From: an uncultured Eubacteriales bacterium | Lineage (GTDB): Bacteria > Bacillota > Clostridia > Christensenellales > CAG-138 | NCBI GenBank assembly: GCA_942492885.1 | Contig: OW818651.1 | Location: forward strand, 66,181-130,180 | Reading direction: 5' to 3' | Length of the DNA: 64,000 nucleotides | Shown here: in pieces, positions 1-64,000 of the stretch | How the letters are laid out: each line of letters opens with the position of its first letter | Position numbering within the stretch: position 1 is the stretch's first letter | The notes under the pieces: model-generated | Told to the model about the DNA's origin: nothing | The model's database searches: none | Seen by the model: the letters and a program-made list of their open reading frames with translations, nothing else | Position numbers and translations under genes: made by a program

Positions 1-209
1 GTCTTGCGTTGGCCATCATAAGGGTCAACGATTTTGAAGAGCAGGGCGACCGCCTCTATTGCGCGGCGATGCGCAGACTCTATTGCGAAAACGCAGAGTC
101 TCTGGAGCGCATCACCTGGACGAAGCTGTTTGACTGGATGGAAGCCTGCTGCGACGCCTGCGAAGACGTCATGGAGAGCGTCGAGCTTGTGGTCATGAAA
201 AACAGCTGA
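1..209 (+). CDS. 3' end of a DUF47/PhoU-like (YkaA-type) putative phosphate-transport regulator; start lies upstream of the window
   Basis: Frame is open from the window edge to TGA at 207-209. The C-terminal pattern EACCDACEDVMESVELVVMKNS resembles the conserved DUF47 C-terminus. A hairpin terminator follows. Confidence 0.45.
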   Translation, partial: LALAIIRVNDFEEQGDRLYCAAMRRLYCENAESLERITWTKLFDWMEACCDACEDVMESVELVVMKNS

Positions 210-227
210 GCGCAAGTAAGCAAAAAA

Positions 228-262
228 AGAGCCCGAACGGTTTTCACCGCGCGGGCTTTTTT
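228..262. terminator. Bidirectional intrinsic terminator between convergent genes
   Basis: Stem agcccg (230-235) pairs with cgggct (252-257). It is flanked by an A-run upstream and a T-run downstream. Confidence 0.6.
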
Positions 263-293
263 GATTGGATGATGATTCAGGTTAACGCAAGTG

Positions 294-1646
294 CTAGTTA
301 AACGATGAGAGCAGTTGCTCCACGGTCTTCTCCAGATACATCCCGCGGGAGGCTTTCACGAGGATCACATCGCCATCATGCACAAGAGCGGGCAACGCGA
401 GCAGCAGCTCGTCCTGCGTTTCAAAATAATGCGCGCGACCCGGCGCAACCGCTTCCGCACCGGAAAACATCTGCCGGCTCACTTTGCCGACGCAGAGGAT
501 GCACTCCAAGCCAAGCGAAGCGACATAGCGACCCACGTCTTCGTGCATTATCACTCCGGCATCGCCGAGTTCCCGCATGTCGCCGAGTATGGCGACGCGT
601 CTGCCGGAGCACTTGACCAGCACGTCGAGCGACGCCTTCATCGAGGTCGGGTTCGCGTTGTATGTGTCGTCTATGACGGTATAGCGATCGAGTTCGTGGA
701 CATTCATCCGCCCGTGTAGCGGTTGATACGTCTCGATACCGGCGGCGATTTCTTGTAGCTCCATGCCGAGCAGAAGCCCGGCGGATACCGCCGCAAGTGC
801 GTTATAGACCGAATGCACGCCCAACGCGGGCACATGCATGCGACATTGCCCGCCTTGATAGTTTGCCGTGAAGTTCATGCCGCGCAGGATCAGGTCGTCC
901 AATTGTGTGCCGCGCACGGCGCATGCTTCACCGAGGCCATAGAGAAGCGCGTCCGGAATCGTGCAGAGCATGTCGTCGTCACCATTGGCGATGATGCGGC
1001 CGCCCGCGCGCATAAAAGGTAGCATCTCGGTTTTGCCCTGAAAGATACCTTCCCGCGTGCCGAAGTTTTCGATATGCGCCAAGCCAATGTTGGTAAACAG
1101 GCAATAGTCCGGCTGCACAAACGCGGCGATGCGCCCGATCTCACCGAAATGGTTGGTGCCCAGTTCAACCACCGCGACTTCATGCGCTTCTTCCAGCGAA
1201 AAGATCGTCAACGCGGCTCCTGTTTCGTTGTTGAGGTTGCCCTGCGTCTTCATCACATTGAATTTCGTGGAAAGCGCAGCGGCGACGATGTCCTTGGTCG
1301 AGGTTTTGCCCGCGCTGCCGGTGAGCCCGATCACGGGGATCGTGAACTTCTCGCGGTATCGCTTCGCGATGGCATGCATGGCGACGAGCGTGTCCGGCAC
1401 GAGGATATATGGTTCGCGCTCCAGCGCGCGGTCGGTGAGGACGAGTGACGCGCCTTTTTCACGCGCGGCGGGAATGAACTTGTGCCCGTCGTGCTTTTCG
1501 CCAATGATCGGAACAAACAGCGAACCCGGCTGCGCCAAGTCGCTGTTGATGACGACGCTGCGTACTGACTCGTTGAGCAGCGCGGGATTGCCGTAATATG
1601 CGCCGCCGCAGGCTGCGACGATTTCGGAAAACAGATACTGTTTCAT
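294..1646 (-). CDS. murF: UDP-N-acetylmuramoyl-tripeptide--D-alanyl-D-alanine ligase
   Basis: 450 aa with the Mur ligase ATP-binding motif GLTGSAGKTSTKD and a typical MurF N-terminus. The start overlaps the ddl stop (ATGA at 1643-1646). Confidence 0.9.
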   Translation of the reverse strand: MKQYLFSEIVAACGGAYYGNPALLNESVRSVVINSDLAQPGSLFVPIIGEKHDGHKFIPAAREKGASLVLTDRALEREPYILVPDTLVAMHAIAKRYREKFTIPVIGLTGSAGKTSTKDIVAAALSTKFNVMKTQGNLNNETGAALTIFSLEEAHEVAVVELGTNHFGEIGRIAAFVQPDYCLFTNIGLAHIENFGTREGIFQGKTEMLPFMRAGGRIIANGDDDMLCTIPDALLYGLGEACAVRGTQLDDLILRGMNFTANYQGGQCRMHVPALGVHSVYNALAAVSAGLLLGMELQEIAAGIETYQPLHGRMNVHELDRYTVIDDTYNANPTSMKASLDVLVKCSGRRVAILGDMRELGDAGVIMHEDVGRYVASLGLECILCVGKVSRQMFSGAEAVAPGRAHYFETQDELLLALPALVHDGDVILVKASRGMYLEKTVEQLLSSFN

Positions 1647-2698
1647 GCCTGTTCGTACCGCTTAAGCGAGAGGTTGACGATGGTTTCACACAATGCGGGA
1701 TAATCCAGCCCGTAGTGCTCCGCTTCCTGCGGGAGCAGACTCGTCGGCGTCATGCCGGGCAGCGTGTTTGCCTCCAGGCAATACGCCTTGCCGTCTTGCG
1801 TGAGCAGGAAGTCGATGCGGGCGTAAACGCCGAGCTTGAGCGCGCGAAATGCCCGCGTCGCCAGCACCTGCACCTGCTGAGTAAGTTCAGGTGAGATGCG
1901 CGCGGGGACGATTTCGTCTGTCCAGCCCTTTTGATATTTATGCTGATAGTCGTAAAAGCCGTGCTTGGGGACGATCTCGATCAGCGGGAGGGCTACGCAG
2001 TCCTCACTGTTACCCAGAACGCCAGCGGAAAGCTCCATACCGGAAACAAACTCTTCTACGATCAGTTCGTCTTCAAACGCAAACCCGGCCTCGATGGCGG
2101 GTGCAAGCTCCGCGCGCTCGCGCACGATGATCACGCCGATGCTCGAGCCGCCGCTGTTGGGCTTGACCACGCAGGGGACGGGGAAGTTCGCCGCGTCAAA
2201 GGCAATGCCCTTGCGCGCAACCGCCCAATTTGCCGTGAGGATGCCCTCGCTGCGCAGGAGCGATTTGCTGACGGCTTTGTCCATCGCCAGCGCACAGCCG
2301 ATTGACGGGCTGCCGGTGTGTTTGACCCCGCAGAGATCGAAAAACGACTGCAAGCTTCCGTTTTCGCCGACGCCGCCATGCAGCGCCAGAAACGCGAGAT
2401 CCGCCGCGCGGCAGAGCTCCAGCACGCCGTTGCCGATCTCTTCCGAAAAACCGGAGCTTCTCATGGCGCGTACCTGCGCCAAGTCCGGCGCTTCTTGGGG
2501 CACCTGAAAGGGCGGTAGCATGCCGCTGACGGCAAATGCCTGATCAACAGGATCGGGCAGCTGATCCACGCCAAAGAAAAGATCGACTAAAATGGCGTTG
2601 TGCCCTTTTTTGCGCAGGGCGTTGGTCACCATGGTTCCGGTAGAAAGAGAAACGTCGCGTTCCGGCGAGAGGCCGCCCGCGAGTACGACTATGTTCAT
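1643..2698 (-). CDS. ddl: D-alanine--D-alanine ligase
   Basis: ATP-grasp Ddl sequence beginning MNIVVLAGGLSPERDVSLSTG. The start at 2698 is preferred over the track start 2791 because GGAAAGGA lies just upstream. The gene is translationally coupled to murF. Confidence 0.9.
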   Translation of the reverse strand: MNIVVLAGGLSPERDVSLSTGTMVTNALRKKGHNAILVDLFFGVDQLPDPVDQAFAVSGMLPPFQVPQEAPDLAQVRAMRSSGFSEEIGNGVLELCRAADLAFLALHGGVGENGSLQSFFDLCGVKHTGSPSIGCALAMDKAVSKSLLRSEGILTANWAVARKGIAFDAANFPVPCVVKPNSGGSSIGVIIVRERAELAPAIEAGFAFEDELIVEEFVSGMELSAGVLGNSEDCVALPLIEIVPKHGFYDYQHKYQKGWTDEIVPARISPELTQQVQVLATRAFRALKLGVYARIDFLLTQDGKAYCLEANTLPGMTPTSLLPQEAEHYGLDYPALCETIVNLSLKRYEQA

Positions 2699-3010
2699 AT
2701 GCGGTATCCTTTCCGATGTGAGAATCGGTGCGTCAAACGGTGCTTCCCGTGTTCCGGCAAAACCGTTCTTATGTTTATACCATGATTTCACGATGAATTC
2801 AAGAGAAGGGGAAGTGTTTCAACAGTTCTGTCACATGAAAATCGAAGATTCATTCTATTACACAAAATCAAAATCGCTGATGTGTCTATGCAAAAAAAAC
2901 GATGATCAGACGCTGAATGACCGATCAGACATAGCTTTCAGCTTGATGCCGTTTTGATGAAACACAAAAAAAGTCTGGGCAATCGAAAAACGACGTATTA
3001 TAATAACCAT

Positions 3011-4774
3011 ATGAGAGTACGTGTAACAAAACAGATGTTGCTTTCCTTTGCGCTTGTAGCGGTGTTTTCCCTTTCGGCTTGCGCAGCAGAAAGTGGCGCA
3101 ATCACGTCGTCGTCCGCCGGCGGCACCGTTGCGCCCGCTACATATGAAGAACCCGCATTGCCGGATATTTCGCATGAGGATGTAACACTCGCGGCGATGA
3201 CGTATGAGCGCCCGGACATCGACGGCATGCTCGCCGCGATGGAGGACCTGCAAAGCGGAATCAAGCGCGGCAAAGACGCCGAAGAGATGATCGCAAGCTA
3301 TCAGGTGCTGCAAGCGCAATACAGCCACGCGGACTCAATGCTTTCGCTGGTCTATCTGCTCTATGCGTTTGACGTTACAAACGATTTTTATCGGGACGAG
3401 TATGCCTATCTGCAATCCGCGCTCTCCGAGATGGATGCGCAGATGCAGGCAGTTTCTGCCGCGCTGTTTGAATCCTCCGGCTTGGCGCAGCAACTCGCGC
3501 GGGAATCCTTCGGCGAAGGCTATGTGGACGCGATCATCGGCGATCATCTCTACGACGACGCATCGATTCAGGATCTGTTGGACAGCGAGGAGCTGCTCAC
3601 GCTGGAGTACGACAACCTGAGCGCGACGTTTACGCTCCTCGACAACGGCAATCGCTGGTCTTATGCGGACATCATGAACGATGTTTCGCTCAGCAGCGAG
3701 GAATATTATCGCCTCTATGATGCCTACTGCGCCGCACTCAACGAGCAGGCAGGCCCGATCTTTTTAGAGCAGGTGGCAATCCGCACCGAGATCGCAACCC
3801 GACTTGGCTATGCGGACTATGCTACCTATTGTTATGACACCTACGGCAGAGACTATTCGCCAGAGGACGCAAGAACGCTCCACACTGCGGTGAAACAATA
3901 CATCGCGCCGGTTTTCATTCAGGCGAGTGAACGCAATGACACGTCCGATCTGGGTGCGGCCTATTTTGAGGAGGATGCATTCTTCAGCGCGCTCTCTTCC
4001 TCGGCCAATGCATTTTCGCCGCTTTTGAGCGAACCCGTCACTTATATGCTACAAAACCGGCTCTACGACGTAAGCGAGAGCAATGTAAAGATGGACACGA
4101 GCTTTACCACCTACATCGCGGACTATCGCGCGCCGTTCATCTTCTCCGCGTGGAACGGATATGCGGACGACATCACGACCATACTGCACGAGCTAGGACA
4201 CTTTACAAACTACTACCACAACGCTGTGGTGGGTTATTCCGCAGGGGACAGCCTCGATCTTGCCGAGGTGGACGCGCAGGCGCTGGTGCTGCTGCTGTTT
4301 GACGATTATGAGCGCTTTTATGGCGATCTTGCGACTCAGGCGCGCTCTGCCGCGTTGATTGACGCGATGTATGCGCTGCTCTCCGGCTGTATGGAGGACG
4401 AGTTTCAGCAGGATGTCTACGAAAACCCGGACATGACGCTCTCCGAGATGAACGCGCTCTATGCGAAACTTGCAGATGAATATGGCCTGCAGGATGTCTA
4501 CGGGTATCAAGGAACCGAATGGGTGCTGATCTCGCACACCTTCCAAACGCCGATGTACTACATCAGCTATGCTGCGAGCATGGTGCCCGCGCTGGAGCTC
4601 TTCGAGCTTGCCCAGCGCGACGCAGGCGCGGCAAAAGCCGCGTATTTCAACATCATCACGCGCAAATCGTATGAATCCCTAGGCGATGTGCTGACACAAA
4701 ACGGGCTCGATCCTGTGTTCTCCGAGGGTACGATTTCGCGTATCGCGGAGATCCTCAAGGCGTATACCAACTAG
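3011..4774 (+). CDS. M3-family (oligoendopeptidase F-like) zinc metallopeptidase, predicted lipoprotein
   Basis: HEXXH motif (ILHELGHFTNYY). Signal peptide with lipobox: MRVRVTKQMLLSFALVAVFSLSAC. The track ORF starts at 2954 (TTG/ATG); 3011 is favoured by the signal-peptide geometry but remains uncertain. Confidence 0.7.
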   Translation: MRVRVTKQMLLSFALVAVFSLSACAAESGAITSSSAGGTVAPATYEEPALPDISHEDVTLAAMTYERPDIDGMLAAMEDLQSGIKRGKDAEEMIASYQVLQAQYSHADSMLSLVYLLYAFDVTNDFYRDEYAYLQSALSEMDAQMQAVSAALFESSGLAQQLARESFGEGYVDAIIGDHLYDDASIQDLLDSEELLTLEYDNLSATFTLLDNGNRWSYADIMNDVSLSSEEYYRLYDAYCAALNEQAGPIFLEQVAIRTEIATRLGYADYATYCYDTYGRDYSPEDARTLHTAVKQYIAPVFIQASERNDTSDLGAAYFEEDAFFSALSSSANAFSPLLSEPVTYMLQNRLYDVSESNVKMDTSFTTYIADYRAPFIFSAWNGYADDITTILHELGHFTNYYHNAVVGYSAGDSLDLAEVDAQALVLLLFDDYERFYGDLATQARSAALIDAMYALLSGCMEDEFQQDVYENPDMTLSEMNALYAKLADEYGLQDVYGYQGTEWVLISHTFQTPMYYISYAASMVPALELFELAQRDAGAAKAAYFNIITRKSYESLGDVLTQNGLDPVFSEGTISRIAEILKAYTN

Positions 4775-4804
4775 AGCGATGTTGCCAAACAACGCAAGAT
4801 TCTC

Positions 4805-4834
4805 AAAAGCGCGAAGAGATTTCGCGCTTTTTTG
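4805..4834 (+). terminator. Intrinsic terminator after the M3 peptidase gene
   Basis: Stem agcgcgaa pairs with ttcgcgct, followed by a T-run (4828-4833). Confidence 0.65.
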
Positions 4835-4986
4835 CGCATTAGTGCGTAGAAAAATAGCTGTCATGCGAAATAAATATGGACTTTTGTACAATAATTTAGG
4901 GTATAATACCAGAGAGGATCGTACTGAACTGCTTAACAATGCACTAAAAGTACAGAAATCGGGGTGCAACCCGTGGGTAACAGCAG

Positions 4987-5008
4987 ATTCCCGGTAAATT
5001 CCCGGTAA
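4987..5008 (+). repeat. Perfect tandem duplication attcccggtaa x2 in the glgP upstream region
   Basis: Read directly: 4987-4997 and 4998-5008 are identical 11-mers. Confidence 0.9.
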
Positions 5009-5120
5009 AAAGCCCGTATTTCGGCACTTTTTGAAAAAAGATCGATCCGGCACGCGTCTTTTCATCCGAAATAAAGTGTGCTATACTAGGACGCGATGCA
5101 AAAAAGTGAGGTTAAATTTA

Positions 5121-7490
5121 GTGAAAATTGATCACATCATGGAGAGCATAGAGATTGCGCTCAAGCAGAATCATCAGGTGTCGTTTCTGGACGCAACGAC
5201 CGCGCAGCTGCATGATGCATTGTCCGGCGTGGTGATGGCCGCAATTGCAGAAAGCTGGTACGAGAGCCGCCATGCGCATGAGCGTGTGCGCGAAGCGTAC
5301 TATTTCAGCGCGGAATACCTCGTTGGCAGAACGGTATACAACAATCTGTTTGTGCTTGGCATGCTCGACGAAGTCAAGCGCGAGTTTGAGTCCCGCGGTG
5401 CGGATATTGCGATGTTTGAAGACATCGAGGATGCGGCGCTCGGCAACGGCGGCCTTGGTCGCCTCGCTGCGTGCTTCCTCGACTCCGCAGCCTCGGAAAA
5501 CCTGCCGCTGGACGGCTACGGCATCCGCTATAAATACGGCCTGTTCAAGCAGTCCTTCAGCGACGGCTTTCAGGTGGAGACCGCGGACGACTGGCAGCGC
5601 TTTGGAGATCCCTGGAGCCGCAAGCGCGAGACGCATGAAATGCTCGTGCGCTTTGCGGATATGACCGTGCGCGCGGTGGCATACGACATGCCGATTCTAG
5701 GATACAATACCGACAACATCGGCACGCTTCGCCTCTGGCAGAGCGAGGCCGTTTCGGACTTTGACTTCAAGCTCTTCAATGATCAGGAATATTCGCTTGC
5801 GGTGCTGGAAAAGAACGCGGTAGAGGATATCACCCGCGTGCTGTATCCCAACGACTCGACCGAGGCGGGCAAAAAACTGCGCCTCAAGCAGCAGTATTTC
5901 CTCTCCAGCGCGAGCCTGCAGGATATCATCTTCCGCTTCAAGCGCGAGAACCGCCCGATCGACAGCTTTGCCGAGCATGTGGCGATTCAGCTCAACGACA
6001 CGCACCCGACCGTGAGCATACCGGAACTCATCCGCCTGCTCATGAAAGAGGGCATTCCTTTTGACCGCGCGTTTGACATTGCGGCAAAGACGTTTTCCTA
6101 TACCAACCACACCGTCATGGCTGAGGCGCTGGAAAAATGGGATGTCAACCTGTTTAAATCCGTGCTGCCGGAAGTCTTTGACATCGTCTATCAGATCAAC
6201 GCGAAACTCTGCGGCGAGCTGATGGCGCGCAAGTTTGACTGCTCGCGGATGTCTATCATTCAGGGCAAGCTCATCCATATGGCAAACCTTGCGGTGTATT
6301 GCTCGCGCTATGTCAACGGCGTTGCCGCGCTGCATACCGAGATCCTCAAAAACGACGTGCTCAAGGAGTGGTACAACGCATTTCCGGGGAAATTTCAAAA
6401 CAAGACCAACGGCATTACCCAGCGTCGCTGGCTTGGGCTTTGCAATCCGGAATTGTGCGACTATCTTGATTCCCGCATCGGAGCCGGGTATCTATCCGAT
6501 CTGGAGCAGATCGCTAAGCTCAAAGAGAATCTGTCCGAGCGCGACATTGAGCAGTTCAACGAGGTCAAGCGCATTAAAAAGCAGCAGCTCAGCCGCTTGA
6601 TTCAGGAGCGCGAGGGCATCCATCTGCCGCCGGACTTCCTATTCGACGTGCAGGTCAAGCGCATGCATGAGTATAAGCGTCAGCTGCTCAACGCGTTTGG
6701 CATTCTGGACACCTATTTCGGCATCAAGGACGGGCGGATCAAGGACTTTACGCCTACAGCCTATATCTTCGGCGCGAAAGCCGCGCCGGGCTACATCCGC
6801 GCAAAGGCGATCATCAAGTACATCAACGAGCTGGGCAAGATGATCAACTCCGATCCTGACATGGCGGACAAGATGCGCGTGGTGTTCGTGCAGAACTACA
6901 ACTGTTCCTATGCCGAGCACATTATCCCTGCGGCGGACGTCTCCGAACAGATTTCGCCCGCGGGCACGGAAGCCAGCGGCACGGGCAACATGAAGCTCAT
7001 GCTCAACGGCGCGGTCACGCTTGGCACATTTGACGGCGCAAACGTGGAGATCGTCGAGCAGGCAGGGCTGGAGAACAACTATATCTTCGGCGCGAGTGTC
7101 AAGGAGCTCAACGAGCTCAAGCCGCACTATAACCCCAAGGCGATCTATGATTATGAGCCGCGCGTGCGGCGCGTGGTGGATTCGCTCATCGACGGCACAC
7201 TCAGCGACGACAACAGCGGCGCGTTTGCCGACCTGCACCGTTCGCTGCTGTTTGGCAACGATTGGTCCAAGCCGGATCAGTATTTCGTCCTGCAGGAGCT
7301 CATGGCGTTTTGCCAGCGGCGCGAGGATGTCAATTGCGACTATCGCGACCGGATCGCGTTTGGCAGAAAGTGCCTGATGAACGTCGCGAGCAGCGCAAAG
7401 TTCAGCTCCGACCGGACGATTCGCGAATACGCCAAGGACATCTGGCATATTGAGCCGATCACGCCGCCGGAAAGCACCAAGCTGTTTTAA
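5121..7490 (+). CDS. glgP: Alpha-glucan (glycogen/maltodextrin) phosphorylase
   Basis: GT35 phosphorylase with the PLP-lysine region EASGTGNMKLMLNGA. A GTG start at 5121 is preceded by GTGAGG. ATG at 5139 is an alternative, and the track start 5031 is probably too far upstream. Confidence 0.9.
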   Translation: MKIDHIMESIEIALKQNHQVSFLDATTAQLHDALSGVVMAAIAESWYESRHAHERVREAYYFSAEYLVGRTVYNNLFVLGMLDEVKREFESRGADIAMFEDIEDAALGNGGLGRLAACFLDSAASENLPLDGYGIRYKYGLFKQSFSDGFQVETADDWQRFGDPWSRKRETHEMLVRFADMTVRAVAYDMPILGYNTDNIGTLRLWQSEAVSDFDFKLFNDQEYSLAVLEKNAVEDITRVLYPNDSTEAGKKLRLKQQYFLSSASLQDIIFRFKRENRPIDSFAEHVAIQLNDTHPTVSIPELIRLLMKEGIPFDRAFDIAAKTFSYTNHTVMAEALEKWDVNLFKSVLPEVFDIVYQINAKLCGELMARKFDCSRMSIIQGKLIHMANLAVYCSRYVNGVAALHTEILKNDVLKEWYNAFPGKFQNKTNGITQRRWLGLCNPELCDYLDSRIGAGYLSDLEQIAKLKENLSERDIEQFNEVKRIKKQQLSRLIQEREGIHLPPDFLFDVQVKRMHEYKRQLLNAFGILDTYFGIKDGRIKDFTPTAYIFGAKAAPGYIRAKAIIKYINELGKMINSDPDMADKMRVVFVQNYNCSYAEHIIPAADVSEQISPAGTEASGTGNMKLMLNGAVTLGTFDGANVEIVEQAGLENNYIFGASVKELNELKPHYNPKAIYDYEPRVRRVVDSLIDGTLSDDNSGAFADLHRSLLFGNDWSKPDQYFVLQELMAFCQRREDVNCDYRDRIAFGRKCLMNVASSAKFSSDRTIREYAKDIWHIEPITPPESTKLF

Positions 7491-7519
7491 TTTAGCAAAT
7501 CAAGCAAAAACATAAAAGA

Positions 7520-7548
7520 GAAGCAGGAGTGAATCCTGCTTCTTTTTG
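7520..7548 (+). terminator. Intrinsic terminator after glgP
   Basis: Stem gaagcagga pairs with tcctgcttc, followed by TTTTT. Confidence 0.75.
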
Positions 7549-7592
7549 CTTGTCTGTCTATTCAGTTGCTTTTTTCTATAATTCTTCACACG

Positions 7593-8450
7593 CTATTTTT
7601 TCTGCGCGAGAACCTCTGCGCTGGCTTGTGCGCCAAGACTGGCGCATTCTTCCGTCGAGAGCCCCTGCACACAGCCGTGCACCATCGCTGCGCCCATCGC
7701 GTCGCCCGCGCCGGCGGCGTCCTGCACGGCTCGCGCCTCGGCCGGAACCACGCCGCAACCTTCCGCATCCGCCCAGTAGACGCCCTCCTCGGCAAGGTCG
7801 ATGAATACGCGTTTCACACCCTGCTCCAAGAACCAGTCGGAAGCGCGGTAGATGCCGCGCAAGGTGTCGCAGGATTTGCCGGAGAGGAAACCCGCCTCAA
7901 ACCGGTTGGGCTTGATGGCGAAGCATTTGCCGATGCTACCGCCGATGCGCTTTGCCTTTGAACAACTCACCGGATCGTAAAACAGGGGAGCAGTCACGTT
8001 CTCGCAAAGATAGGTCAGCGATTCCGGCGAAAGATTGCCGTCTATGACGCACATATTGGATCGATTGATCTGTTCCAGCAGCGCGGAGAGATACTCCGGC
8101 GTGAGGTGATCCAGCACGGACATATCGCTGATGCCGACGAGCATGTCTCCATCTTCGTCAAAAATGCCGATATACGTACCCGTGTGCTCGGTGCCGATAT
8201 AGGTATGCGCGAGGGAAACATTCGCCTTGCGGCAGCTTTCGCGCACCATGCCCGCGTGAAACCCGGAGCCGATGGCGGTGACCAGCTGCGTTTCGTAGCC
8301 GAGCGCGGAGAGCCGCTTTGCGATGTTGTGCCCAACGCCGCCGACGCGGATGCCCACGCGGCCGAGGTTGCTGTCCCGCTCGCGGCAGATGCTGTCCGGC
8401 TTTCCTGTGATGTCGATGGCAGCGCCACCGATGATGTAGATGGTATCCAT
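7593..8450 (-). CDS. PfkB-family carbohydrate/nucleoside kinase (pseudouridine-kinase-like)
   Basis: Ribokinase-fold sequence with MDTIYIIGGAAIDI at the N-terminus and the C-terminal DAAGAGDAMGAAMV anion-hole motif. GGAGGA lies 5 nt upstream of ATG 8450. Confidence 0.7.
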   Translation of the reverse strand: MDTIYIIGGAAIDITGKPDSICRERDSNLGRVGIRVGGVGHNIAKRLSALGYETQLVTAIGSGFHAGMVRESCRKANVSLAHTYIGTEHTGTYIGIFDEDGDMLVGISDMSVLDHLTPEYLSALLEQINRSNMCVIDGNLSPESLTYLCENVTAPLFYDPVSCSKAKRIGGSIGKCFAIKPNRFEAGFLSGKSCDTLRGIYRASDWFLEQGVKRVFIDLAEEGVYWADAEGCGVVPAEARAVQDAAGAGDAMGAAMVHGCVQGLSTEECASLGAQASAEVLAQKK

Positions 8451-8538
8451 ATGTTCCTCCATAGAATGAGAGAGGGGGAATCCGTAATTGTGCATACGGT
8501 AGAGCGATATATTCGAATGAAAGCGGGGGATTCCGCCG

Positions 8539-10095
8539 TTATGCCTGCGGCAGAGCGATTTCCTTGCCGCCGATGAATATTTTTTCGATGCCTTGGCTCA
8601 GGCTGCTGCCGTTTTGGTACGTTGCCGTGTCCTGAAACTTGTCCAGATCGATCAAGAGTGCATCCGCGTCCATGCCGTCCCAGATGCGCCCTTTTTGCGA
8701 CAGCCCCAGAAACGCCGCCGCCTGCCCGCTCATCTTGTAGATCATCGCTTCCGGCGAGAGCAGCTTCTTTTGCCGCACCAGCAGATCATAGGCGCGCGCG
8801 GTGCTGCCAAAGGCGCGGGGATGCGGGTTTTCGCCCGATTTGCCGATCAGCCCGTCGGTGCCGAGCACGCAAAGAGGATGGGTCAGGATATCGCAAACAT
8901 CGTTTTCGTTCATGTGAAAATAGATGCCGAGGCCGAGTCCGTTGTTTCGTATGAGTATATCACAAAACGCTTCAAACGGCTCCATACCGGCTTTCTCGGC
9001 ATATTCGGCGATGAACATACCTTCCGCGCGGTGGTCAATTGGGCAACTGGATACATACACGCCGCCAAAGCCGCCGCTGTTGTAGACATAGTTGTCATAA
9101 TCGCTCACGCGGCCTATCTCCTCGCGGATGATCTCACGCTCCGTTGCGCTTTGCAGCGCGGCTAGTAAGCCCCGCAACCCGCTTTCAAAATAGCGCGGTG
9201 GAATCGAAACGTTGAGTGATGTGCAACCGGCCGTATATGGATAACAGTCGATCATAGCGCGAAGGCCGTTTTCCACCGCTTTGTCGATCTGCCGGAGCAT
9301 CTCGCGCGGCTTACCCCAGTTTTGCCGACCTGCGGCTTTCATATGCGAGATGCAGAGCGGAACATTTGCCTCCTGCGCGAGCCGCATGCTCTCCGCGCGC
9401 GCTTCGATCACGCGATCACCTTCGTTTCGCGGGTGGTTGGCGTAGACGCCGCCCTCTTCGTGCAGCACGCGCAGGAGAGCGAGAATCTCTTCGTTGTCGG
9501 CATAACAGCTCGGTGCGTAGACCTGCCCGGTGGAGAGCCCCAGCGCGCCATCGCGGATACATTGGCGCAGCATGGCTTTCATGCGTTCTAACTCGCCCGC
9601 GTCCGGCTTACGGTTTGCGTAACCCATCGCCCAGAGGCGCAGTGTACCGTGACCGATGAAACATTTGGTTGTGATCGGGTTGTGCAGCGTTTCAACCCAA
9701 TCGTAGAACCCCTTTACGCTTGAAAGGCACGAAAGGTCCTGCGGCAGATCGGCATAGGGCGCAACGCCGGAGACGAAGCGAGGGAACTCGTCTGCGCCAA
9801 CGCCGCCCGAGGGGAACAGCGAAACGCCGCATTGTCCGGCGATCTGCGTGGTGATGCCCTGATTGAGCTTGCTCAGCGTCGCATACGGGCTGATGAGCGA
9901 TAAATCTCCATGCGAATGCGAGTCGATAAAACCCGGCACAAGCGCAAGCCCATGCGCATCAATTGTTCTCTGTGCCTGCGGCAGATCGTTCCCGCGAAAC
10001 ACGCGGATTTTGCCGGACGAAAAACCGACGCTGCCAAGGAAAGCGGGCGCGCTGGTGCCGTCGTAGACGGTGCAATTCTTAATCAGTGTGTCCAT
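8539..10095 (-). CDS. N-acyl-D-amino-acid deacylase (D-aminoacylase) family amidohydrolase
   Basis: 518 aa with the metal-binding signature PGFIDSHSHGD and overall D-aminoacylase-like layout. Confidence 0.75.
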   Translation of the reverse strand: MDTLIKNCTVYDGTSAPAFLGSVGFSSGKIRVFRGNDLPQAQRTIDAHGLALVPGFIDSHSHGDLSLISPYATLSKLNQGITTQIAGQCGVSLFPSGGVGADEFPRFVSGVAPYADLPQDLSCLSSVKGFYDWVETLHNPITTKCFIGHGTLRLWAMGYANRKPDAGELERMKAMLRQCIRDGALGLSTGQVYAPSCYADNEEILALLRVLHEEGGVYANHPRNEGDRVIEARAESMRLAQEANVPLCISHMKAAGRQNWGKPREMLRQIDKAVENGLRAMIDCYPYTAGCTSLNVSIPPRYFESGLRGLLAALQSATEREIIREEIGRVSDYDNYVYNSGGFGGVYVSSCPIDHRAEGMFIAEYAEKAGMEPFEAFCDILIRNNGLGLGIYFHMNENDVCDILTHPLCVLGTDGLIGKSGENPHPRAFGSTARAYDLLVRQKKLLSPEAMIYKMSGQAAAFLGLSQKGRIWDGMDADALLIDLDKFQDTATYQNGSSLSQGIEKIFIGGKEIALPQA

Positions 10096-10211
10096 ATTTG
10101 CCAGCTTCGTTTAAAAGTGATGGTGGAATCTCTTCCAGAATATGGGAAAGGGTTTGAGCGCGCGGACGAATCCGTGCCCAAACCCCAAATGAACCGTTGA
10201 TGAAGCGGAGT

Positions 10212-10625
10212 TTAGCCTTTAATCAGACGAATGTTGCCGATGAACGGCAGGTCTTTGTCGTCTTTGTTTGCGACGTTGATGATGCCGATGAGGGACAGCG
10301 CGAAGCTCGCGAGACCGACCACGGTGCTCAGGATGCCGTCCAGAACCGGAACCCATGCAAAGACGCCGACCGCAACCCATGCGATGACTTCTAACAGCAG
10401 CAGGTTGATGCCGCGCACGGCATGCGCGCGCACAAACGGAGTCTGATCCTTGACGAGATACGGGATCAGCGCGAGAATGCCCAGATAGGAAAGGATACCC
10501 ATCCACATGTCGTTCGAGCTGGTTGTTTCGGGGCTGCGCGTTGCGCCGCCGACCGGTTCGCCGCAGTTGCCACAGGCTTTGTCGCCCTCATTGAGCTGAG
10601 AGCCGCATTTTGAACAGAATGCCAT
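10212..10625 (-). CDS. Zinc-ribbon membrane protein (DUF4870-like)
   Basis: N-terminal CxxC...CxxC (MAFCSKCGSQL..CGNCGEP) followed by three hydrophobic helices. Confidence 0.6.
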   Translation of the reverse strand: MAFCSKCGSQLNEGDKACGNCGEPVGGATRSPETTSSNDMWMGILSYLGILALIPYLVKDQTPFVRAHAVRGINLLLLEVIAWVAVGVFAWVPVLDGILSTVVGLASFALSLIGIINVANKDDKDLPFIGNIRLIKG

Positions 10626-10680
10626 ACGATGATTCCTCCAGTTTCTTATTTCAGTTGGTTCATGCGGAAAATCCGCAGAG

Positions 10681-11073
10681 TTATTGGAGCAGGTCGTTTA
10701 GGAAATACGTGGAACCACCCGCCGCAACAATGGCGATGACCAGCAGCACATAAATCGCGATGCCGAGGCCCATAAGCAGCAGAGATCCGCGCGCGAGGTT
10801 GCGGCGGTTGAGGTTCGCCGTGCCGCCGGCAGCCCAGACGATGGTGATGATGAACCCCGCAAAGGGGATTGCCATGAGCAGCATTGAGCCGACAAAGCCC
10901 CAGGTGCTGAGCACGGCGTAGGGAGAGCTTTGCATGGGGTCTGCGTCCATGCGCACGGACGATTGCGATTCGGTATAGGCGGGCTGTGCAAACTGGGTCA
11001 CGGGCGCGCCGCAGTTGGCGCAGGTTCGATCCAGCCGATAGACGGGCTTGCCGCAGTTTTCGCAAAATGCCAT
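10681..11073 (-). CDS. Zinc-ribbon membrane protein
   Basis: MAFCENCGKPV..CANCGAP followed by transmembrane helices. GGAGGA precedes ATG 11073, so the track start 11154 is probably an over-extension. Confidence 0.55.
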   Translation of the reverse strand: MAFCENCGKPVYRLDRTCANCGAPVTQFAQPAYTESQSSVRMDADPMQSSPYAVLSTWGFVGSMLLMAIPFAGFIITIVWAAGGTANLNRRNLARGSLLLMGLGIAIYVLLVIAIVAAGGSTYFLNDLLQ

Positions 11074-11231
11074 GGGAGTTCCTCCTGTTTTGTTACGAGG
11101 CAATCTGTTATCGCCACTGTGTTCAGTATAAGGCAATGAGCGCGCGCTTCGCAAGAAGGATTCCTAGAACCCGACGTAAAATTCTTGTACGCCGGGTTCA
11201 GAGTGCATGTTTGTGTGGTTCGAGCAGCGCT

Positions 11232-13628
11232 TTATGCGCGCAAGGGTGCGCCGTTTGCGCGGAGTGCGTCGATGATCGCGTCCATGCCGCGCTTGATCTC
11301 CTCGTCCGTGAGGGTGTGATCCTCCGCTCGCAGAGAGAACGAGAACGCGAGGCTCTTTTTGCCCGCGGGGATGCCGATTCCGGCATACGTGTCAAACAAC
11401 CGCGCATCGGAGACGATCACGCCCGCGGGTGCGGTCTCGATGACCTGCTTGAGCACGGAGGATTCCAGCGTAGCATCCACCACGACCGCGAGGTCGCGCT
11501 CTGCCGCCGGGAAGCGGGGCAGCGGCTCAAAGCGTTTGCCGGATGTGCGATTTTCAGCGATCGCCGCAAAGTTCAGCTCTGCGACATACACTCTGCCGTC
11601 CGCTTTCCAGCTATCTGCCACGTCGGGATGCAGCTCGCCAAACACGCCGAGGACCTCGCCGGAAGCGGAGACGATCTTAGCCGCACGGCCGGGCTGTAGA
11701 TAGCTTGCCGCGCTTGCTTGATAGACGGTGTTTTTCACGCTGAGTACGCGAAAGAGCTCCTCGATCATGCCCTTGAGAATGTAGAAATCAACGCCTTCGC
11801 CGCCGAGCACGATGCCGATTTTCTTGCGCTCCTCCGGCAGCTCCTCGCCGGTGTCGACGTGGGTATTGCCCACTTCGAAGAAGCGAAGGTGCCCACTCTT
11901 GCGGTTTGCGTTTCGCACGAGGGAATCCAGCATTCCGGGGATCAGCGTGGTGCGCATGAGGCTCTGATCCTCGCCGAAGGGGTTGAGAATGCGTACGGCA
12001 CGGCGCAGCTCGCTGTCTTGTGGCAGCAGGAGAGAATCGAACACCGATGGGCTCGTGAAGTTGTAGTTATACATCTCGTAAAGCCCCAGTGAAACAAGCG
12101 TGTCCTTCACGGTGTCGTCCAGCAGGAACAGATCGTTGATCTGTCCGCGGAAGGTATCGCCGCGCATGAGCGTGGGCTTGATGTTGTAATAGCCGTAGAT
12201 GCGCGCGATCTCCTCGGCAACATCCCAGTCCGCCTCAATCCCGCTCTCGATATCCGTGCGAAAATGTGGAATGGTCACGTGAAGGCCGCCGAGTGCCGGG
12301 CGCGCGTGGATGTTGATGGTAGCGAGCATCTCGGCCATCTCTTTTGCCGAAAGATCGAGCGCCAGCAGTGCGTTGATGTGCTCTACGCTGATGGTGATCT
12401 CGCGATCGACCGGCTTTTCTTTTCGCACGTCGATCATCTCGCCGACAACCGTACCCGCCTTGAGTTCGGCGACCAGTTCGATTGCGCGTTCCAGCGCGAG
12501 TTCCGCGCTCACGGGCTCCACTCCCTTGATGAAGCGGCTCGCGGCGTCGGTCGTGTGCTTGAGCTTTCTTGCCGTCGCGCGGATGTTGCTGCCTTTGAAC
12601 ACGGCGGACTCAAACAAGACCGCCTGCGTTTGATCGGTGATTTCGCTGTTCAGCCCGCCCATTACGCCCGCGATGCCTACGCCGCGGCTCTCGTCCGCGA
12701 TGAGGAGCATATCCTGCGTGACCGCGCGCTCGCGCTTGTCCAGCGTGGTGACGATTTCACCCTCGTGCGCGGTACGTACGACGATGTGGCTGCCGTGGAG
12801 GCAAGCAAGGTCAAACGCGTGCATTGGGTGACCGTATTCCACGAGCACATAGTTCGTGATGTCCACAATGTTGTTGATCGGGCGCAAGCCCACCGCGCGG
12901 AGCTTTCGCTGCATCCAGGCGGGGGAAGGCTCGATGACGATATCCTTGACCACGCGCGCGGTATAGCGCGGGCAGAGGTCATAGTTTTCGACCGTCACGC
13001 GCGCATAGTCCGCGGCGTTGCCCGCGCCCTTGACGGGCTTGATCGCGGGTTCGCGGAAGCTCTGCCCGAGCGCCGCCGCTGCCTCGCGGCACATACCGAT
13101 GATCGAGATGCAGTCCGGACGATTCGGGGTGAGTTCGAATTCGAAGATGTCGTCGTCAAAGCCCAGCGCCTCGGCGATATGCTGCCCCAGCGGATGATCC
13201 TCTTTCAGAATCAGTATGCCGTGCGTCTCTGCACCGGGATAGTCCGCATTGGTCAAGCCCAGCTCCGCACCGGAGCAGAGCATGCCATAGCTCATCACGC
13301 CGCGCATGTTAACAGCCGCCATCTCGCGCCCGCCTAACTTGGAACCCACCACGGCGACGGGAACCAGTGCGCCGTCAAAGACGTTGTCTGCTCCCGTGAC
13401 GATGGTTACAATCTCGCTGCCGATATCAACCTGGCAGATATGCAGGTGCTCGGAATTGTCGTGTTTGACAACCGAGAGCACGCGGCCTGTGACCACGCCT
13501 TCTACGCCCGCAAGCTCTTTTTCCACACCCGCGCACTCAAAGCCGCGCCACATCATCTTCTCGATGAATTCGGCGTTGGTCACGTTGACGTTTACATATT
13601 CAGAGAGCCACTTCTTCGGTAATTTCAT
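11232..13628 (-). CDS. pheT: Phenylalanine--tRNA ligase beta subunit
   Basis: 798 aa starting MKLPKKWLSEYV, with B3/4, B5 and FDX-ACB-like regions. It lies directly downstream of pheS. Confidence 0.92.
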   Translation of the reverse strand: MKLPKKWLSEYVNVNVTNAEFIEKMMWRGFECAGVEKELAGVEGVVTGRVLSVVKHDNSEHLHICQVDIGSEIVTIVTGADNVFDGALVPVAVVGSKLGGREMAAVNMRGVMSYGMLCSGAELGLTNADYPGAETHGILILKEDHPLGQHIAEALGFDDDIFEFELTPNRPDCISIIGMCREAAAALGQSFREPAIKPVKGAGNAADYARVTVENYDLCPRYTARVVKDIVIEPSPAWMQRKLRAVGLRPINNIVDITNYVLVEYGHPMHAFDLACLHGSHIVVRTAHEGEIVTTLDKRERAVTQDMLLIADESRGVGIAGVMGGLNSEITDQTQAVLFESAVFKGSNIRATARKLKHTTDAASRFIKGVEPVSAELALERAIELVAELKAGTVVGEMIDVRKEKPVDREITISVEHINALLALDLSAKEMAEMLATINIHARPALGGLHVTIPHFRTDIESGIEADWDVAEEIARIYGYYNIKPTLMRGDTFRGQINDLFLLDDTVKDTLVSLGLYEMYNYNFTSPSVFDSLLLPQDSELRRAVRILNPFGEDQSLMRTTLIPGMLDSLVRNANRKSGHLRFFEVGNTHVDTGEELPEERKKIGIVLGGEGVDFYILKGMIEELFRVLSVKNTVYQASAASYLQPGRAAKIVSASGEVLGVFGELHPDVADSWKADGRVYVAELNFAAIAENRTSGKRFEPLPRFPAAERDLAVVVDATLESSVLKQVIETAPAGVIVSDARLFDTYAGIGIPAGKKSLAFSFSLRAEDHTLTDEEIKRGMDAIIDALRANGAPLRA

Positions 13629-13641
13629 TTATTTTTCCTCC

Positions 13642-14670
13642 TTAGAACTGGCGCAGGAAGCGCGCGTCGTTTTCATATTCTAGCCGGATGTCGTTGATGC
13701 CGAACTTGAGGTTTGCCATGCGATCCACGCCGAGTCCGAACGCAAGTCCCGTCCAGACCTTCGGGTCATAGCCGCAGTTGGCGATTTCGTGCGGGTTGGT
13801 TACGCCGCAGCCGAGAATTTCGATCCAGCCTGTGCCTTTGCAGACGCGGCAGCCTTTGCCGCCGCAGATCGAGCAGGAGACGTCCAGCTCCGCAGAAGGC
13901 TCCGTGAACGGGAAATAGCTGGGGCGAAGGCGGGTTTTGACATCCTCGCCGAACACCGCGTGCACAAACGAATCAAGGATGCCCTTGAGGTCGCCCAGCG
14001 TCAGCCCCTTATCGACCACAAAACCCTCGATCTGGTGGAACACGGGGGAATGGCTTGCGTCCACTTCGTCCACGCGAAATACGCGACCCGGCATCAGCAG
14101 CCGAAACGGCGGCTGGAGCGTGGTTAGTGCACGGATCTCGCAAGGCGAGGTGTGCGTGCGCAGCACCACGTTTTCATTGATGTAAAACGTGTCCTGCATA
14201 TCGCGCGCGGGGTGATCCTTGGGCAGGTTTAATAGCGTAAAGTTGTTGTCGTCCAGCTCGATCTCCGGGCCGTCGAACATCGAAAATCCCATGCCGACCA
14301 GCGCATCGCGAATCAGGCGATACGTCTGCGTCATCGGGTGCAGGCGGCCAAGCGGATCGGCGATCTGTCCGGGCGCGGTGACATCCAGCGCTTCGTCAGC
14401 AAACCTGCGTTGTTTGGCAATTTCGCCAAGTGCCGCGCGCTTTTCGGCGACGACCGCTTCCAATGCGCTTTTAACCTTGTTGGCAAACGCGCCGACGCTG
14501 GCGCGCTCGTCGCTGGCCAGCTTGCCCATCGCGCGCAAAATCGTCGTCAGCGAGCCGTTTCTGCCGAGCACGTCGACCAGAAGCTGCTCCAGCTCTTCCG
14601 ACGACTGTACTTCTTTGAGCTTCGCTTCGGCTTCCTCGCGCAATTGCGCGAGAGACTCCATCATTCCCAT
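13642..14670 (-). CDS. pheS: Phenylalanine--tRNA ligase alpha subunit
   Basis: Class II aaRS PheS sequence. The true start MGMMESLAQLREE at 14670 is preceded by GGAGGAG. The upstream part of the track ORF (to 14838) is the T-box leader. Confidence 0.9.
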   Translation of the reverse strand: MGMMESLAQLREEAEAKLKEVQSSEELEQLLVDVLGRNGSLTTILRAMGKLASDERASVGAFANKVKSALEAVVAEKRAALGEIAKQRRFADEALDVTAPGQIADPLGRLHPMTQTYRLIRDALVGMGFSMFDGPEIELDDNNFTLLNLPKDHPARDMQDTFYINENVVLRTHTSPCEIRALTTLQPPFRLLMPGRVFRVDEVDASHSPVFHQIEGFVVDKGLTLGDLKGILDSFVHAVFGEDVKTRLRPSYFPFTEPSAELDVSCSICGGKGCRVCKGTGWIEILGCGVTNPHEIANCGYDPKVWTGLAFGLGVDRMANLKFGINDIRLEYENDARFLRQF

Positions 14671-14699
14671 GGTTGTTCTCCTCCTCGTATGTGTGCAAA

Positions 14700-14945
14700 T
14701 CGTGCTTTCATTTTTTGCATCAAAAAACGCGCTCCGCCCAAAAGGGACGAATCGCGTCGTGGTACCACCCTCGTTTGCTCGCCCGTCGTGTGACGGGTTA
14801 AGCCTCGATTCCGCTGTATCGGGCGGGCCCGTTGCCAACTACAAAGCGCGTCGCGCTGTTCACCGGCAAGGCTCCGGGGCGAACTGGATATTCTTCTCTA
14901 CGCGCGCCGCTTTCAGCCGGTGACGGTGCTCTCTTTCATGCGTAT
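14700..14945 (-). promoter_or_regulatory. T-box leader (Phe specifier) controlling pheST
   Basis: Read on the minus strand. AGAGAG bulge, distal loop GGCTGAAAG, and a specifier context CCAG-TTC-G (TTC = plus-strand 14881-14883). T-box core AACGAGGGTGGTACCACGACGCG (about 14755-14777). A terminator hairpin and T-run lie at about 14721-14756. Confidence 0.85.
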
Positions 14946-15041
14946 TGTAAGAATTTTTCCCCTTCTTAGCCTAATTATTGATTTAGGGATTTGCTAATAA
15001 GAGAATACTCCCTTTCTTAGCCTTACATACAACTCTTTTGA

Positions 15042-16136
15042 TTATTCTAGCACCGTCACGCTTGTTCCGTCAAGCAGGAGCGTAACAGTTCCGTCCTCGT
15101 CTGTGCGGTAGATCGTGATGCCGCGCTCGCTGAGACGATCGAGCAGCGAATCGTGCGGATGCCCGTAGTCGTTGTTCTGTCCGCAGCTGATCACGGCGAT
15201 GGCGGGGGAAACCGCGTCGAGAAACGCTTCATATGTCGCGTCGCTGGAGCCGTGGTGCGCAACCTTCAGCACATCCGCGCGAAAATACTGGTTCGGCTGC
15301 GCTTTGAGCGCGAGTTTCTCGCTCAATTCGGTCGCGTCACCCGTGAGCAGCACGGCGGTGTTGCCATAGGAGACGCGGATGATGTAGCTTGTGTCGTTAA
15401 AATCGGAATAGATGGTCTCATACGGAGAAAGAATCCGCACCTCGGTAGCACTGTCCCACGGAATCAGCGTGTCTACCCCCGCAAGCGGACTGTGCTGCGT
15501 GGCCTCGCTTTCGTTCAGTGCGTCGAGCAGATTAAAATACGTCTCGCTTTCCGCGTCAAACGGCGGATAGTAGAAGCCTCCAATTGGATAGGTGTCGATC
15601 ACCTGAATCAACCCGCCGATGTGATCCGCGTGCAGATGCGAGGCGATGACGACATCCAGCCCGACGACGCCGAGTTTGCCGAGATACGCGTCTATCACAG
15701 GAAACGCGCCTTCCGGACCTCCGTCCACCAGCATGGTCTTGCCCGAAGGGGAACGCAGGAGTATGCTGTCGCCCTGACCAACATCGAGGAACGAAACCAA
15801 CAGCCCCGCTTCCGTCGGCGGCAGCTGCGCTTCGGTTTCACCCGGCGCTATGTTCGTTACATAGGTCTCTTCCGGTAGCGCAGTTTCGGGTGCGATGGTC
15901 GAAAGAGCAGACGGAGAGACGGTTAAAGCCGCCGCCGTTTCAACCGCGAGCTGCTGATGCAGCAGCGTAAACAGAACCGCGAGAACCGCGACAAGCAACG
16001 TAATGAGAGAGGCGATGGTGATGCGCTCTCTGCGCTTTTTCGCGCGCTCCTCAGGCGTCTCGTCCTGGTTCCAGTCAAAACTTGATTTTTGTGTGCTGCT
16101 TGGTTGATTTAGTTTTGGATCAAATTGATTTCCCAT
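15042..16136 (-). CDS. Membrane-anchored MBL-fold metallo-hydrolase (ComEC C-terminal-domain-like)
   Basis: Single N-terminal transmembrane helix and the beta-lactamase-fold motif SHLHADHIGG. No ComEC channel domain is present. Confidence 0.7.
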   Translation of the reverse strand: MGNQFDPKLNQPSSTQKSSFDWNQDETPEERAKKRRERITIASLITLLVAVLAVLFTLLHQQLAVETAAALTVSPSALSTIAPETALPEETYVTNIAPGETEAQLPPTEAGLLVSFLDVGQGDSILLRSPSGKTMLVDGGPEGAFPVIDAYLGKLGVVGLDVVIASHLHADHIGGLIQVIDTYPIGGFYYPPFDAESETYFNLLDALNESEATQHSPLAGVDTLIPWDSATEVRILSPYETIYSDFNDTSYIIRVSYGNTAVLLTGDATELSEKLALKAQPNQYFRADVLKVAHHGSSDATYEAFLDAVSPAIAVISCGQNNDYGHPHDSLLDRLSERGITIYRTDEDGTVTLLLDGTSVTVLE

Positions 16137-16298
16137 AGACGGGATTTTATCATAGGTAGAGAGGGAAATACAGCGGCAGAATAACGGTACATTTTGTGTT
16201 TTCCCCAGCGCGAGCGGGGAATCGAATCAAAAACGAACGGTTTGCGCCACATGTCGCGAAAAAAACGACATTTCTTCACAGCTATGAAGCATTTCTAC

Positions 16299-16327
16299 TT
16301 GACAAGCCGCGCATTCCGAAGTAATAT
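16299..16327 (+). promoter_or_regulatory. Sigma-A-type promoter of the gntR-ABC operon
   Basis: TTGACA (16299-16304), 17-nt spacer, TAATAT (16322-16327). Confidence 0.6.
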
Positions 16328-16329
16328 TC

Positions 16330-16356
16330 AAGTGTACTATAACGGATAGTACACTT
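16330..16356. promoter_or_regulatory. Perfect inverted repeat, candidate YtrA/GntR operator
   Basis: aagtgtactat (16330-16340), spacer aacgg, atagtacactt (16346-16356). The arms are exact reverse complements. The repeat starts immediately after the -10 element and lies 24 nt before the gntR start codon. Confidence 0.65.
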
Positions 16357-16379
16357 ATCCTCGCAAAGGAGGCTGTGCG

Positions 16380-16757
16380 ATGTTCCAAATCGACCGATTC
16401 GGACGTACGCCGATCTATGAACAAATCATCGACCAGACGCAGCGGCTGATCGCTTCCGGCATCCTAAAGGAAGGCGACCAACTGCCATCTGTCCGCGCGC
16501 TCTCACAGGAACTTTCCGTCAACCCCAATACGCTGCAAAAGGCGTATAGTGAGCTGGAGCGCCGCGGACTTTGCGTCAGCGCGCCCGGCAACGGCAGGTT
16601 TGTGACCGCAGACGCGGTTCGCCTCGTGGGCGAAGGGTTCAAGGAACGTCTGGAAGAACTCAAAAAGATCGCGGAAGAACTCTGCGCGGCCGGTATGCCG
16701 ATGGAGCAAGTGCTCCGCTCGGTCAACGCCGCCTACGGAAAGGAAATAGAGCCATGA
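16380..16757 (+). CDS. GntR-family transcriptional regulator, YtrA subfamily
   Basis: 125 aa with a winged-helix GntR N-terminus (PIYEQIIDQ..LPSVRALSQELSVNPNTLQKAYSELE) and a short C-terminal domain. AAGGAGG ribosome-binding site. The stop overlaps the ABC ATPase start (ATGA). Confidence 0.85.
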   Translation: MFQIDRFGRTPIYEQIIDQTQRLIASGILKEGDQLPSVRALSQELSVNPNTLQKAYSELERRGLCVSAPGNGRFVTADAVRLVGEGFKERLEELKKIAEELCAAGMPMEQVLRSVNAAYGKEIEP

Positions 16758-17671
16758 TAAAGGCGCGCAAACTCACCAAGCGCTTTGGAAAAGTAGAAGC
16801 GCTTCTGAATCTAAACTGCAATATTCCGCAAGGCTGCATCTATGGCCTTGTCGGCGCAAACGGCGCGGGCAAGAGCACGTTTTTGCGGCTTTGTAACGGT
16901 ATCTATCAGCCGGATGAGGGGCATGTCTCCATCAACGGCGGAGAGGTGTTTGACAATCCGGCGGTCAAGGAGCACTGTGTCTTCGTGCCGGACGAACTTT
17001 ATTTTTTGCCGCAGAGCAACCTAAACCGCATGGCGCTTCTCTATGAGTCTATGTACCCGCGTTTCTCCACGGAGCGCTTTGCCGAGCTTTGCGTTGCGTT
17101 CAAGTTAGACCGCGCTCGCCCGCTCAACACGTTCTCAAAGGGCATGCGCAGGCAGGCGGCGACAATTCTTGCGCTCTCCGCCATGACCGACTATGTGTTT
17201 TTCGACGAAACATTTGACGGACTAGACCCCGTCATGCGCAATCTCGTCAAAGGCATGCTCTATGACGATGTGTTGCAGCGCGGCTGCACCGCGGTCATCA
17301 CGAGCCACAGCCTCAGAGAACTCGAGGACACCTGCGATCAGTTGGCGCTGTTGTATCAGGGCGGCATCGTGTTTGAAAGCGACGTTCAAAACCTCAAGAC
17401 CTCGCTCTTTAAGGTGCAGGTCGCCTTTGGCGAGGAGTATGACCGCTCGCGTTTTGCGGGGTTGGACATTCTCTCATTCGTCAAGCAAGGGAGCGTGGCA
17501 AACATGATCATCCGCGGGGATAGCGCACGCACAAAATCCGCCATCGGCGCGCAGAGTCCGCTGCTACTGGAAATCCTTCCGCTGACGCTGGAAGAAGTAT
17601 TTTTGTATGAGATGGAGGCGCTGGGTTACTCCTTTGAAGCGCCTGCCCTGAAAGGAGGCGAACGCGCATGA
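16754..17671 (+). CDS. ABC transporter ATP-binding protein
   Basis: Walker A GANGAGKST, signature-like FSKGMRRQ, Walker B VFFDETFDGLD. The start MIKARKL at 16754 is used. The track ORF start 16571 runs inside gntR in another frame. Confidence 0.88.
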   Translation: MIKARKLTKRFGKVEALLNLNCNIPQGCIYGLVGANGAGKSTFLRLCNGIYQPDEGHVSINGGEVFDNPAVKEHCVFVPDELYFLPQSNLNRMALLYESMYPRFSTERFAELCVAFKLDRARPLNTFSKGMRRQAATILALSAMTDYVFFDETFDGLDPVMRNLVKGMLYDDVLQRGCTAVITSHSLRELEDTCDQLALLYQGGIVFESDVQNLKTSLFKVQVAFGEEYDRSRFAGLDILSFVKQGSVANMIIRGDSARTKSAIGAQSPLLLEILPLTLEEVFLYEMEALGYSFEAPALKGGERA

Positions 17672-19968
17672 AGCCGTATCTGGAGTCGATTCGAAAGCTC
17701 TCGCGCGTGGGTCTGATTCTTTTTGCGCTGAGCCTGGTTGCTAGCGCGGTGGTTTCGATTCAAAATTGCACAGCGCTGTATCACAATAATGTGCCGAGCA
17801 TGACGCACATGTTCAGCCCGCTGATCGCGTTTGTGTACGCGGGTGGTATCGTGCTCGCGATGGATGGATTTTCCTTCCTCAACAAGCGCTCGGACAGCGA
17901 TTTTTACCATAGCCTGCCCGTTTCGCGCAAAAAGCTGTTCTGGGCGGTCACGCTTGCCGCGCTGACGTGGGTCGCGGCGACGGTGCTTGGCAGCGTGCTG
18001 TTGAGCGTCATCGTCTATACGTTGACCAAGACGCCGTTTGTACAGTTGTATGCGCTCGTTGCGGTGCCGTTTTTCACCATCGCCGCGATGATGGTGTTTG
18101 CAGCCTGCGCGATTGCAATGAGCCTGACGGGCACGACGATCACAGGACTGGGGCTGACCGTTTTGGTGTTCGGCCTGTTCCGCTTTGTCCAGTTTGCCAT
18201 CGCGCGCGGCGTTGTAGTCAACACGCAGATGATCGGCTGGCTCGATCTTCCCTGGTATTTAACGCCAGTGACAAACATTGCAACCGGTCAGATTGCGCAG
18301 CTGTTGCGGCCGATGCTGCGGGACACGCTATATTCACCCATTAACATGCTTTACTCCGCGGTGATTGCGGGGGCGGAACTCGTGCTGGCGCGCGTGCTGT
18401 TTGCGCGGCGTCCTTCCGAACTCGCGGAGCGCGGCGCAAAGAATGCGACCTTACAGACCGTGTTTGCCTGCGCGGCTGTGGTTCCGGTCGTGATCCTGTT
18501 TGCGTCAGGCGTGGTCACCCAGCAGAACATGAGCATTCCGATCGTGATCGGCGTTGCTGCGGGAGTCTACGTGATCTACCAGATCGTAGCGCTGCGAAAC
18601 ACGAAAAAGATGTTACTTTCGCTGCCTTGGCTTGCAATTCCGCTCGCGCTGGGCGTTGCGGGATATTTCGGCACGACGGGTATGGCAAAAGCCATGCAGG
18701 ATTTTGTGCCGAACACACAGGATGTCGCCTACGTGCGGCTCGAGGGCGCAGACCGCGGAACGGAGTATACTTCCTATCAGCAGCATCTGGTATCCAAGGT
18801 GCAGTTCACCGAGACGGATATTCGCCAGTATGCGGTGGAGACGCTGCGGGACAATGTCGCGACCATCCACCGTTCGGGTTATCTGAACTACTCCTATGAC
18901 GATCAGTCCGGATATATGCTCGTCACACAGCCGGTCACGTTTGTGCTCAAGGACGGCAGATCCTTCAGCCGAATACTGACATTCCTCAATCAAAACACAT
19001 TGTTGAGCTATTGCCAGCAGAACAGCGCGTTTAACGAAGCGATTTGCACGCTTCCACCGCAGAGCTCCGTGCGATATCTGCAAGGCGCGGATCTCTATGA
19101 CAAAGCGTATTCGGAAAGCAGCGCGATTCTGAACACCTATTATCAAGAATTGCCGACGACAGATTATCCCGCGAACGATTTCTACCGCAGCTATGATCCA
19201 TATATGAACTATACGGTGGACGATGAGCAGAACTATGGAAACATCTCTGCTTTGGGATATGTGGGTATGACGCGGTATTGGGACAACTATACGATTCGCC
19301 TCGGCATGCCGAAATCTTCGTCCGCGTGGATGGCCTTTCAGAACGCACAAAGCGTAAACGAGTTCCTCGATCTGTTGCAGCAGATGATGAAGAAGTCCGC
19401 TACCCTGACGAACGATTTGGACTATTTCAGCGTCTCTACGATGGTCTATAATGTTCCGATGTCGGACGGCTCAAAACAAACGATGTCGTTCTACTTTGAC
19501 CGTTCTGCAAATGATGGCGCGGCGGAACTGAAAAACCAGATGCAGCCGCTGATGGAAGAGTTTGTCACGATACTGTTGAGAAGCACGCCGACGTCGAATC
19601 CGTACGATTTCTGCGTCCTTACGACGTGGGGTGGCAGGATGCACAATGACGACGGCACGTACATCGGGGCAGACGTCATCGAAAAGCTCTACGCCTCCAG
19701 CGGTAACACATTCGTCTCCGGCGGAAGCGTCTATTTCGTCAGCAATGGGGATGTGCTTTACGGCGGCATCAGCGGCGCAATCAGCGCCTATAACCCAAGC
19801 TTCCGCTCATTCTCGCCGGAGGATGAGGCGCGCATCATCCAGATTCTCCAGCAGTGGAAGACCATGCAGGACGAGTATAACTATTCGATGTACGGCGGCA
19901 CACCGATCGAAGGCCCATCCATTGGTTCAGAATCGGCTGAGACGCCGGAAACCACACCCGCAGGATAA
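17668..19968 (+). CDS. ABC-2-type permease-like membrane protein with a large C-terminal non-membrane domain
   Basis: About 330 aa of multi-pass hydrophobic helices (including the FYHSLPVSR motif) are followed by about 430 aa of hydrophilic sequence. ATGA overlap with the ATPase gene. Confidence 0.65.
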   Translation: MKPYLESIRKLSRVGLILFALSLVASAVVSIQNCTALYHNNVPSMTHMFSPLIAFVYAGGIVLAMDGFSFLNKRSDSDFYHSLPVSRKKLFWAVTLAALTWVAATVLGSVLLSVIVYTLTKTPFVQLYALVAVPFFTIAAMMVFAACAIAMSLTGTTITGLGLTVLVFGLFRFVQFAIARGVVVNTQMIGWLDLPWYLTPVTNIATGQIAQLLRPMLRDTLYSPINMLYSAVIAGAELVLARVLFARRPSELAERGAKNATLQTVFACAAVVPVVILFASGVVTQQNMSIPIVIGVAAGVYVIYQIVALRNTKKMLLSLPWLAIPLALGVAGYFGTTGMAKAMQDFVPNTQDVAYVRLEGADRGTEYTSYQQHLVSKVQFTETDIRQYAVETLRDNVATIHRSGYLNYSYDDQSGYMLVTQPVTFVLKDGRSFSRILTFLNQNTLLSYCQQNSAFNEAICTLPPQSSVRYLQGADLYDKAYSESSAILNTYYQELPTTDYPANDFYRSYDPYMNYTVDDEQNYGNISALGYVGMTRYWDNYTIRLGMPKSSSAWMAFQNAQSVNEFLDLLQQMMKKSATLTNDLDYFSVSTMVYNVPMSDGSKQTMSFYFDRSANDGAAELKNQMQPLMEEFVTILLRSTPTSNPYDFCVLTTWGGRMHNDDGTYIGADVIEKLYASSGNTFVSGGSVYFVSNGDVLYGGISGAISAYNPSFRSFSPEDEARIIQILQQWKTMQDEYNYSMYGGTPIEGPSIGSESAETPETTPAG

Positions 19969-19986
19969 CGCAAACAATGTCTCAAG

Positions 19987-20018
19987 CACCGCCGCATATA
20001 TTATACGGCGGTGTTTTA
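19987..20018 (+). terminator. Intrinsic terminator after the ABC operon
   Basis: Stem caccgccg pairs with cggcggtg, followed by TTTT. Confidence 0.7.
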
Positions 20019-20094
20019 AGTTGCGCATTTGCTGTGTTATAATAATTTTTGCCGCGTGATTGGCGGAATGTGACGAAAGCGAGAAGAAACCGCC

Positions 20095-20691
20095 GTGGAA
20101 CAGAAGAAAAGATGTTTCTGGGTCAGAGAAGACAGCCCGCTCTACTGCGCCTATCATGACGAGGAATGGGGCACGCCCATTCGGGACGACCAGAGCATGT
20201 ATGCGCTGTTTCTGTTGGAGTTGTTTCAGGCGGGGCTATCCTGGATTACACTGCTGAAAAAGCGCGAGGCGTTCTCTGCCGCGTTCGACGGCTTTGCTGT
20301 CGACAAGATCGCGGCATACGGCGAAGAGAAGATTGCATCGCTGATGCAGGATGCGGGCATCATCCGCAGCCGCGGAAAGATTGAAGCCGCGATTTCAAAC
20401 GCGAAGATCGTGCTTTCACTCAGGGAAGAATTCGGCTCGTTTTGTAACTATCTATGGAGCTTCTCCGGCGGCAAAGTAGTTTTAAGTCCGGACGGGTTAC
20501 CGCGCGCGACAAGCCCGCTCTCCGACCGCATGGCGGCGGATATGAAGCGGCGCGGCATGCGATATGCCGGTTCGGTCACGATCCATTCGTTCTTGCAGGC
20601 GGCAGGTATCGTCAACGAACACGAGCATTCGTGCTACCGCTACGCGGAGCTGATGCGCGACACAGGCGCGGATCAAACTATTTTGGAATAA
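20095..20691 (+). CDS. tag: DNA-3-methyladenine glycosylase I
   Basis: 198 aa with the conserved Tag N-terminus RCFWV..DPLYCAYHDEEWGTP and LFLLELFQAGLSW. GTG start. Confidence 0.85.
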   Translation: MEQKKRCFWVREDSPLYCAYHDEEWGTPIRDDQSMYALFLLELFQAGLSWITLLKKREAFSAAFDGFAVDKIAAYGEEKIASLMQDAGIIRSRGKIEAAISNAKIVLSLREEFGSFCNYLWSFSGGKVVLSPDGLPRATSPLSDRMAADMKRRGMRYAGSVTIHSFLQAAGIVNEHEHSCYRYAELMRDTGADQTILE

Positions 20692-20773
20692 TTCGGGCGT
20701 GACCATCGCCCAGACCATAGTTACTGATTAGGTAATTTGGAATAACGCGGGCAAAACGATCGCCCAGACCATA
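20682..20773 (+). repeat. Imperfect 38-nt direct repeat (period 54 nt) spanning the tag stop codon
   Basis: 20682-20719 reads tttggaataattcgggcgtgaccatcgcccagaccata. 20736-20773 reads tttggaataacgcgggcaaaacgatcgcccagaccata. Both share the 10-nt head and a 15-nt tail atcgcccagaccata. Confidence 0.85.
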
Positions 20774-20791
20774 TTTGAGGAGACACAGAAA

Positions 20792-21481
20792 TTGGAAGAA
20801 TTCGTTTGGACGGACGCGCACATCCGCTGGATGAGCGATGCAGCAAAGAAGAGTAAATTTTATTATTGGATTGCGGAGCGCATCGCGGCCTATCTGCCGC
20901 CCTCCGCGCGGGTTTTCAACGCAGGCGGGGGCTTGGGCGATCTTGCCATCTGGCTGTCATACCATGTTGAGCAGGTTACCGTCATCGAAAATGACCCGAA
21001 GGCGGTCGCCGCATTTCGCGCACGCTGCCCGCACAATGTGGTCGCGATTCTGGGCGATTTGCCCACCTATTCGCCGGACAAGCTGTATGACGCGCTGGTG
21101 CTCTACGATGTCGGCGGCGCGGAGCAGGTTTTGCGCGTGGTGCGTGAGCTTTCACGCGCCAAGACGTTTGTGCTGCTCGGGCGCGAATCGGCTGAGGACG
21201 AGGCCGCCATGCGCGAACTCACCGAAACACTCAAGAGCGCGGGCATCCCGTTTTCCTACGAGCCTTTTGAGCAGGAGCATGTGCAGCCGTTTCGCTCCCG
21301 CGAGGACGCAAAGTCGTATTTTCTGTTTCTCTGGAACCGTCTGTTGACGGATGAAGAACTGGACGCGCTGCTGAATCCATCGGACGATGCGGAGTTTCCG
21401 TTTGCGCTCGTCGAAAAGAAAAAGATCGGCATGCTTGTGTTTGACGCGGCGAATCCCGCGTTTAAGAAACCGATCCTGTAA
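20792..21481 (+). CDS. Putative class I SAM-dependent methyltransferase
   Basis: Motif-I-like VFNAGGGLGDLA followed by an acidic residue after beta-2 (VIEND). TTG start preceded by GAGGAG. Confidence 0.45.
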   Translation: MEEFVWTDAHIRWMSDAAKKSKFYYWIAERIAAYLPPSARVFNAGGGLGDLAIWLSYHVEQVTVIENDPKAVAAFRARCPHNVVAILGDLPTYSPDKLYDALVLYDVGGAEQVLRVVRELSRAKTFVLLGRESAEDEAAMRELTETLKSAGIPFSYEPFEQEHVQPFRSREDAKSYFLFLWNRLLTDEELDALLNPSDDAEFPFALVEKKKIGMLVFDAANPAFKKPIL

Positions 21482-21529
21482 CCAGCCATCGAGTCATTGC
21501 GTTTGCCGTGAGGCGAACGAGGGGGATGT

Positions 21530-22516
21530 ATGGACGCACAGCTGCTCGTTGCAATCGAAACCGAATTGCACGCGGGAAATCCCTGCATGCTCGCCACGAT
21601 CATCGATCAAACGGGCAGCGCGCCGCGCGGCGTCGGCACGAGTATGGTCGTGAGCCTTACAGGCGAACAGACGGGCACGGTTGGCGGCGGCTTTCTGGAG
21701 CACCGCGTCAAGCTGGACGCGCTCGCGCTATTAAAAGAGAACGCGTGCGCGATTCGTGATTATGAGATTCATGCAGACGATAAAACCGCTTATTCGGGCG
21801 GTGTGACCATCCTCTTTCGCCCGTTTGCGGGTGAAGAAGGGCTTGCGTTCGCGCAACAAATTCGTGTAGCGCTTACTTCCGGCAGCGAATCATATCTGGT
21901 TTGCCAAATCGTCAACGGGTGCACATGTGAAACCAGCGTATTGCCTGCGGATGCGCTTTGCCGTTTTTGCGGGCTGTCCTGCCCGCCGGAAGGAGCGCTG
22001 CGCATAGCGGGCGAACCAAGCTGGCTCATCGAAACGCTCAAGCCGGCGCCGCGCGTGATCCTCTTTGGCGGCGGGCATGTGGCGCAGTGCATGGCGCGCC
22101 AGCTTGCGCTGCTGGACTACCGCACATGGGTGGTGGAGGATCGGGAAGCGTTTGCGTCAGAAGCGCTATTCCCCTCTGCTGAACGGGTGATCTTCTGCGA
22201 CTATGACCGCGTGCAGCCGCAGCTGAACATCACTTCGCGCGATCATGCCGTCGTGATGTCACGCGGGCACGAGACGGATTATCAGATTTTGCGCTGGCTG
22301 CTGCGCACGGAGGCCGACTACATCGGCTGCATCGGCAGCAAGCGAAAGATCGCGCTCACGAAAGAGCGATTGCTGGCGGACGGGCTGGATACGGCGCAGC
22401 TTGCTCGCCTGCATGCGCCTGTCGGGCTCGCCATCGGCGCACAAACGCCCGCCGAAATCGCGGTCAGCGTCGCGGCGGAGCTGATTCAATATTGTTCTGT
22501 CCAGAAATTAAAGTAA
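21530..22516 (+). CDS. XdhC/CoxI-family molybdoenzyme maturation accessory protein
   Basis: N-terminal XdhC domain (ATIIDQTGSAPRGVGTSMVV..GTVGGG) and C-terminal Rossmann-like domain (VILFGGGHVAQ). GAGGGGGA ribosome-binding site. Confidence 0.75.
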   Translation: MDAQLLVAIETELHAGNPCMLATIIDQTGSAPRGVGTSMVVSLTGEQTGTVGGGFLEHRVKLDALALLKENACAIRDYEIHADDKTAYSGGVTILFRPFAGEEGLAFAQQIRVALTSGSESYLVCQIVNGCTCETSVLPADALCRFCGLSCPPEGALRIAGEPSWLIETLKPAPRVILFGGGHVAQCMARQLALLDYRTWVVEDREAFASEALFPSAERVIFCDYDRVQPQLNITSRDHAVVMSRGHETDYQILRWLLRTEADYIGCIGSKRKIALTKERLLADGLDTAQLARLHAPVGLAIGAQTPAEIAVSVAAELIQYCSVQKLK

Positions 22517-22529
22517 ATCTATCACGCAA

Positions 22530-22572
22530 CAAAATAGAGCGCCCGGCATGATTCCGGGCGCTCTATGTATTT
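22530..22572. terminator. Bidirectional terminator (13-bp perfect stem)
   Basis: atagagcgcccgg (22534-22546) pairs with ccgggcgctctat (22554-22566), between convergent genes. Confidence 0.75.
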
Positions 22573-22582
22573 CGAGATACTT

Positions 22583-23011
22583 TTATTTTGTGCGCGGGGC
22601 TGAGCGAACATCCTCATACGACGCAAGGGAATACCCCTGTTTGCGCAACAGGTCGATGGTGACATCTTTGCTGTTGGGCGTTTCACCGCCGCCGGAAACG
22701 AGCACGACGTGGAGCACCTTGTCCTTGGGAATCAACAACAGCGCGGCGTTGAACGCGGGCGCGGGGTGTCCCGCCCAGACGGGGGCCATGAGCGTCACCG
22801 AGTCATAGAGGCTCCAGTCGATCGTAAGCGGGCGGATGACGGAGGCTTTTCTGCCGAGTGCCTGCGGGCAGCCGGTGAGAAACGCGGAGAACATGCCGCG
22901 CTTTTTTGCCTCGAGAATCTCAAAGACATCCGCGTCGGATACGTCAGCGCGCTTGCTTGCCTCCGCACGCGTGGCTCCACCGAAAGAATAATATAGTATT
23001 GCAGGTTTCAT
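22583..23011 (-). CDS. Flavodoxin-like fold protein
   Basis: MKPAILYYSFGGATR N-terminus typical of short flavodoxin-like proteins. AAGGAGA precedes ATG 23011. Confidence 0.45.
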   Translation of the reverse strand: MKPAILYYSFGGATRAEASKRADVSDADVFEILEAKKRGMFSAFLTGCPQALGRKASVIRPLTIDWSLYDSVTLMAPVWAGHPAPAFNAALLLIPKDKVLHVVLVSGGGETPNSKDVTIDLLRKQGYSLASYEDVRSAPRTK

Positions 23012-23291
23012 GACAGAAACTGTCTCCTTTTCATCGTTTGATCGGCCTGTGAAACGGGATATATAACCGAGAAGCGATACTGTTTTCATGATTGTATGCT
23101 TGCATTATATGTATGGAATGAGCCAGTGTCAAGAAAGATTCCTGCGTGGCAAAAAAGCTGATTTGAAACGCCTGCTTTTGTGCCTACCCTTGTTTTCGCG
23201 CGCGTGTTCATGGTATATTGTATAAGCATTAATTGATTTTATGCAAAACGAATCGATCCACACGCGCCAGAAACAACGACGGGAGAATACC

Positions 23292-24050
23292 ATGCAACTT
23301 TACGACCTGCACACACACACAAATATGTCCGACGCGCGGTTTCCGATTGAAGACCTCGTTTCGGTAGAGCAGGAGCAGGGGCATATCCTCGGCGTTTCGG
23401 ATCATCTGTTTTGCTGCGGCATCTATACACTCAACGACGTAAAAAACTACATCGAAATCCTGCAGCAATATCCGGTCTATCGCGGGGCGGAGGTCAACAT
23501 GGAGCACCGCTTCAATCTGCCGGACAACCTTGACGATCAGCTGGACTACATCATCGCAAGTGTACACAGCATGCCGGACGGACGCGGTGGATTTGTCCCG
23601 TTAAACGCGTATTTTTCCAAGCGTTCGGGGCATACGGACCACTACGATAAGAACTATTCTTCTGACATGAACCGGTATTACCTCGCCTATATCGTACAGA
23701 TGATGGAGAAGACGTTTTCCACACAGCGCGTGAATATTCTTGGTCACGCGACCGTGATGCCGCCCTGCGACGAACTCTACGGCACCAACTTTTTAACCCA
23801 ATGGGAGGACGCGGTGATTGCGCTTTGCAAAAAGCACGAGATCGCGCTTGAAATCTCCGGACTCTGGCGTGCGCCGGGGGTAGACATGTTGCGCCGCGCG
23901 CATGAGGCAGGGCTGAAGTTTTCGATGGGCAGCGACTGCCACAGCCCGCTCCAGATCGGCGATCTTGCATACGTCGAAAAGATGATCGACGAGTTGGGGT
24001 TGCAGCAGGAAGATTTTTTTGTACCGAAGCGGCAGCTCAGTTTTGATTAA
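23292..24050 (+). CDS. PHP-domain (histidinol-phosphatase-family) phosphoesterase
   Basis: MQLYDLHTHTNMSD metal-binding start and later SDH/HS motifs. A GGGAGA ribosome-binding site favours 23292 over the track start 23241. Confidence 0.65.
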   Translation: MQLYDLHTHTNMSDARFPIEDLVSVEQEQGHILGVSDHLFCCGIYTLNDVKNYIEILQQYPVYRGAEVNMEHRFNLPDNLDDQLDYIIASVHSMPDGRGGFVPLNAYFSKRSGHTDHYDKNYSSDMNRYYLAYIVQMMEKTFSTQRVNILGHATVMPPCDELYGTNFLTQWEDAVIALCKKHEIALEISGLWRAPGVDMLRRAHEAGLKFSMGSDCHSPLQIGDLAYVEKMIDELGLQQEDFFVPKRQLSFD

Positions 24051-24138
24051 CAACATCCATCAATAAATTAAGAGAATCAATCGAATAATAGAAATTCACA
24101 ACCTCAATTTTCTTTGCCGATACGGCAGGAGGAACGGT

Positions 24139-25197
24139 ATGCGGAATATCCGGGTAGCAGTTTGGGGATTTGGCGCGATGGGCGGCGGCATCACGAAGGT
24201 GCTGCTGCAAAAGACGGGCGTGGAGATCACGGGCGTTTGTGATTTGCACCCAAATCGCGTCGGCAAGAGCATTTTTGACCTGCTCGAAGTCCCGCGGGCA
24301 AACAGAGCGGACGTAATTGTCTCCAGCGACATCGACGCGGTTTTACCGCAACGCGGCGCAGATGTTTGCATCGTCGCGACAGACTCGTTCACCAAAGACG
24401 TTTTCCCGAAACTCGTCAAGGTGCTCTCGCGCGGAATCAACGCCATCAGCACCGCGGAGGAGATGAGCTATCCCGCCGCAAAACAGCCGGAGCTCGCCCA
24501 TGAGATCGACCGCGTGGCAAAAGAGTACGGCGTGACCGCGCTCGGCACCGGCATCAATCCGGGACTCATGATGGACCTGCTTGCCATCTGCCTCACCGGC
24601 TGCATGACGAGCGTGGACAAGGTCACCTGCCGCCGTGTCAATTCGCTCTCGCCATTTGGCCCGCTGGTCATGCAGGAGCAGGGCGTAGGATTAACGCCCG
24701 AAGCATTTCAAGACGGTGTGGATAAGGGTGAGCTGGCGGGGCACGTCGGCTTTGCCGAAAGCATCGGCATGATTTCGCATGCGCTGGGTTGGAGGATTGA
24801 CGAATTCTCACAGCAGATGGCGCCGATCTTAACGGAGGTCGACCGCAAATCTCCTTATGGTTTTGCTGCGCGCGGCAATGTCGCGGGCGTGAATATGACG
24901 GGACAGGGTTATGTTGATGGCAAGGTGAAGATCGACATGATCCATCCGCAGCAAATCGAGCCGGAGCTCGGCGGCACGCACACGGGGGACTACATCACGC
25001 TCGAAGGTACGCCGCGGGTGGATATGCGCATTCAGCCGGAGGTCGACGGCGGCATCGGAACCATCGCGATGTGCATGAACATGATTCCGCACGTGATCAA
25101 CGCGCGGCCGGGACTCAAAACGATGATCGATCTACCTGTTCCGCACGCGATCATGGGAGACTTCAGGGATCAAATAGAAGAAGGACTCTTGCTGTAG
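24139..25197 (+). CDS. ord: 2,4-diaminopentanoate dehydrogenase
   Basis: NAD(P)-binding N-terminus IRVAVWGFGAMGGGI (DapB-like fold) and position at the head of the ortAB-oraSE cluster. GGAGGA ribosome-binding site. Confidence 0.75.
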   Translation: MRNIRVAVWGFGAMGGGITKVLLQKTGVEITGVCDLHPNRVGKSIFDLLEVPRANRADVIVSSDIDAVLPQRGADVCIVATDSFTKDVFPKLVKVLSRGINAISTAEEMSYPAAKQPELAHEIDRVAKEYGVTALGTGINPGLMMDLLAICLTGCMTSVDKVTCRRVNSLSPFGPLVMQEQGVGLTPEAFQDGVDKGELAGHVGFAESIGMISHALGWRIDEFSQQMAPILTEVDRKSPYGFAARGNVAGVNMTGQGYVDGKVKIDMIHPQQIEPELGGTHTGDYITLEGTPRVDMRIQPEVDGGIGTIAMCMNMIPHVINARPGLKTMIDLPVPHAIMGDFRDQIEEGLLL

Positions 25198-25271
25198 AGG
25201 GGTTTATCAAAATTTCAGAGATTAAATCAAAGAAGGATTACTTGCATAAACGTCCAAACGAGGTGAGCGAA

Positions 25272-25574
25272 ATGGCAAACAAAGGCGACTGGGTGCGCAT
25301 CCACAGCATCATTCTAACACCCGCGGAGCGTTCCGCCGCGGTGCCGGAGGACACGAAATCCGTGCCGCTGGAGCAGTGGACAAAAGGTTATCTGCACGCG
25401 GATACACCGTTGAGCAGCATAGCTTCGGTCACCACGCGCACGGGTCGCGTCGTCTCTGGCACGCTCGTGGACGAGACGCCGCATTATTCGCACAGCTTTG
25501 GCGACTTTGTGCCGGAGCTGCAGCATGCGGGGGACGAAGCATTCGCGTTCCTCTTCGGAGGTAATGCAAAATGA
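25272..25574 (+). CDS. ortA: 2-amino-4-ketopentanoate thiolase alpha subunit
   Basis: About 100-aa protein starting MANKGDWVRIHSI, immediately upstream of and overlapping (ATGA) the PLP-dependent OrtB-like gene. The track ORF start 25071 lies inside ord. Confidence 0.7.
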   Translation: MANKGDWVRIHSIILTPAERSAAVPEDTKSVPLEQWTKGYLHADTPLSSIASVTTRTGRVVSGTLVDETPHYSHSFGDFVPELQHAGDEAFAFLFGGNAK

Positions 25575-26968
25575 CGAAGGACAACAGCTTCTCCGCCGTC
25601 ATGGCGCGAAAAGCGGAGATCATACGAAACGCGGTCGGTGTCGACTACAAGCAATTCGAGAGCGGCTCCATCGCGTTTGACTATGAAAAGATGATGGCAT
25701 CCACGGGCTATACGCTCAACGATGTCGTCGAAATTCAGCGCGGGTTTGCAATCGGCAACACGCCGCTGATCGAACTTAAAAACATCACAACACTCGTGCG
25801 CAAACTCAGCAAAGACGGCTACGGCGCGCGCATCTTCGTCAAGGACGAGGCGGCAAACCCAAGCGGGAGCTTCAAGGTGCGCAGAGCCGCGACGAGCATC
25901 CACCACGCCAAGCGCATGGGCTATCCCGGCGCGCTTTCCGCAACGAGCGGGAACTACGGCGCGGCGGTTGCGAGCTGCTGCGGCAAGAGCGGACTAAAAT
26001 GCATCGTTGTGCAGGAGTGCTACGATTCGCGCGGCGTGGGTCAGCCGGAGATCATCGAAAAAGCACGCAAGTGTGAAGCCCTCGGCGCGGAGGTGGTGCA
26101 GCTTACGGTAGGTCCGGAGCTGTTTTATACCGTCTTGCGGATGCTCGAAGACACGGGTTATTTCAATGCCTCGCTTTATACGGCGTTTGGCATTGCGGGC
26201 ATCGAGACGCTGGGTTACGAGGTGGCCGAGCAGTGCCGCGCGCAGACGGGACGTGATCCGGAAGTGGTCGTCTGCACCAACGCGGGCGGCGGCAACTTGA
26301 CAGGTACCGCGCGCGGGCTGCAAAAAGCGAACTGTCATCCGCAGATCGTCGCCGCGAGCGTCAATCTCAAAGGCTTGCACATGGCGAGTGACACGCAGTT
26401 CAACAAAAAATCGTTCACGACCGGACACACGGGCTTTGGCATGCCGTTTTCCACGTGGCCGGATCGCAGCGATGTACCCAGAAGCGCTGCCAGACCACTT
26501 CGATATATGGACAGATACGTGACGGTCAATCAGGGCGAGGTGTTTTATACCACCGAGTTGCTTGCGCGGCTGGAAGGCATTGAGCGCGGGCCTGCGGGCA
26601 ACACGAGCCTCGCCGCCGCGATCTCCATTGCACAGGAATTGCCGGAGGAAGCGATCGTCGTCGTACAGGAGACGGAGTATACGGGCGCGGGCAAGCACGG
26701 CAGCGCGCAATTAAGCTTTGCGCGGCAAAACGGAATTCGGGTGTCGCTCGGCGACCCCAAAGACGAGATCGCGGGCGAGAGCATCATACTCCCCGCACAA
26801 CCGTCGCTCTTGCGCGCGGTGGACGTTGATCTCGACCATATGCGCCGCTCGCTGATCACCCATGCGGCGACGATGATCGACCATGCGCCAAGAGAGAACG
26901 ACATCACTTTCCTCGCCCAAGAGACGAAGACAAACGAATCCTTCGTGCGCGAAGCACTCACACAGTAG
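25571..26968 (+). CDS. ortB: 2-amino-4-ketopentanoate thiolase beta subunit (PLP-dependent)
   Basis: Fold-type II PLP enzyme (KDEAANPSGSFKVRRA lysine motif), 465 aa, in the ornithine cluster context. Confidence 0.75.
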   Translation: MTKDNSFSAVMARKAEIIRNAVGVDYKQFESGSIAFDYEKMMASTGYTLNDVVEIQRGFAIGNTPLIELKNITTLVRKLSKDGYGARIFVKDEAANPSGSFKVRRAATSIHHAKRMGYPGALSATSGNYGAAVASCCGKSGLKCIVVQECYDSRGVGQPEIIEKARKCEALGAEVVQLTVGPELFYTVLRMLEDTGYFNASLYTAFGIAGIETLGYEVAEQCRAQTGRDPEVVVCTNAGGGNLTGTARGLQKANCHPQIVAASVNLKGLHMASDTQFNKKSFTTGHTGFGMPFSTWPDRSDVPRSAARPLRYMDRYVTVNQGEVFYTTELLARLEGIERGPAGNTSLAAAISIAQELPEEAIVVVQETEYTGAGKHGSAQLSFARQNGIRVSLGDPKDEIAGESIILPAQPSLLRAVDVDLDHMRRSLITHAATMIDHAPRENDITFLAQETKTNESFVREALTQ

Positions 26969-26997
26969 AATATCCTGAACAACATCGGGAGGAATAT

Positions 26998-27363
26998 ATG
27001 ATCAAACGCGAAGACGATTTTCAAACGAGGCGTGAACACCTGAAAAACCTCAACGACGAAGAGCTCAAGGCGCGTTTCTGGGCGCTCACGGGGCAGCTTG
27101 TCGACCCGCTGCTGGACTTGGCAAAGGAGAACACCTCGCCCGCCATCGAGCGCAGCGTGCTGTTGCGCATGGGCTTTAGCTCGCTGGAGGCAAAGGCGAT
27201 TGTCGACGGCTGCACGGAGAAGTGCCTACTGGGGCATGGTGCGGGCAATGTGGTCTACCGCTACAGCAAGCACACGGGGCAGGGGATTCGCGAAGCGGGG
27301 CTTGCGCTGCTCTCGCCCGCAAACATGGAAGAGGCCGCGCGCCTGTTTGGAGGCAAGCAATGA
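26998..27363 (+). CDS. oraS: D-ornithine 4,5-aminomutase small (S) subunit
   Basis: 121-aa protein whose stop overlaps the start of the large aminomutase subunit (ATGA at 27360-27363). Confidence 0.75.
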   Translation: MIKREDDFQTRREHLKNLNDEELKARFWALTGQLVDPLLDLAKENTSPAIERSVLLRMGFSSLEAKAIVDGCTEKCLLGHGAGNVVYRYSKHTGQGIREAGLALLSPANMEEAARLFGGKQ

Positions 27364-29579
27364 GCGACTATCGTCTATTGCCGGATGAAAACATTGACGT
27401 TTCGCAGATTTTAGAGGATCTGGAGCATTACCATCCGCGCCGCAAAGGCTGGACGTGGCGTGAGCCTGCGCCCGACCTCACCATGGGGCCGTTTATCTAT
27501 CATGATTGCAGCAAGCCGCTCAAGGACAGCGTGCCGCTTCCGCCCGCGCACTATTTTGGCGATGTCGACCCTCAGCCGATGCCGGTCATCACCACCGAAA
27601 TCGCAAGCGGACGGTTTGAGGACGACATCCGGCGTATGCGCATGGCGGCACATCACGGCGCGGATCACATCATGGTCATCCGCACCTCGGGTCAGAGCCA
27701 TTACGACGGCCTGATCGAAGGCACACCGCAGGGCAGCGGAGGGGTTCCCATCACCCGCAAGCAGGTGCGCGCGCAGAGAAAAGCGCTCGACCTGATCGAG
27801 GACGAAGTGGGACGCCCCATCAATTATCACAGCTACGTCAGCGGTGTGGCCGGACCCGATATCGCCGTCATGTTCGCGGAAGAGGGCGTCAACGGCTGCC
27901 ATCAGGACCCACAATACAACGTCATCTATAGAAACATCAACATGCTGCGCTCGTTTGTGGACGCGGCGGAGAGCAAGCAGCTCATCGCATGGGGCAACAT
28001 GGCGCAGATCGACGGCGCGCACAACGCCAACGCCACCGCGCGGGATGCGTGGAAGGTTATGCCGGAGCTCATGGTGCAGCACGCGATCAACGCGCTGTAC
28101 AGCTATAAAGTCGGCGTGCCCAAGGAGAATATCTGCCTGTCTACCGTACCACCGACGGCGACGCCGGGGCCTTGCGTCTATATGGATCTGCCGTATGCCG
28201 TGGCGCTGCGGCGGCTCTTTGGCGGCTATCGTATGCGCGCGCAGATGAATACGAAATACATCGAATCCAGCACGCGCGAGGCGACGGTGACCCATGTGCT
28301 GAACATGGTGGTGAGCAAGCTCACCAGCGCGGACATCCAGTCCACCATCACGCCGGACGAAGGGCGAAATGTGCCGTGGCACATCTTCAACATCGAAGCC
28401 TGTGACACCGCCAAGCAAACGCTGGTTGGGCTCGACGGTTTGATGGAGATGGTGGAGCTGAAAAAAGATGGTTATTTGGAAGAAAAATCGCGTGAACTGA
28501 CCGAGCGCGCCGTGCTGTTTTTGGAAGAGATGATCGAAAAGGGCGGCTATTTCGCAGCGGTCGAGAGCGGCATGTTTGTCGACAGCGGATGCTTCCCGGA
28601 GCGCAACGGAGACGGCATCGCACGAAAGCTGGAGGGCGGCATCGGCGCGGGAACTGTGTTCAAACGCGAGCCGGACTATATGGCGCCCGTCACCGCGCAC
28701 TACGGCAGGAACAATGTTGCGCAATATGGCGCAGATCCGAAAAATCCCGCTGCGCTGATCGGCGGCTGCACACTCGAAGCGCCCGAGAAGATTGTCTACA
28801 TCGACGAGCTCGACGCGGAGGACAACGTCTATCTGCGCATGGACGCGGTGAAGAGCTTCGCCCAGCCGAACGCAGAGAAGATCAGACCTGAGATGGAATG
28901 GCTGGCCGACGGTACGGTGCTGCTGACGTTCTGCTTCCCGGCGGAGCGGAAGATCGCGGAAGCCGCGGCAATCGAGTGCGCAAAACGAATGAACCTCAAG
29001 GACATCGCGGTGATCTCGCGCGAGGTTTTGCACCGCGCGGAGGGTACGCGGATCGAGCTAAAAGGCAAGGTCGATTTCGACATCGACGTCGCCTCGCTCG
29101 TGATTCCCGCCGATCCGGACGTGCTGGATGAAGACGAGCTGCGCGCGGCGATTGAACAGAAACCCATGCGCGTGGTCTGCGGCACCATCGGCGAGGATGA
29201 GCACTCGGTGGGCTTGCGGGAGATCATCGACATCAAGCACGGCGGCATCGAGAAATACGGTATCGAAGTGCACTATCTGGGCACCTCCGTCCCGCCGGAG
29301 AAGCTCGTCGGCGCTGCCATCGAGCTCAATGCGGACGCGATGCTTGCGTCTCTCATCATCTCGCATGACGACATCCACTATAAGAACATCGCCCGCATCG
29401 ACCGCATTGCGCGGGAGATGGGCGTGCGTGACAAGCTCTTGTTTGCCGCGGGCGGCACGCAGGTAGAAGGCGACAAGGCAAAAGAAGCAGGTGCCGACGC
29501 GGGATTTGGCAGAGGAACGCACGGCAACCATGTCGCAACGTTTTTAGTCAAAGAACGCGAACGCCGCGAGAAAGAATAA
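27360..29579 (+). CDS. oraE: D-ornithine 4,5-aminomutase large (E) subunit (B12/PLP-dependent)
   Basis: About 740 aa starting MSDYRLLPDENIDV. The C-terminal Rossmann-like B12-binding region carries a DxHxxG-type loop (IGEDEHSVG). The track ORF start 27222 lies within oraS. Confidence 0.8.
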   Translation: MSDYRLLPDENIDVSQILEDLEHYHPRRKGWTWREPAPDLTMGPFIYHDCSKPLKDSVPLPPAHYFGDVDPQPMPVITTEIASGRFEDDIRRMRMAAHHGADHIMVIRTSGQSHYDGLIEGTPQGSGGVPITRKQVRAQRKALDLIEDEVGRPINYHSYVSGVAGPDIAVMFAEEGVNGCHQDPQYNVIYRNINMLRSFVDAAESKQLIAWGNMAQIDGAHNANATARDAWKVMPELMVQHAINALYSYKVGVPKENICLSTVPPTATPGPCVYMDLPYAVALRRLFGGYRMRAQMNTKYIESSTREATVTHVLNMVVSKLTSADIQSTITPDEGRNVPWHIFNIEACDTAKQTLVGLDGLMEMVELKKDGYLEEKSRELTERAVLFLEEMIEKGGYFAAVESGMFVDSGCFPERNGDGIARKLEGGIGAGTVFKREPDYMAPVTAHYGRNNVAQYGADPKNPAALIGGCTLEAPEKIVYIDELDAEDNVYLRMDAVKSFAQPNAEKIRPEMEWLADGTVLLTFCFPAERKIAEAAAIECAKRMNLKDIAVISREVLHRAEGTRIELKGKVDFDIDVASLVIPADPDVLDEDELRAAIEQKPMRVVCGTIGEDEHSVGLREIIDIKHGGIEKYGIEVHYLGTSVPPEKLVGAAIELNADAMLASLIISHDDIHYKNIARIDRIAREMGVRDKLLFAAGGTQVEGDKAKEAGADAGFGRGTHGNHVATFLVKERERREKE

Positions 29580-29580
29580 C

Positions 29581-30939
29581 ATGTTTGCGGACGTACTCAT
29601 CGCCGAGATCGGCTCCACCACCACGCTGGTCAGCGCGTTTGCCCTCGGCGACGCGCCGCATCTGCTTGGGCAAGGGCAGGCGGCGACGACGGTGCTCGAA
29701 GGCGACGTACGCACGGGGCTCAACCGCGCAATCGACGCGCTGAAGACAAATCTCGGTACGGCTCAACTCGAATACGGCGAGTTGCTTGCCTCGTCCAGCG
29801 CGGCGGGGGGATTAAAGATGTGCGTCCACGGGCTGGTCTATGACATGACGGTCAACGCGGCGCGCGCGGCGGCGCTCGGTGCGGGCGCAATCGTGCGCCA
29901 GACCACGGCGGGCAGGCTCACAGACGCAGACCTTGCTGAACAGCGCGCGATCAAACCCAACCTGATTCTGCTCGCAGGCGGAACCGACGGCGGAGAGCGC
30001 GAGACCGCACTTTACAACGCCAACCGCATCGCGCAGGAGGGTACGGGCGCACCCGTACTCTACGCGGGCAATGCGCAAAATCAAGGCGCGATCCGCAGTA
30101 TATTCGAGCAAGCACACGTTCCATTTTACATCGCAGAGAACGTATACCCGCGGCTCGATGCGCTGAATATCGAGCCGGTGCGGCGCGTGATCCACACCGC
30201 GTTTGAGAAGCACATCATATCCGCACCCGGCATGGAGCACATCCGCGATCTGGTCACGGGTTCCATCCTGCCCACGCCCGGCGCCGTCATGGAAGCCGCG
30301 ATGCTATTGTATGAGGAGATCGGCGATCTGTGCGTGCTTGACATCGGCGGCGCGACGACGGACGTACACTCGGTCACTCAGGGATCAGACGAAATTGCGC
30401 AGCTGCTCACCGCGCCGGAACCGTTCAACAAACGCACGGTCGAGGGTGATCTGGGATTGTTCGTCAACGCGCACCATCTCGTGGAGCAAATCGACGAAGC
30501 GAAGCTTTCGAAAGAACTGGGGCTGGATATTCCCGCTGTCATGCGGGATTACCGCGCAATTCCAGTTTCAGCGGAGCAATTTGCCCTGACATCTCGACTG
30601 TGTTTGGAGGCGGGACTGACCGCGATCAGCCGTCACGCGGGCAGACTAAGACACTATTACACCCCGCAAGGACGAGCAACCGCCGCCGAGGGCAAAGATC
30701 TTACGCTCGTGAAAACCCTCATCGGAACGGGAGGCGCGCTGACAAGGTTACCGGAGCGGGAAACGATCCTCCGCAGACTTGCGGACTGCAACACGGGCGG
30801 TACGATGCTCTACCCTAAGCCCGGGAGCATGCGGCTCGCGTTTGACGAGAGCTACATCATGGCGTCTCTCGGCGTGCTGGCTAAGACAAACCCGCTAGCG
30901 GCAAAAGCGCTATTAAAAAGCACATTGCGATTCCAGTAA
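29581..30939 (+). CDS. GlmL/MutL-like putative aminomutase reactivase (ASKHA-fold)
   Basis: 452 aa starting VLIAEIGSTTT. An acetate/sugar-kinase-like ATPase pattern recurs at LDIGGATTD. It sits between oraE and orr, as in described ornithine fermentation clusters. Confidence 0.65.
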   Translation: MFADVLIAEIGSTTTLVSAFALGDAPHLLGQGQAATTVLEGDVRTGLNRAIDALKTNLGTAQLEYGELLASSSAAGGLKMCVHGLVYDMTVNAARAAALGAGAIVRQTTAGRLTDADLAEQRAIKPNLILLAGGTDGGERETALYNANRIAQEGTGAPVLYAGNAQNQGAIRSIFEQAHVPFYIAENVYPRLDALNIEPVRRVIHTAFEKHIISAPGMEHIRDLVTGSILPTPGAVMEAAMLLYEEIGDLCVLDIGGATTDVHSVTQGSDEIAQLLTAPEPFNKRTVEGDLGLFVNAHHLVEQIDEAKLSKELGLDIPAVMRDYRAIPVSAEQFALTSRLCLEAGLTAISRHAGRLRHYYTPQGRATAAEGKDLTLVKTLIGTGGALTRLPERETILRRLADCNTGGTMLYPKPGSMRLAFDESYIMASLGVLAKTNPLAAKALLKSTLRFQ

Positions 30940-30961
30940 TCATTTTTTCAGGGGATACAGT

Positions 30962-32032
30962 ATGGCAAGTTACCCGCGCATCACGGCGGATTTAGCAAAA
31001 ATCAAACACAATATCGATGCTTTGTGCACACTCTGTTACGAAAACGGTGTGTCGATTGCCGCTGTCACCAAGGTGGTCTGCGCGGATGAACGCATCGTAA
31101 ACGTGCTCGAAAACAGCGCGGCTAGCATGCTGGCCGACGCGCGCACGGAAAATCTTGCGCGGCTCAAGACGAACAAGCCCAAGCTCCTTTTGCGCGCGCC
31201 GGCGCCAGAGGAGGCAGACGAAGCAGTCGAACTCGCCGACATTAGCCTTGTTTCGGAGATAGCGACCATTCGCGCGCTGGGCAAAGCCGCGCGCACGGCG
31301 GGGAAGACGCACCAGATCATACTGATGGTCGATCTCGGCGATCTGCGCGAAGGACTGCTCTTTTTGGAACGGGAGATGATCTATCGCGCGGCGGACGCGG
31401 CAAAGGCGGAGGACGGGATCGAGCTGGTCGGCGTCGGAACCAACCTCACCTGCTATGGCGCGATCATTCCGGACGAAACCAACCTCGGCGAACTCTGCCT
31501 GATCGCGGAGGAGTTGCGCGCGCGCACGGGGCTGCCCATCCCGATTGTCTCCGGCGGAAACTCCAGCTCGCTGGGGCTACTCAAACGCGGGATGGTGCCG
31601 GAGGGGGTTAACCATCTCAGGCTCGGCGAGTCGATCCTACTCGGAAACGACACCGCCGCCTGCCGCGTGATGAACGGGCTCTACGGCGACGCGTTTACGC
31701 TCTCTACCCGGCTCATCGAGGTGCAGCGAAAGCCATCCGTGCCCATCGGCGAAAGCGGGGCAAACGCGTTCGGCGAACACCCGACGTTTGAGAGCCTCGG
31801 CGATCAGGTACGCGGCATCTGCAAGATTGGGCGACAGGATACCGTGGCGGATGGACTCACTCCGCGTGACGGCGACATCAAGATCATCGGCGCGAGTTCG
31901 GATCACCTGATCGTCGACCTCACCAACGCGAAGGAATATCGTGTGGGCGATGTTCTGGATTTCACGCCGGACTACGGTGCGCTGCTTCGGGCTTACACGA
32001 GCGCATATGTCTTTCGTGATTACACTGAATAA
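30962..32032 (+). CDS. orr: Ornithine racemase (alanine-racemase-fold PLP enzyme)
   Basis: 356 aa with the N-terminal PLP-lysine context IAAVTKVVC. It is the last gene of the cluster. Confidence 0.75.
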   Translation: MASYPRITADLAKIKHNIDALCTLCYENGVSIAAVTKVVCADERIVNVLENSAASMLADARTENLARLKTNKPKLLLRAPAPEEADEAVELADISLVSEIATIRALGKAARTAGKTHQIILMVDLGDLREGLLFLEREMIYRAADAAKAEDGIELVGVGTNLTCYGAIIPDETNLGELCLIAEELRARTGLPIPIVSGGNSSSLGLLKRGMVPEGVNHLRLGESILLGNDTAACRVMNGLYGDAFTLSTRLIEVQRKPSVPIGESGANAFGEHPTFESLGDQVRGICKIGRQDTVADGLTPRDGDIKIIGASSDHLIVDLTNAKEYRVGDVLDFTPDYGALLRAYTSAYVFRDYTE

Positions 32033-32059
32033 ACGGCTGAGATCGAATGACACGCAAAT

Positions 32060-32095
32060 AAAAACGGACGGCTGATGCCGTCCGTTTGTGTTTGA
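32060..32095. terminator. Bidirectional terminator after orr
   Basis: Stem acggacggc (32064-32072) pairs with gccgtccgt (32078-32086), with an A-run before and a T-rich tract after. Confidence 0.75.
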
Positions 32096-32111
32096 TGCGC
32101 TGATAAGCGTT

Positions 32112-32990
32112 TTATGGGGCTACGGGTGCGGGGGATTCCGGAACGATGACTTCTTCCCAGACGGGGCTCGTCTCCATGGTGTCTTTAAGTTCTTCGAAGC
32201 CATCTTCATTGTTGTAAAGCGTGGTCATGTAGAAACCGACGCGGCTGTCGTTATAGGGGTGTTTTTGCGTGTATTCGACCCAGTTGCCGGTTTCGTCGTT
32301 GTAGACGAGGTTGGTCGACCATTGATTGCCGGAGCGGTCAGAATTCTGTGTGGTGTAGATCACGGGCACATACACGCTGCCAAGCCCGCTCATATAAACC
32401 TGCACATACAGGGTTTTGCTCTGCTGATATTGCGTCGCATCCACAACCTCTTCTTCAAGCTGTTCCCAGCTTCCGCCAAGGTCGGCGAGCAGCTTGGTGC
32501 GCATGGCGTCGTTGCCAAGGGAGTTGTTGCTTGCGTCGAGCAGGGCGCGTTTTTCCGCCGTGGTGCTGCAGGCGTAGAAATCGTTGAGCAGCGTGTTGGC
32601 GCGCTCCAAAAGACGGATTGCGGTGGATGTTTTCGGCGTCGGTACCGGGGTGGGTGTCGGCGTCGGCGTCGGTGTAGGTGTGGGTTCTTCCGGTACGGTG
32701 GTCGGTACATACGGCGTGGGTGTCGGCACAAACGGCGTTGCCGTCGGCATAGCCGGTGCGTTGGTGGCGGTCACTTCTTCGACGAGCGGAATTTCTTCTA
32801 CCACAAGCGGAATCACCTGCGCGTCTTCCTGGCTGGCGAGAGGAACCATTTCGTCCGCAATGACTTCGGTTTCGGCCTCATTCACGAGCTCGCTGATATT
32901 CGCCGGATTGGACGCGACGAGCGCGTTTGCGTCGCTGCAATTGTGCAGGGTTAGTGCGACTGCAACAACAAGCAGGATGATACCAATCAC
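32112..32990 (-). CDS. Hypothetical membrane-anchored protein with a Pro/Thr linker
   Basis: N-terminal transmembrane helix (IGIILLVVAVALTL), an acidic segment, a PTPTPTPTPTPTPVPTP linker, and a 170-aa C-terminal domain of unknown family. GTG start with no clear ribosome-binding site. Confidence 0.5.
   Translation of the reverse strand: MIGIILLVVAVALTLHNCSDANALVASNPANISELVNEAETEVIADEMVPLASQEDAQVIPLVVEEIPLVEEVTATNAPAMPTATPFVPTPTPYVPTTVPEEPTPTPTPTPTPTPVPTPKTSTAIRLLERANTLLNDFYACSTTAEKRALLDASNNSLGNDAMRTKLLADLGGSWEQLEEEVVDATQYQQSKTLYVQVYMSGLGSVYVPVIYTTQNSDRSGNQWSTNLVYNDETGNWVEYTQKHPYNDSRVGFYMTTLYNNEDGFEELKDTMETSPVWEEVIVPESPAPVAP
32645..32690 (-). repeat. Degenerate 6-nt tandem repeat encoding the (PT)n linker
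   Basis: ggggtgggtgtcggcgtcggcgtcggtgtaggtgtgggt on the plus strand. Confidence 0.8.
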
Positions 32991-33361
32991 AAGCAGGATT
33001 TATTTTCAGACTTCTCTTGTTCATAACGGTTACTTGATCGTCCTTTTTCTTTGTTCTGCTGTTAGCATACGCATCTGTCGTTACATTGGCGTTACGAACG
33101 AGAAAGTTTTTAAAATTTCAAAAATCATGATTTCTCTTGCAAAAGTCATACACAAAAACGACAGATATACAGAAAAGATCATGGCAGTTGCTGCAAACAG
33201 GAGCATCGCTCAAGGTTCATGCAAAATTTGTCCATCACATAGAATCATAACGAAGTAACATTCTCCTGATTTGTGAAGAATTCTTTGAGTTTTTGCTTGC
33301 GATACAAAGAATGTGTTTACGCAGACGAAAAAATGCTAAGTCAATGTGATACGAATGCAAC

Positions 33362-33393
33362 AAAAAGCCGCCGAAACACATCGTTCAGCGGCT
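33362..33393. terminator. Terminator downstream of the patB/malY-like gene
   Basis: Stem agccgc pairs with gcggct, with an A-run (33362-33366) and a T-run on either side. Confidence 0.55.
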
Positions 33394-33416
33394 TTTCGTA
33401 CCAAGCAAATAATATA

Positions 33417-34577
33417 TTATTCGAGTGCGTGGCAGATGCGATCCAAACCCTCACGCACCGTGCTTCTGGGACTAGCGAGATTGACTCGCATACAACAGCT
33501 TGCGTTGTCGACAAAGTCTTCGCCGAACTGTACAAACACGCCCGCCTCGGAAACACGCCGCTTGAGCTCCTGCTCGCTGAGTCCATAGCCGGAGAGATCG
33601 ACCCAAGCCAGATACGTACCCTGCGAAACGGTGAACACTGCCTTTGGCATACGCTCAGCCAGCATCCCTTTCATCATCGCAAAACTCTCGTCCAGATAAT
33701 CGCGCAGTTCTTCCAGCCAGTCATCCGAGCGGTCATATGCCGCAATCGTCGCCTCGTTGGAGAGCGCGTTGGGGTGTCCGTTATAGTAGTTCTTCGTCCA
33801 GTCTCGGCGTAGCGTTTCGTCGGGGATGAAAAGATGCGCGTGATTGTTTCCCGCGAGATTAAAGCTCTTGCTGGGGCTCGTGCAGGTGATGATGCGCTTC
33901 TCGGCGGGATAGAGCTTTTGCAGCGGGATGTGCGTGAAACCCTTTCGCGTCAAATCCTCGTGGATTTCGTCGCTGACGACAAACACATCGTTTGAAAAGC
34001 AGAGCTTGCCGAGGCGGCGCAGCTCCGTTTCGGTGAAGACGCACCCGGTGGGGTTATGCGGGTCGCAATGAAAAAACATCGTGCAATTCGGTCGGCTCAG
34101 TTTCGCCGAGAGATCGGCAAAATCGATGAGCCAGTTGCCGTCCTGCTGGATCATCCGCGAATAGAGCGGCACGCGCCCTTGCTTTTTCACCGACTCGTCA
34201 AATGGGCGGTAGGCGGGCGTGAGGAAGCAGACCTCGTCGCCCGGCTTTGTCAGGCGCGCAACCGCGGCATAGAGCGCGGCGACGATGCCCGCGGAGTAGA
34301 CGATCTGCCCTGCATCCGCGTTCCAGTCAAACCGGCGCTCCATCCAGCGGCAGGCGCTCGCTTTGCAGGCTGCGCTCAGGTCGGTATAGCCGAATATCTT
34401 CCGCTCAAGCCGCGTTTGCATGGCGTTGAGGATCTCCGGCGCACAGGCAAAATCCATATCCGCCACCCAGAGCGGGATGTGGTCCTTGGGTAGATACGGG
34501 TTGATCTTTTCGCCCGCTTCTAGCTTGATGCTGTCGGTTCCCGTACGGTCGACGATTTCGTCAAAGTGAAATTTCAT
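33417..34577 (-). CDS. MalY/PatB-family PLP-dependent C-S lyase (cystathionine beta-lyase-type aminotransferase)
   Basis: MKFHFDEIVDRTGTDSIKLE start, aminotransferase class I/II features, SPSKSFNLAG PLP-lysine motif. GGAGAG ribosome-binding site before ATG 34577. Confidence 0.85.
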   Translation of the reverse strand: MKFHFDEIVDRTGTDSIKLEAGEKINPYLPKDHIPLWVADMDFACAPEILNAMQTRLERKIFGYTDLSAACKASACRWMERRFDWNADAGQIVYSAGIVAALYAAVARLTKPGDEVCFLTPAYRPFDESVKKQGRVPLYSRMIQQDGNWLIDFADLSAKLSRPNCTMFFHCDPHNPTGCVFTETELRRLGKLCFSNDVFVVSDEIHEDLTRKGFTHIPLQKLYPAEKRIITCTSPSKSFNLAGNNHAHLFIPDETLRRDWTKNYYNGHPNALSNEATIAAYDRSDDWLEELRDYLDESFAMMKGMLAERMPKAVFTVSQGTYLAWVDLSGYGLSEQELKRRVSEAGVFVQFGEDFVDNASCCMRVNLASPRSTVREGLDRICHALE

Positions 34578-34714
34578 TCTTGTTCTCTCCATATAATAAA
34601 CTTTGATTGATCGCGCAATCATCAGAAGTGTCGTTCACAAAAAAAGCATTGCGAATCCAGTATAGTCAAATCGTGAAGGAAATGCAAAATCGTCGTTAAA
34701 GTTATTAATAGCGA

Positions 34715-34742
34715 TTGCAATGTTATCCTGCGTTGCTATAAT
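34715..34742 (+). promoter_or_regulatory. Sigma-A-type promoter upstream of the RHH gene and clpB
   Basis: TTGCAA (34715-34720), 16-nt spacer, TATAAT (34737-34742). The -35 element is embedded in the 8-bp palindrome ATTGCAAT (34714-34721). Confidence 0.55.
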
Positions 34743-34770
34743 AAAGGCAAGAGACCGCGAGGTGATAATC

Positions 34771-35412
34771 ATGAACAAAAGCGTGTATTCGCTCGTCCTT
34801 TCAGACGAAATCGTGCAGGAAATCGACCGCATGGCATATGAGGCGGGCGCGAGTCGGTCGGCAATGATCAATCAGGTGTTGGCTGACTTTGTGCGCTATA
34901 CCACGCCGGAGAAGCGCATGCGCGAGGTGTTTTCCGCCATCGAGCAGATGATGCTTGGCGGTGTGTTTGAGCCGCAGTTGCAGCCGTCGGAGTCGATGTT
35001 TTCCCTGCGCAGCGCGCTGGACTATAAATACAACCCCAGCGTGCGCTATAGTGTCGAGCTTTACAAAAACGCGCGTCCGCTGCTGGGCGAGTTGCGCGTT
35101 TCGGTGCGCAGCCAAAACAGCGCGCTGGTGCTCGCGATGCTTCAGTTTTTCAAGCTCTGGACGCGAATTGAGAACACCTACATAGGTCGCGTAGAGTGCG
35201 CAATGGAGGACGGGCGGTATCTTCGCAAACTGCGCCTGACCGACGACAAGCTCACCAACGAGCAAATCGGCGCGGGTATTGCGGGATACATCAATCTGCT
35301 GGATTCCGCGCTCAAACAGTATTTTGAAACTATACACGAACCCGCCTTGGCCGTGAACAGCGTTGAAAAACGCTATGTCAACTACATCCACAGTGGCAGC
35401 ATGATCTTGTAG
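34771..35412 (+). CDS. Ribbon-helix-helix (CopG/Arc-like) domain protein with an uncharacterised C-terminal domain
   Basis: N-terminus MNKSVYSLVLSDEIVQEIDRMAYEAGASRSAMINQVLADFV fits a beta-strand/helix/helix RHH pattern. GAGGTGA ribosome-binding site. It ends 15 nt before clpB. Confidence 0.55.
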   Translation: MNKSVYSLVLSDEIVQEIDRMAYEAGASRSAMINQVLADFVRYTTPEKRMREVFSAIEQMMLGGVFEPQLQPSESMFSLRSALDYKYNPSVRYSVELYKNARPLLGELRVSVRSQNSALVLAMLQFFKLWTRIENTYIGRVECAMEDGRYLRKLRLTDDKLTNEQIGAGIAGYINLLDSALKQYFETIHEPALAVNSVEKRYVNYIHSGSMIL

Positions 35413-35427
35413 TAGGAGGTGACGGAT

Positions 35428-38022
35428 ATGAACGTCAATCAGCTAACACAAAAAAGCATTGAGGCGGTGCAGAATGCGCAGCAGATCGCCAGCGAGCGAA
35501 AGAACACCGAGGTGGCGCAGGTTCACCTGTTGTTTGCGCTGCTTGCCCAGCCGGACGGGTTGATCGGCAGCATCCTCACCGCCACGGGCGTGGACTTAGC
35601 CCGCTTGCGTCAGGAAGCGGATCGGGAAGTAAACGCGCTTCCAACCTACAGCACAGGATCGGGTTCCGATCAGATCTATGTTTCGCAGGACTTAAACATT
35701 GCGCTCAATGAGGCGGAGAAGCGCGCCAAGGAGATGGGCGATCAGTATGTATCGGTCGAGCACCTGTTTTTAGGCTTGCTTAAAAAAGCAAACGATACGC
35801 TCAAGAAGCTCTATGCGCGCAACGACGTCACCGAAAAAGCGTTTGTCGAGCAACTCAAGGTCGTCCGCGGCAACAAACCGGTGACCACCGACAACCCCGA
35901 GAACACATATGACGTACTCGCCAAATACGGGCAGGATTTGGTTGAGCTCGCGCGCAATCAAAAGCTCGATCCCGTGATCGGGCGTGACGACGAGATCCGC
36001 AGTGTGATTCGCATTCTCTCGCGTAAGACGAAGAACAACCCTGTGCTCATCGGCGAACCGGGCGTGGGCAAAACCGCGATTGCGGAGGGGCTTGCGCTGC
36101 GCATCGTGCGCAGAGACGTGCCGGACAACCTGAAAGACCGTAAGGTGTTCGCGCTGGACATGGGCGCGCTGATCGCGGGCGCAAAATTTCGCGGCGAGTT
36201 TGAGGAGCGACTCAAATCCGTGCTCAACGAGATCAAGGAGAGCGACGGACGCATCATCCTGTTTATCGACGAGCTGCACAACATCGTCGGCGCGGGCAAG
36301 ACCGAAGGCGCGATGGACGCGGGAAATCTCTTAAAGCCCATGCTCGCGCGCGGCGAGCTGCACTGCATCGGCGCCACCACGCTCGACGAATACCGCCAGT
36401 ACATCGAAAAAGATGCGGCGCTGGAGCGCAGGTTTCAACCCGTGCTGGTCGAGGAACCCACCGTGGAGGACACGATCTCGATCCTGCGTGGACTAAAGGA
36501 GCGCTATGAGGTGTTCCACGGCGTGAAGATTCAGGATGCGGCGCTGATCGCAGCGGCGACATTGTCGCACCGCTATATATCTGACCGATTCCTGCCGGAC
36601 AAAGCCATCGACCTTGTGGACGAAGCCTGTGCGCTCATCAAAACCGAGCTCGACAGCATGCCGATGGAGCTCGACACCGCCAGCCGTAAGATCATGCAGC
36701 TGGAGATTGAGGAAGCAGCGCTCAAGAAGGAGACGAACAAACTCAGCCGCGAGCATATGGAGGAGATCCAGCGCGAGCTGGCGGAGCTGCGCGCGAACTT
36801 CAACGAGATGAAATCCAAGTGGGAAAACGAGAAATCCGCCCTCGGAAAAGTGCAGCAGCTGCGCGAGGAGCTGGAGCGCACCAACGCGGAGATTGTCAAA
36901 GCGGAGAGCGCCTATGACCTCAACAAAGCAGCGGAACTGAAATACGGCAAGCTGCCGCAGCTGATCGCCGATCTGGAACGGGAGGAAAAGCTCGCAGAGA
37001 GCGGCGCGCATGAGGCCACGTATCTTCACGATCGCGTGAGCGAGGAGGAGATCGCGCGCATCGTCGCCCGCTGGACAGGAATCCCTGTTTCGCGGCTGAT
37101 TGAAGGCGAACGCGAGAAGCTTTTGCGCTTGCCGGAGATCCTGCATCAGCGTGTGATCGGGCAGGACGAGGCGGTGGATCGCGTCAGCGACGCCATCCTG
37201 CGCTCCCGCGCGGGCATACAAGACCCCGATCGTCCCATCGGCTCGTTCCTGTTCCTTGGGCCTACGGGCGTGGGCAAGACGGAGCTGGCCAAGGCGCTTG
37301 CGCAGGCGCTCTTTGACGACGAGAAGAACATGGTGCGCATCGATATGTCCGAATACATGGAGAAATTCAGCGTTAGCCGGCTCATCGGTGCGCCTCCGGG
37401 ATATGTTGGCTACGATGAAGGCGGCCAGCTGACCGAGGCCGTGCGCAGAAAGCCGTATGCCGTCGTGCTGTTTGATGAGGTGGAAAAAGCACATCCGGAC
37501 GTACTCAACGTGCTCCTGCAGGTGCTCGACGACGGGCGCATTACGGACGGGCAGGGCAGGACGGTGGATTTCAAGAATGCCATCCTGATCTTGACCAGCA
37601 ACCTGGGTTCGGATGTGATTCTGGAGGGCATCGACCGCGACGGATGCATCACTGACGGGGCAAGAGACCTTGTACTCCAGATGCTCAAGCAGTCGTTCCG
37701 TCCGGAATTCCTCAACCGCCTCGACGAGATCGTGTTCTACCGCCCGTTGACAAAGCCAGATCTGATTCAGATCGTCGACCTGCTGATTGCAGACCTCGGC
37801 AAGCGGCTCAGCGCACGCCAGCTCAAGGTGGATGTCACCGACGCGGCAAAGGAGTATATTGTGGACGAGGGCAGCGACCCGCTCTACGGCGCGCGCCCGC
37901 TCAAACGATATCTGCAAAGCAAGGTTGAGACGTTGCTGGCGCGAAAGATCATCGCAAGCGACATCGCACCCGACACGACACTTGTGATAGACAAAAACGA
38001 AACCGGACTTTACGTGCGCTAA
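35428..38022 (+). CDS. clpB: ATP-dependent chaperone/disaggregase ClpB
   Basis: Two AAA+ modules ([10 protein letters not shown] and [12 protein letters not shown] Walker A motifs) and a long coiled-coil middle domain. AGGAGG lies 8 nt before ATG 35428. Confidence 0.93.
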
Positions 38023-38030
38023 CGCAAGTA

Positions 38031-38066
38031 AAAAAAGCGGCGCTCCGTCAGGAGCGCCGCTTTTTG
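38031..38066. terminator. Bidirectional terminator after clpB
   Basis: Stem gcggcgctcc (38037-38046) pairs with ggagcgccgc (38051-38060), with an A-run before and TTTTT after. Confidence 0.85.
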
Positions 38067-38078
38067 ATTGTTCTTTAC

Positions 38079-38498
38079 TTAAAACGCATCCGGCAGTTCG
38101 ATCTCAGAATACAGCAATCGAATCGACAGATCTTCATACACCATAAACTCATAATACGCCGTGCCTTCTGCGCTGCTGTTAAGGCCGTCCCAATCCAGAC
38201 TGTGTACATAATACAGCCGCACGGTGGCAACGCCCGGCACAACGCCCGCAAACGCGTTTTCCAGCACGCCGCTTGCGCCCAGGAGTGCATAGGTTTCGTC
38301 GTCGCGATACGTTTGCCCGATATAGACCTGACCCGTGTTGCTGCTGCTGGCGCGCGCAACCCATGTGTATCCGCTCGCCTGATCACAGGGCAGCGTATCC
38401 ACGTACGTGACCTCCGGTTGTTTCCGGCAGCCAAAGAGGGCTACGCTCGTCAGCACAATCAGCGCGATCAACAGCGTTTTTTTCAGGATTTTCATCAT
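38079..38498 (-). CDS. Predicted lipoprotein, chagasin-like (I42 family) peptidase-inhibitor fold
   Basis: Signal peptide with lipobox MMKILKKTLLIALIVLTSVALFGC. The motif ASGYTWV resembles the I42 NPTTGY(S/T)W loop, and a later GASGVL..F..V.PG segment also fits. The track start 38627 is over-extended. Confidence 0.45.
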   Translation of the reverse strand: MMKILKKTLLIALIVLTSVALFGCRKQPEVTYVDTLPCDQASGYTWVARASSSNTGQVYIGQTYRDDETYALLGASGVLENAFAGVVPGVATVRLYYVHSLDWDGLNSSAEGTAYYEFMVYEDLSIRLLYSEIELPDAF

Positions 38499-38697
38499 GA
38501 CAGAACCCTTTCGCAGGTGCGTGCGGTTCCGGTTGCGTCCCCCGTCCAAGCGGGCGCGGGTGAGTGTTGTTTCATTCATTAAGTGTATTATGCCATATAA
38601 CACACTAAACAGCAACCTTTTGACCACATTTCATCGATTCTACATATATGACAAACTCTGCATAGACTATATGACGAAAAATATTTCAAAAATGTGC

Positions 38698-38726
38698 TTG
38701 ACGGGATGAAACACATCATATATAAT
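38698..38726 (+). promoter_or_regulatory. Consensus sigma-A promoter for the trpB leader
   Basis: TTGACG (38698-38703), 17-nt spacer, TATAAT (38721-38726). Confidence 0.7.
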
Positions 38727-38732
38727 TCCGCC

Positions 38733-38998
38733 ATAAGCTGTGAAGCGGAGATAACGGACGAATACGACCTCTTAGAGAGCAGGGGCGCTGGTGAAAGCCC
38801 CGCAGGAAACGATCGTTCAAATGGACCGCCGAGCGCGCAGGGGAACATGAGTATCCTGCGACGGGTCGTGACCGTTACATCGCGGGGAATGTGTTGGCAT
38901 TTCCGTAAAGAGCCCGATTTTCTGAATCGGGAAACAAGGTGGCACCGCGAGAGCATCGTCCTTGTTTCGGCGTAAGCGTCGAGACGAGGGCGTTTTTG
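38733..38998 (+). promoter_or_regulatory. T-box leader with Trp (UGG) specifier
   Basis: AGAGAG bulge (38774-38779), distal loop CTGGTGAAAG, and specifier context AAA-TGG-A (TGG at 38822-38824). T-box core GAAACAAGGTGGCACCGCGAG (38931-38951). The GAAACAAGG segment can pair with CCTTGTTTC (38960-38968) as an antiterminator. The competing 12-bp terminator stem spans 38957-38992 and is followed by a T-run. Confidence 0.8.
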
Positions 38999-39082
38999 TT
39001 TGCCGCAAAACAAGAAACGAATAAAACAAATATGAGAAAGGACGAAAGTCCGCGGCCAACGGCGGGCGAAGGAACAAACACC

Positions 39083-40318
39083 ATGATGACCTACCAAGAC
39101 TTCACAAACTATGTCAAGCTCTACCCCGACGAAAACGGCCGCTTCGGCGAATACGGCGGCGCCTATCTGCCGCCGCAGCTCGTGCCCGTGTTCAAAGAGA
39201 TCGACGACGCCTACGAGACCATCTGCCACAGCGCGCAGTTCATCAGCGAGCTTCGGCGCATCCGCAAGGAGTTTCAGGGCAGACCCACACCCGTCTACCA
39301 TGCGGAGCGGCTCAGCCGTCTGCTCGGCAAATCCCAGATCTACCTCAAGCGCGAAGACCTCAACCACACCGGCGCGCACAAGCTCAACCATTGCATGGGT
39401 GAAGGACTGCTCGCCAAATTCCTCGGCAAAAAGAAGCTGATCGCCGAGACAGGCGCGGGACAGCACGGCGTGGCGCTCGCCACCGCCGCCGCCTACTTCG
39501 GACTCGCGTGCGACATCTACATGGGTGAAGTGGACATTGCCAAGCAAGCCCCGAACGTCACCCGTATGAAGATGCTCGGCGCGCGCGTTATCCCCGTGTC
39601 TCACGGGCTCAAAACGCTCAAAGAGGCGGTGGACGCGGCGTTCACGGCGTACCTCAACGAATATGACGACGCGATCTATTGCATCGGCTCCGTGGTCGGC
39701 CCGCACCCCTTCCCGAAGATGGTGCGCGACTTCCAGATGGTGGTCGGCATCGAAGCCAAAGAGCAGTTTGTGGACATGACCGGACTTCTGCCGGATGTGG
39801 TCTGCGCCTGCGTCGGCGGCGGCTCGAATGCGGCGGGGCTGTTCACAACGTTCTACGAAGAACCCGTTGAGATCGTCGGCGTGGAGCCGATGGGACGCGG
39901 CACCAGCATTGGCGACAACGCGGCCTCGATCACGTTTGGCAAAAAGGGCGTGCTGCACGGCTTTGAGAGCTTGCTCTTACAGGACGACAAGGGCGAGCCG
40001 CTGCCCGTCTACAGCATCGCGAGCGGTCTGGATTACCCCTCCGTCGGTCCGGAGCATGCGTTTATGCACGACGTCGGCCGTGTGCAGTATACCAGCGTGA
40101 CGGACGAAGAGGCGATGGAAGCGTTTTTCTACCTCAGCCGCTACGAGGGCATCATTCCCGCGATCGAGAGCGCGCACGCGCTGGCGTATGCCATGCGTTT
40201 TGCCCGCGAGAAGAACCGCGGTTCCATCCTCGTCAATCTCTCCGGCAGAGGCGACAAGGACATCGACTACGTCTTTGAGCACTATGGCTACGGCGATAGA
40301 TTCTTTGATAAGAAGTGA
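39083..40318 (+). CDS. trpB: Tryptophan synthase beta-chain-like PLP enzyme (stand-alone)
   Basis: [24 protein letters not shown] (PLP lysine), GAGQHGVA and GGGSNAAG motifs. The start MMTYQDF at 39083 is used; the upstream part of the track ORF is the T-box leader. No trpA is adjacent. Confidence 0.85.
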
Positions 40319-40415
40319 TTTTCGTTAACTGCAAGTTCCCATAAGACATTACGGTTACGGCGAGAAGTTTTTTGAAAAAAAGTAAATAATAACTCAACAT
40401 TATGTATCTAACAAT

Positions 40416-40457
40416 ACGGGACGGCGCAAGAAGTTGTGCCCGTCCCGTATAAAATTT
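40416..40457 (+). terminator. Terminator-like hairpin after trpB
   Basis: 9-bp perfect stem: acgggacgg (40416-40424) pairs with ccgtcccgt (40440-40448). The T-tract that follows is weak and A/T-rich. Confidence 0.5.
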
Positions 40458-40459
40458 GC

Positions 40460-40489
40460 TTGACGGCAAGTGATTTGGTTTTGTATAAT
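40460..40489 (+). promoter_or_regulatory. Sigma-A-type promoter for glmS
   Basis: TTGACG (40460-40465), 18-nt spacer, TATAAT (40484-40489). Confidence 0.65.
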
Positions 40490-40503
40490 AGCCAAAGGAT
40501 TTT

Positions 40504-40556
40504 GCGTCCGATAATGGGTGGGCGGTTGGCGGCTTATTATCGGACGCTTCATTTTT
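40504..40556 (+). promoter_or_regulatory. Leader hairpin with interrupted U-tract (attenuator-like) in the glmS 5' UTR
   Basis: 12-bp perfect stem: gcgtccgataat (40504-40515) pairs with attatcggacgc (40536-40547). It is followed by ttcattttt. The AAGGGGGAA ribosome-binding site and ATG 40580 lie downstream. Confidence 0.5.
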
Positions 40557-40579
40557 GGCAAAGGGGGAATTGCAGTTAC

Positions 40580-42409
40580 ATGTGTGGAATTGTTGGATAC
40601 ACAGGCGACAAGAATTGCGTACCCATCCTGATGAGTGGTTTAACTTCGCTCGCCTATCGCGGCTATGACTCCGCAGGCGTAGCGGTTTGGGAAGGCTCCG
40701 ATTTGACCCTGCGCAAGGCGAAGGGAAAAATTGAAAACCTCAAAACATTACTCGAAGAATCTCCGATCAGCGGCAAGAGCGGCATCGGCCACACCCGCTG
40801 GGCGACGCACGGCGAACCTTCGGATGTGAATGCACATCCGCACACCGACTCTCACAAGACGCTCGCAATCGTACACAACGGAATCATCGAAAATTATCTT
40901 CATATTAAAAGTATGCTTGTCAAAAACGGCTGCAAGTTCGTTTCTGAAACCGACACAGAAGTCGTGGCTCAGCTGTTTGGCTATTTTTACGACAAAAATC
41001 CGCTGGAGACGCTCAAAAAGACCGTCCCGATGCTCGAAGGCTCGTTTGCGCTGGCCATCCTGTTTGCGGACGAACCGGAGACGATCTACTGTACCTGCAA
41101 GGACAGCCCGATGGTCGTTGGACACGGCGTGAACGAGAGCATCGTTGCGTCCGATATTCCGGCCATTTTGGAATATACGCGTGATGTTTACTTTGTGCAG
41201 GAACGCCAGATTGCGGTTCTGAAAAAGAGCGGCCTCGCGTTTTATGATGAGTTTGGTACATCGATTGAAAAGCCGGCGACCCACATCGATTGGGACGTGG
41301 AGTCCGCTAAAAAAGGCAACTACGAACATTTCATGATGAAGGAAATCTGCGAGGAGCCGGATGCGTTCCGCAAGACCTTCGATCAATATGTCAATCATAA
41401 AGACTTCACGCTCAAGACCGATCGTTTCCCCTGGGACACGGAGCGCGCAAAGAGCTTGAGTCGCATCACCATCGTGAGCTGCGGCACCGCGTACCACGCG
41501 GGCATGCTCGGCAAAAAGTTCATCGAGCACATGGCAAAGCTTCGTGTGGATGTGGACATCGCGAGCGAATACCGCTATGGCGACAACCTCATCAACAGCG
41601 GAGAAGCGTTCATGGTCATCAGCCAGAGCGGCGAAACCGCGGACACCATCGCAGCGCTCCGCCGCGCGAAAGACCTTGGTTGCGACACGATGGCGCTTTG
41701 CAACGTCATCGGCAGCACGATTTCTCGCGAAGCAGGGCATGTGCTGTATACCTATGCGGGGCCGGAGATTGCCGTTGCCGCGACAAAATCGTATTTAACG
41801 CAGATCATCGTGCTGTATCTGTGCGCGCTCGACCTCGCGCAAAAGCGCGGCGAAATGACGAAGGAGCAGGTGTCTGCCAGACTCAAAGAGATGAGCACGG
41901 TGCCCGCCTCCATGCAGAAGGTGCTCGACAACAAAGAGCAGATTCAGTTCTTTGCCAGCCGCTCGTTTGCGGTCAAGCACGTGTTCTTCATCGGCCGCGG
42001 CATGGACTATGCCCTCGCGATGGAAGCGGCGCTGAAACTCAAAGAGATCTCCTACATTCACTCGGAGGCTTATCCGGCGGGCGAACTCAAGCACGGCACG
42101 ATTGCGCTGATTGAGGAAGGTTCGCTGGTCGTTGCCCTCGCAACCCAGCCGGACTTGCAGGCGAAGGTCGCCAGCAATATGGAAGAGGTTCGCGTGCGCG
42201 GCGCGCATGTGCTTGCCGTCACCAACGGCTACTGGGAAGGTGCCGCGGGTCATTCACACGAGCAATGGCAGATCGACGCAATGGACGAGACGCTTGCGCC
42301 GCTTTGTGCGATTGTCCCCATGCAGCTACTGGCGTATTACCTAGCGGTTCAGAAAGGCTGTCCTGTGGATCAGCCACGCAATCTCGCAAAAAGCGTAACG
42401 GTGGAGTAG
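40580..42409 (+). CDS. glmS: Glutamine--fructose-6-phosphate aminotransferase (isomerizing)
   Basis: Begins MCGIVGY (Ntn catalytic Cys), has two SIS domains, and ends KSVTVE. The track start 40436 covers the promoter and leader. Confidence 0.93.
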   Translation: MCGIVGYTGDKNCVPILMSGLTSLAYRGYDSAGVAVWEGSDLTLRKAKGKIENLKTLLEESPISGKSGIGHTRWATHGEPSDVNAHPHTDSHKTLAIVHNGIIENYLHIKSMLVKNGCKFVSETDTEVVAQLFGYFYDKNPLETLKKTVPMLEGSFALAILFADEPETIYCTCKDSPMVVGHGVNESIVASDIPAILEYTRDVYFVQERQIAVLKKSGLAFYDEFGTSIEKPATHIDWDVESAKKGNYEHFMMKEICEEPDAFRKTFDQYVNHKDFTLKTDRFPWDTERAKSLSRITIVSCGTAYHAGMLGKKFIEHMAKLRVDVDIASEYRYGDNLINSGEAFMVISQSGETADTIAALRRAKDLGCDTMALCNVIGSTISREAGHVLYTYAGPEIAVAATKSYLTQIIVLYLCALDLAQKRGEMTKEQVSARLKEMSTVPASMQKVLDNKEQIQFFASRSFAVKHVFFIGRGMDYALAMEAALKLKEISYIHSEAYPAGELKHGTIALIEEGSLVVALATQPDLQAKVASNMEEVRVRGAHVLAVTNGYWEGAAGHSHEQWQIDAMDETLAPLCAIVPMQLLAYYLAVQKGCPVDQPRNLAKSVTVE

Positions 42410-42419
42410 CCACCCTGTT

Positions 42420-42455
42420 TCACGCCCCTCTTCAAAAAGGGGCGTTGCTTTTGCA
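42420..42455 (+). terminator. Intrinsic terminator after glmS
   Basis: Stem acgcccct (42422-42429) pairs with aggggcgt (42439-42446), followed by a T-rich tail. Confidence 0.7.
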
Positions 42456-42575
42456 GTTTTATGACAACGTTTCGCAACAAGCAGAACTGAATCTGAAAAA
42501 ATTGCCCGTGGTCGGGCTTGCATTCGTGTTTAATTGAAATCAAAATAGATTAGCATGTGATACGGAGGAGATTGT

Positions 42576-44177
42576 ATGGCGAAGTATATTTTTGTAACAG
42601 GCGGTGTTGTATCCGGGCTTGGCAAAGGCATCACGGCGGCGTCGTTAGGAAGGCTGCTCAAAGCGCGCGGGCTGAAGGTCGCGGCGCAGAAACTCGACCC
42701 GTATATCAACGTTGACCCCGGCACGATGAGTCCCTTTCAGCACGGCGAAGTGTTCGTCACCGAAGACGGCGCGGAGACCGACCTCGACCTGGGACACTAT
42801 GAACGCTTCATCGACGAAGACCTCAACCGCTTCTCCAACCTCACCACGGGCAAAGTCTACTGGAATATCCTGACCAACGAGCGCGCGGGCGCATATCTCG
42901 GCGAGACGGTGCAGGTCATCCCGCACGTCACCAATGAGATCAAGCGCTTCATCTACAGCGTGGCGGACGCGACCCATGCGGACGTGGTCATCACCGAGAT
43001 TGGCGGCACCATCGGCGATATCGAAAGCCAGCCGTTCCTCGAAGCAATCCGTCAGGTCGGGCACGAAGTCGGCCCAAATAATTGCCTCTTTATCCATGTC
43101 ACACTGGTACCGTACCTCTCCGGTTCGGACGAGCATAAATCCAAGCCCACCCAGCACTCCGTCAAAGAACTGCAATCCTCCGGTATCACTCCGAATATCA
43201 TCGTCATGCGAGTCGATCGTCCCGTGGACGATGGACTCAAGCGCAAGATCGCGTTGTTTTGCAACGTTAAACCCGACTGCGTGATCGAAAACCTCACGGT
43301 CGAAACACTATACGAAGCGCCGATCATGCTTGAGCGCAACAACTTCAGCGAAGTGGTCTGCCGCGAGCTCCAGCTGGATCTACCGCAGCCGAACCTCAAG
43401 GAATGGAACGAGATGCTCGATCGCGTGCGTGGCAGCAAAGAGCACGTCAAGATTGGTCTCGTGGGCAAATATGTCAAGCTCCACGACGCATATCTTTCCG
43501 TTGCGGAGGCCATGCGCCACGCGGGCTATGAAAACAGCGCAGTGGTCGAGATCGAATGGATCGACTCGGAAGCCATCGACGCGAAAAACGTTGCCGAAAA
43601 GCTTGCGGGACTCGACGGCATCGTGCTGCCCGGCGGTTTTGGCGTGCGCGGGGTAGAGGGTATGATCCAGACCGCGAAATACGCGCGCGAGAACAATATT
43701 CCGTACCTTGGGCTGTGTCTCGGCATGCAGATTGCGGTCATCGAGTTTGCGCGCAACGTCGCCGGACTCTTTGGCGCAAACAGCGGTGAGTTTGACGAAA
43801 ACAGCCCGCACAAGGTCATCGACTTTATGCCGGATCAGTACGCGACGATCAACAAAGGCGGCACGATGCGCCTTGGCACCTATCCTTGCAAGGTGATGGC
43901 GGGATCGCTGCTGGAGAAATGCTACGCACAGCCCCTGATTCACGAGCGGCACAGACACCGCTATGAGTTCAACAACGATTACCGCGATCGTCTCTCCAGT
44001 GTGGGTCTCGTGCTATCCGGCGTTTCGCCGGACGAGCTCATCGTGGAGACCGTAGAGCTCAAGGATCATCCGTTCTTCATCGGCGTACAATTCCATCCGG
44101 AGTTCAAGAGCCGCCCGAACCGCGCACATCCGCTGTTCAAAGGCTTTGTCGCCGCGGCACTCAAGAACAAGAAGTAA
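42576..44177 (+). CDS. pyrG: CTP synthase
   Basis: [19 protein letters not shown] start and a C-terminal glutamine amidotransferase domain (GLCLGMQ). GGAGGAG ribosome-binding site. Confidence 0.93.
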
Positions 44178-44195
44178 TCTCTCTATGACGCACTG

Positions 44196-44221
44196 CGCCC
44201 GCCATCCGGCGGGCGTTTTTC
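44196..44221 (+). terminator. Intrinsic terminator after pyrG
   Basis: Stem cgcccgcc pairs with ggcgggcg around the loop atcc, followed by TTTTT. Confidence 0.8.
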
Positions 44222-44291
44222 GTTGCGATTTTCTCAGGATCGGGTTAAGATGGAACAACAGGCCGAATCATTCGGCAACAGAGGAGAACCC

Positions 44292-44882
44292 ATGCAGACT
44301 TCAGGCAAGAAACTCTTTTCAATCATCGAGCTTTTCCAGATCATGACGCTTGCGTTTCGCTCAATTCCGCTGTTAAGGCGGGCAAAGGCCGCAGGGAAGA
44401 TGGACAAGGCGTTTTTAGAACGCATCATGCTCGCCGTGACTGAGGTCAACGGCTGCGCCATGTGCTCGTATTATCACACCAAGGTCGCACTGGAGGAGGG
44501 CTTCAGCGCCGAGGAGATTCGCGCCATGCTTGGCGGCAGCTTTGTGGATGTGCCGCCGGAGCAACTCAGCGGCGTGCTATTCGCGCAACACTATGCAGAC
44601 GAGCGCGGGAAACCTTCGCGTGCGAGTTGGGAGAAGATCGCCGCGGAGTACGGCGAGACGGGCGCGTATGGCATCCTAGCCGTCACGCGCATGATCATGA
44701 TGGGCAACGCCGTTGGCATTCCCTCCGGCTCGTTTTTGCTCCGTTTTCGCGGCAAGGCAGACCCACGCAGCAATGTATTTTATGAGTTAATGATGATGCT
44801 GGCCATGGTGGTGTTTATTCCGCTGGCGGGGCTCACGGCAATCATTCTGAATCTCGTGAAGGCACCAATTTTGAAATTCTAA
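44292..44882 (+). CDS. AhpD-like / carboxymuconolactone decarboxylase-family protein with C-terminal membrane helices
   Basis: CMD/AhpD core motif VTEVNGCAMCSYYH (CxxC) and a hydrophobic C-terminus. GAGGAG ribosome-binding site before ATG 44292. Confidence 0.6.
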   Translation: MQTSGKKLFSIIELFQIMTLAFRSIPLLRRAKAAGKMDKAFLERIMLAVTEVNGCAMCSYYHTKVALEEGFSAEEIRAMLGGSFVDVPPEQLSGVLFAQHYADERGKPSRASWEKIAAEYGETGAYGILAVTRMIMMGNAVGIPSGSFLLRFRGKADPRSNVFYELMMMLAMVVFIPLAGLTAIILNLVKAPILKF

Positions 44883-44904
44883 GAAGCTATTCGGTATTCC
44901 GAAA

Positions 44905-44950
44905 GAAAGACAAGCACGCGGTTTGGTTTCCGCGTGCTTGTTTGTTTTTT
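44905..44950. terminator. Bidirectional terminator (11-bp stem)
   Basis: caagcacgcgg (44911-44921) pairs with ccgcgtgcttg (44930-44940), with an A-rich tract before and a T-run after. Confidence 0.8.
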
Positions 44951-44960
44951 GGGGGTGATG

Positions 44961-45680
44961 TTAGGAACAGACGGAACAGGTGGGATTCTTCGCGATGATT
45001 ATAAATTCTGTCGTCATGCTTTTTCCATCGTAGAGCAGCATCCGTCCGTCGGTGGGGTTTGGCAAACCTAGCAGGATGTTTGCCGCGCACTGCGCCTCTA
45101 AAGAGGCGATGGCGGAGACGACGGGCGCAAAGCTCGAAATCGGGTCGGATGGCATTGCGGCGGTATTCCCGTAATAGCACGCAAGGCAAGCCGTCTTGCC
45201 GGGACGATAGACGTACACCGAGCCGTTTAGCCCGTGGATGCCCGCATCGATGAGCGGGATTTGCACCCGCACGCACGCGCGGTTGACGATTAAACGGGAG
45301 AGAATAGAGTCCACCGCCAGCAGCACGAGATCATAGCGGGAAACCAGCTCTGGCGCGTTCTCTTCTGTCACGTGCTGGTCGTGCATCTCCAGCGTCAGCT
45401 CCGGCGCAAAGGCACTGAGCTTTTCATATGCAGATTGTGCCTTGTTCTTTCCGATATCGGCGGGCGTGTGCAGAAACTGGCGGTTGAGGTTGCTCAGCGA
45501 GACAACATCACCGTCGCAAAAGCCGATTCTACCGACGCCCATGCCGCAAAGATCATACAGCAGCGTGGAGCCTAAGCCCCCGCAGCCGACGACGAGAACA
45601 CTCGCCGCGGCAAGCTTAGCTTGCCCTGCGGAACCGATCTCCGGCAGCAGCATCTGCCGCTCATAACGCGAACCGTTCAC
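44961..45680 (-). CDS. ThiF/MoeB/HesA-family E1-like adenylyltransferase
   Basis: RYERQMLLPEIG start region, nucleotide loop VVGCGGLGS, NLNRQ motif, and two CxxC pairs (CLAC, CSVC). GTG start 4 nt after the upstream ADH stop. Confidence 0.8.
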   Translation of the reverse strand: MNGSRYERQMLLPEIGSAGQAKLAAASVLVVGCGGLGSTLLYDLCGMGVGRIGFCDGDVVSLSNLNRQFLHTPADIGKNKAQSAYEKLSAFAPELTLEMHDQHVTEENAPELVSRYDLVLLAVDSILSRLIVNRACVRVQIPLIDAGIHGLNGSVYVYRPGKTACLACYYGNTAAMPSDPISSFAPVVSAIASLEAQCAANILLGLPNPTDGRMLLYDGKSMTTEFIIIAKNPTCSVCS

Positions 45681-45684
45681 GTGC

Positions 45685-46893
45685 TTATTCTGCGCGCAGG
45701 CAGTCGATCAGCGCGCGAAACTCCGGCGTGTGCCAGAGCACGGGCACCGGATAGATCGGGTTTGCTTCCTTCATCGCCCATTTGATCATCTGCGGGATAT
45801 CTTTCTCCTGAATGAAGTCGAAGCCGGACTGAATCTTCATATCTGTGTTCATGCGGCGAATCTCGCGGATAAAGGCCTTCGCCTTCTCCTCGTCGTCCTT
45901 GCCGTTGATGCCGACGGCTTCCGCCAGCCGCGCTAACTTAAAGTAGACCGCGGAGCCGAAGCGTTCCATCACGCAGGGGAGAATCACCGCGTTGGCGAGG
46001 CCGTGCGGCGTGCCATAGAGCCCGCCAAGTGTATGCGCAACCCCGTGCACATAGCCCACGCAGGCGCGCGTGAAGGCGGCACCGCCGTAGAACGCGGCGA
46101 GCTGCATGTTGTAGCGCGCGGTGATGTCGGTGCCGTCCTTATAGACTTTCTCCAGATTTTCAAACACCAGCTTCACGGCCTCTATGGCGAGTTTGTCCGT
46201 CGATTTCGGCGCAAACAGGTTGGTGTATGCTTCCACGGCGTGGGTGAGCGCGTCCATACCCGTCGTACTCGTGATGTGCGGCGGCAGGCCAACGGTGAGC
46301 TCCGGGTCGAGCACCGCATAGCGCGGGATCAAGCAAAGATCCTGAATCGCGTATTTGTGGTGCGTTGCGCGGTCGGTCACCACGGCGGCGATGGTCGTCT
46401 CCGAGCCGGTGCCCGCCGTGGTCGGCACGGCAAACAGCGGCGGGAGTTTTTTGAGCACGCGCAACGTGCCGCCCATCTTCGCGACGCTCTGGCGCGGCTT
46501 TACGATGCGCGCGCCCGCGGCTTTTGCGCAGTCCATCGCGGAGCCGCCGCCGAAGGCGACGATGCCGTCGCATTTGTTGTCGACATAGAGCTTTCTGGCA
46601 GCCTCGATGTTTTCGATGGAAGGATTCGGCTCTACACCATCGTAGACAATGCCCTTGAGCCCCGCCGCATCACAAGCAGCAAAAAAGGAATCCAAGAGAC
46701 CCAGTTTGCGCAGCACGGCATCGGTCACGATCAGCACGCGGGTTACGCCCTTGCTCTTGATGAGCGCCGGCAGTTTTTTGATGCTGCCTGGCCCGCTGAG
46801 CAGCTCCGGCTGACGCCAGGGCATGAGGTACATGGCGGAGGTGAGTACAAACTGAAACACGCGGTACCAGATTTTCTGCAACATCCAAAGCAT
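45685..46893 (-). CDS. Iron-containing (group III) alcohol dehydrogenase
   Basis: 402 aa with GGGSAMDCAK and histidine-rich metal-site motifs (HGVAH..G..HG). GGAGG ribosome-binding site 8 nt upstream. Confidence 0.85.
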   Translation of the reverse strand: MLWMLQKIWYRVFQFVLTSAMYLMPWRQPELLSGPGSIKKLPALIKSKGVTRVLIVTDAVLRKLGLLDSFFAACDAAGLKGIVYDGVEPNPSIENIEAARKLYVDNKCDGIVAFGGGSAMDCAKAAGARIVKPRQSVAKMGGTLRVLKKLPPLFAVPTTAGTGSETTIAAVVTDRATHHKYAIQDLCLIPRYAVLDPELTVGLPPHITSTTGMDALTHAVEAYTNLFAPKSTDKLAIEAVKLVFENLEKVYKDGTDITARYNMQLAAFYGGAAFTRACVGYVHGVAHTLGGLYGTPHGLANAVILPCVMERFGSAVYFKLARLAEAVGINGKDDEEKAKAFIREIRRMNTDMKIQSGFDFIQEKDIPQMIKWAMKEANPIYPVPVLWHTPEFRALIDCLRAE

Positions 46894-47147
46894 GGTTTCG
46901 CGCCTCCAAACTAAAATTTCGGGATAGTGTGAGTAGAGATGGTATGTTTCATTCTAACATGCGCGCACGACTCTCCGCAATCGACGCGTAATGCAAAAAC
47001 AGAATCGAAAATAAAGAACAACGTTCTCCACCAGACAAACAAGATCATGGCGTGATATACAAACATGTGCGATTCAAGCCATACATCGGAACACGGAATA
47101 GGGGTACTTAATCCGCTGAAATATTTGTCAAATTGTATATACAGTAA

Positions 47148-47194
47148 AATCGAAAAAACGCGAATTATGTCGATTAATCTCGAAGAATAGCGAA
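47148..47194 (+). repeat. Five same-orientation CGA(A/T) cores at an exact 10-bp period (0A-box-like heptamers)
   Basis: aaTCGAA (47148-54), acGCGAA (47158-64), TGTCGAt (47168-74), TcTCGAA (47178-84), TaGCGAA (47188-94). Five consecutive 10-nt print blocks start with cga. The array abuts a possible -35 element, TTGAAA at 47199-47204. Confidence 0.85.
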
Positions 47195-47264
47195 ACCGTT
47201 GAAATTTGTTATTTTGTAGTTTAATGTCAGTTTATTGGGGAAAATTAACAGGGAGGACAGACAT

Positions 47265-47591
47265 GTGAGGTCAAAAATCGATCAGGAGTTACTCCGGCTC
47301 GGCGCACCGACAGGGCGGCTTGGATATGTGCAAATGGCGATGACACTCGAACTCATCATGCAGGAGGAGCAGGTGACCAGCACCACGCGCGTACTATATC
47401 CGAAAGTAGCGGAGCGCTGCGGCACTAAGCCTGCGCGCATCGAACGCAACGTGCGCGAGGAGATCAAAGCCATCTGGAACTTTGGCAACCAGAAGCGGCT
47501 CGATCAGCTTTTCATCAATCGCGGAAAGTATCCGCCGGGAAACAAAGAGTTCTTATATACCATCGCGCGTTACATGCAGCAGAACAGCTAA
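47265..47591 (+). CDS. Stand-alone Spo0A C-terminal (DNA-binding) domain protein, no receiver domain
   Basis: Aligns by eye to the Bacillus Spo0A effector domain: LG.P....GY, T.VLYP.VA, ARIER..R..I...W..GN...L..LF, P.NKEF. GGGAGGA lies 7 nt before an in-frame GTG at 47265. The track start is TTG 47235. Confidence 0.7.
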   Translation: MRSKIDQELLRLGAPTGRLGYVQMAMTLELIMQEEQVTSTTRVLYPKVAERCGTKPARIERNVREEIKAIWNFGNQKRLDQLFINRGKYPPGNKEFLYTIARYMQQNS

Positions 47592-47649
47592 AAGCAGGCA
47601 ATCGTCTTCCAAACAACATTCGGAAACAACGCCGGTTTTCGGCGCAAAT

Positions 47650-47684
47650 AAAAAGCGGGGGATTGATTTTTCCTCCGCTTTTGC
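47650..47684. terminator. Bidirectional terminator between convergent genes
   Basis: Stem gcggggga pairs with tcctccgc (one G-U pair), with an A-run before and a T-run after. Confidence 0.65.
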
Positions 47685-47699
47685 GTTGCCTTTGGTGGA

Positions 47700-48524
47700 T
47701 TAGAATGAGCGCACGGCCTCAATGGTCTCACTGCGCGGATAGACATATTCCATCTTGGGCGGCATAGAGTTATAGACGCGTTCGATCTCTAAGATTCCCT
47801 TTGCGTAGCGACCCTTGACCAGCACGCTTTCCATCTTGAGGTTCAGGCAGAGGATGGATGCCTTCGCGCCGTCGGGAATCTGGCGAAGTTGCTTGCCATA
47901 GGGCATGCCGCTGAGCGTGATGCGATCCGAGCCCGCGCTGGTTGCCTGCACGACGGGGAAGAGCTGTGCTTCGCCCTTCTCATCGTAATAGCACAAAAAC
48001 TTCAGCGAGTCCAGCTGGGAAAAGAGCTGCTGACCAACCAACGGCAACGCCTTTTTCTCGCTCTTGCGCACAAACACGGCTTTCACGCGGGAGAGGATTG
48101 CGCCGAGGATGATTGCGCCCATCGGAAGCGGCTGGATGGCACTGATGCGCTCCAGATTGAGATAAAAAATGCGGTAAAACCCCATGTAGGAGTTATAACG
48201 GAAGAGCGGCTTGTTGTTGTAGAGGTCATATTCTGTTCCGGTGTTCGCGCTGTGGGTATAGGTTGCCCTGCCGGAAAGATAGCGCTTGTCCGCGCTGAGC
48301 ACGAGAAAACCAACACGGGGGCGATCCAGAATGAAACGCTTACTCAGCCCCGCGGAAAACTGCCCGAACGTCAGCGCATGATCGCCCAGCGCCTGAATGG
48401 ACGAGATGAACGAAAGATGCGGATAGCCGCTCTCGTCCTCGGTGGCGAGCACGCCGACCTTGCTGTCGCAATCCATCATCTCGATAGAAGCATCGTCAAT
48501 CCTGTCAAAACTGAGTGTTTTCAT
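47700..48524 (-). CDS. Pyridoxamine-5'-phosphate-oxidase-like (split-barrel flavin-binding) family protein
   Basis: N-terminal half KVGVLATEDESGYPHLSFI...RPRVGFLVL matches the PNPOx-like pattern. At 274 aa it is roughly double a single domain. GGAGGA ribosome-binding site. It is the last gene of the GRE operon. Confidence 0.5.
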   Translation of the reverse strand: MKTLSFDRIDDASIEMMDCDSKVGVLATEDESGYPHLSFISSIQALGDHALTFGQFSAGLSKRFILDRPRVGFLVLSADKRYLSGRATYTHSANTGTEYDLYNNKPLFRYNSYMGFYRIFYLNLERISAIQPLPMGAIILGAILSRVKAVFVRKSEKKALPLVGQQLFSQLDSLKFLCYYDEKGEAQLFPVVQATSAGSDRITLSGMPYGKQLRQIPDGAKASILCLNLKMESVLVKGRYAKGILEIERVYNSMPPKMEYVYPRSETIEAVRSF

Positions 48525-48579
48525 CGCGTTCCTCCTGTCAATAGAAACAATCGTTACCGCAAGTGGATTTCAATCTATG

Positions 48580-49509
48580 CTATTCCTCTAGCAATGCGCC
48601 CGTTGCGCGGATATCGTCGCACGCGTTTGTGCTTCTAGCGACTGCCAACAGTTCATCCATGCGCTTCTTTGAAATCAGCGGTGCGTCCTTAAACGACCAG
48701 TCGATGTCCAGTCGTTTGTACTTGTCCGTGCAGAGGTTGTTAAACGCGCAGAGTTCCCAACGTTCCGCCCCACCGATGGCGTTGATGCGCTCGCCGATGG
48801 CGCGGATGTTCTCGTTTGTATCCGTCGCCCCGGGGATGATCGGCGTGCGAATCCAAAGCCTGCCGTTACCCTTTGCCCAGAGCGCCGCGACGCCGAGGTT
48901 GCGAAGGATCATCGCGTTGCCGCGACCCGTCCAACGCATGTGATCCGCGTCGTTCATGAGCTTGATGTCATATAAGAGGATATCCGTATACGGCAGCGCC
49001 GCCTGCAACTGCTCCGTAAACACCATGCCGCTGGTGTCCACCGCGGTTTGGATGCCCTCGGCTTTGAGCAGGCGCAGCAGCTCGACCGCGCCGTCTTGCA
49101 GCAGTGCTTCTCCGCCGGAGAGGGTCACCCCGCCGTCACGCCCGAAATAGGCGCGGTCTTTGACCAGTTCGCGGCAGAGCTCGTCCGGCTCTGCGTCGAT
49201 GCCCTTGCACTCCAACGCGAGCGTGGGGCAGGCGGAAACGCAGTTGCAGCAGCCGGTGCAGAGCCTGCGGTCGATGTGTACGCCGCTTTCATCGCGGCTC
49301 AACCCCTCGTTGGGGCAAACGTTTTCGCAGCTGCCGCAGTTGATGCAGCGGGTAGAGATCCAATGCACCTGAAACTTCTTTGCGATGCTCTCTGGGTTGT
49401 GACACCATGCGCACGCAAGCGAGCAGCCTTTGAGGAAGATGGTGGTGCGAAGTCCCGGGCCGTCCTCGCTGGACATACGCTGGATGTCGAGATAGCGGAT
49501 TTTTGTCAT
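48580..49509 (-). CDS. Glycyl-radical enzyme activating protein (radical SAM)
   Basis: CxxxCxxC radical-SAM cluster in GCSLACAWCHNPES, plus two ferredoxin-type motifs (CINCGSCENVCP, CTGCCNCVSACP). Confidence 0.9.
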   Translation of the reverse strand: MTKIRYLDIQRMSSEDGPGLRTTIFLKGCSLACAWCHNPESIAKKFQVHWISTRCINCGSCENVCPNEGLSRDESGVHIDRRLCTGCCNCVSACPTLALECKGIDAEPDELCRELVKDRAYFGRDGGVTLSGGEALLQDGAVELLRLLKAEGIQTAVDTSGMVFTEQLQAALPYTDILLYDIKLMNDADHMRWTGRGNAMILRNLGVAALWAKGNGRLWIRTPIIPGATDTNENIRAIGERINAIGGAERWELCAFNNLCTDKYKRLDIDWSFKDAPLISKKRMDELLAVARSTNACDDIRATGALLEE

Positions 49510-49559
49510 ATGTATACCGATAGTAACTTTCCTTTATGATGATGCATTGCGCGATTAGC

Positions 49560-52049
49560 TCAATACCGATTATGGCTTTCTCTTGCGATGATTTCGTTTT
49601 GCAGTTCTCTGCCGATGCTCGTGAAATACGCGTTGTATCCCGTAATGCGCACGAGCAGGTTTTTATAGTTCTCCGGGTGCTGCTGCGCGTCCTTGAGCGT
49701 CTCCGCGTCGAGAATGTTGATCTGTAGCGCGGTGCCGCCGTTCTCCGTATAGCCCCGCAAAAACGCCTTGAGCTTTGCGCGCCGCTCATGATCCCGCATC
49801 AGCGAGGGGGAGAGCGTGATGGTATGGCTGGCTCCGTTGGGGAGCAGGTTGACGATGTTGCCCTGCGCATCCCTGCCGCCGAGTGCCTTGCCCACGGAGT
49901 TTGCGTTGCCCGTGGGTCCGTTGGTGTCCGCACCGTTGACGGGGCAGATGGCGTTGCTCAAAAACTGCCCGCGCGCGCGCCCATCCGCCGTCGCGGGGAG
50001 AATGAAGCCGGAGCCAATCCAGTAGTTCCAGCTCAGCATGCCGGGACGGAACTGCGCATTGGTCGACTTGGTCTTGTAGCCCCAGACGATGTCTGACCAG
50101 TCGTTCATCAGGCGGAGCGCCAGCGCGTCCGCCACGTCGTCATCCCTGCCGTATTTCGGCGCGCGGTTCTTGGCCTGTGCCTGTAAAATTTCATAGCCTT
50201 CCCAGTTGGCCTGCAGTGCTTTGATCAGCGTGTCCATGGTGCAGAGCTTTTTATCATAAACAAGATACCGGATTGCGAGCAGTGAGTCAACCGTTGTCGC
50301 GAATGTTACGCCTTCAACCGTAACAAACGAAAGCTCCGCGCCACCCTGCGTGCAGTCCTTGCCGCTCTCGGCACAGCCTTTGACGAGGCAGCTCAGGTAT
50401 GGCGTCGGCGCGTACTGCGCGCGCAGTTCGGTGGAGCGCTCATACAAACACGCCATGCGATGCATCACGCAATTGAGCTGAACCAGAAACGCCGCGTAGA
50501 ACGCCTCAAAATCCGCAAAGGTGCGCGGGTCGCCCGTGCTTGGTGCGTCGGTTTCGGCGGGGTAGGGGTTGCCCCAGAGCGCGTCGGTATAGACGATTAA
50601 ATCCTGCCCGTCGCCCAACGTGAGCTCCACCGCCTTGACGAGGTTCGGGTTGCAGTCCACGGTTGCCGAGCGGTCGTTGCCGCACATGGTGTTCTCGAGA
50701 CACCCGACGGAGGCATAGTCAAACACGTTGTCCTCATTGATGAGGTGCTCGACATGCGCGCGCTTTGCTTCCTCCAGCATACCGGCGATGGAGCGCTCGT
50801 CAAAATTGAGCAAAAACGGCGCACCCTGACTGGTGGAGATCATGTCAACCACTTTATCTAGCAGCGCTTCGGGAGAGTTTTTGTGCAGGCGCACGTTCGG
50901 CTTGGGCTCGAGGATGGGGCTCATCTCGTCGATGACTTCGAGGAACACCCAGGTCAGTTCGTTTGTCATATCCGCGCCGCCCTTGCCAAGACCGGAGAGG
51001 TTGAAGAGCTGACCGTAGCCCGCGGTGATGCCCTGATTTCCGGTTTGAATCATCGCGTCGTAGGCATAGTTGCAGTGCATCCAGAAGCACTTGAGCAGCT
51101 CCTTGCCAAATTCGCGATCCATGCCGTCTTTCATCGATTGCTCCCAGTAAGGCAGCAGGTACTGATCGATTCTGCCAAAGGAGACGCCCGCACCGGGATA
51201 GTTCTCGTCCGTGAGCACCAGCATGTGCGTCAGCCACAGCGATTGCAGCGCCTCGTGGAAATTTCGCGCGGGTTCGTTTGGCACGCGCAGGAGCACGTCA
51301 CGCATGGTGTTCAGCTCAGCCTTGCGGACGGCGTCTGATTCTTCACTTGCCAGCGTTTCGCAAAGCAGCGCATAGTTTGACGCGAGTACAACGGGCATTT
51401 CGCAACTCAATAACATGCCGCGCAACTGTCCGCCCTTCTCGCCCGCTTGCTCGGCGGGTGAGAGCGCATCATATCGCGCTTGCAAATCCGCCTTGACGCC
51501 GGAGAAGCCCTTTTGCAGCACGCTTGGATAGTCAGGGATCAAGTGCCCGCTGGTGGCGCCGCAGTTGCCGTAGCCGCGATCCTGAAACGCGAACGTCGCC
51601 TTGCGGATGCCGTCTTTGCCGAGCATCTTTTCGTTGCGCGCCTTTGCCTCCTCCTTGCTCCAGCAGCGGGAGGCCATGACGTTGAAGCGCCCGCCCGCGA
51701 TCAGATCGCCGGGGAGAATCTCCTGCGGCATGCGGTTCACGATGGCTTCCTTGATGATCCATGCGCGGCGCTCCGGCAGGGAGAGTGAGAAAAATTCCTT
51801 TGGTGGAGCGATGGTGCGCGCCGCCATCTGGAAGGATTTCCGGAATGTCGGCAGGAAGGAATAGACCTCCGGCACGATTAGAAAGCTCGTTTCGTCGAAC
51901 ACTTCGTCCCATGGCGCGCCCGTCGTAAACGCGGCGAACTCGTTGTTCCAGCCACGCTTGTCGCCTTGAAAATAATAGTCCCGCAGCCATTGAATGCGCG
52001 GCGAAAGATCAAACGGTTCTTTCACGCCCGGTTTTTTGACGGCTTCCAT
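49560..52049 (-). CDS. Glycyl-radical enzyme of the PFL2/dehydratase-lyase type, substrate unknown
   Basis: About 829 aa. C-terminal glycyl loop LLVRITGYNAYF and Cys loop SVGCLENTMCG (Cys-x-Glu). AAAGGAG ribosome-binding site before ATG 52049. Confidence 0.85.
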   Translation of the reverse strand: MEAVKKPGVKEPFDLSPRIQWLRDYYFQGDKRGWNNEFAAFTTGAPWDEVFDETSFLIVPEVYSFLPTFRKSFQMAARTIAPPKEFFSLSLPERRAWIIKEAIVNRMPQEILPGDLIAGGRFNVMASRCWSKEEAKARNEKMLGKDGIRKATFAFQDRGYGNCGATSGHLIPDYPSVLQKGFSGVKADLQARYDALSPAEQAGEKGGQLRGMLLSCEMPVVLASNYALLCETLASEESDAVRKAELNTMRDVLLRVPNEPARNFHEALQSLWLTHMLVLTDENYPGAGVSFGRIDQYLLPYWEQSMKDGMDREFGKELLKCFWMHCNYAYDAMIQTGNQGITAGYGQLFNLSGLGKGGADMTNELTWVFLEVIDEMSPILEPKPNVRLHKNSPEALLDKVVDMISTSQGAPFLLNFDERSIAGMLEEAKRAHVEHLINEDNVFDYASVGCLENTMCGNDRSATVDCNPNLVKAVELTLGDGQDLIVYTDALWGNPYPAETDAPSTGDPRTFADFEAFYAAFLVQLNCVMHRMACLYERSTELRAQYAPTPYLSCLVKGCAESGKDCTQGGAELSFVTVEGVTFATTVDSLLAIRYLVYDKKLCTMDTLIKALQANWEGYEILQAQAKNRAPKYGRDDDVADALALRLMNDWSDIVWGYKTKSTNAQFRPGMLSWNYWIGSGFILPATADGRARGQFLSNAICPVNGADTNGPTGNANSVGKALGGRDAQGNIVNLLPNGASHTITLSPSLMRDHERRAKLKAFLRGYTENGGTALQINILDAETLKDAQQHPENYKNLLVRITGYNAYFTSIGRELQNEIIARESHNRY

Positions 52050-52170
52050 GAAATATGCTCCTTTCGGTTGCAAAAAGGGTGTGCAAACAGAAAATCAATC
52101 ATAAACATATCGGTTCGATGTGATGAGAAATGCTAGAGAATCGGGTTTTCCTGTGAAATGTATCGATGTC

Positions 52171-52199
52171 ATTATAATACAATCCCGCGCCGCGGGCAA
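52171..52199 (-). promoter_or_regulatory. Sigma-A-type promoter for the GRE operon
   Basis: On the minus strand: TTGCCC (plus-strand 52194-52199), 17-nt spacer, TATAAT (plus-strand 52171-52176). This would give a 5' UTR of about 115-120 nt. Confidence 0.55.
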
Positions 52200-52289
52200 T
52201 TGCGCGCGCGCAAACGCGGGAATATATTCCGTATTTTTCCCCGATGAGATAGGGTTTTCTGGCGAAACGATGCAAGCCTATATTTATCT

Positions 52290-53126
52290 TTACAGCGCGC
52301 GCAGCAGGCGAATTTCATCCCCGTGTTCCGGTGGCTCGTTTGGCGTTTCGAGAATCATCGGCAGCCCCGCAAATGCTGGATGGTGCGCAATGCGTTTCAT
52401 CGCCTCTAAACCGATAAACCCTTCACCGATGCGCGCATGGCGGTCTTTTCCGTAGCCGAGGTCAAAGAGGCTGTCGTTGAGGTGCAGCGCCCTGAGCCAA
52501 CGCAAACCCACGATCTTGTCAAACTGCGTGAGTACACCGTCGAAGTCGTTCTTGACGTCATAGCCCGCCGCAAACACATGACAGGTGTCGAGGCAGACGC
52601 CCATCTTGTCTTTCCGGTTGACGCGGCTAAGCAGGTCGGCGATTTGTTCGAACATGCCGCCGATCTCCGACCCACCGCCGGACATGGTTTCGATCAACAC
52701 CGTCGTTGTCTGCTCTGCGGTCAGCACGTCGTTGAGCAGCTCCGCGGTGAGGCGCACGCCAATGTCGATTCCCTGCCCTGTGTGGCTGCCGGGGTGGAAA
52801 TTGTAGACCTGATTGGGGAAGGATTCCATCCGCGCGATGTCCTCGGCAAAGCAGCGATAGGCAAAATCGCGCACCTTCGCGTCGGCAGAGCAGGGGTTGA
52901 GCGTATACGGCGCGTGGGCAACCAGCGTGCCAAAGTGGTTCTCGCAGCAGAGCGTGTTCAGCGCCTCTGCATCCGCGGGGTCGATCGCCTTTGCGCTGCC
53001 GCCGCGCGGATTTCGCGTAAAAAACTGAAAGGTGTTCGCGCCGATGGAAATCGCGACGCGGCCTGCGGCAGCATAGCCCTTTGCGTTGCTTAAGTGGCAC
53101 CCGAGGAAAAGTGTTTGCTCGATCAT
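52290..53126 (-). CDS. nfo: Deoxyribonuclease IV (endonuclease IV)
   Basis: 278 aa TIM-barrel AP endonuclease: LGCHLS..GANTFQFFTRNPRGG, and HAPY, LDTCH and HLNDS metal-site motifs. Confidence 0.9.
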   Translation of the reverse strand: MIEQTLFLGCHLSNAKGYAAAGRVAISIGANTFQFFTRNPRGGSAKAIDPADAEALNTLCCENHFGTLVAHAPYTLNPCSADAKVRDFAYRCFAEDIARMESFPNQVYNFHPGSHTGQGIDIGVRLTAELLNDVLTAEQTTTVLIETMSGGGSEIGGMFEQIADLLSRVNRKDKMGVCLDTCHVFAAGYDVKNDFDGVLTQFDKIVGLRWLRALHLNDSLFDLGYGKDRHARIGEGFIGLEAMKRIAHHPAFAGLPMILETPNEPPEHGDEIRLLRAL

Positions 53127-53156
53127 CGTTTACCTGATTCTTTCTTTCACGTTACG

Positions 53157-53185
53157 TTGCGCTTGCGCGCCGCGTTTGTTAGAAT
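53157..53185 (+). promoter_or_regulatory. Extended -10 promoter immediately upstream of the SDR gene
   Basis: TTGCGC (53157-53162), 17-nt spacer, TAGAAT (53180-53185), preceded by TG at 53177-53178. Confidence 0.5.
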
Positions 53186-53191
53186 GTGCGT

Positions 53192-53929
53192 ATGAAACAT
53201 ACTGTATTGGTCACCGGTTCCTCGCGCGGGATTGGCGCGGGCATCGCGCGGCGCTTTGCTGAAACGGGGCATCGCGTCGCGATTCATTACCGCGAACGGG
53301 AGGCAGAGGCGCGCGCGCTTGTTGAAGCGCTCACGGCGGCGGGCCATTCTGTCATGCTCGTTTCCGGCGATATCACAGACGAGCAAGAGTCAAAAGCGAT
53401 CGTTGCCAGCGTGCGGGAGCGCTTCGGCTTTGTCGATGTGCTGGTCAACAACGCGGGTGTCGCCTTGCCGACGCAACTCGTCACCGATACATCGCTTGCC
53501 GACTGGCACCGCGTGATGGACACGAACGTGACAGGCATGTTCCTCGTCACCAACGCCGTGTTGCCGGAGATGGTATCACAGCAGTGCGGGGCAATCGTGA
53601 ATATCTCCTCCATGTGGGGGGTTACGGGCGGCTCTTGCGAGGTGGCGTATTCCGCCTCCAAAGCGGCGGTGATCGGCTACACCAAGTCGCTGGCCAAAGA
53701 GGTAGCGCCCAGTGGCATCCGCGTCAATTGCGTATCTCCCGGCTTTGTGCTGACCGATATGACGCGCTGCTTTTCGGAGGATGTCATCGCGGGCATCTGC
53801 GAGGAGACGCCGCTCTTGCGCGCGGGCACGCCGGAGGATGTCGCCGCTGCCGTGGTGTTTCTAGCGTCTGACGAGGCGTCTTTTATCACGGGTCAAGTGC
53901 TCTGCGTGGACGGTGGGCGCTGCATTTAG
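53192..53929 (+). CDS. fabG: Short-chain dehydrogenase/reductase, 3-oxoacyl-ACP-reductase-like
   Basis: TGSSRGIG cofactor loop, NNAG, and the catalytic S...YSASK motif. The ATG at 53192 has no ribosome-binding site. The track start is GTG 53186. Confidence 0.75.
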   Translation: MKHTVLVTGSSRGIGAGIARRFAETGHRVAIHYREREAEARALVEALTAAGHSVMLVSGDITDEQESKAIVASVRERFGFVDVLVNNAGVALPTQLVTDTSLADWHRVMDTNVTGMFLVTNAVLPEMVSQQCGAIVNISSMWGVTGGSCEVAYSASKAAVIGYTKSLAKEVAPSGIRVNCVSPGFVLTDMTRCFSEDVIAGICEETPLLRAGTPEDVAAAVVFLASDEASFITGQVLCVDGGRCI

Positions 53930-54065
53930 CAAGATAATTCGATAAGAATATTGTAGCATAGGACCTCGCGCAGGGCGAGTTTTTATACGGCAAGGAGAAT
54001 AGTGAAGACGGCGGTTCGCCATCGCGAAAAAGCAAAATTCCCGCCCGTAAACTGTCGAAAAAGTC

Positions 54066-54094
54066 TTGCAAATTTGAGCGCATTCGTGTATGAT
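54066..54094 (+). promoter_or_regulatory. Promoter for tRNA-Ser
   Basis: TTGCAA (54066-54071), 17-nt spacer, TATGAT (54089-54094). Confidence 0.55.
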
Positions 54095-54121
54095 ACACAA
54101 TGCGTCCGAGAAAAAAGTCGT

Positions 54122-54211
54122 GGAGAGTTGGCTGAGTGGTCGAAGGCGCATGATTGGAAATCATGTTTACGGGTAACCGTAACTAGGGTTCAAATCCCTA
54201 ACTCTCCGCCA
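54122..54211 (+). tRNA. tRNA-Ser (anticodon GGA), CCA encoded
   Basis: Acceptor stem GGAGAGT pairs with ACTCTCC. Anticodon stem CATGA/TCATG carries the loop TTGGAAA. There is a long variable arm and a T-arm TAGGG-TTCAAAT-CCCTA. The 3' end reads GCCA. Confidence 0.9.
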
Positions 54212-54214
54212 GAA

Positions 54215-54245
54215 AAGTCCCCTGATTTGGGGGCTTTTTTCTTTT
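54215..54245 (+). terminator. Terminator after tRNA-Ser
   Basis: Stem gtcccc pairs with ggggc, followed by TTTTTT (54235-54240). Confidence 0.65.
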
Positions 54246-54707
54246 GGTGCACCTTTCCAAATAGTGTGATTTGATTGACCTGCTCCCCGAAAAAGTAGTC
54301 AACCTAAAAGAGAGAAAATGATAAACTGAAGAAAAGCAAAAGGTGGACGAAATGAAGAAGAGTAATTACACAGAGGAGCAGACTGACTAGGACGAAAGTA
54401 TGAAACAGCTTTTTTTCCAGCGAGAAGAAAGTACATTCGCAAATTCTAGTGTAAATAATTCATAATAATTAACAAATAATATATCGAATAAATGCTATAC
54501 TTATTTGAATGAATTGAAGCAAGCGAGGTACTAAAAGAAGTACAAAGCAAGTATCGCGGTGCAATTTGGCCAAGCTCCGGTTATCAGATCGCCGAAATCC
54601 AGTTGCGGCAAAGGTCTGTTCGATGCTCCATTAAGGCAGTCACTGCCGTAAGGCAAGCCAACAACCATCCCACGACGGATATCGGTTTGGAAGGAGCTCT
54701 GAAACAA

Positions 54708-57700
54708 GTGAATACTTTACTCATCGGCATCTTACTATCAGCAGGTGCCTTTTTGTTTTTTTTCGTGATACTATTGCTGTTTTTGCGCGAACGCAGCGCC
54801 AACAAGCGCGTCGCTGCCCTCTCGGTGGAAGACCCGCAGACATATGCGCGTCAGGCGACCATCGCGCACATGGCGTCCAAGAAGCGCAGCTCGCTTGACT
54901 GGCCGCTGTCGCGCCTGAAGAGCAACTATAAGCTCATTCAAGCGGCTTGCGAGGATCTCAACGAGAATTTGCTCAAGAAGGTAGACGTGCCAGCACCGGC
55001 GGAGTGGCTGCTCGACAACTTCTACATCATTGAATCCCAATATCGGATTTTGCTCTCCGAGCTGAGGCGAAAGGAATATCTGCGCCTTCCGGTGCTACAA
55101 TCCGGCCCATACAAAGGGTATGCGCGCGTCTATGCGATGGCGGTTGAACTCATTGCCGGAGGCAACAATACGCTGGATGATGCGGCGCTGCTGAACTACT
55201 TTTCGGCCTACCAGGCAAAGAACATCCTGCTTGAGCGGGAGGTGCGCGCCCTGCCGATCGTATTGCGGCTTGTGAACATTGAGGATATTCGTTATCTTTG
55301 CGAGGACATCATCAGCGAGGTCAAGAGCCGCAAGCGGGCGGACGCGGTTTATGATGCGTTTTTCAAGGAGACATCGGACAAAGCTACCAAATTTCACACG
55401 GCTCTTGTCGCAAGCATAAAATCGGGAGCGGGGGTCGACCTCACGTTTGCCGAGCACTTATGCTATCGCCTGCGCCGTGCGGAGCGAAACCCGGTGGACG
55501 CGATGCGGATGCTGGAGACTATTCTATCCAAACTCGGAACATCCGCGGACGAAATCACGCAGATGGAGCACAGCGCGCAATCCCTCGCCACGGTGGCGAT
55601 GGAGAGCAGCGTCAAGCGCCTGCACTACTTTTCTTCGCTGGACTGGGAAGCGTTTCTGCCAGCCGCAAGCCGGATTGAGCAAATTCTGCGCGCGGACAGC
55701 GACATGGTATACCAAAACATGGATCTCTCCACGCGGGATCGCTATAAGCAGCAGGTTTCGCGTATCTCCGCTGCCAGCGAATGTTCGGAGGTGCATACCG
55801 CGCGGGAAGCCTTGAAGCTTGCCGCCGCAGCACGCGGGCAGGGAGTGGATTCCGCGCGGACGGGACACGTTGGCTATTACCTTGTCGACAAGGGAGTAGG
55901 CGAGCTCAAACGCCTCTTGACGGGCAAGAAACACAGTCGATCTGGAAGTGAACGCGGAAAGATGCGCTGGGCGCTGTATCTGCTCGCGATTGCGGGCATC
56001 ACCGGACTGATCGCTCTTCTTGGTGTGATTTACGGTGTGCACGCGGCAACAAACGCAAAGCTGCTTTACGGCGTTCTATGCGCGCTGGCGCTGCTGATGC
56101 CTGCCTCGGAGATCGCGGTGTATCTGGTCAACCGCGTCGTCAGCCGGGCTCTAAAACCTTCTTTAATGCCGAAGCTGGAGCTGAAAGACGGCATCCCGGA
56201 AGAGCTGAGCACCATGGTGATCATTCCGACACTCCTGCCGGATGAAAGCCGCGTTGCAGGTGTGTTGCAAAACATGGAGGAGCATTATCTTCGAAACCGC
56301 GAGCAGAACCTGTATTTTGCGATCATCGGTGCATTCGGGGATGCTTGCTCGGCGCATTTGCCGGCGGACGATAGCGTCATTTCTGCCGCGCTGGCGGGGA
56401 TTGAAGCGCTCAATCATCAGTATGCCGATGGAGGCGAGATCTTCTTTTTCTTTCATCGGGAGCGGCAGTATAACGCGAGCAACGATGTTTGGATCGGATG
56501 GGAACGCAAGCGTGGTGCCATCATGGAATTCAACGATCTTGTACAGGGTGCGCCGGATACGAGCTTTGCCTGGGCGTCCTCCGAAACGCCGCCCTTTGGA
56601 AAGATTCGCTATGTGATCACGCTCGACAGCGAGACCATTCTGCCCATCGGTATGGCGAAGCGATTGATCGGAACCATGGCGCACCCGCTGAATCGACCCT
56701 TTGTTGACGAAGCGCGCTGTGTTGTGACAAGAGGGTATGGCCTGATTCAGCCGCATATTGATATTGAGAGCGCGGAGGGTACGCTGTTTTCGCGCATTTT
56801 CACCGATCAGGACGGAATCGATCCGTATTCCGGCGCGCTGTCGGATGTCTATCAGGATCTCTTTGGCGAAGGCATATTCACGGGAAAAGGCATCTACGAC
56901 CTTGCGACATTCCAGACCGTGCTCAAGGGAACCATCCCGGAGAACACGGTGCTGAGCCATGATTTGCTGGAGGGTTCCTACCTGAGAACCGGGCTTGCCT
57001 CCGGGCTGACCATGGTGGACGGGTTTCCTGCGCAGTATCAGGCGTATGTTGCAAGGCAGCGCCGCTGGATGCGCGGGGATTGGCAGCTGCTCACCTACAT
57101 TCTGCCGAACATTCGGGACATCGACAACAACCGGATGAAGAATCCGCTCTCCGCCCTCTCCCGATGGAAGATTTACGATAACCTGCGACGCAGTTTGATT
57201 TCGCCTGCGCTGTTGCTATTGGCGGAATTGGCGGTGTTCGTGCTGCCGGGGAATGTGTTCGTGTGGTTTGGTTTGCTGCTGCTGACGATCATGTTGCCGC
57301 TGATGGGCACGATATTGAGCAGCGCGCTATCTTTATTTCGGAAAAATGCGCGCACAAGGCGATATCTTCCGGTGGTTGATTCGCTCAAGTCCGCTCTGTT
57401 GCAGGGATTGCTGGAACTCACGTTTTTACCCTATCAGGCGTGGCTTTCGGTCAGCGCGATTCTACTCACGCTCATGCGCATCTGGGTGACGAAAAAGAAC
57501 CTGCTTGAATGGGTGACCTCTGCCGATTCGGAAGCAAAGCCATTGGCAACACTCGGCGGATACCTGCGCTTTATGCAGGCGGCGATCTGGCTGTCGCTCT
57601 TATGTTTTGCGGCATTGGCGGTCACGGGGCAATGGGATCGCTTGCTGATGACTCTGCCGTTGATTCTCTTGTGGATGATGTCGCCCGTAATTGCGTTTGC

Positions 57701-60700
57701 CATCAGCAGGGAAACAAAGGCCAAGAACGAGATTGAGCCCGCAAGCAGGGCAGAGCTTGAAAAAATAGCGCGGAAAACATGGCGGTACTTTGAGGAGTTC
57801 AGCGGGAAAGAAACGCACCATCTTGCGCCGGACAACTATCAGCAGGAGCCGTATCGGGGCGTTGCCGCGCGCACTTCGCCGACCAATATCGGCTTTGGTC
57901 TGCTCGCGACGATGACGGCCCGGGACATGGGGTTTATCGGCACGATTGATATGATCAGTCTGGTGGAGAAAACGATTGCGACTATCGAAGGGTTGCCCAA
58001 ATGGAACGGCCATCTCTTTAACTGGTACGATACATCAACACTCAAACCGCTCAATCCTGCCTATGTTTCAACGGTGGACAGCGGGAATCTCACAGGATAC
58101 CTCATGACGCTTGCACAGGGGTTGGAGGAATATCTCGAACGACCCCTGTTCGACATTCGCTTTTTCGACGGGCTGATCGCAACGATCGCCAGCGCGGAAA
58201 AAAAGCAAGCGTTCCTTTGGAAGACGCGCGTGCGTGAGGCGAAGGTCGCCGTTTCAAAGGCGGGCACCTCATCCATCTCCGGACTGCGCATCATGCATCT
58301 TGCCTTGCTGGAGTGGCAGGATTTGCTGGATGACGCGACCATTGAAGGCGATGTTTGGCTGGAGAAGGCAAAAAAACAGTTGCAGCAACAGCAAATTGCG
58401 CTGGAAGCCTATTTTCCCGCGGCTCTTCTGCCGCGCGAACTGCCTGCGGCGGAGGACACATCCGAGGATCTCGGCGCACTCCTGCAACTCATCGATGGCG
58501 CTTGCGCCTTTGGCAAACTACCCGTAAGGCAGCGGGATGCTTCAGCGCTTGCCGGGCGCATGCTCGAGCGGGATACAGACGCGCAGGCACCGCTCGACCC
58601 GGAGATTGTGCCGTGGCTCAACGGCATACAGGTTGCGCTGCTCAAGTCGTCGGAGGCATCGCTTCACGAGGTTTTGCGATGTACATCGTTGATCAGTCGC
58701 ATCCGCGCGCTGGTCGCCGCGGTTCGATTCCGCCCGCTTTACAATGAGAAGAAGAAGCTGCTCTCGATCGGATTTAATCTTGAAGAGAGTAAGCGCACGG
58801 ATTCTTACTATGACCTTCTTGCGTCGGAAGCACGGCTGGCCAGCTATCTTGCGATTTCAAACGGAGAAATTCCGTCCACACACTGGTTTCGCATGGGACG
58901 GACGCTGACGATCGTTGGCAAATACAAAGGCTTGGTCTCGTGGACGGGAACGATGTTTGAGTATTTGATGCCGCTGCTCATCATGAAAAGCTATCGCAAT
59001 ACGCTGCTGGACGAGGCCTGCTCGTTTGCGGTGAGAAGTCAGATGAAGTTTGCGAAAACGCGCGATATGCCATGGGGCATGTCTGAGTCCGGCTTTAACT
59101 CGCTCGATAAGCGAAACGACTATCAATACAAGGCAATCGGCGTTCCGTGGCTTGGGCTCAAGCGCGGCTTAAACGAGGATTCTGTCGTCGCGCCGTATGC
59201 AACGTTTCTGGCGCTGCTTGTGGATCCGGAGGAAGCGATCAAAAACATTGCCCGCCTCAAGGAGGAGCAGATCGAAGGCCCGTACGGCTTCTATGAATCG
59301 GCGGACTACACGAAAGAACGGCTGTACTTTGAACCCAAGCGCGTGATCATCAAGAGCTTTATGGCGCATCATGAAGGGATGAGCCTGCTTGCGATCAATG
59401 AGTATCTCAACCGAAACCGCATGCAGGAACGATTTATTCAGAACCCGGAGATTCGCGCCTATCGTCACCTGCTGCAGGAGAAGGTTCCCGCTAACATCGT
59501 CGTGACCAAGGCGACGAAGGAAAAGCTTGCGCCGCTCTCGTTCAAATTATCCAAACAGGAGCTTCCGGTGCGCATGATGGGTCGCCCCGATCTGGCTTTG
59601 CCGCGCGTGCATATCCTATCCAACGGAAACTACTCTGTGATGCTGACGGACGCGGGCACGGGATTCAGCAAAAACAAGATCGCTGCCATGACAAGGTGGC
59701 AGGAGGACAGCACGCTGGATCACTTCGGAACGTTTTTGTATCTGCGTGATATGGAGAGCGGGGCGGTCTGGTCTTCTACCTATGCGCCGCTGAACAGACT
59801 GCCGGAGCGTTACGAGGTCGAGTTTGCAGACGACAAGGCGGTCTATCTTCGCACTGACGGGGACATTGACACGAAGACGGAGATTTTCGTCGCCACGGAT
59901 GACGACGCCGAGATTCGCAAGCTGACGCTGAAGAACAACTCGGATACCGTAAAGACGATCGAGATCACCAGCTACTGCGAAATCGTGCTTGCCCCGCGCG
60001 CGGCTGATCAGGCGCACATGGTCTTTAGCAACCTGTTTGTGGAGACCGATTATCACGCGCCAAGCGGCATGGTCAGCGCAAAACGCCGACCAAGATCGGA
60101 CAAAGAAAAGGTCCTGTGGTTCGGCGCGTTTCTGGTGCGCAGTGCCGACCAGGACGAAGAGATCGAGTATGAAACCGACCGCGCGCAGTTCCTTGGTCGT
60201 GGAAACGATGTGGGATGTCCGCAGGCGCTCCGGCGCAGCCAGCCACTCTCCGGCACCGTTGGTGCGGTGCTTGACCCGATCATCAGCCTGCGTACGCGGG
60301 TCGTGATTGAGCCGGGCAGAACGGCAACGGTCTCGTTTGTGATGATCACAGCGGACCGAAAAGACGCGCTGCTCTCGATCGCCAAGCGGTATGAGACTCC
60401 GCGGGATATTGAACTGAGTGCGCACCGCGCTTTTGAGCGAAGCCGGATTGAGAACAAATATCGGGATTTCAAAGCAAACGAGATCACGCTGTTTTTGAAC
60501 ATGCTCTCGCATCTGCTGTTCCTAAGCCCTGCACGACGGGCAAACAGCAAGGAGATTGCGCAAAATAACAGCGGACAATCTGCGCTCTGGCGATATGGTA
60601 TTTCGGGCGATCTGCCTATCCTGCTGGTTGAGCTCACCGCTGAAACCCAAATTCCACTGCTGCACGAGGCGATCAAAGCATATGAGTACTGGGGCGTCAT

Positions 60701-63413
60701 GGATATCAGCGCGGATATGATCGTCATTGTCAGCGAAGAGAACGCCTACACCTCACCGCTTCGGGACTTGGTGACGGGCATCGTTGGTTCATATAAGCGA
60801 TATACCGCCATGCTTTGCCCGGATGAAATCGTGGTGCTGAACCGAAAGGATCTGACACAGGCGGACGTGCAGCTGTTAATCTCTGCCGCGCGGATCTATC
60901 TAGCCGGCGGAAAAGGCAATATTGAAAAACAGCTGAAGGGGTTTGCCGGGCGGCAGCTTCCGCAGCGAACGCGCTTTACGCGAGAAATCGCATCTGATCC
61001 AACAGAAATTGCGCTGCAGCGGGAACTGCTCTATGACAACGGCATCGGCGGATTTAGACCCGACGGGAAAGAATATTGCATCCAGCTGGAGCACGAGAAT
61101 ACGCCCGCGCCGTGGATCAACGTGATAACAAACCCGAACTTCGGCTTCATTGTTTCGGAATCCGGCGCGGGCTATACTTGGAGCGAAAACAGCCATGAGT
61201 TCCGCCTGACACCTTGGTCAAACGATCCGGTGTCCGATCCGGCGGGCGAGACGATCTATCTCCACGACAGAGACACAGGCAGTATTTTTGCGCCGACAGC
61301 TCTGCCGATTCGGGATGACGGGATCTATCGTGTGCGGCACGGGTTTGGGTATTCGGTGTTTGAACACACCTGTCACGGCATTGGGCAGACGTTGACGCAG
61401 TTTGTCCCTGTCAAGGACACGCTCAAGATCAGCCTGCTCGTGTTGAAAAACGAGACGGACATGGTGAGGCGGCTCGGCGCGACGTATTATGTGCGCCCGG
61501 TCCTGGGCGTAAGCGACCAAATTACCGCGATGCACATTCAAACATCACAAAACGAGTTCGGCGCATTGCTGATGCAAAATCCATTTAACGAAGATTTCCC
61601 CGGGAGAATCGGTTATCTGGATTGTTCGGTCTCAGAACGCTCCGTGACGGGCGATCGCAAGGAGTTTTTCGGTTCCGGCGGGCTAAGATCACCCGCGTCT
61701 CTCTCGCGGGACTGCTTATCCGGCGAGTTGGGCATCGCCCTTGATCCCTGCGGCGCGATGCGGATCGATCTCGAACTACAACCACACGAAGAAAAGACGA
61801 TCGTATTCCTGCTGGGCGTTGCTGACAACGCGGCAGAGGTGCCGCGCGTGAGCGCCGAGTACCGGAGCGCTGAGAAGGCGCAGGCGGCGTTGCAAGCTGT
61901 CACCGATAGCTGGGATGCTGCGCTCGGACAAGTGCGCGTTGAGACGCCGGATACAGCCATGAACCTGTTGCAGAACGGCTGGCTACTCTATCAGGTCATC
62001 GCCTGTCGCCTTTGGGCGCGCACCGGATTCTACCAGTCCGGCGGCGCGTATGGATTTCGCGATCAGTTGCAGGATGTACTGGCAGTTGCGGCAAGCAATC
62101 CGGCGATTGCGCGAAGACAGATATTGCTGCACGCAAAGCATCAGTTTGTGGAAGGCGATGTGCTGCACTGGTGGCACGCGCCGTTGGATAACGGCGTGCG
62201 CACGCGTTTTTCCGATGATTTTCTCTGGTTGCCGTATGTGACGGCAGAATATGTTCGCATCAGCGGAGATTTTACGATTCTGCAAGAGGCGGTTCCGTTC
62301 CTTCAGGGAACACCGCTATCCGAACAGGAGCATGAGCGCTACGAGCGCGCGACACAATCAAGCGAGGAGGCAACGCTATACGAGCATTGTCTCAGGGCAA
62401 TCCAAAGAGGGCTTTCCTTTGGCGAGCACGGCTTGCCACTGATGGGCGGCGGAGACTGGAACGACGGTATGAACGCCGTCGGCGAAAAAGGGTTGGGGGA
62501 AAGTGTCTGGCTCGGGTGGTTCCTTTCCGACGTTCTTGCGAAGTTTTCGCCGATTTGCATCGAGCTAGGCGACGTATCGGCGGCGGACGCGTTGCTTGCA
62601 ACCCGCGAAACGCTGCTGGCGGCTATAGAAGAACACGCTTGGGACGGCGGCTGGTATCGGCGCGCGTATTTTGACGATGGCGCCGCGCTAGGCTCGATTC
62701 ATAATGTTGATTGCAAAATTGATTCGATTGCGCAATCCTGGTCGGTTCTGTCCGGCGGCGGTGAACCGGAGCGGGCGCGCAAGGCGATGCAATCGCTGGA
62801 GGACTATCTGGTGAATCGAGACGAAGGGCTCATCAAGCTTTTAACCCCGCCGTTTGACAAAGGCAAGAGCGAACCTGGCTATATCAAGGGCTATGTTCCG
62901 GGCGTTCGTGAAAATGGCGGACAATACACGCACGCAGCCGCTTGGGTGATTGCCGCGTTTGCAAAGCAGGGTGAAGGGGACAAGGCGCTGGCGCTCTATG
63001 ACCTGATCAATCCGATTCATCATACAAGTAGTTATCGCAGCTATGCAAAGTACAAAACGGAGCCCTACGCACTTGCTGCGGATGTTTACGCCGTGTGGCC
63101 GCATGTTGGGCGCGGGGGATGGTCCTGGTACACCGGAGCCGCCGGGTGGTTCTATCGCGCGGGGCTGGAGTCCATCCTCGGCATCAAAAAACTAGGGGAA
63201 TTCCTCGTCATCGATCCTTGCATTCCGGCGCATTGGCAGACGTTTGGCGTGGAATACCGCTATGGCAACGACTTGTATCACATCACCATCCGCAACCCAA
63301 ACCGGGTGCAGTCAGGCGTGGTGAGCAAGTCGATGGATGGAGGAACGTTCTTCGGCGCGCTCGCGCTACAAAACGACGCAAAGGAGCATTGGGTCGATGT
63401 GTTGATGGGGTAA
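54708..63413 (+). CDS. Cyclic beta-1,2-glucan synthase-like giant multidomain protein (GT84 glycosyltransferase + GH94 phosphorylase-type domain)
   Basis: One uninterrupted frame. N-terminal transmembrane helix and the AEWLLDNFYIIESQ region. GT84-type motifs ITLDSETILP (about 56.62 kb), VLSHDLLEGS and QRRWMRGDWQ (about 57.06 kb). A block of transmembrane helices at 57.19-57.72 kb. GH94-type motifs YGFRDQLQD (about 62.05 kb), LHWWH and GGGDWNDGMN (about 62.45 kb). GTG 54708 is preceded by GGAAGGAG. The track start is TTG 54603. Confidence 0.85.
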   Translation: MNTLLIGILLSAGAFLFFFVILLLFLRERSANKRVAALSVEDPQTYARQATIAHMASKKRSSLDWPLSRLKSNYKLIQAACEDLNENLLKKVDVPAPAEWLLDNFYIIESQYRILLSELRRKEYLRLPVLQSGPYKGYARVYAMAVELIAGGNNTLDDAALLNYFSAYQAKNILLEREVRALPIVLRLVNIEDIRYLCEDIISEVKSRKRADAVYDAFFKETSDKATKFHTALVASIKSGAGVDLTFAEHLCYRLRRAERNPVDAMRMLETILSKLGTSADEITQMEHSAQSLATVAMESSVKRLHYFSSLDWEAFLPAASRIEQILRADSDMVYQNMDLSTRDRYKQQVSRISAASECSEVHTAREALKLAAAARGQGVDSARTGHVGYYLVDKGVGELKRLLTGKKHSRSGSERGKMRWALYLLAIAGITGLIALLGVIYGVHAATNAKLLYGVLCALALLMPASEIAVYLVNRVVSRALKPSLMPKLELKDGIPEELSTMVIIPTLLPDESRVAGVLQNMEEHYLRNREQNLYFAIIGAFGDACSAHLPADDSVISAALAGIEALNHQYADGGEIFFFFHRERQYNASNDVWIGWERKRGAIMEFNDLVQGAPDTSFAWASSETPPFGKIRYVITLDSETILPIGMAKRLIGTMAHPLNRPFVDEARCVVTRGYGLIQPHIDIESAEGTLFSRIFTDQDGIDPYSGALSDVYQDLFGEGIFTGKGIYDLATFQTVLKGTIPENTVLSHDLLEGSYLRTGLASGLTMVDGFPAQYQAYVARQRRWMRGDWQLLTYILPNIRDIDNNRMKNPLSALSRWKIYDNLRRSLISPALLLLAELAVFVLPGNVFVWFGLLLLTIMLPLMGTILSSALSLFRKNARTRRYLPVVDSLKSALLQGLLELTFLPYQAWLSVSAILLTLMRIWVTKKNLLEWVTSADSEAKPLATLGGYLRFMQAAIWLSLLCFAALAVTGQWDRLLMTLPLILLWMMSPVIAFAISRETKAKNEIEPASRAELEKIARKTWRYFEEFSGKETHHLAPDNYQQEPYRGVAARTSPTNIGFGLLATMTARDMGFIGTIDMISLVEKTIATIEGLPKWNGHLFNWYDTSTLKPLNPAYVSTVDSGNLTGYLMTLAQGLEEYLERPLFDIRFFDGLIATIASAEKKQAFLWKTRVREAKVAVSKAGTSSISGLRIMHLALLEWQDLLDDATIEGDVWLEKAKKQLQQQQIALEAYFPAALLPRELPAAEDTSEDLGALLQLIDGACAFGKLPVRQRDASALAGRMLERDTDAQAPLDPEIVPWLNGIQVALLKSSEASLHEVLRCTSLISRIRALVAAVRFRPLYNEKKKLLSIGFNLEESKRTDSYYDLLASEARLASYLAISNGEIPSTHWFRMGRTLTIVGKYKGLVSWTGTMFEYLMPLLIMKSYRNTLLDEACSFAVRSQMKFAKTRDMPWGMSESGFNSLDKRNDYQYKAIGVPWLGLKRGLNEDSVVAPYATFLALLVDPEEAIKNIARLKEEQIEGPYGFYESADYTKERLYFEPKRVIIKSFMAHHEGMSLLAINEYLNRNRMQERFIQNPEIRAYRHLLQEKVPANIVVTKATKEKLAPLSFKLSKQELPVRMMGRPDLALPRVHILSNGNYSVMLTDAGTGFSKNKIAAMTRWQEDSTLDHFGTFLYLRDMESGAVWSSTYAPLNRLPERYEVEFADDKAVYLRTDGDIDTKTEIFVATDDDAEIRKLTLKNNSDTVKTIEITSYCEIVLAPRAADQAHMVFSNLFVETDYHAPSGMVSAKRRPRSDKEKVLWFGAFLVRSADQDEEIEYETDRAQFLGRGNDVGCPQALRRSQPLSGTVGAVLDPIISLRTRVVIEPGRTATVSFVMITADRKDALLSIAKRYETPRDIELSAHRAFERSRIENKYRDFKANEITLFLNMLSHLLFLSPARRANSKEIAQNNSGQSALWRYGISGDLPILLVELTAETQIPLLHEAIKAYEYWGVMDISADMIVIVSEENAYTSPLRDLVTGIVGSYKRYTAMLCPDEIVVLNRKDLTQADVQLLISAARIYLAGGKGNIEKQLKGFAGRQLPQRTRFTREIASDPTEIALQRELLYDNGIGGFRPDGKEYCIQLEHENTPAPWINVITNPNFGFIVSESGAGYTWSENSHEFRLTPWSNDPVSDPAGETIYLHDRDTGSIFAPTALPIRDDGIYRVRHGFGYSVFEHTCHGIGQTLTQFVPVKDTLKISLLVLKNETDMVRRLGATYYVRPVLGVSDQITAMHIQTSQNEFGALLMQNPFNEDFPGRIGYLDCSVSERSVTGDRKEFFGSGGLRSPASLSRDCLSGELGIALDPCGAMRIDLELQPHEEKTIVFLLGVADNAAEVPRVSAEYRSAEKAQAALQAVTDSWDAALGQVRVETPDTAMNLLQNGWLLYQVIACRLWARTGFYQSGGAYGFRDQLQDVLAVAASNPAIARRQILLHAKHQFVEGDVLHWWHAPLDNGVRTRFSDDFLWLPYVTAEYVRISGDFTILQEAVPFLQGTPLSEQEHERYERATQSSEEATLYEHCLRAIQRGLSFGEHGLPLMGGGDWNDGMNAVGEKGLGESVWLGWFLSDVLAKFSPICIELGDVSAADALLATRETLLAAIEEHAWDGGWYRRAYFDDGAALGSIHNVDCKIDSIAQSWSVLSGGGEPERARKAMQSLEDYLVNRDEGLIKLLTPPFDKGKSEPGYIKGYVPGVRENGGQYTHAAAWVIAAFAKQGEGDKALALYDLINPIHHTSSYRSYAKYKTEPYALAADVYAVWPHVGRGGWSWYTGAAGWFYRAGLESILGIKKLGEFLVIDPCIPAHWQTFGVEYRYGNDLYHITIRNPNRVQSGVVSKSMDGGTFFGALALQNDAKEHWVDVLMG

Positions 63414-63420
63414 TCCAAGC

Positions 63421-63458
63421 AAAAAGAAGCGGGGGCAGTTAATCTGCCTCCGCTTTGA
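63421..63458. terminator. Bidirectional terminator between the giant gene and the antitoxin-like gene
   Basis: Stem gcgggggcag (63429-63438) pairs with ctgcctccgc (63444-63453), with an A-run before and a short T-tract after. Confidence 0.6.
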
Positions 63459-63500
63459 TGCTAAAACAGTATTTCGATGTGCGGGCGTGAGTGCCGGAAA

Positions 63501-63749
63501 TCAGACCTTCTTTGCCAGCACGGCAGGAAGCCCTTCGATGAAGGAGGTGCGCTCCGGCTCATCGAGCGAGTCAATGTACTCGATCAAAACAGAGAGTTTT
63601 TCATACTGCGCTGCTGAGATTAACACGGCATCCGGCTGATTGTTCTTCAAAACGAAGATTTTCCCGCAGAGTTCCGCTTTTTCACGGCAAGTCTTATAAC
63701 TCTTAATCATGTCCGAATTAGATACAATCGCATTGGTCGATATCTTCAT
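63501..63749 (-). CDS. Phd/YefM-family antitoxin-like protein (no cognate toxin seen)
   Basis: 82 aa. The pattern IVSNSDMIKSYKTCREKAELCGKIFVLKNNQPDAVLISAAQYEKL fits the Phd/YefM N-terminal fold. On the minus strand, a TTGACA-17-TAAAAT promoter lies at about 63786-63814. Confidence 0.6.
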   Translation of the reverse strand: MKISTNAIVSNSDMIKSYKTCREKAELCGKIFVLKNNQPDAVLISAAQYEKLSVLIEYIDSLDEPERTSFIEGLPAVLAKKV

Positions 63750-64000
63750 GCCTTTTGCCCATACCTTTTCTTTTCGCTCTTGGTAATTTTATATGGATGG
63801 AGACGATATGTCAAACAATTCATTCATCTTTTTATCAATTATTTCGGATTAACCGTAAAAGTATAAAAAGTCGAATGGTTGATCAGAATTGTCTTTCTCA
63901 TCGTTGCATCCAGCGCGCGAAAAGCGCTTCAACCACGGTGAGATCGAGCTGTGCAATCGATCGATATCGTCAACCAATACTTGCTTGCGTCATGTCTTTA

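Follow-up and report, generated by a model that had tools for sequence, protein, structure and literature searches.

A helically phased array of 0A-box-like repeats upstream of a gene for a receiverless Spo0A effector domain in an uncultured Eubacteriales bacterium

Introduction

Spo0A is the textbook example of a phosphorylation-gated developmental master regulator. It makes base-specific contacts with G2, C4 and G5 of the 0A box, and single substitutions at these positions reduce the affinity of the Clostridioides difficile DNA-binding domain approximately 10-fold (PMC3485338). Degenerate boxes are present at many Spo0A targets, and the isolated DNA-binding domain binds legitimate targets without being phosphorylated (PMC3485338). 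Typical sites consist of two boxes that are separated by 3 bp and give footprints of 25-30 bp (PMC2731898), and steeply cooperative occupancy has been reported for Spo0A~P (PMC12090719; PMC3485338). Tandem 0A boxes, as represented by the complex 1LQ1 and by the abrB, spo0A and phage phi29 and Nf promoters, are direct repeats with a start-to-start distance of 10 bp, located at or upstream of sigma-A promoters. In the autoregulation of spo0A itself, several boxes precede the gene, as in the case of the Pv and Ps promoters of B. subtilis and of spo0A in C. difficile.

In addition to the full-length regulator, effector domains that lack a receiver are known from two sources. Truncated, effector-domain-only spo0A genes occur on phages and were proposed to act independently of the phosphorylation signals of the host (Schwartz et al. 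2023, mBio; PMC10294663); these phage-borne stand-alone copies have been discussed by sequence analysis only (PMC10294663). The second source is the laboratory, where the Spo0A C-terminal domain has been used as an isolated or constitutively active protein. A literature search, which was not exhaustive, found no stand-alone Spo0A_C protein with a defined target or function.

Here, we describe a locus within a stretch of 64 kb, referred to as the window, in which a gene for a natural 108 amino acid long Spo0A effector domain is preceded by an array of phased boxes. The array shares the CGAA core, the direct-repeat orientation, the 10-bp distance and the position at or upstream of a sigma-A promoter with the tandem 0A boxes. 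In contrast to these, which are usually two in number, the family represented by the window has four to six slots in register, does not conserve the TG of TGNCGAA, with G at the second box position in only 21% of its boxes, and shows an additional A/G-A-A preference 3' of the core. As in spo0A autoregulation, several boxes stand before a Spo0A-type gene, but a single sigma-A-type promoter is present, and the output of an autoregulatory loop would be independent of the phosphorelay. Like the truncated phage genes, the gene encodes a DNA-binding domain without receiver; unlike them, it is chromosomal, syntenic and located among housekeeping and metabolic genes. The protein corresponds to the laboratory fragment, yet it is a naturally evolved and strongly conserved paralog that is only about 28% identical to Bacillus Spo0A-C and has invariant residues of its own.

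Organisation of the array

Five heptamers of identical orientation constitute the array (Table 1). The initial annotation had described them by CGA(A/T) cores starting at 47151, 47161, 47171, 47181 and 47191 with a 10-bp phasing, and a direct reading of the sequence agrees. The repeat unit is best given as the 5-bp core [T/G]CGA[A/T], which starts at 47150, 47160, 47170, 47180 and 47190 on the plus strand and thus keeps an exact 10-bp period. After the last nucleotide of box 5 (47194), 4 bp (47195-47198) precede TTGAAA. From the end of the array to the GTG start codon at 47265 the distance is 71 bp, so that the placement proposed earlier, about 70 bp before the gene and 4 bp before TTGAAA, is borne out.

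Table 1. Features of the locus, with positions counted from the first nucleotide of the window; slots are given relative to the -35 element.
Feature	Position	Strand	Remarks
Box 1, aaTCGAA	47148-47154	+	core TCGAA 47150-47154; slot -49
Box 2, acGCGAA	47158-47164	+	core GCGAA 47160-47164; slot -39
Box 3, TGTCGAt	47168-47174	+	core TCGAT 47170-47174; slot -29
Box 4 (anchor box), TcTCGAA	47178-47184	+	core TCGAA 47180-47184, extended as TCGAAGAA; slot -19
Box 5, TaGCGAA	47188-47194	+	core GCGAA 47190-47194; slot -9
Palindrome TGTATATACA	47134-47143	.	perfect, 10 bp; 6 bp upstream of box 1; kept in most close relatives
-35 element TTGAAA, sigma-A-type	47199-47204	+	from cross-genome conservation
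-10 element TAATGT	47222-47227	+	17 bp after the -35 element; TATTGT in distant relatives
Ribosome-binding site AGGGAGG	47251-47257	+	7 nt before GTG; kept in relatives
Gene for 108-aa stand-alone Spo0A effector (C-terminal) domain	47265-47591	+	GTG start
Hairpin, likely bidirectional terminator	47651-47682	.	A-run before, T-run after; convergent genes on either side

The array is real and far beyond chance. The pattern KCGAW-N5-KCGAW-N5-KCGAW has three matches in the 64-kb window, all of them overlapping within the array, and shuffled sequences lead to an expectation of 0.04. Elsewhere in the window there is no second in-phase run of at least three boxes with a 10-bp period. With periods from 5 to 15 bp and either strand considered, just one further run exceeded two boxes in phase, a run of three with a period of 9 bp; two-box pairs are few and remain at chance level. 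In 20,000 dinucleotide-preserving shuffles of the intergenic region (371 bp, 39% G+C), a run of at least three boxes appeared twice and a run of five never (0/20,000).

The likeness to the 0A box is partial. Compared with TGNCGAA, the boxes in the window match four to five of the six specified positions. A pooled consensus of 122 boxes from the family reads A-(A/T)-c-T-C-G-A-A-(a/g)-A-A, where the way in which boxes were searched leaves C4, G5, A6 and A7 essentially invariant; position 2 is occupied by C in 54%, by A in 23% and by G in 21%, and position 1 by T in 33%. The original label '0A-box-like' applies to the CGAA core only; the 10-bp tandem geometry is likewise that of Spo0A sites, but the TG of TGNCGAA is not conserved. 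The suggestion that the 10-bp head-to-tail arrangement corresponds to an established binding mode of Spo0A is in line with the sites of two boxes 3 bp apart (PMC2731898), and in the window the same spacing in the same orientation extends over five boxes.

Promoter and transcription unit

The promoter was identified from cross-genome conservation and the likely terminator by folding. TTGAAA, which had been listed as a possible -35 element, is genuine, because it is conserved and paired with a conserved -10 element at a spacing of 17 bp. The pattern TTGnnn-N17-T(A/T)(A/T)TGT occupies the corresponding position in 42 of 48 related loci when applied strictly and in 46 when the -10 element is relaxed, and the distance between the -35 element and the start codon ranges from 59 to 84 bp among these loci. 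Pairwise identity amounts to 0.86 across the promoter block as opposed to 0.29, the random level, further upstream. Transcription would start near 47233-47236. A simple promoter and terminator scanner called nothing within 46800-47800; it missed the promoter because the -10 element deviates from the consensus. A sigma-H-type promoter overlapping GCGGAAC/GAAAT was judged by eye and dropped due to its wrong spacing.

The hairpin downstream of the gene contains a 12-bp stem that is part of the minimum-free-energy fold of 47592-47699 (z = -3.4 in comparison to shuffles). It probably functions as a terminator, which suggests that the Spo0A_C gene is monocistronic. A search for structured RNA in 46700-47800 with Rfam returned only a chance snoRNA match (E = 1). 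Upstream of the gene, the -35 region has an imperfect direct repeat, with AATCCGCTGAAAT...ATTTGTCAAATTGTA at 47110-47137 and AAACCGTTGAAAT...ATTTGTTATTTTGTA at 47193-47218; this repeat is not kept in relatives and is therefore probably due to chance.

The receiverless effector domain

The initial annotation had assigned only a Spo0A C-terminal domain to the downstream gene, and both domain search and structure prediction corroborate this. The 108-aa product matches Pfam Spo0A_C (PF08769) over profile positions 1-103 of 104 (E 4.6e-24; 84.9 bits with a cut-off of 25), and Spo0A_C is its sole Pfam domain. Identical 108-aa products are given by the gene calls of the ENA and Logan assemblies. A receiver (REC) domain with a phospho-accepting aspartate is absent, and the reading frame extends at most 10 codons upstream of the start codon, to a TTG at 47235. 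The lack of the REC domain and the single Pfam domain imply that the protein is not a Spo0A ortholog. The 64-kb window contains no second Spo0A_C gene, and neither spo0A nor any other sporulation gene was found among its approximately 40 annotated ORFs.

Among sequences of known structure, the product matches 1FC3/1LQ1 (E 1e-10). The AlphaFold2 model (pLDDT 93.1) predicts six helices and superimposes on the DNA-bound Spo0A effector domain of 1LQ1 with a TM score of 0.86-0.90 and an rmsd of 1.7-1.9 Å. Foldseek matches with E <= 0.001 were restricted to chains of 1LQ1 and 1FC3 (TM 0.79-0.90, rmsd 1.7-2.2 Å). The modelled protein thus has the six-helix effector-domain fold with the helix-turn-helix found in 1FC3/1LQ1. 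It also shares the R-x-E-R-x-x-R motif of the 1LQ1 protein: R58, E60, R61 and R64 align to R211, E213, R214 and R217 of B. subtilis Spo0A, which we take to be the base-contacting residues of the 1LQ1 complex. This recognition-helix motif (R58-x-E60-R61-x-x-R64) is invariant in 37 family members, and so are the family-specific residues K55, N62, E65 and E66, which are located in or next to the recognition helix. Since the recognition helix does not vary inside the family, there is no co-variation between protein and site to be read.

The family of proteins of about 108 amino acids comprises 68 clusters with 62-94% identity to the product encoded in the window. A scan of species-representative genomes yielded 49 loci, all of them in metagenome-assembled genomes labelled Christensenellaceae, Christensenella, Oscillospiraceae, Eubacteriales or Clostridia. 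Six of the loci reside on complete chromosomes (OY762962.1, OY762290.1, OY764017.1, OY762278.1, OY771363.1 and OY776633.1). The neighbourhood is conserved in about 40 loci and consists of genes for ThiF and an iron-dependent alcohol dehydrogenase (Fe-ADH) in divergent orientation, the Spo0A_C gene, and convergent genes for a PNPOx-like protein, a glycyl-radical-enzyme activase and the corresponding enzyme. At 88-99%, the conservation of the Spo0A_C protein exceeds that of its syntenic neighbours.

The possibility that the 108-aa gene is phage-borne was considered and rejected on account of the conserved chromosomal neighbourhood and the lack of any relative among IMG/VR viral contigs. A tblastn search against GenBank phages returned 11 weak matches with 23-34% identity; the four phage-labelled matches that were examined are full-length spo0A genes on 'UNVERIFIED' contigs. 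The GenBank entries for these four contigs (L052-L055; MT835504.1, MT835737.1, MT835781.1 and MT835718.1) are labelled 'UNVERIFIED Bacteriophage sp.' and give human faeces as their source, and their spo0A genes encode both the receiver and the effector domain. In L052 and L053, a protease-like coding sequence, which was taken as spoIVB, ends just upstream of spo0A, and both look like bacterial DNA because of this gene order.

Conservation of the array in related genomes

For the comparison of upstream regions, 42 non-redundant sequences were anchored on the first T of the -35 element, and 125 bp were examined. A lack of conservation of the phasing and the heptamers in related genomes had been named beforehand as an outcome that would refute the interpretation, and the array passes this comparison. 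Its phasing and position are conserved: 130 of the 149 cores share a single phase, corresponding to slots -59, -49, -39, -29, -19 and -9. The numbers of cores in these slots are 9, 32, 25, 16, 39 and 8, respectively (n = 42). Single boxes are gained and lost among relatives, while the register to the -35 element stays constant, and the five perfect cores of the window mark the upper end for the family.

The occupants of the slots differ in their conservation. In the anchor slot -19 (box 4), TCGAA is present in all 29 close relatives and in the majority of the distant ones; the loci with a core in this slot include those in which the protein is just 69-79% identical. Slot -49 (box 1) carries TCGAA in 26 of the 29 close relatives, whereas slot -39 (box 2) is filled by GCGAA in 19, TCGAA in four and GCGGA in four of them. 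Slot -9 (box 5) contains GCGGA in 20 and TCGAA in five of the close relatives, and a perfect core in 8 of the 42 loci. Box 3 in slot -29 was rated the least conserved box of the window, with tgTAGat in its place in many close relatives. Slot -59 coincides with the palindrome TGTATATACA in the window, and an additional in-phase TCGAA is found there in L018, L023, L025, L026, L032 and L035. The palindrome may or may not belong to the operator, and a second regulator that acts as a dimer might recognise it.

The 12 most distant loci, with proteins that are 69-86% identical and flanks that are otherwise unalignable, have 22 of 26 cores in phase within 75 bp of the -35 element. The nominal binomial p value is about 1e-18, calculated for loci that are related and not fully independent. 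All six slots are still visible in the majority consensus of these 12 loci. Pairwise identity is 0.79 across the array and drops to 0.29, the random level, upstream of about -67; inside the array, cores are more conserved than spacers (0.86 versus 0.71). The array stays with the gene even in loci that lack the divergent Fe-ADH gene or have it at a distance. Across 350 kb of related DNA, the Spo0A_C promoter is essentially the only place with arrays in which at least three of five slots are filled.

Candidate binders of the array

Slots and register to the -35 element are fixed while the occupants are replaceable, which gives the array the look of a multi-site protein operator on one face of the helix. 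Our best reading is an operator on which Spo0A-type domains would line up head to tail on the same face. Protein-free explanations, in which the phased A/T-rich repeats would produce curved DNA or stimulate the promoter in the manner of an UP element, could draw on the A-rich spacers (AAAAAAC, AAGAAT), which return with each turn of the helix immediately before the -35 element. We regard them as highly improbable, because the invariant feature is C-G-A-A and not an A-tract, because the spacers are less conserved than the cores, and because curvature does not need a CG step. Several response-regulator families bind tandem direct repeats at 10-11 bp spacing, and one-turn repeats would suit an unrelated direct-repeat regulator, for example of the OmpR/PhoB type, to which the Spo0A_C gene would be an incidental neighbour. 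Such a regulator would also explain why just five of the seven 0A-box positions are shared. It appears rather improbable to us, however, since the array accompanies the Spo0A_C gene across the whole family even when the other neighbours differ, the invariant CGAA coincides with the stretch of the 0A box that is conserved best, and the conserved neighbourhood offers no candidate regulator gene.

A Spo0A-type binder would be either the full-length, phosphorylated regulator or the product of the gene itself. If Spo0A~P used the array as its operator, the paralog would belong to the Spo0A regulon and be switched on or off at the onset of sporulation; the multiple weak boxes lacking G2 would set a high cooperative threshold, and the paralog may bind as well. 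In its CGAA core and its head-to-tail spacing of 10 bp, the array agrees with tandem 0A boxes, and its placement resembles that at Spo0A-activated promoters such as spoIIG and spoIIE, where boxes lie upstream of and abut the sigma-A -35 element. Furthermore, some Christensenellaceae are reported or predicted to form spores (PMC12536801), and degenerate boxes, which are common among Spo0A targets (PMC3485338), could equally be deliberately low-affinity sites for Spo0A~P. We nevertheless consider control by Spo0A~P, the main rival of the reading preferred below, unlikely. The base-specifically contacted G2 is retained in about one fifth of the 122 boxes, spo0A and other sporulation genes are missing from the annotated ORFs of the window, and no similar array precedes any other gene in the 350 kb of related DNA. 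A profile of 12 diverse Spo0A proteins was run against a set of 5.8 billion proteins; of 8,000 scored candidates the best 120 were compared, and none could be linked to the lineage or assigned to one of the six complete related chromosomes, so that the lineage may still possess a full-length Spo0A.

Binding of the array by the gene's own product, which would turn the array into an autoregulatory operator, is the reading that we tentatively prefer, although we hold it to be slightly less than an even call. It is favoured because the array is tied to the gene across the family and unique in the available DNA, and because the box consensus departs systematically from that of Spo0A in a family with specific invariant residues in and next to the recognition helix. 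Boxes that systematically lack G2, in combination with these residues, fit a binder with a specificity different from that of Spo0A proper.

Proposed mode of action

The proposed operator would be promoter-proximal and consist of [T/G]CGAA boxes, four to six in number, that follow each other head to tail every 10 bp in a register that is fixed to the -35 element of the weak sigma-A-type promoter TTGAAA-N17-TAATGT. Relative to the predicted transcription start, the boxes would lie at about -86 to -40; the centre of the anchor box would be near -53 and the others near -43, -63, -73, -83 and -93. Spo0A-type effector monomers may occupy box after box along the same side of the DNA and contact each other head to tail, in the manner of the two Spo0A-C molecules on tandem 0A boxes, so that occupancy would rise steeply with protein concentration. 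As the candidate binder has no receiver, the phosphorylation-driven dimerisation via the N-terminal domain that operates in Spo0A cannot apply. With the 108-aa receiverless effector domain as binder, control would be exerted mainly by its own concentration; because its DNA binding would need no phosphorylation, the locus would constitute an autoregulatory loop.

The direction of this regulation is a matter of slight preference. Activation, and hence a self-reinforcing switch, is slightly favoured over repression, because all boxes are upstream of the -35 element and the non-consensus -10 element is itself conserved. At the phi29 A2b promoter, Spo0A represses by occluding an UP element (PMC2731898), and an array abutting the -35 element in an A/T-rich stretch could have a similar repressive effect. 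More speculatively, the receiverless paralog could be an autonomous, phosphorylation-independent bistable switch, in which a head-to-tail polymer on an operator of five to six slots activates its own weak promoter with a box specificity of A-C-T-C-G-A-A-R-A-A instead of TGTCGAA; we consider this combined proposal doubtful. Such a module might act in parallel to the Spo0A phosphorelay, compete with it or replace it in an environmental clade of Christensenellaceae-like Clostridia.

The locus provides a concrete and conserved candidate target for one family of receiverless Spo0A proteins, with a phased operator and a fixed promoter register, and thereby makes the role of such domains accessible to simple experiments. 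Cooperative binding of the protein to its own array would make it a natural response-regulator output domain that has been freed from its sensor, as well as a small and ultrasensitive component for use in synthetic circuits. Binding by full-length Spo0A would instead place the paralog in the Spo0A regulon as a conserved new member, which could amplify or compete with Spo0A.

Other receiverless Spo0A proteins

Stand-alone Spo0A_C proteins number in the thousands in databases: the family profile retrieved 5,594 cluster representatives at E <= 1e-3, many of them 110-190 amino acids long. Several polypeptides (P0069, P0071, P0332, P0073, P0076 and P0115) contain three to five tandem Spo0A_C domains, an architecture of which we know no description. 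One example is found in L056 (6001-8922), derived from an AT-rich organism (28% G+C), where two adjacent multi-domain genes encode proteins of 454 and 462 amino acids and bofA is located nearby; P0071 has four domains. The gene glmS is located directly downstream of the second multi-domain gene in L056 and of the multi-domain gene in L057 (34-1353). Tandem fusions of Spo0A_C fit the idea that these domains act side by side along DNA. Upstream of the genes with four tandem Spo0A_C domains, a phased KCGAW array was not found and the promoters are of the ordinary TTGACT-N17-TATAAT type. Autoregulatory arrays are therefore not general among receiverless Spo0A_C genes.

A phased arrangement is also seen in a different lineage, upstream of the full-length spo0A gene of L055. 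There, three canonical tandem 0A boxes, TTCGACA-aaa-TTAGACA-aaa-ATCGACA, have a 10-bp period, in what is a single example. In contrast to the array in the window, these boxes are on the opposite strand relative to the gene and keep TGT even where CG is lost.

Further features of the window

Several regions of the window outside the Spo0A_C locus encode additional features. An ORF of 2,936 amino acids (54603-63413) combines GH94 supersandwich and catalytic domains with a glucoamylase-like domain and resembles cyclic beta-1,2-glucan synthase, which seems unusual in a Clostridia-class genome. A cluster for oxidative ornithine degradation (24139-32032) includes 2,4-diaminopentanoate dehydrogenase (Ord), the thiolase subunit OrtB, a B12 enzyme similar to ornithine/lysine aminomutase, a MutL-like reactivase and a racemase. 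A T-box leader (38731-38966; 99 bits) overlaps the start of a gene for a PLP-dependent enzyme (38939-40318), and a tRNA gene is located at 54122-54208.

Follow-up and report, generated by a model that had tools for sequence, protein, structure and literature searches.

The long open reading frame towards the end of the window, by which we mean the whole stretch of 64,000 nucleotides from an uncultured Eubacteriales bacterium analysed here, raises the question of whether a clostridial cell carries a complete cyclic β-1,2-glucan synthase (Cgs) and, if so, what such an enzyme does there. Judged by homology with the enzymes of Agrobacterium tumefaciens and Thermoanaerobacter italicus, from which its mechanism would follow, the product of this gene, hereafter cgs, is very likely a cyclic β-1,2-glucan synthase. 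The features of the locus are collected in Table 1.

Table 1. Coordinates, strand and supporting evidence of the features at the cgs locus (aa, residues of the cgs product).
Feature	Position	Strand	Evidence
tRNA-Ser(GGA)	54122-54211	+	ARAGORN, Rfam tRNA
tRNA terminator hairpin	54211-54240	+	terminator scan
Conserved non-coding 5' leader, ~160 nt	54549..54707	+	alignments A1-A4, pair counts, third-codon-position comparison
cgs ORF	54708..63413	+	ORF list and translation; phmmer versus 8rf0/8rf9; start common to orthologues
N-terminal TM anchor, aa 3-26, then basic RERSANKR	54714..54785	+	hydropathy, 19-residue window, mean 2.96
N-terminal cytoplasmic scaffold domain (predicted), aa about 95-410	54990..55937	+	phmmer alignment with A. 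tumefaciens Cgs NTD
TM hairpin, aa 419-474	55962..56129	+	hydropathy; aligned to equivalent 8rf0 segment
GT84 domain, aa about 490-825	56175..57182	+	residue-by-residue 8rf0 alignment, 188-homologue survey, weak Pfam Glyco_trans_2_3
Post-GT membrane region, aa 828-1001	57189..57710	+	hydropathy, flanking basic residues, 8rf0 alignment
Cyclization (GH189) domain, aa 1011-1606	57738..59525	+	8wy1 match; Pfam PF10091
GH94 phosphorylase region, aa 1607-2901	59526..63410	+	Pfam PF06165, PF17167; 8rf0 alignment
Strong hairpin between convergent cgs and 82-aa genes	about 63426-63456	.	fold energy
Convergent 82-aa gene, weakly Phd/YefM-like	63501..63749	-	Pfam PF02604 E = 1.1e-4, under cut-off

The longest frame in the ORF list (54603..63413, forward strand) opens with TTG and comprises 2,936 codons, but the sequence comparison favours GTG 54708 as the better start. 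The 105 nt between the two positions are non-coding, since relatives show indels there that are not divisible by three, and the longer version was rejected on account of these frame-breaking indels. The motif GGAAGGAG is located 10 nt 5' of GTG 54708, and the start position is common to seven orthologues, one of which has ATG. Read from this codon to the stop at 63413, the unbroken frame encodes 2,901 aa with no internal stops, in line with the single ORF of about 2,900 codons of the preliminary description. The GC content of cgs (0.560) resembles that of the window (0.562), as had been observed before, and its GC3 of 0.67 lies at the bottom end of that of its neighbours (0.68-0.77). Recent horizontal transfer was rejected as unlikely, because the GC content matches that of the window and sequence identity declines gradually within Clostridia. 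Among orthologues, amino acid identity of 71-82% is far above the 45-61% identity at third codon positions, which indicates that cgs is under purifying selection.

Comparison by phmmer showed the whole ORF to be collinear with the solved A. tumefaciens Cgs (8rf0/8rf9; 1813 bits), with residues 95-1151 aligning continuously to 8rf0 87-1131 (634.9 bits), residues 1324-2859 aligning to 8rf0 1250-2801, and the GH94 region scoring 527.6 bits (alignment to 8rf0 2295-2801). The cyclization (CY) domain matched that of T. italicus (TiCGS-Cy, 8wy1) with 512.7 bits. The resulting module order, TM-NTD-TM-GT84-TM-CY-GH94, is that of experimentally characterised Cgs, as proposed earlier. Pfam models for the GH94 supersandwich (residues 2133-2370) and catalytic domain (2402-2825) matched well over their cut-offs (PF06165, 7e-152; PF17167, 1.5e-119), and the Glycoamylase model PF10091 matched residues 1367-1579. 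Since Pfam holds no GT84 model, and Glyco_trans_2_3 gave only a weak, sub-threshold match in this region, GT84 membership rests on the alignment to 8rf0; a search of NCBIfam with the Cgs protein returned no match. Residues 1152-1323 form an insert in the CY domain that aligned to neither 8rf0 nor 8wy1 and exceeds the corresponding unaligned 8rf0 gap in length. The expected N-terminal anchor and internal hydrophobic clusters were recovered by hydropathy analysis as spans at residues 3-26, 419-474, 828-877 and 953-1001, which correspond in the 8rf0 alignment to membrane parts of that structure and carry basic residues on their domain-facing sides; the region at 828-1001 combines a hydrophobic hairpin of 50 residues with an amphipathic stretch and a further pair of hydrophobic spans. 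The protein is thereby predicted to be an integral membrane protein with every catalytic domain in the cytoplasm.

All motifs quoted in the preliminary description were found in the translation, namely LDSET (639-643), HDLLEGS (751-757) and QRRWMRGDWQ (784-793) for GT84 and FRDQLQD (2450-2456), LHWWH (2486-2490) and GGGDWND (2580-2586) for GH94. Conservation was surveyed in 188 homologues, with GT84 residues assigned through the 8rf0 alignment in the numbering of PMC10901819 and CY residues mapped by adding 1003 to the 8wy1 chain position to give TiCGS numbering. The priming tyrosine Y707 within GIDPY (Atu Y694), the GT84 catalytic base D752 within HDLLEGS (Atu D739) and R786-W787 within QRRW, corresponding to the Q/RxxRW motif with Atu R773, are each invariant (188/188). 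In the GH189 domain the acid/base E1374, E1418, the nucleophile E1460, H1554/H1555 and D1124 are present, each in at least 187 of the 188 sequences; E1374, E1418, E1460 and H1554/H1555 correspond to TiCGS E1356, E1400, E1442 and H1536/H1537, and the Atu CY residues used in this test were D1104 and E1300. The CY key residue S1121 is likewise present and invariant or nearly so. The GH94 aspartate D2452 and the catalytic acid D2586 (Atu D2393 and D2528) occur in all 188 homologues. Substituted catalytic acid/base residues had been named beforehand as grounds for refuting the reading; the base of GT84, both catalytic glutamates of GH189 and the GH94 aspartates are all retained, and the protein resembles A. 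tumefaciens Cgs in its priming tyrosine, catalytic base, RW motif, CY Asp/Glu and GH94 Asp.

Two positions of the GT84 domain deviate. D640 is the conserved first aspartate of the DxD motif (Atu D624/D626), whereas the second is replaced by E642, giving a DxE that had escaped the first reading, as had the conserved leader discussed below. Moreover, A542 occupies the column of Atu D527, a residue said to bind UDP (PMC10901819). These changes could therefore alter which donor or metal is preferred, and an active enzyme with shifted chemistry, using another donor or metal or releasing a product unlike the classical 17-25-mer in size or linearity, would be in keeping with these substitutions, with the restriction of Glu to 11 of the 188 homologues, all in the clade at ≥70% identity, and with the long unaligned CY insert. 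We nevertheless regard such a shift as improbable: the change from Asp to Glu retains the carboxylate, the D527 column is variable in the family (Asp in 128/188, Ala in 53/188) while the adjoining D545 is invariant, and the priming tyrosine, the catalytic base, the RW motif and the catalytic residues of the CY and GH94 domains are all kept.

For the cyclic β-1,2-glucan synthase that we favour, the chemistry we infer by homology would take place at the cytoplasmic face of the membrane, where every catalytic domain would lie. The GT84 domain would glucosylate its own Tyr707 from UDP-glucose and then lengthen a β-1,2-linked chain, with D752 acting as catalytic base, R786/W787 as the RW motif and D640/E642 as the metal/UDP site. 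The GH94 domain, with D2586 as acid, would shorten over-long chains using phosphate, and the GH189 domain, with E1460 as nucleophile and E1374 as acid/base, would cleave the chain by intramolecular transglycosylation, so that a ring of some 17-25 glucose units would be set free in the cytoplasm.

Orthologues carry the source labels 'cellobiose phosphorylase' and 'glucoamylase family protein', and GH94 and GH189 domains are active on preformed β-1,2-glucans in vitro (PMC10834661), so a role in breakdown or remodelling was also considered, in which the protein would be a phosphorylase or transglycosylase with imported β-1,2-glucans as its substrate. Soluble GH94 phosphorylases (cellobiose and chitobiose phosphorylase, and the 1,2-β-oligoglucan phosphorylases of Listeria and Lachnoclostridium) share fold and catalytic Asp with the C-terminal ~790 residues (3qde, 293.7 bits; 1v7v, 280.6 bits), but these are free-standing enzymes of the cytoplasm, about 800-1,100 aa in length, which, unlike the protein described here, have no GT84, CY or membrane parts. 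Their matches extend over only the C-terminal third (residues 2114-2901 of 2,901), what is left being TM, GT84 and GH189. Both source labels were rejected; for the Cgs family 'cellobiose phosphorylase' is an under-annotation. A breakdown enzyme is very improbable in view of the GT84 domain, membrane segments and priming tyrosine kept under selection and the lack of linked sugar-uptake genes. That cgs is a decaying relic without function, for which its sole deviations, DxE and Ala542, could be adduced, is scarcely conceivable and a pseudogene was rejected, since the 8.7 kb frame stays open, orthologues with 70-81% amino acid identity share both deviations while third codon positions are far less conserved, and leader and synteny are conserved.

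The cyclic β-1,2-glucan synthase reading can be placed against known systems. The protein shares with A. tumefaciens Cgs/ChvB (8rf0, 8rf9; PMC10901819) the module order and is collinear with it over about 2,750 residues, but differs in the DxE, the Ala at the D527 column and the unaligned CY insert; in addition, the host is a presumably one-membrane member of the Clostridia, the leader is long and conserved, and no chvA-type exporter is adjacent, whereas the proteobacterial system comprises Cgs together with a ChvA/NdvA/Cgt exporter and a periplasmic product. Within Clostridia, the CY domain of T. italicus has been solved, makes cyclic β-1,2-glucan in vitro and founded family GH189 (PMC10834661), although this homologue (TiCGS, 8wy1) is characterised as the isolated CY domain only. 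The nearest full-length Thermoanaerobacter protein in our set, that of T. kivui (P0084), is 44% identical, and its gene lies between corA and an ABC-2/GldG-like transporter, unlike the locus described here. GT84-GH94 fusions of cultured Clostridia have appeared in CAZy-based studies in which transcription was seen, and Cthe_1221 of Clostridium thermocellum has been catalogued as GH94+GT84 since 2014 (PMC3990059). Such fusions are likewise full-length and without a linked ChvA-type exporter, but have the canonical DxD and no such leader; homologues from Acetobacterium and Acetivibrio are 46-50% identical to our protein (Cthe_1221 was left out of the alignment).

A motif scan of genome contigs was saturated by universal GDWNDGMN-type motifs and yielded distant relatives from many phyla, while close relatives were reached through contigs encoding homologous proteins. 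Full-length homologues with 40-53% identity proved plentiful, occurring in Acetobacterium, Acetivibrio, Thermoanaerobacter, Thermincola and Desulfosporosinus, and were also found in Acidobacteriota, Planctomycetota, Chloroflexota, Spirochaetota and other phyla. The rarity in Gram-positive-type genomes implied by the preliminary description is therefore not borne out, as the family is abundant in Clostridia and present in further phyla.

With regard to transcription, the terminator of the upstream tRNA insulates cgs from transcription upstream, and this terminator together with the gene's own leader and with the convergent gene and hairpin downstream makes a single-gene transcription unit with its own promoter plausible. 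Synteny between cgs and the convergent 82-aa gene is preserved in each of the close relatives (L081-L086), and the latter gene has a promoter-like site at 63814-63786. The strong hairpin between the two genes has a fold energy of -28.3 kcal/mol (z -6.0) on the forward strand and -21.4 kcal/mol (z -3.7) on the reverse, its U-tract is weak on the forward strand and better on the reverse, and a consensus terminator scan did not call it; it is likely a bidirectional terminator shared by the two convergent genes. Of the monocistronic arrangement between two terminators proposed earlier, the tRNA terminator is supported and the single unit plausible, while a terminator of its own for cgs would give way to this probably shared hairpin.

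The leader is predicted to fold into several helices, one of which joins CUCC (54626-54629) to the Shine-Dalgarno sequence GGAG (54693-54696). In a set of eight related sequences, from which the structure was derived and on which it was also tested, 89.9% of cells were paired compared to 33-44% in slid controls, and eight pairs showed two-sided changes compared to 0-4; the anti-Shine-Dalgarno/Shine-Dalgarno helix contains one GC-to-AU compensatory change. The modelled fold thus probably masks the ribosome-binding site of cgs. The leader was seen only ahead of cgs, in eight loci of the clade, with a pattern scan of metagenomes adding one locus, also ahead of cgs, and nhmmer detecting no further copies in 2.1 Mb of loci. 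Rfam 15 returned for positions 54000-54800 (E ≤ 1) only the tRNA and chance matches over it and no leader family, nor did two orthologous leaders (L084 and L087) give any match; no riboswitch, c-di-GMP classes included, was detected by Rfam in the leader of the window or in these two leaders. In relatives, divergent c-di-GMP signalling genes lie upstream of cgs and corA lies downstream, so the leader might sense a small ligand or ion. We tentatively suggest, without placing much weight on it, an undescribed cis-regulatory RNA that may gate Cgs translation by Shine-Dalgarno masking, perhaps in response to such a ligand or ion.

What becomes of the glucan, and what purpose it serves, is the part of the reading that reaches furthest beyond homology. 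As noted before, no ChvA/NdvA-like exporter is linked to cgs: Pfam found no ABC_membrane-type exporter among the larger ORFs selected across 54 kb upstream, the downstream view being 590 nt, and none lay within 10 kb of cgs in six close relatives. An ABC ATPase with a 766-aa permease (16571-19968) was rejected as candidate, being 35 kb away, devoid of an ABC_membrane domain and non-syntenic in relatives. Of the 91 cgs loci that were sampled, only 4 had a ChvA-like half-transporter inside the fetched flanks, so a missing linked exporter is normal, and the stand-alone position taken earlier for a peculiarity is the norm. No sugar-uptake or glucan-modifying genes were found linked to cgs. The Clostridia-like host that had been proposed agrees with the uncultured clostridial lineage, and by its taxonomy the host would lack a periplasm. 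With a single membrane, a neutral ring of 3 kDa would not serve as a periplasmic osmolyte, and the physiological logic of the proteobacterial system would therefore not be transferable. We lean, with low confidence, towards a stress-linked role, with export, if any, via an unlinked transporter. The literature searched offered nothing relevant on cyclic glucan in vivo in Firmicutes, and it reports neither the destination nor the function of cyclic β-1,2-glucan for bacteria that lack an outer membrane; in one review the Thermoanaerobacter source organism is even called 'Gram-negative' (PMC11842490).

As an enzyme, the protein adds little to a family whose domain order and mechanism are established and whose clostridial members are represented in CAZy-based catalogues and the PDB. 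What it raises is a biological question, namely where the glucan of a cell with a single membrane ends up and what use it has, and this is better put to cultured carriers such as C. thermocellum, Acetobacterium and Thermoanaerobacter than to the present uncultured lineage. The clade-specific leader and the stress/c-di-GMP neighbourhood offer modest leads on the regulation of cgs. If the proposed function of the leader is true, it would tie cyclic glucan synthesis in single-membrane Clostridia to a stress or biofilm signal and provide a handle on the role of cyclic glucans outside diderm bacteria.

Comparison with solved structures was decisive, at the level of sequence, for the identity of the cgs product, and the earlier claim of a GT84-GH94 cyclic β-1,2-glucan synthase homologue stands. 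The protein is collinear with A. tumefaciens (Atu) Cgs (8rf0; PMC10901819) over residues 95-1151 (8rf0 87-1131, 634.9 bits) and residues 1324-2859 (8rf0 1250-2801), and its middle domain matches the cyclization domain (CY, GH189) of Thermoanaerobacter italicus TiCGS (8wy1; PMC10834661) with 512.7 bits. Residues of 8rf0 are numbered as in its structural paper (LDADT giving D624/D626 and GIDPY giving Y694), and 8wy1 chain positions plus 1003 give the published TiCGS numbering, an offset verified on E1356, E1400, E1442, H1536/7 and the stated construct 1005-1591. Among 188 full-length homologues surveyed by BLAST, every functional residue mapped in this way (Y707 to D2586) was invariant or present in 187/188; the catalytic acid/base residues D752, E1374 and D2586, whose substitution would have spoken against this identity, are conserved. 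The family HMM searches that had been suggested agreed in part: Pfam detected the GH94 supersandwich (7e-152), the GH94 catalytic domain (1.5e-119) and 'Glycoamylase' PF10091 (1.5e-20), but its glycosyltransferase match was sub-threshold, the GT84 family was absent among its matches and the NCBIfam search gave no match.

The large reading frame described previously is intact: 54603..63413 (+) is a single uninterrupted entry in the window ORF list, its translation is without internal stops, GTG 54708 yields 2,901 aa, and all six motifs quoted were found (residues 639-643, 751-757, 784-793, 2450-2456, 2486-2490 and 2580-2586). This GTG is predicted to be the correct start, with GGAAGGAG located 10 nt upstream and the same codon serving as start in seven orthologues as well (V/M-N/D-T..., ATG in one). 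The first possible start, TTG 54603, was rejected because relatives carry 1- and 2-nt indels between it and position 54708, which argues that this interval is non-coding. The coding GC resembles that of the window, as stated earlier (0.560 vs 0.562), and GC3, at 0.67, lies near the bottom of the range of its neighbours.

Features of the cgs locus, its product and related loci (L081-L087, close relatives; L088 and L090, other Firmicutes)
Feature	Sequence	Position	Strand	Remark
606-aa ORF	window	2954-4774	+	
ABC ATPase and 766-aa protein	window	16571-19968	+	
Ornithine-fermentation set	window	24139-32032	+	2,4-diaminopentanoate dehydrogenase, PLP enzymes, B12-dependent aminomutase large subunit, MutL-like reactivase, racemase
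Glycyl-radical enzyme and radical-SAM activase	window	48580-52073	-	
tRNA-Ser(GGA)	window	54122-54211		
Terminator hairpin of tRNA-Ser(GGA)	window	54211-54240		
Leader	window	54549-54707	+	
cgs	window	54708-63413	+	
Ala at Atu D527 column	window	56331-56333		A542
DxD variant	window	56625-56633		D-S-E, aa 640-642
82-aa gene	window	63501-63749	-	weak Phd/YefM antitoxin-like match
Putative promoter of 82-aa gene	window	63814-63786		near-consensus
GT84 priming Tyr	cgs product	Y707		Atu Y694
GT84 UDP/metal site	cgs product	D640		Atu D624
GT84 catalytic base	cgs product	D752		Atu D739
GT84 RW motif	cgs product	R786-W787		Atu R773-W774
CY residue	cgs product	D1124		Atu D1104
CY acid/base	cgs product	E1374		Atu E1300, TiCGS E1356
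CY residue	cgs product	E1418		TiCGS E1400
CY nucleophile	cgs product	E1460		TiCGS E1442
CY residues	cgs product	H1554/5		TiCGS H1536/7
GH94 residue	cgs product	D2452		Atu D2393
GH94 catalytic acid	cgs product	D2586		Atu D2528
Divergent c-di-GMP signalling module	relatives	L081 6813-9365; L082 3885-9316; L083 6675-9233; L084 7000-9135; L085 3768-9301; L086 3485-9321; L087 339-3639		
Leader	relatives	L081 9840-10000; L082 9797-9955; L083 9844-10000; L084 9860-10021; L085 9785-9955; L086 9799-9955; L087 4014-4171		
corA	relatives and other Firmicutes	L082 19298-20212; L085 19287-20285; L086 19304-20218; L088 20396-21319; L090 6819-7778		
ABC-2 set	T. kivui (L090)	16803-20752	same as cgs	

Hydropathy analysis of the cgs product located spans at residues 3-26, 419-474 (two), 828-877 (hairpin-length) and 953-1001 (two), and because basic clusters flank every domain-facing side, all catalytic domains are predicted to be cytoplasmic, as they are in the A. 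tumefaciens structure. Following the homologous enzymes (PMC10901819, PMC10834661), we propose that Y707 would be self-glucosylated from UDP-glucose, that the β-1,2 chain would be extended and trimmed by the GH94 domain through phosphorolysis, and that the GH189 domain would finally release the ring via transglycosylation.

The Clostridia-like gene content attributed to the host is in accordance with its PheT relatives, close Cgs orthologues and anaerobe gene sets. The window PheT is 93% identical to proteins from uncultured genomes; its relatives with names are 'Clostridia bacterium', 'Clostridiales bacterium' and, at 90%, 'Christensenella sp.' (Christensenella being placed in Clostridia), and the close Cgs orthologues derive from 'Clostridia bacterium', 'Firmicutes bacterium HGW-Firmicutes-9' and 'Eubacteriales bacterium' genomes. 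The ornithine-fermentation set and the glycyl-radical enzyme are typical of anaerobic Clostridia, and ClpB, GlmS, PyrG and PheST are consistent with such a host; from taxonomy only, we infer a single-membrane envelope. No Pfam match at E <= 0.01 was obtained for the 606-aa ORF, whose product has a lipoprotein-like N-terminus and an HELGH zinc-peptidase motif.

As proposed before, no ChvA/NdvA-like exporter is found nearby: an ABC_membrane-type exporter was detected neither among the larger ORFs selected window-wide and scanned against Pfam nor, in six close relatives, at distances of up to 10 kb from cgs. Lack of a linked exporter is not unusual, as genes resembling the cgs-adjacent probes from one Rhizobium and one Komagataeibacter locus (ABC_membrane and ABC_tran) occurred within the fetched flanks of only 4/91 cgs loci, and the Acetobacterium and Acetivibrio loci had none. 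In Thermoanaerobacter kivui, an ABC-2 set (ATPase, ABC2_membrane, GldG-like ABC_transp_aux and DUF4340) lies immediately 3' of cgs and is a candidate alternative glucan export route in this one Firmicute. Elsewhere in the window, an ABC ATPase precedes a 766-aa protein without a Pfam match, which looks like an uncharacterised permease since it combines about eight N-terminal hydrophobic spans with a large soluble C-terminal part.

Regarding the flanks of cgs, the tRNA terminator reported upstream was recovered; as to the terminator ascribed to cgs itself, a hairpin of very high stability (-28.3 kcal/mol, z = -6.0) follows the stop codon, its U-tract is good on the minus strand and poor on the plus strand, and a consensus terminator scan did not call it. 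Most likely, this hairpin serves as terminator for cgs as well as for the convergent 82-aa gene, an orphan with no toxin partner and with a putative near-consensus promoter, which in every close relative (L081-L086) also lies just downstream of cgs and points towards it. The setting is alike in all six relatives, with a divergent PAS-GGDEF-HD-GYP gene upstream and, in 4/6 (L082, L085, L086 and L087), genes for a histidine kinase and a pair of response regulators (one carrying HD-GYP) between that gene and cgs. Downstream are the 82-aa Phd-like gene, sometimes corA, DUF5670, dodecin, Transgly_assoc, CsbD and rubrerythrin-like genes, which, apart from the first two, are small general-stress-type genes. 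The window has tRNA-Ser, a short-chain dehydrogenase and a sugar-phosphate isomerase-like gene instead of the c-di-GMP module, and the leader is retained. In genomes as close as these, shared gene order lends only weak support to a function. A role linked to stress or to c-di-GMP would fit this neighbourhood. Three separate Firmicutes lineages (the cgs clade, Acetobacterium and T. kivui) have a corA-type magnesium-channel gene no more than a few kb from cgs, which was not seen in about 80 non-Firmicutes loci; this proximity may be chance.

The leader, the 160 nt before the cgs start, had gone unnoticed in the preliminary description. It is conserved in all eight clade loci at 62-79% nucleotide identity, which matches the coding sequence and is well above third codon positions (45-61%); for the 150 nt preceding it, identity is only 55-67%, close to the 51-55% obtained after shuffling. 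RNAalifold predicted six helices, of which the closing one pairs UUCGAUGCUCC with GGAGCUCUGAA, the predicted Shine-Dalgarno sequence, the upstream partner being CUCC. In the eight-sequence alignment, pairing was kept in 89.9% of cells as compared to 33-44% with slid partners, and eight pairs changed on both sides vs 0-4 in slid controls, the structure having been derived from the same eight, closely related sequences. One of these two-sided, compensatory changes, GC to AU within the anti-SD/SD helix, occurs in two loci. Folded singly, the sequence shows no exceptional stability (z = -0.9). No Rfam family matched, no further copy was found in 2.1 Mb of fetched loci, and one extra metagenome match again lies 5' of cgs; among the loci searched, the element thus occurs only ahead of cgs and only in its clade. 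It is possibly a new regulatory element.

The sense of rarity conveyed by the preliminary description did not hold, since full-length relatives occur across Clostridia and many phyla and clostridial members are already in the literature; cgs is a further member of a well-known, widespread family. A word-indexed search gave 598 matches, and among the 120 listed, mostly full length, a small clade of metagenome genomes showed 70-81% identity, Acetobacterium and unnamed Clostridia about 50%, and Acetivibrio, Herbivorax, Pseudobacteroides, Thermoanaerobacter and Thermincola 44-49%. A genome scan added full-length relatives (35-46%) from Acidobacteriota, Planctomycetota, Verrucomicrobiota, Chloroflexota, Nitrospirota, Myxococcota, Spirochaetota, Gemmatimonadota and all classes of Proteobacteria. 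The T. italicus domain, the only characterised CGS domain from Firmicutes, cyclizes linear β-1,2-glucan and is the founding member of GH189 (PMC10834661); Cthe_1221 of C. thermocellum, a transcribed gene, has been catalogued as GH94+GT84 (PMC3990059), and GT84 was reported in oil-reservoir clostridial genomes. A 2025 review calls T. italicus 'a Gram-negative bacterium' (PMC11842490). In the literature open to search, no paper deals with in vivo cyclic glucan in a Firmicute or poses the role of a CGS in a single-membrane cell. The envelope question raised previously therefore seems unaddressed, and it concerns hundreds of genomes rather than the cgs locus in particular.

Two active-site positions deviate from A. 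tumefaciens Cgs. The second Asp of the GT84 DxD motif is replaced by Glu (E642), a state shared by 11/188 homologues, which are exactly the clade at least 70% identical to the cgs product; judged from the alignment, DxE is a clade-specific active-site variant. The column of Atu D527, described as a UDP-binding residue, holds Ala (A542), as in 53/188 homologues, and D545, three residues further, is invariant. Decay was rejected as the cause, because both E642 and A542 are retained in orthologues with only 45-61% identity at third codon positions, which argues for tolerated, selected states. Moreover, the combination of A542 with an invariant D545 raises the question of which Asp truly binds UDP family-wide.
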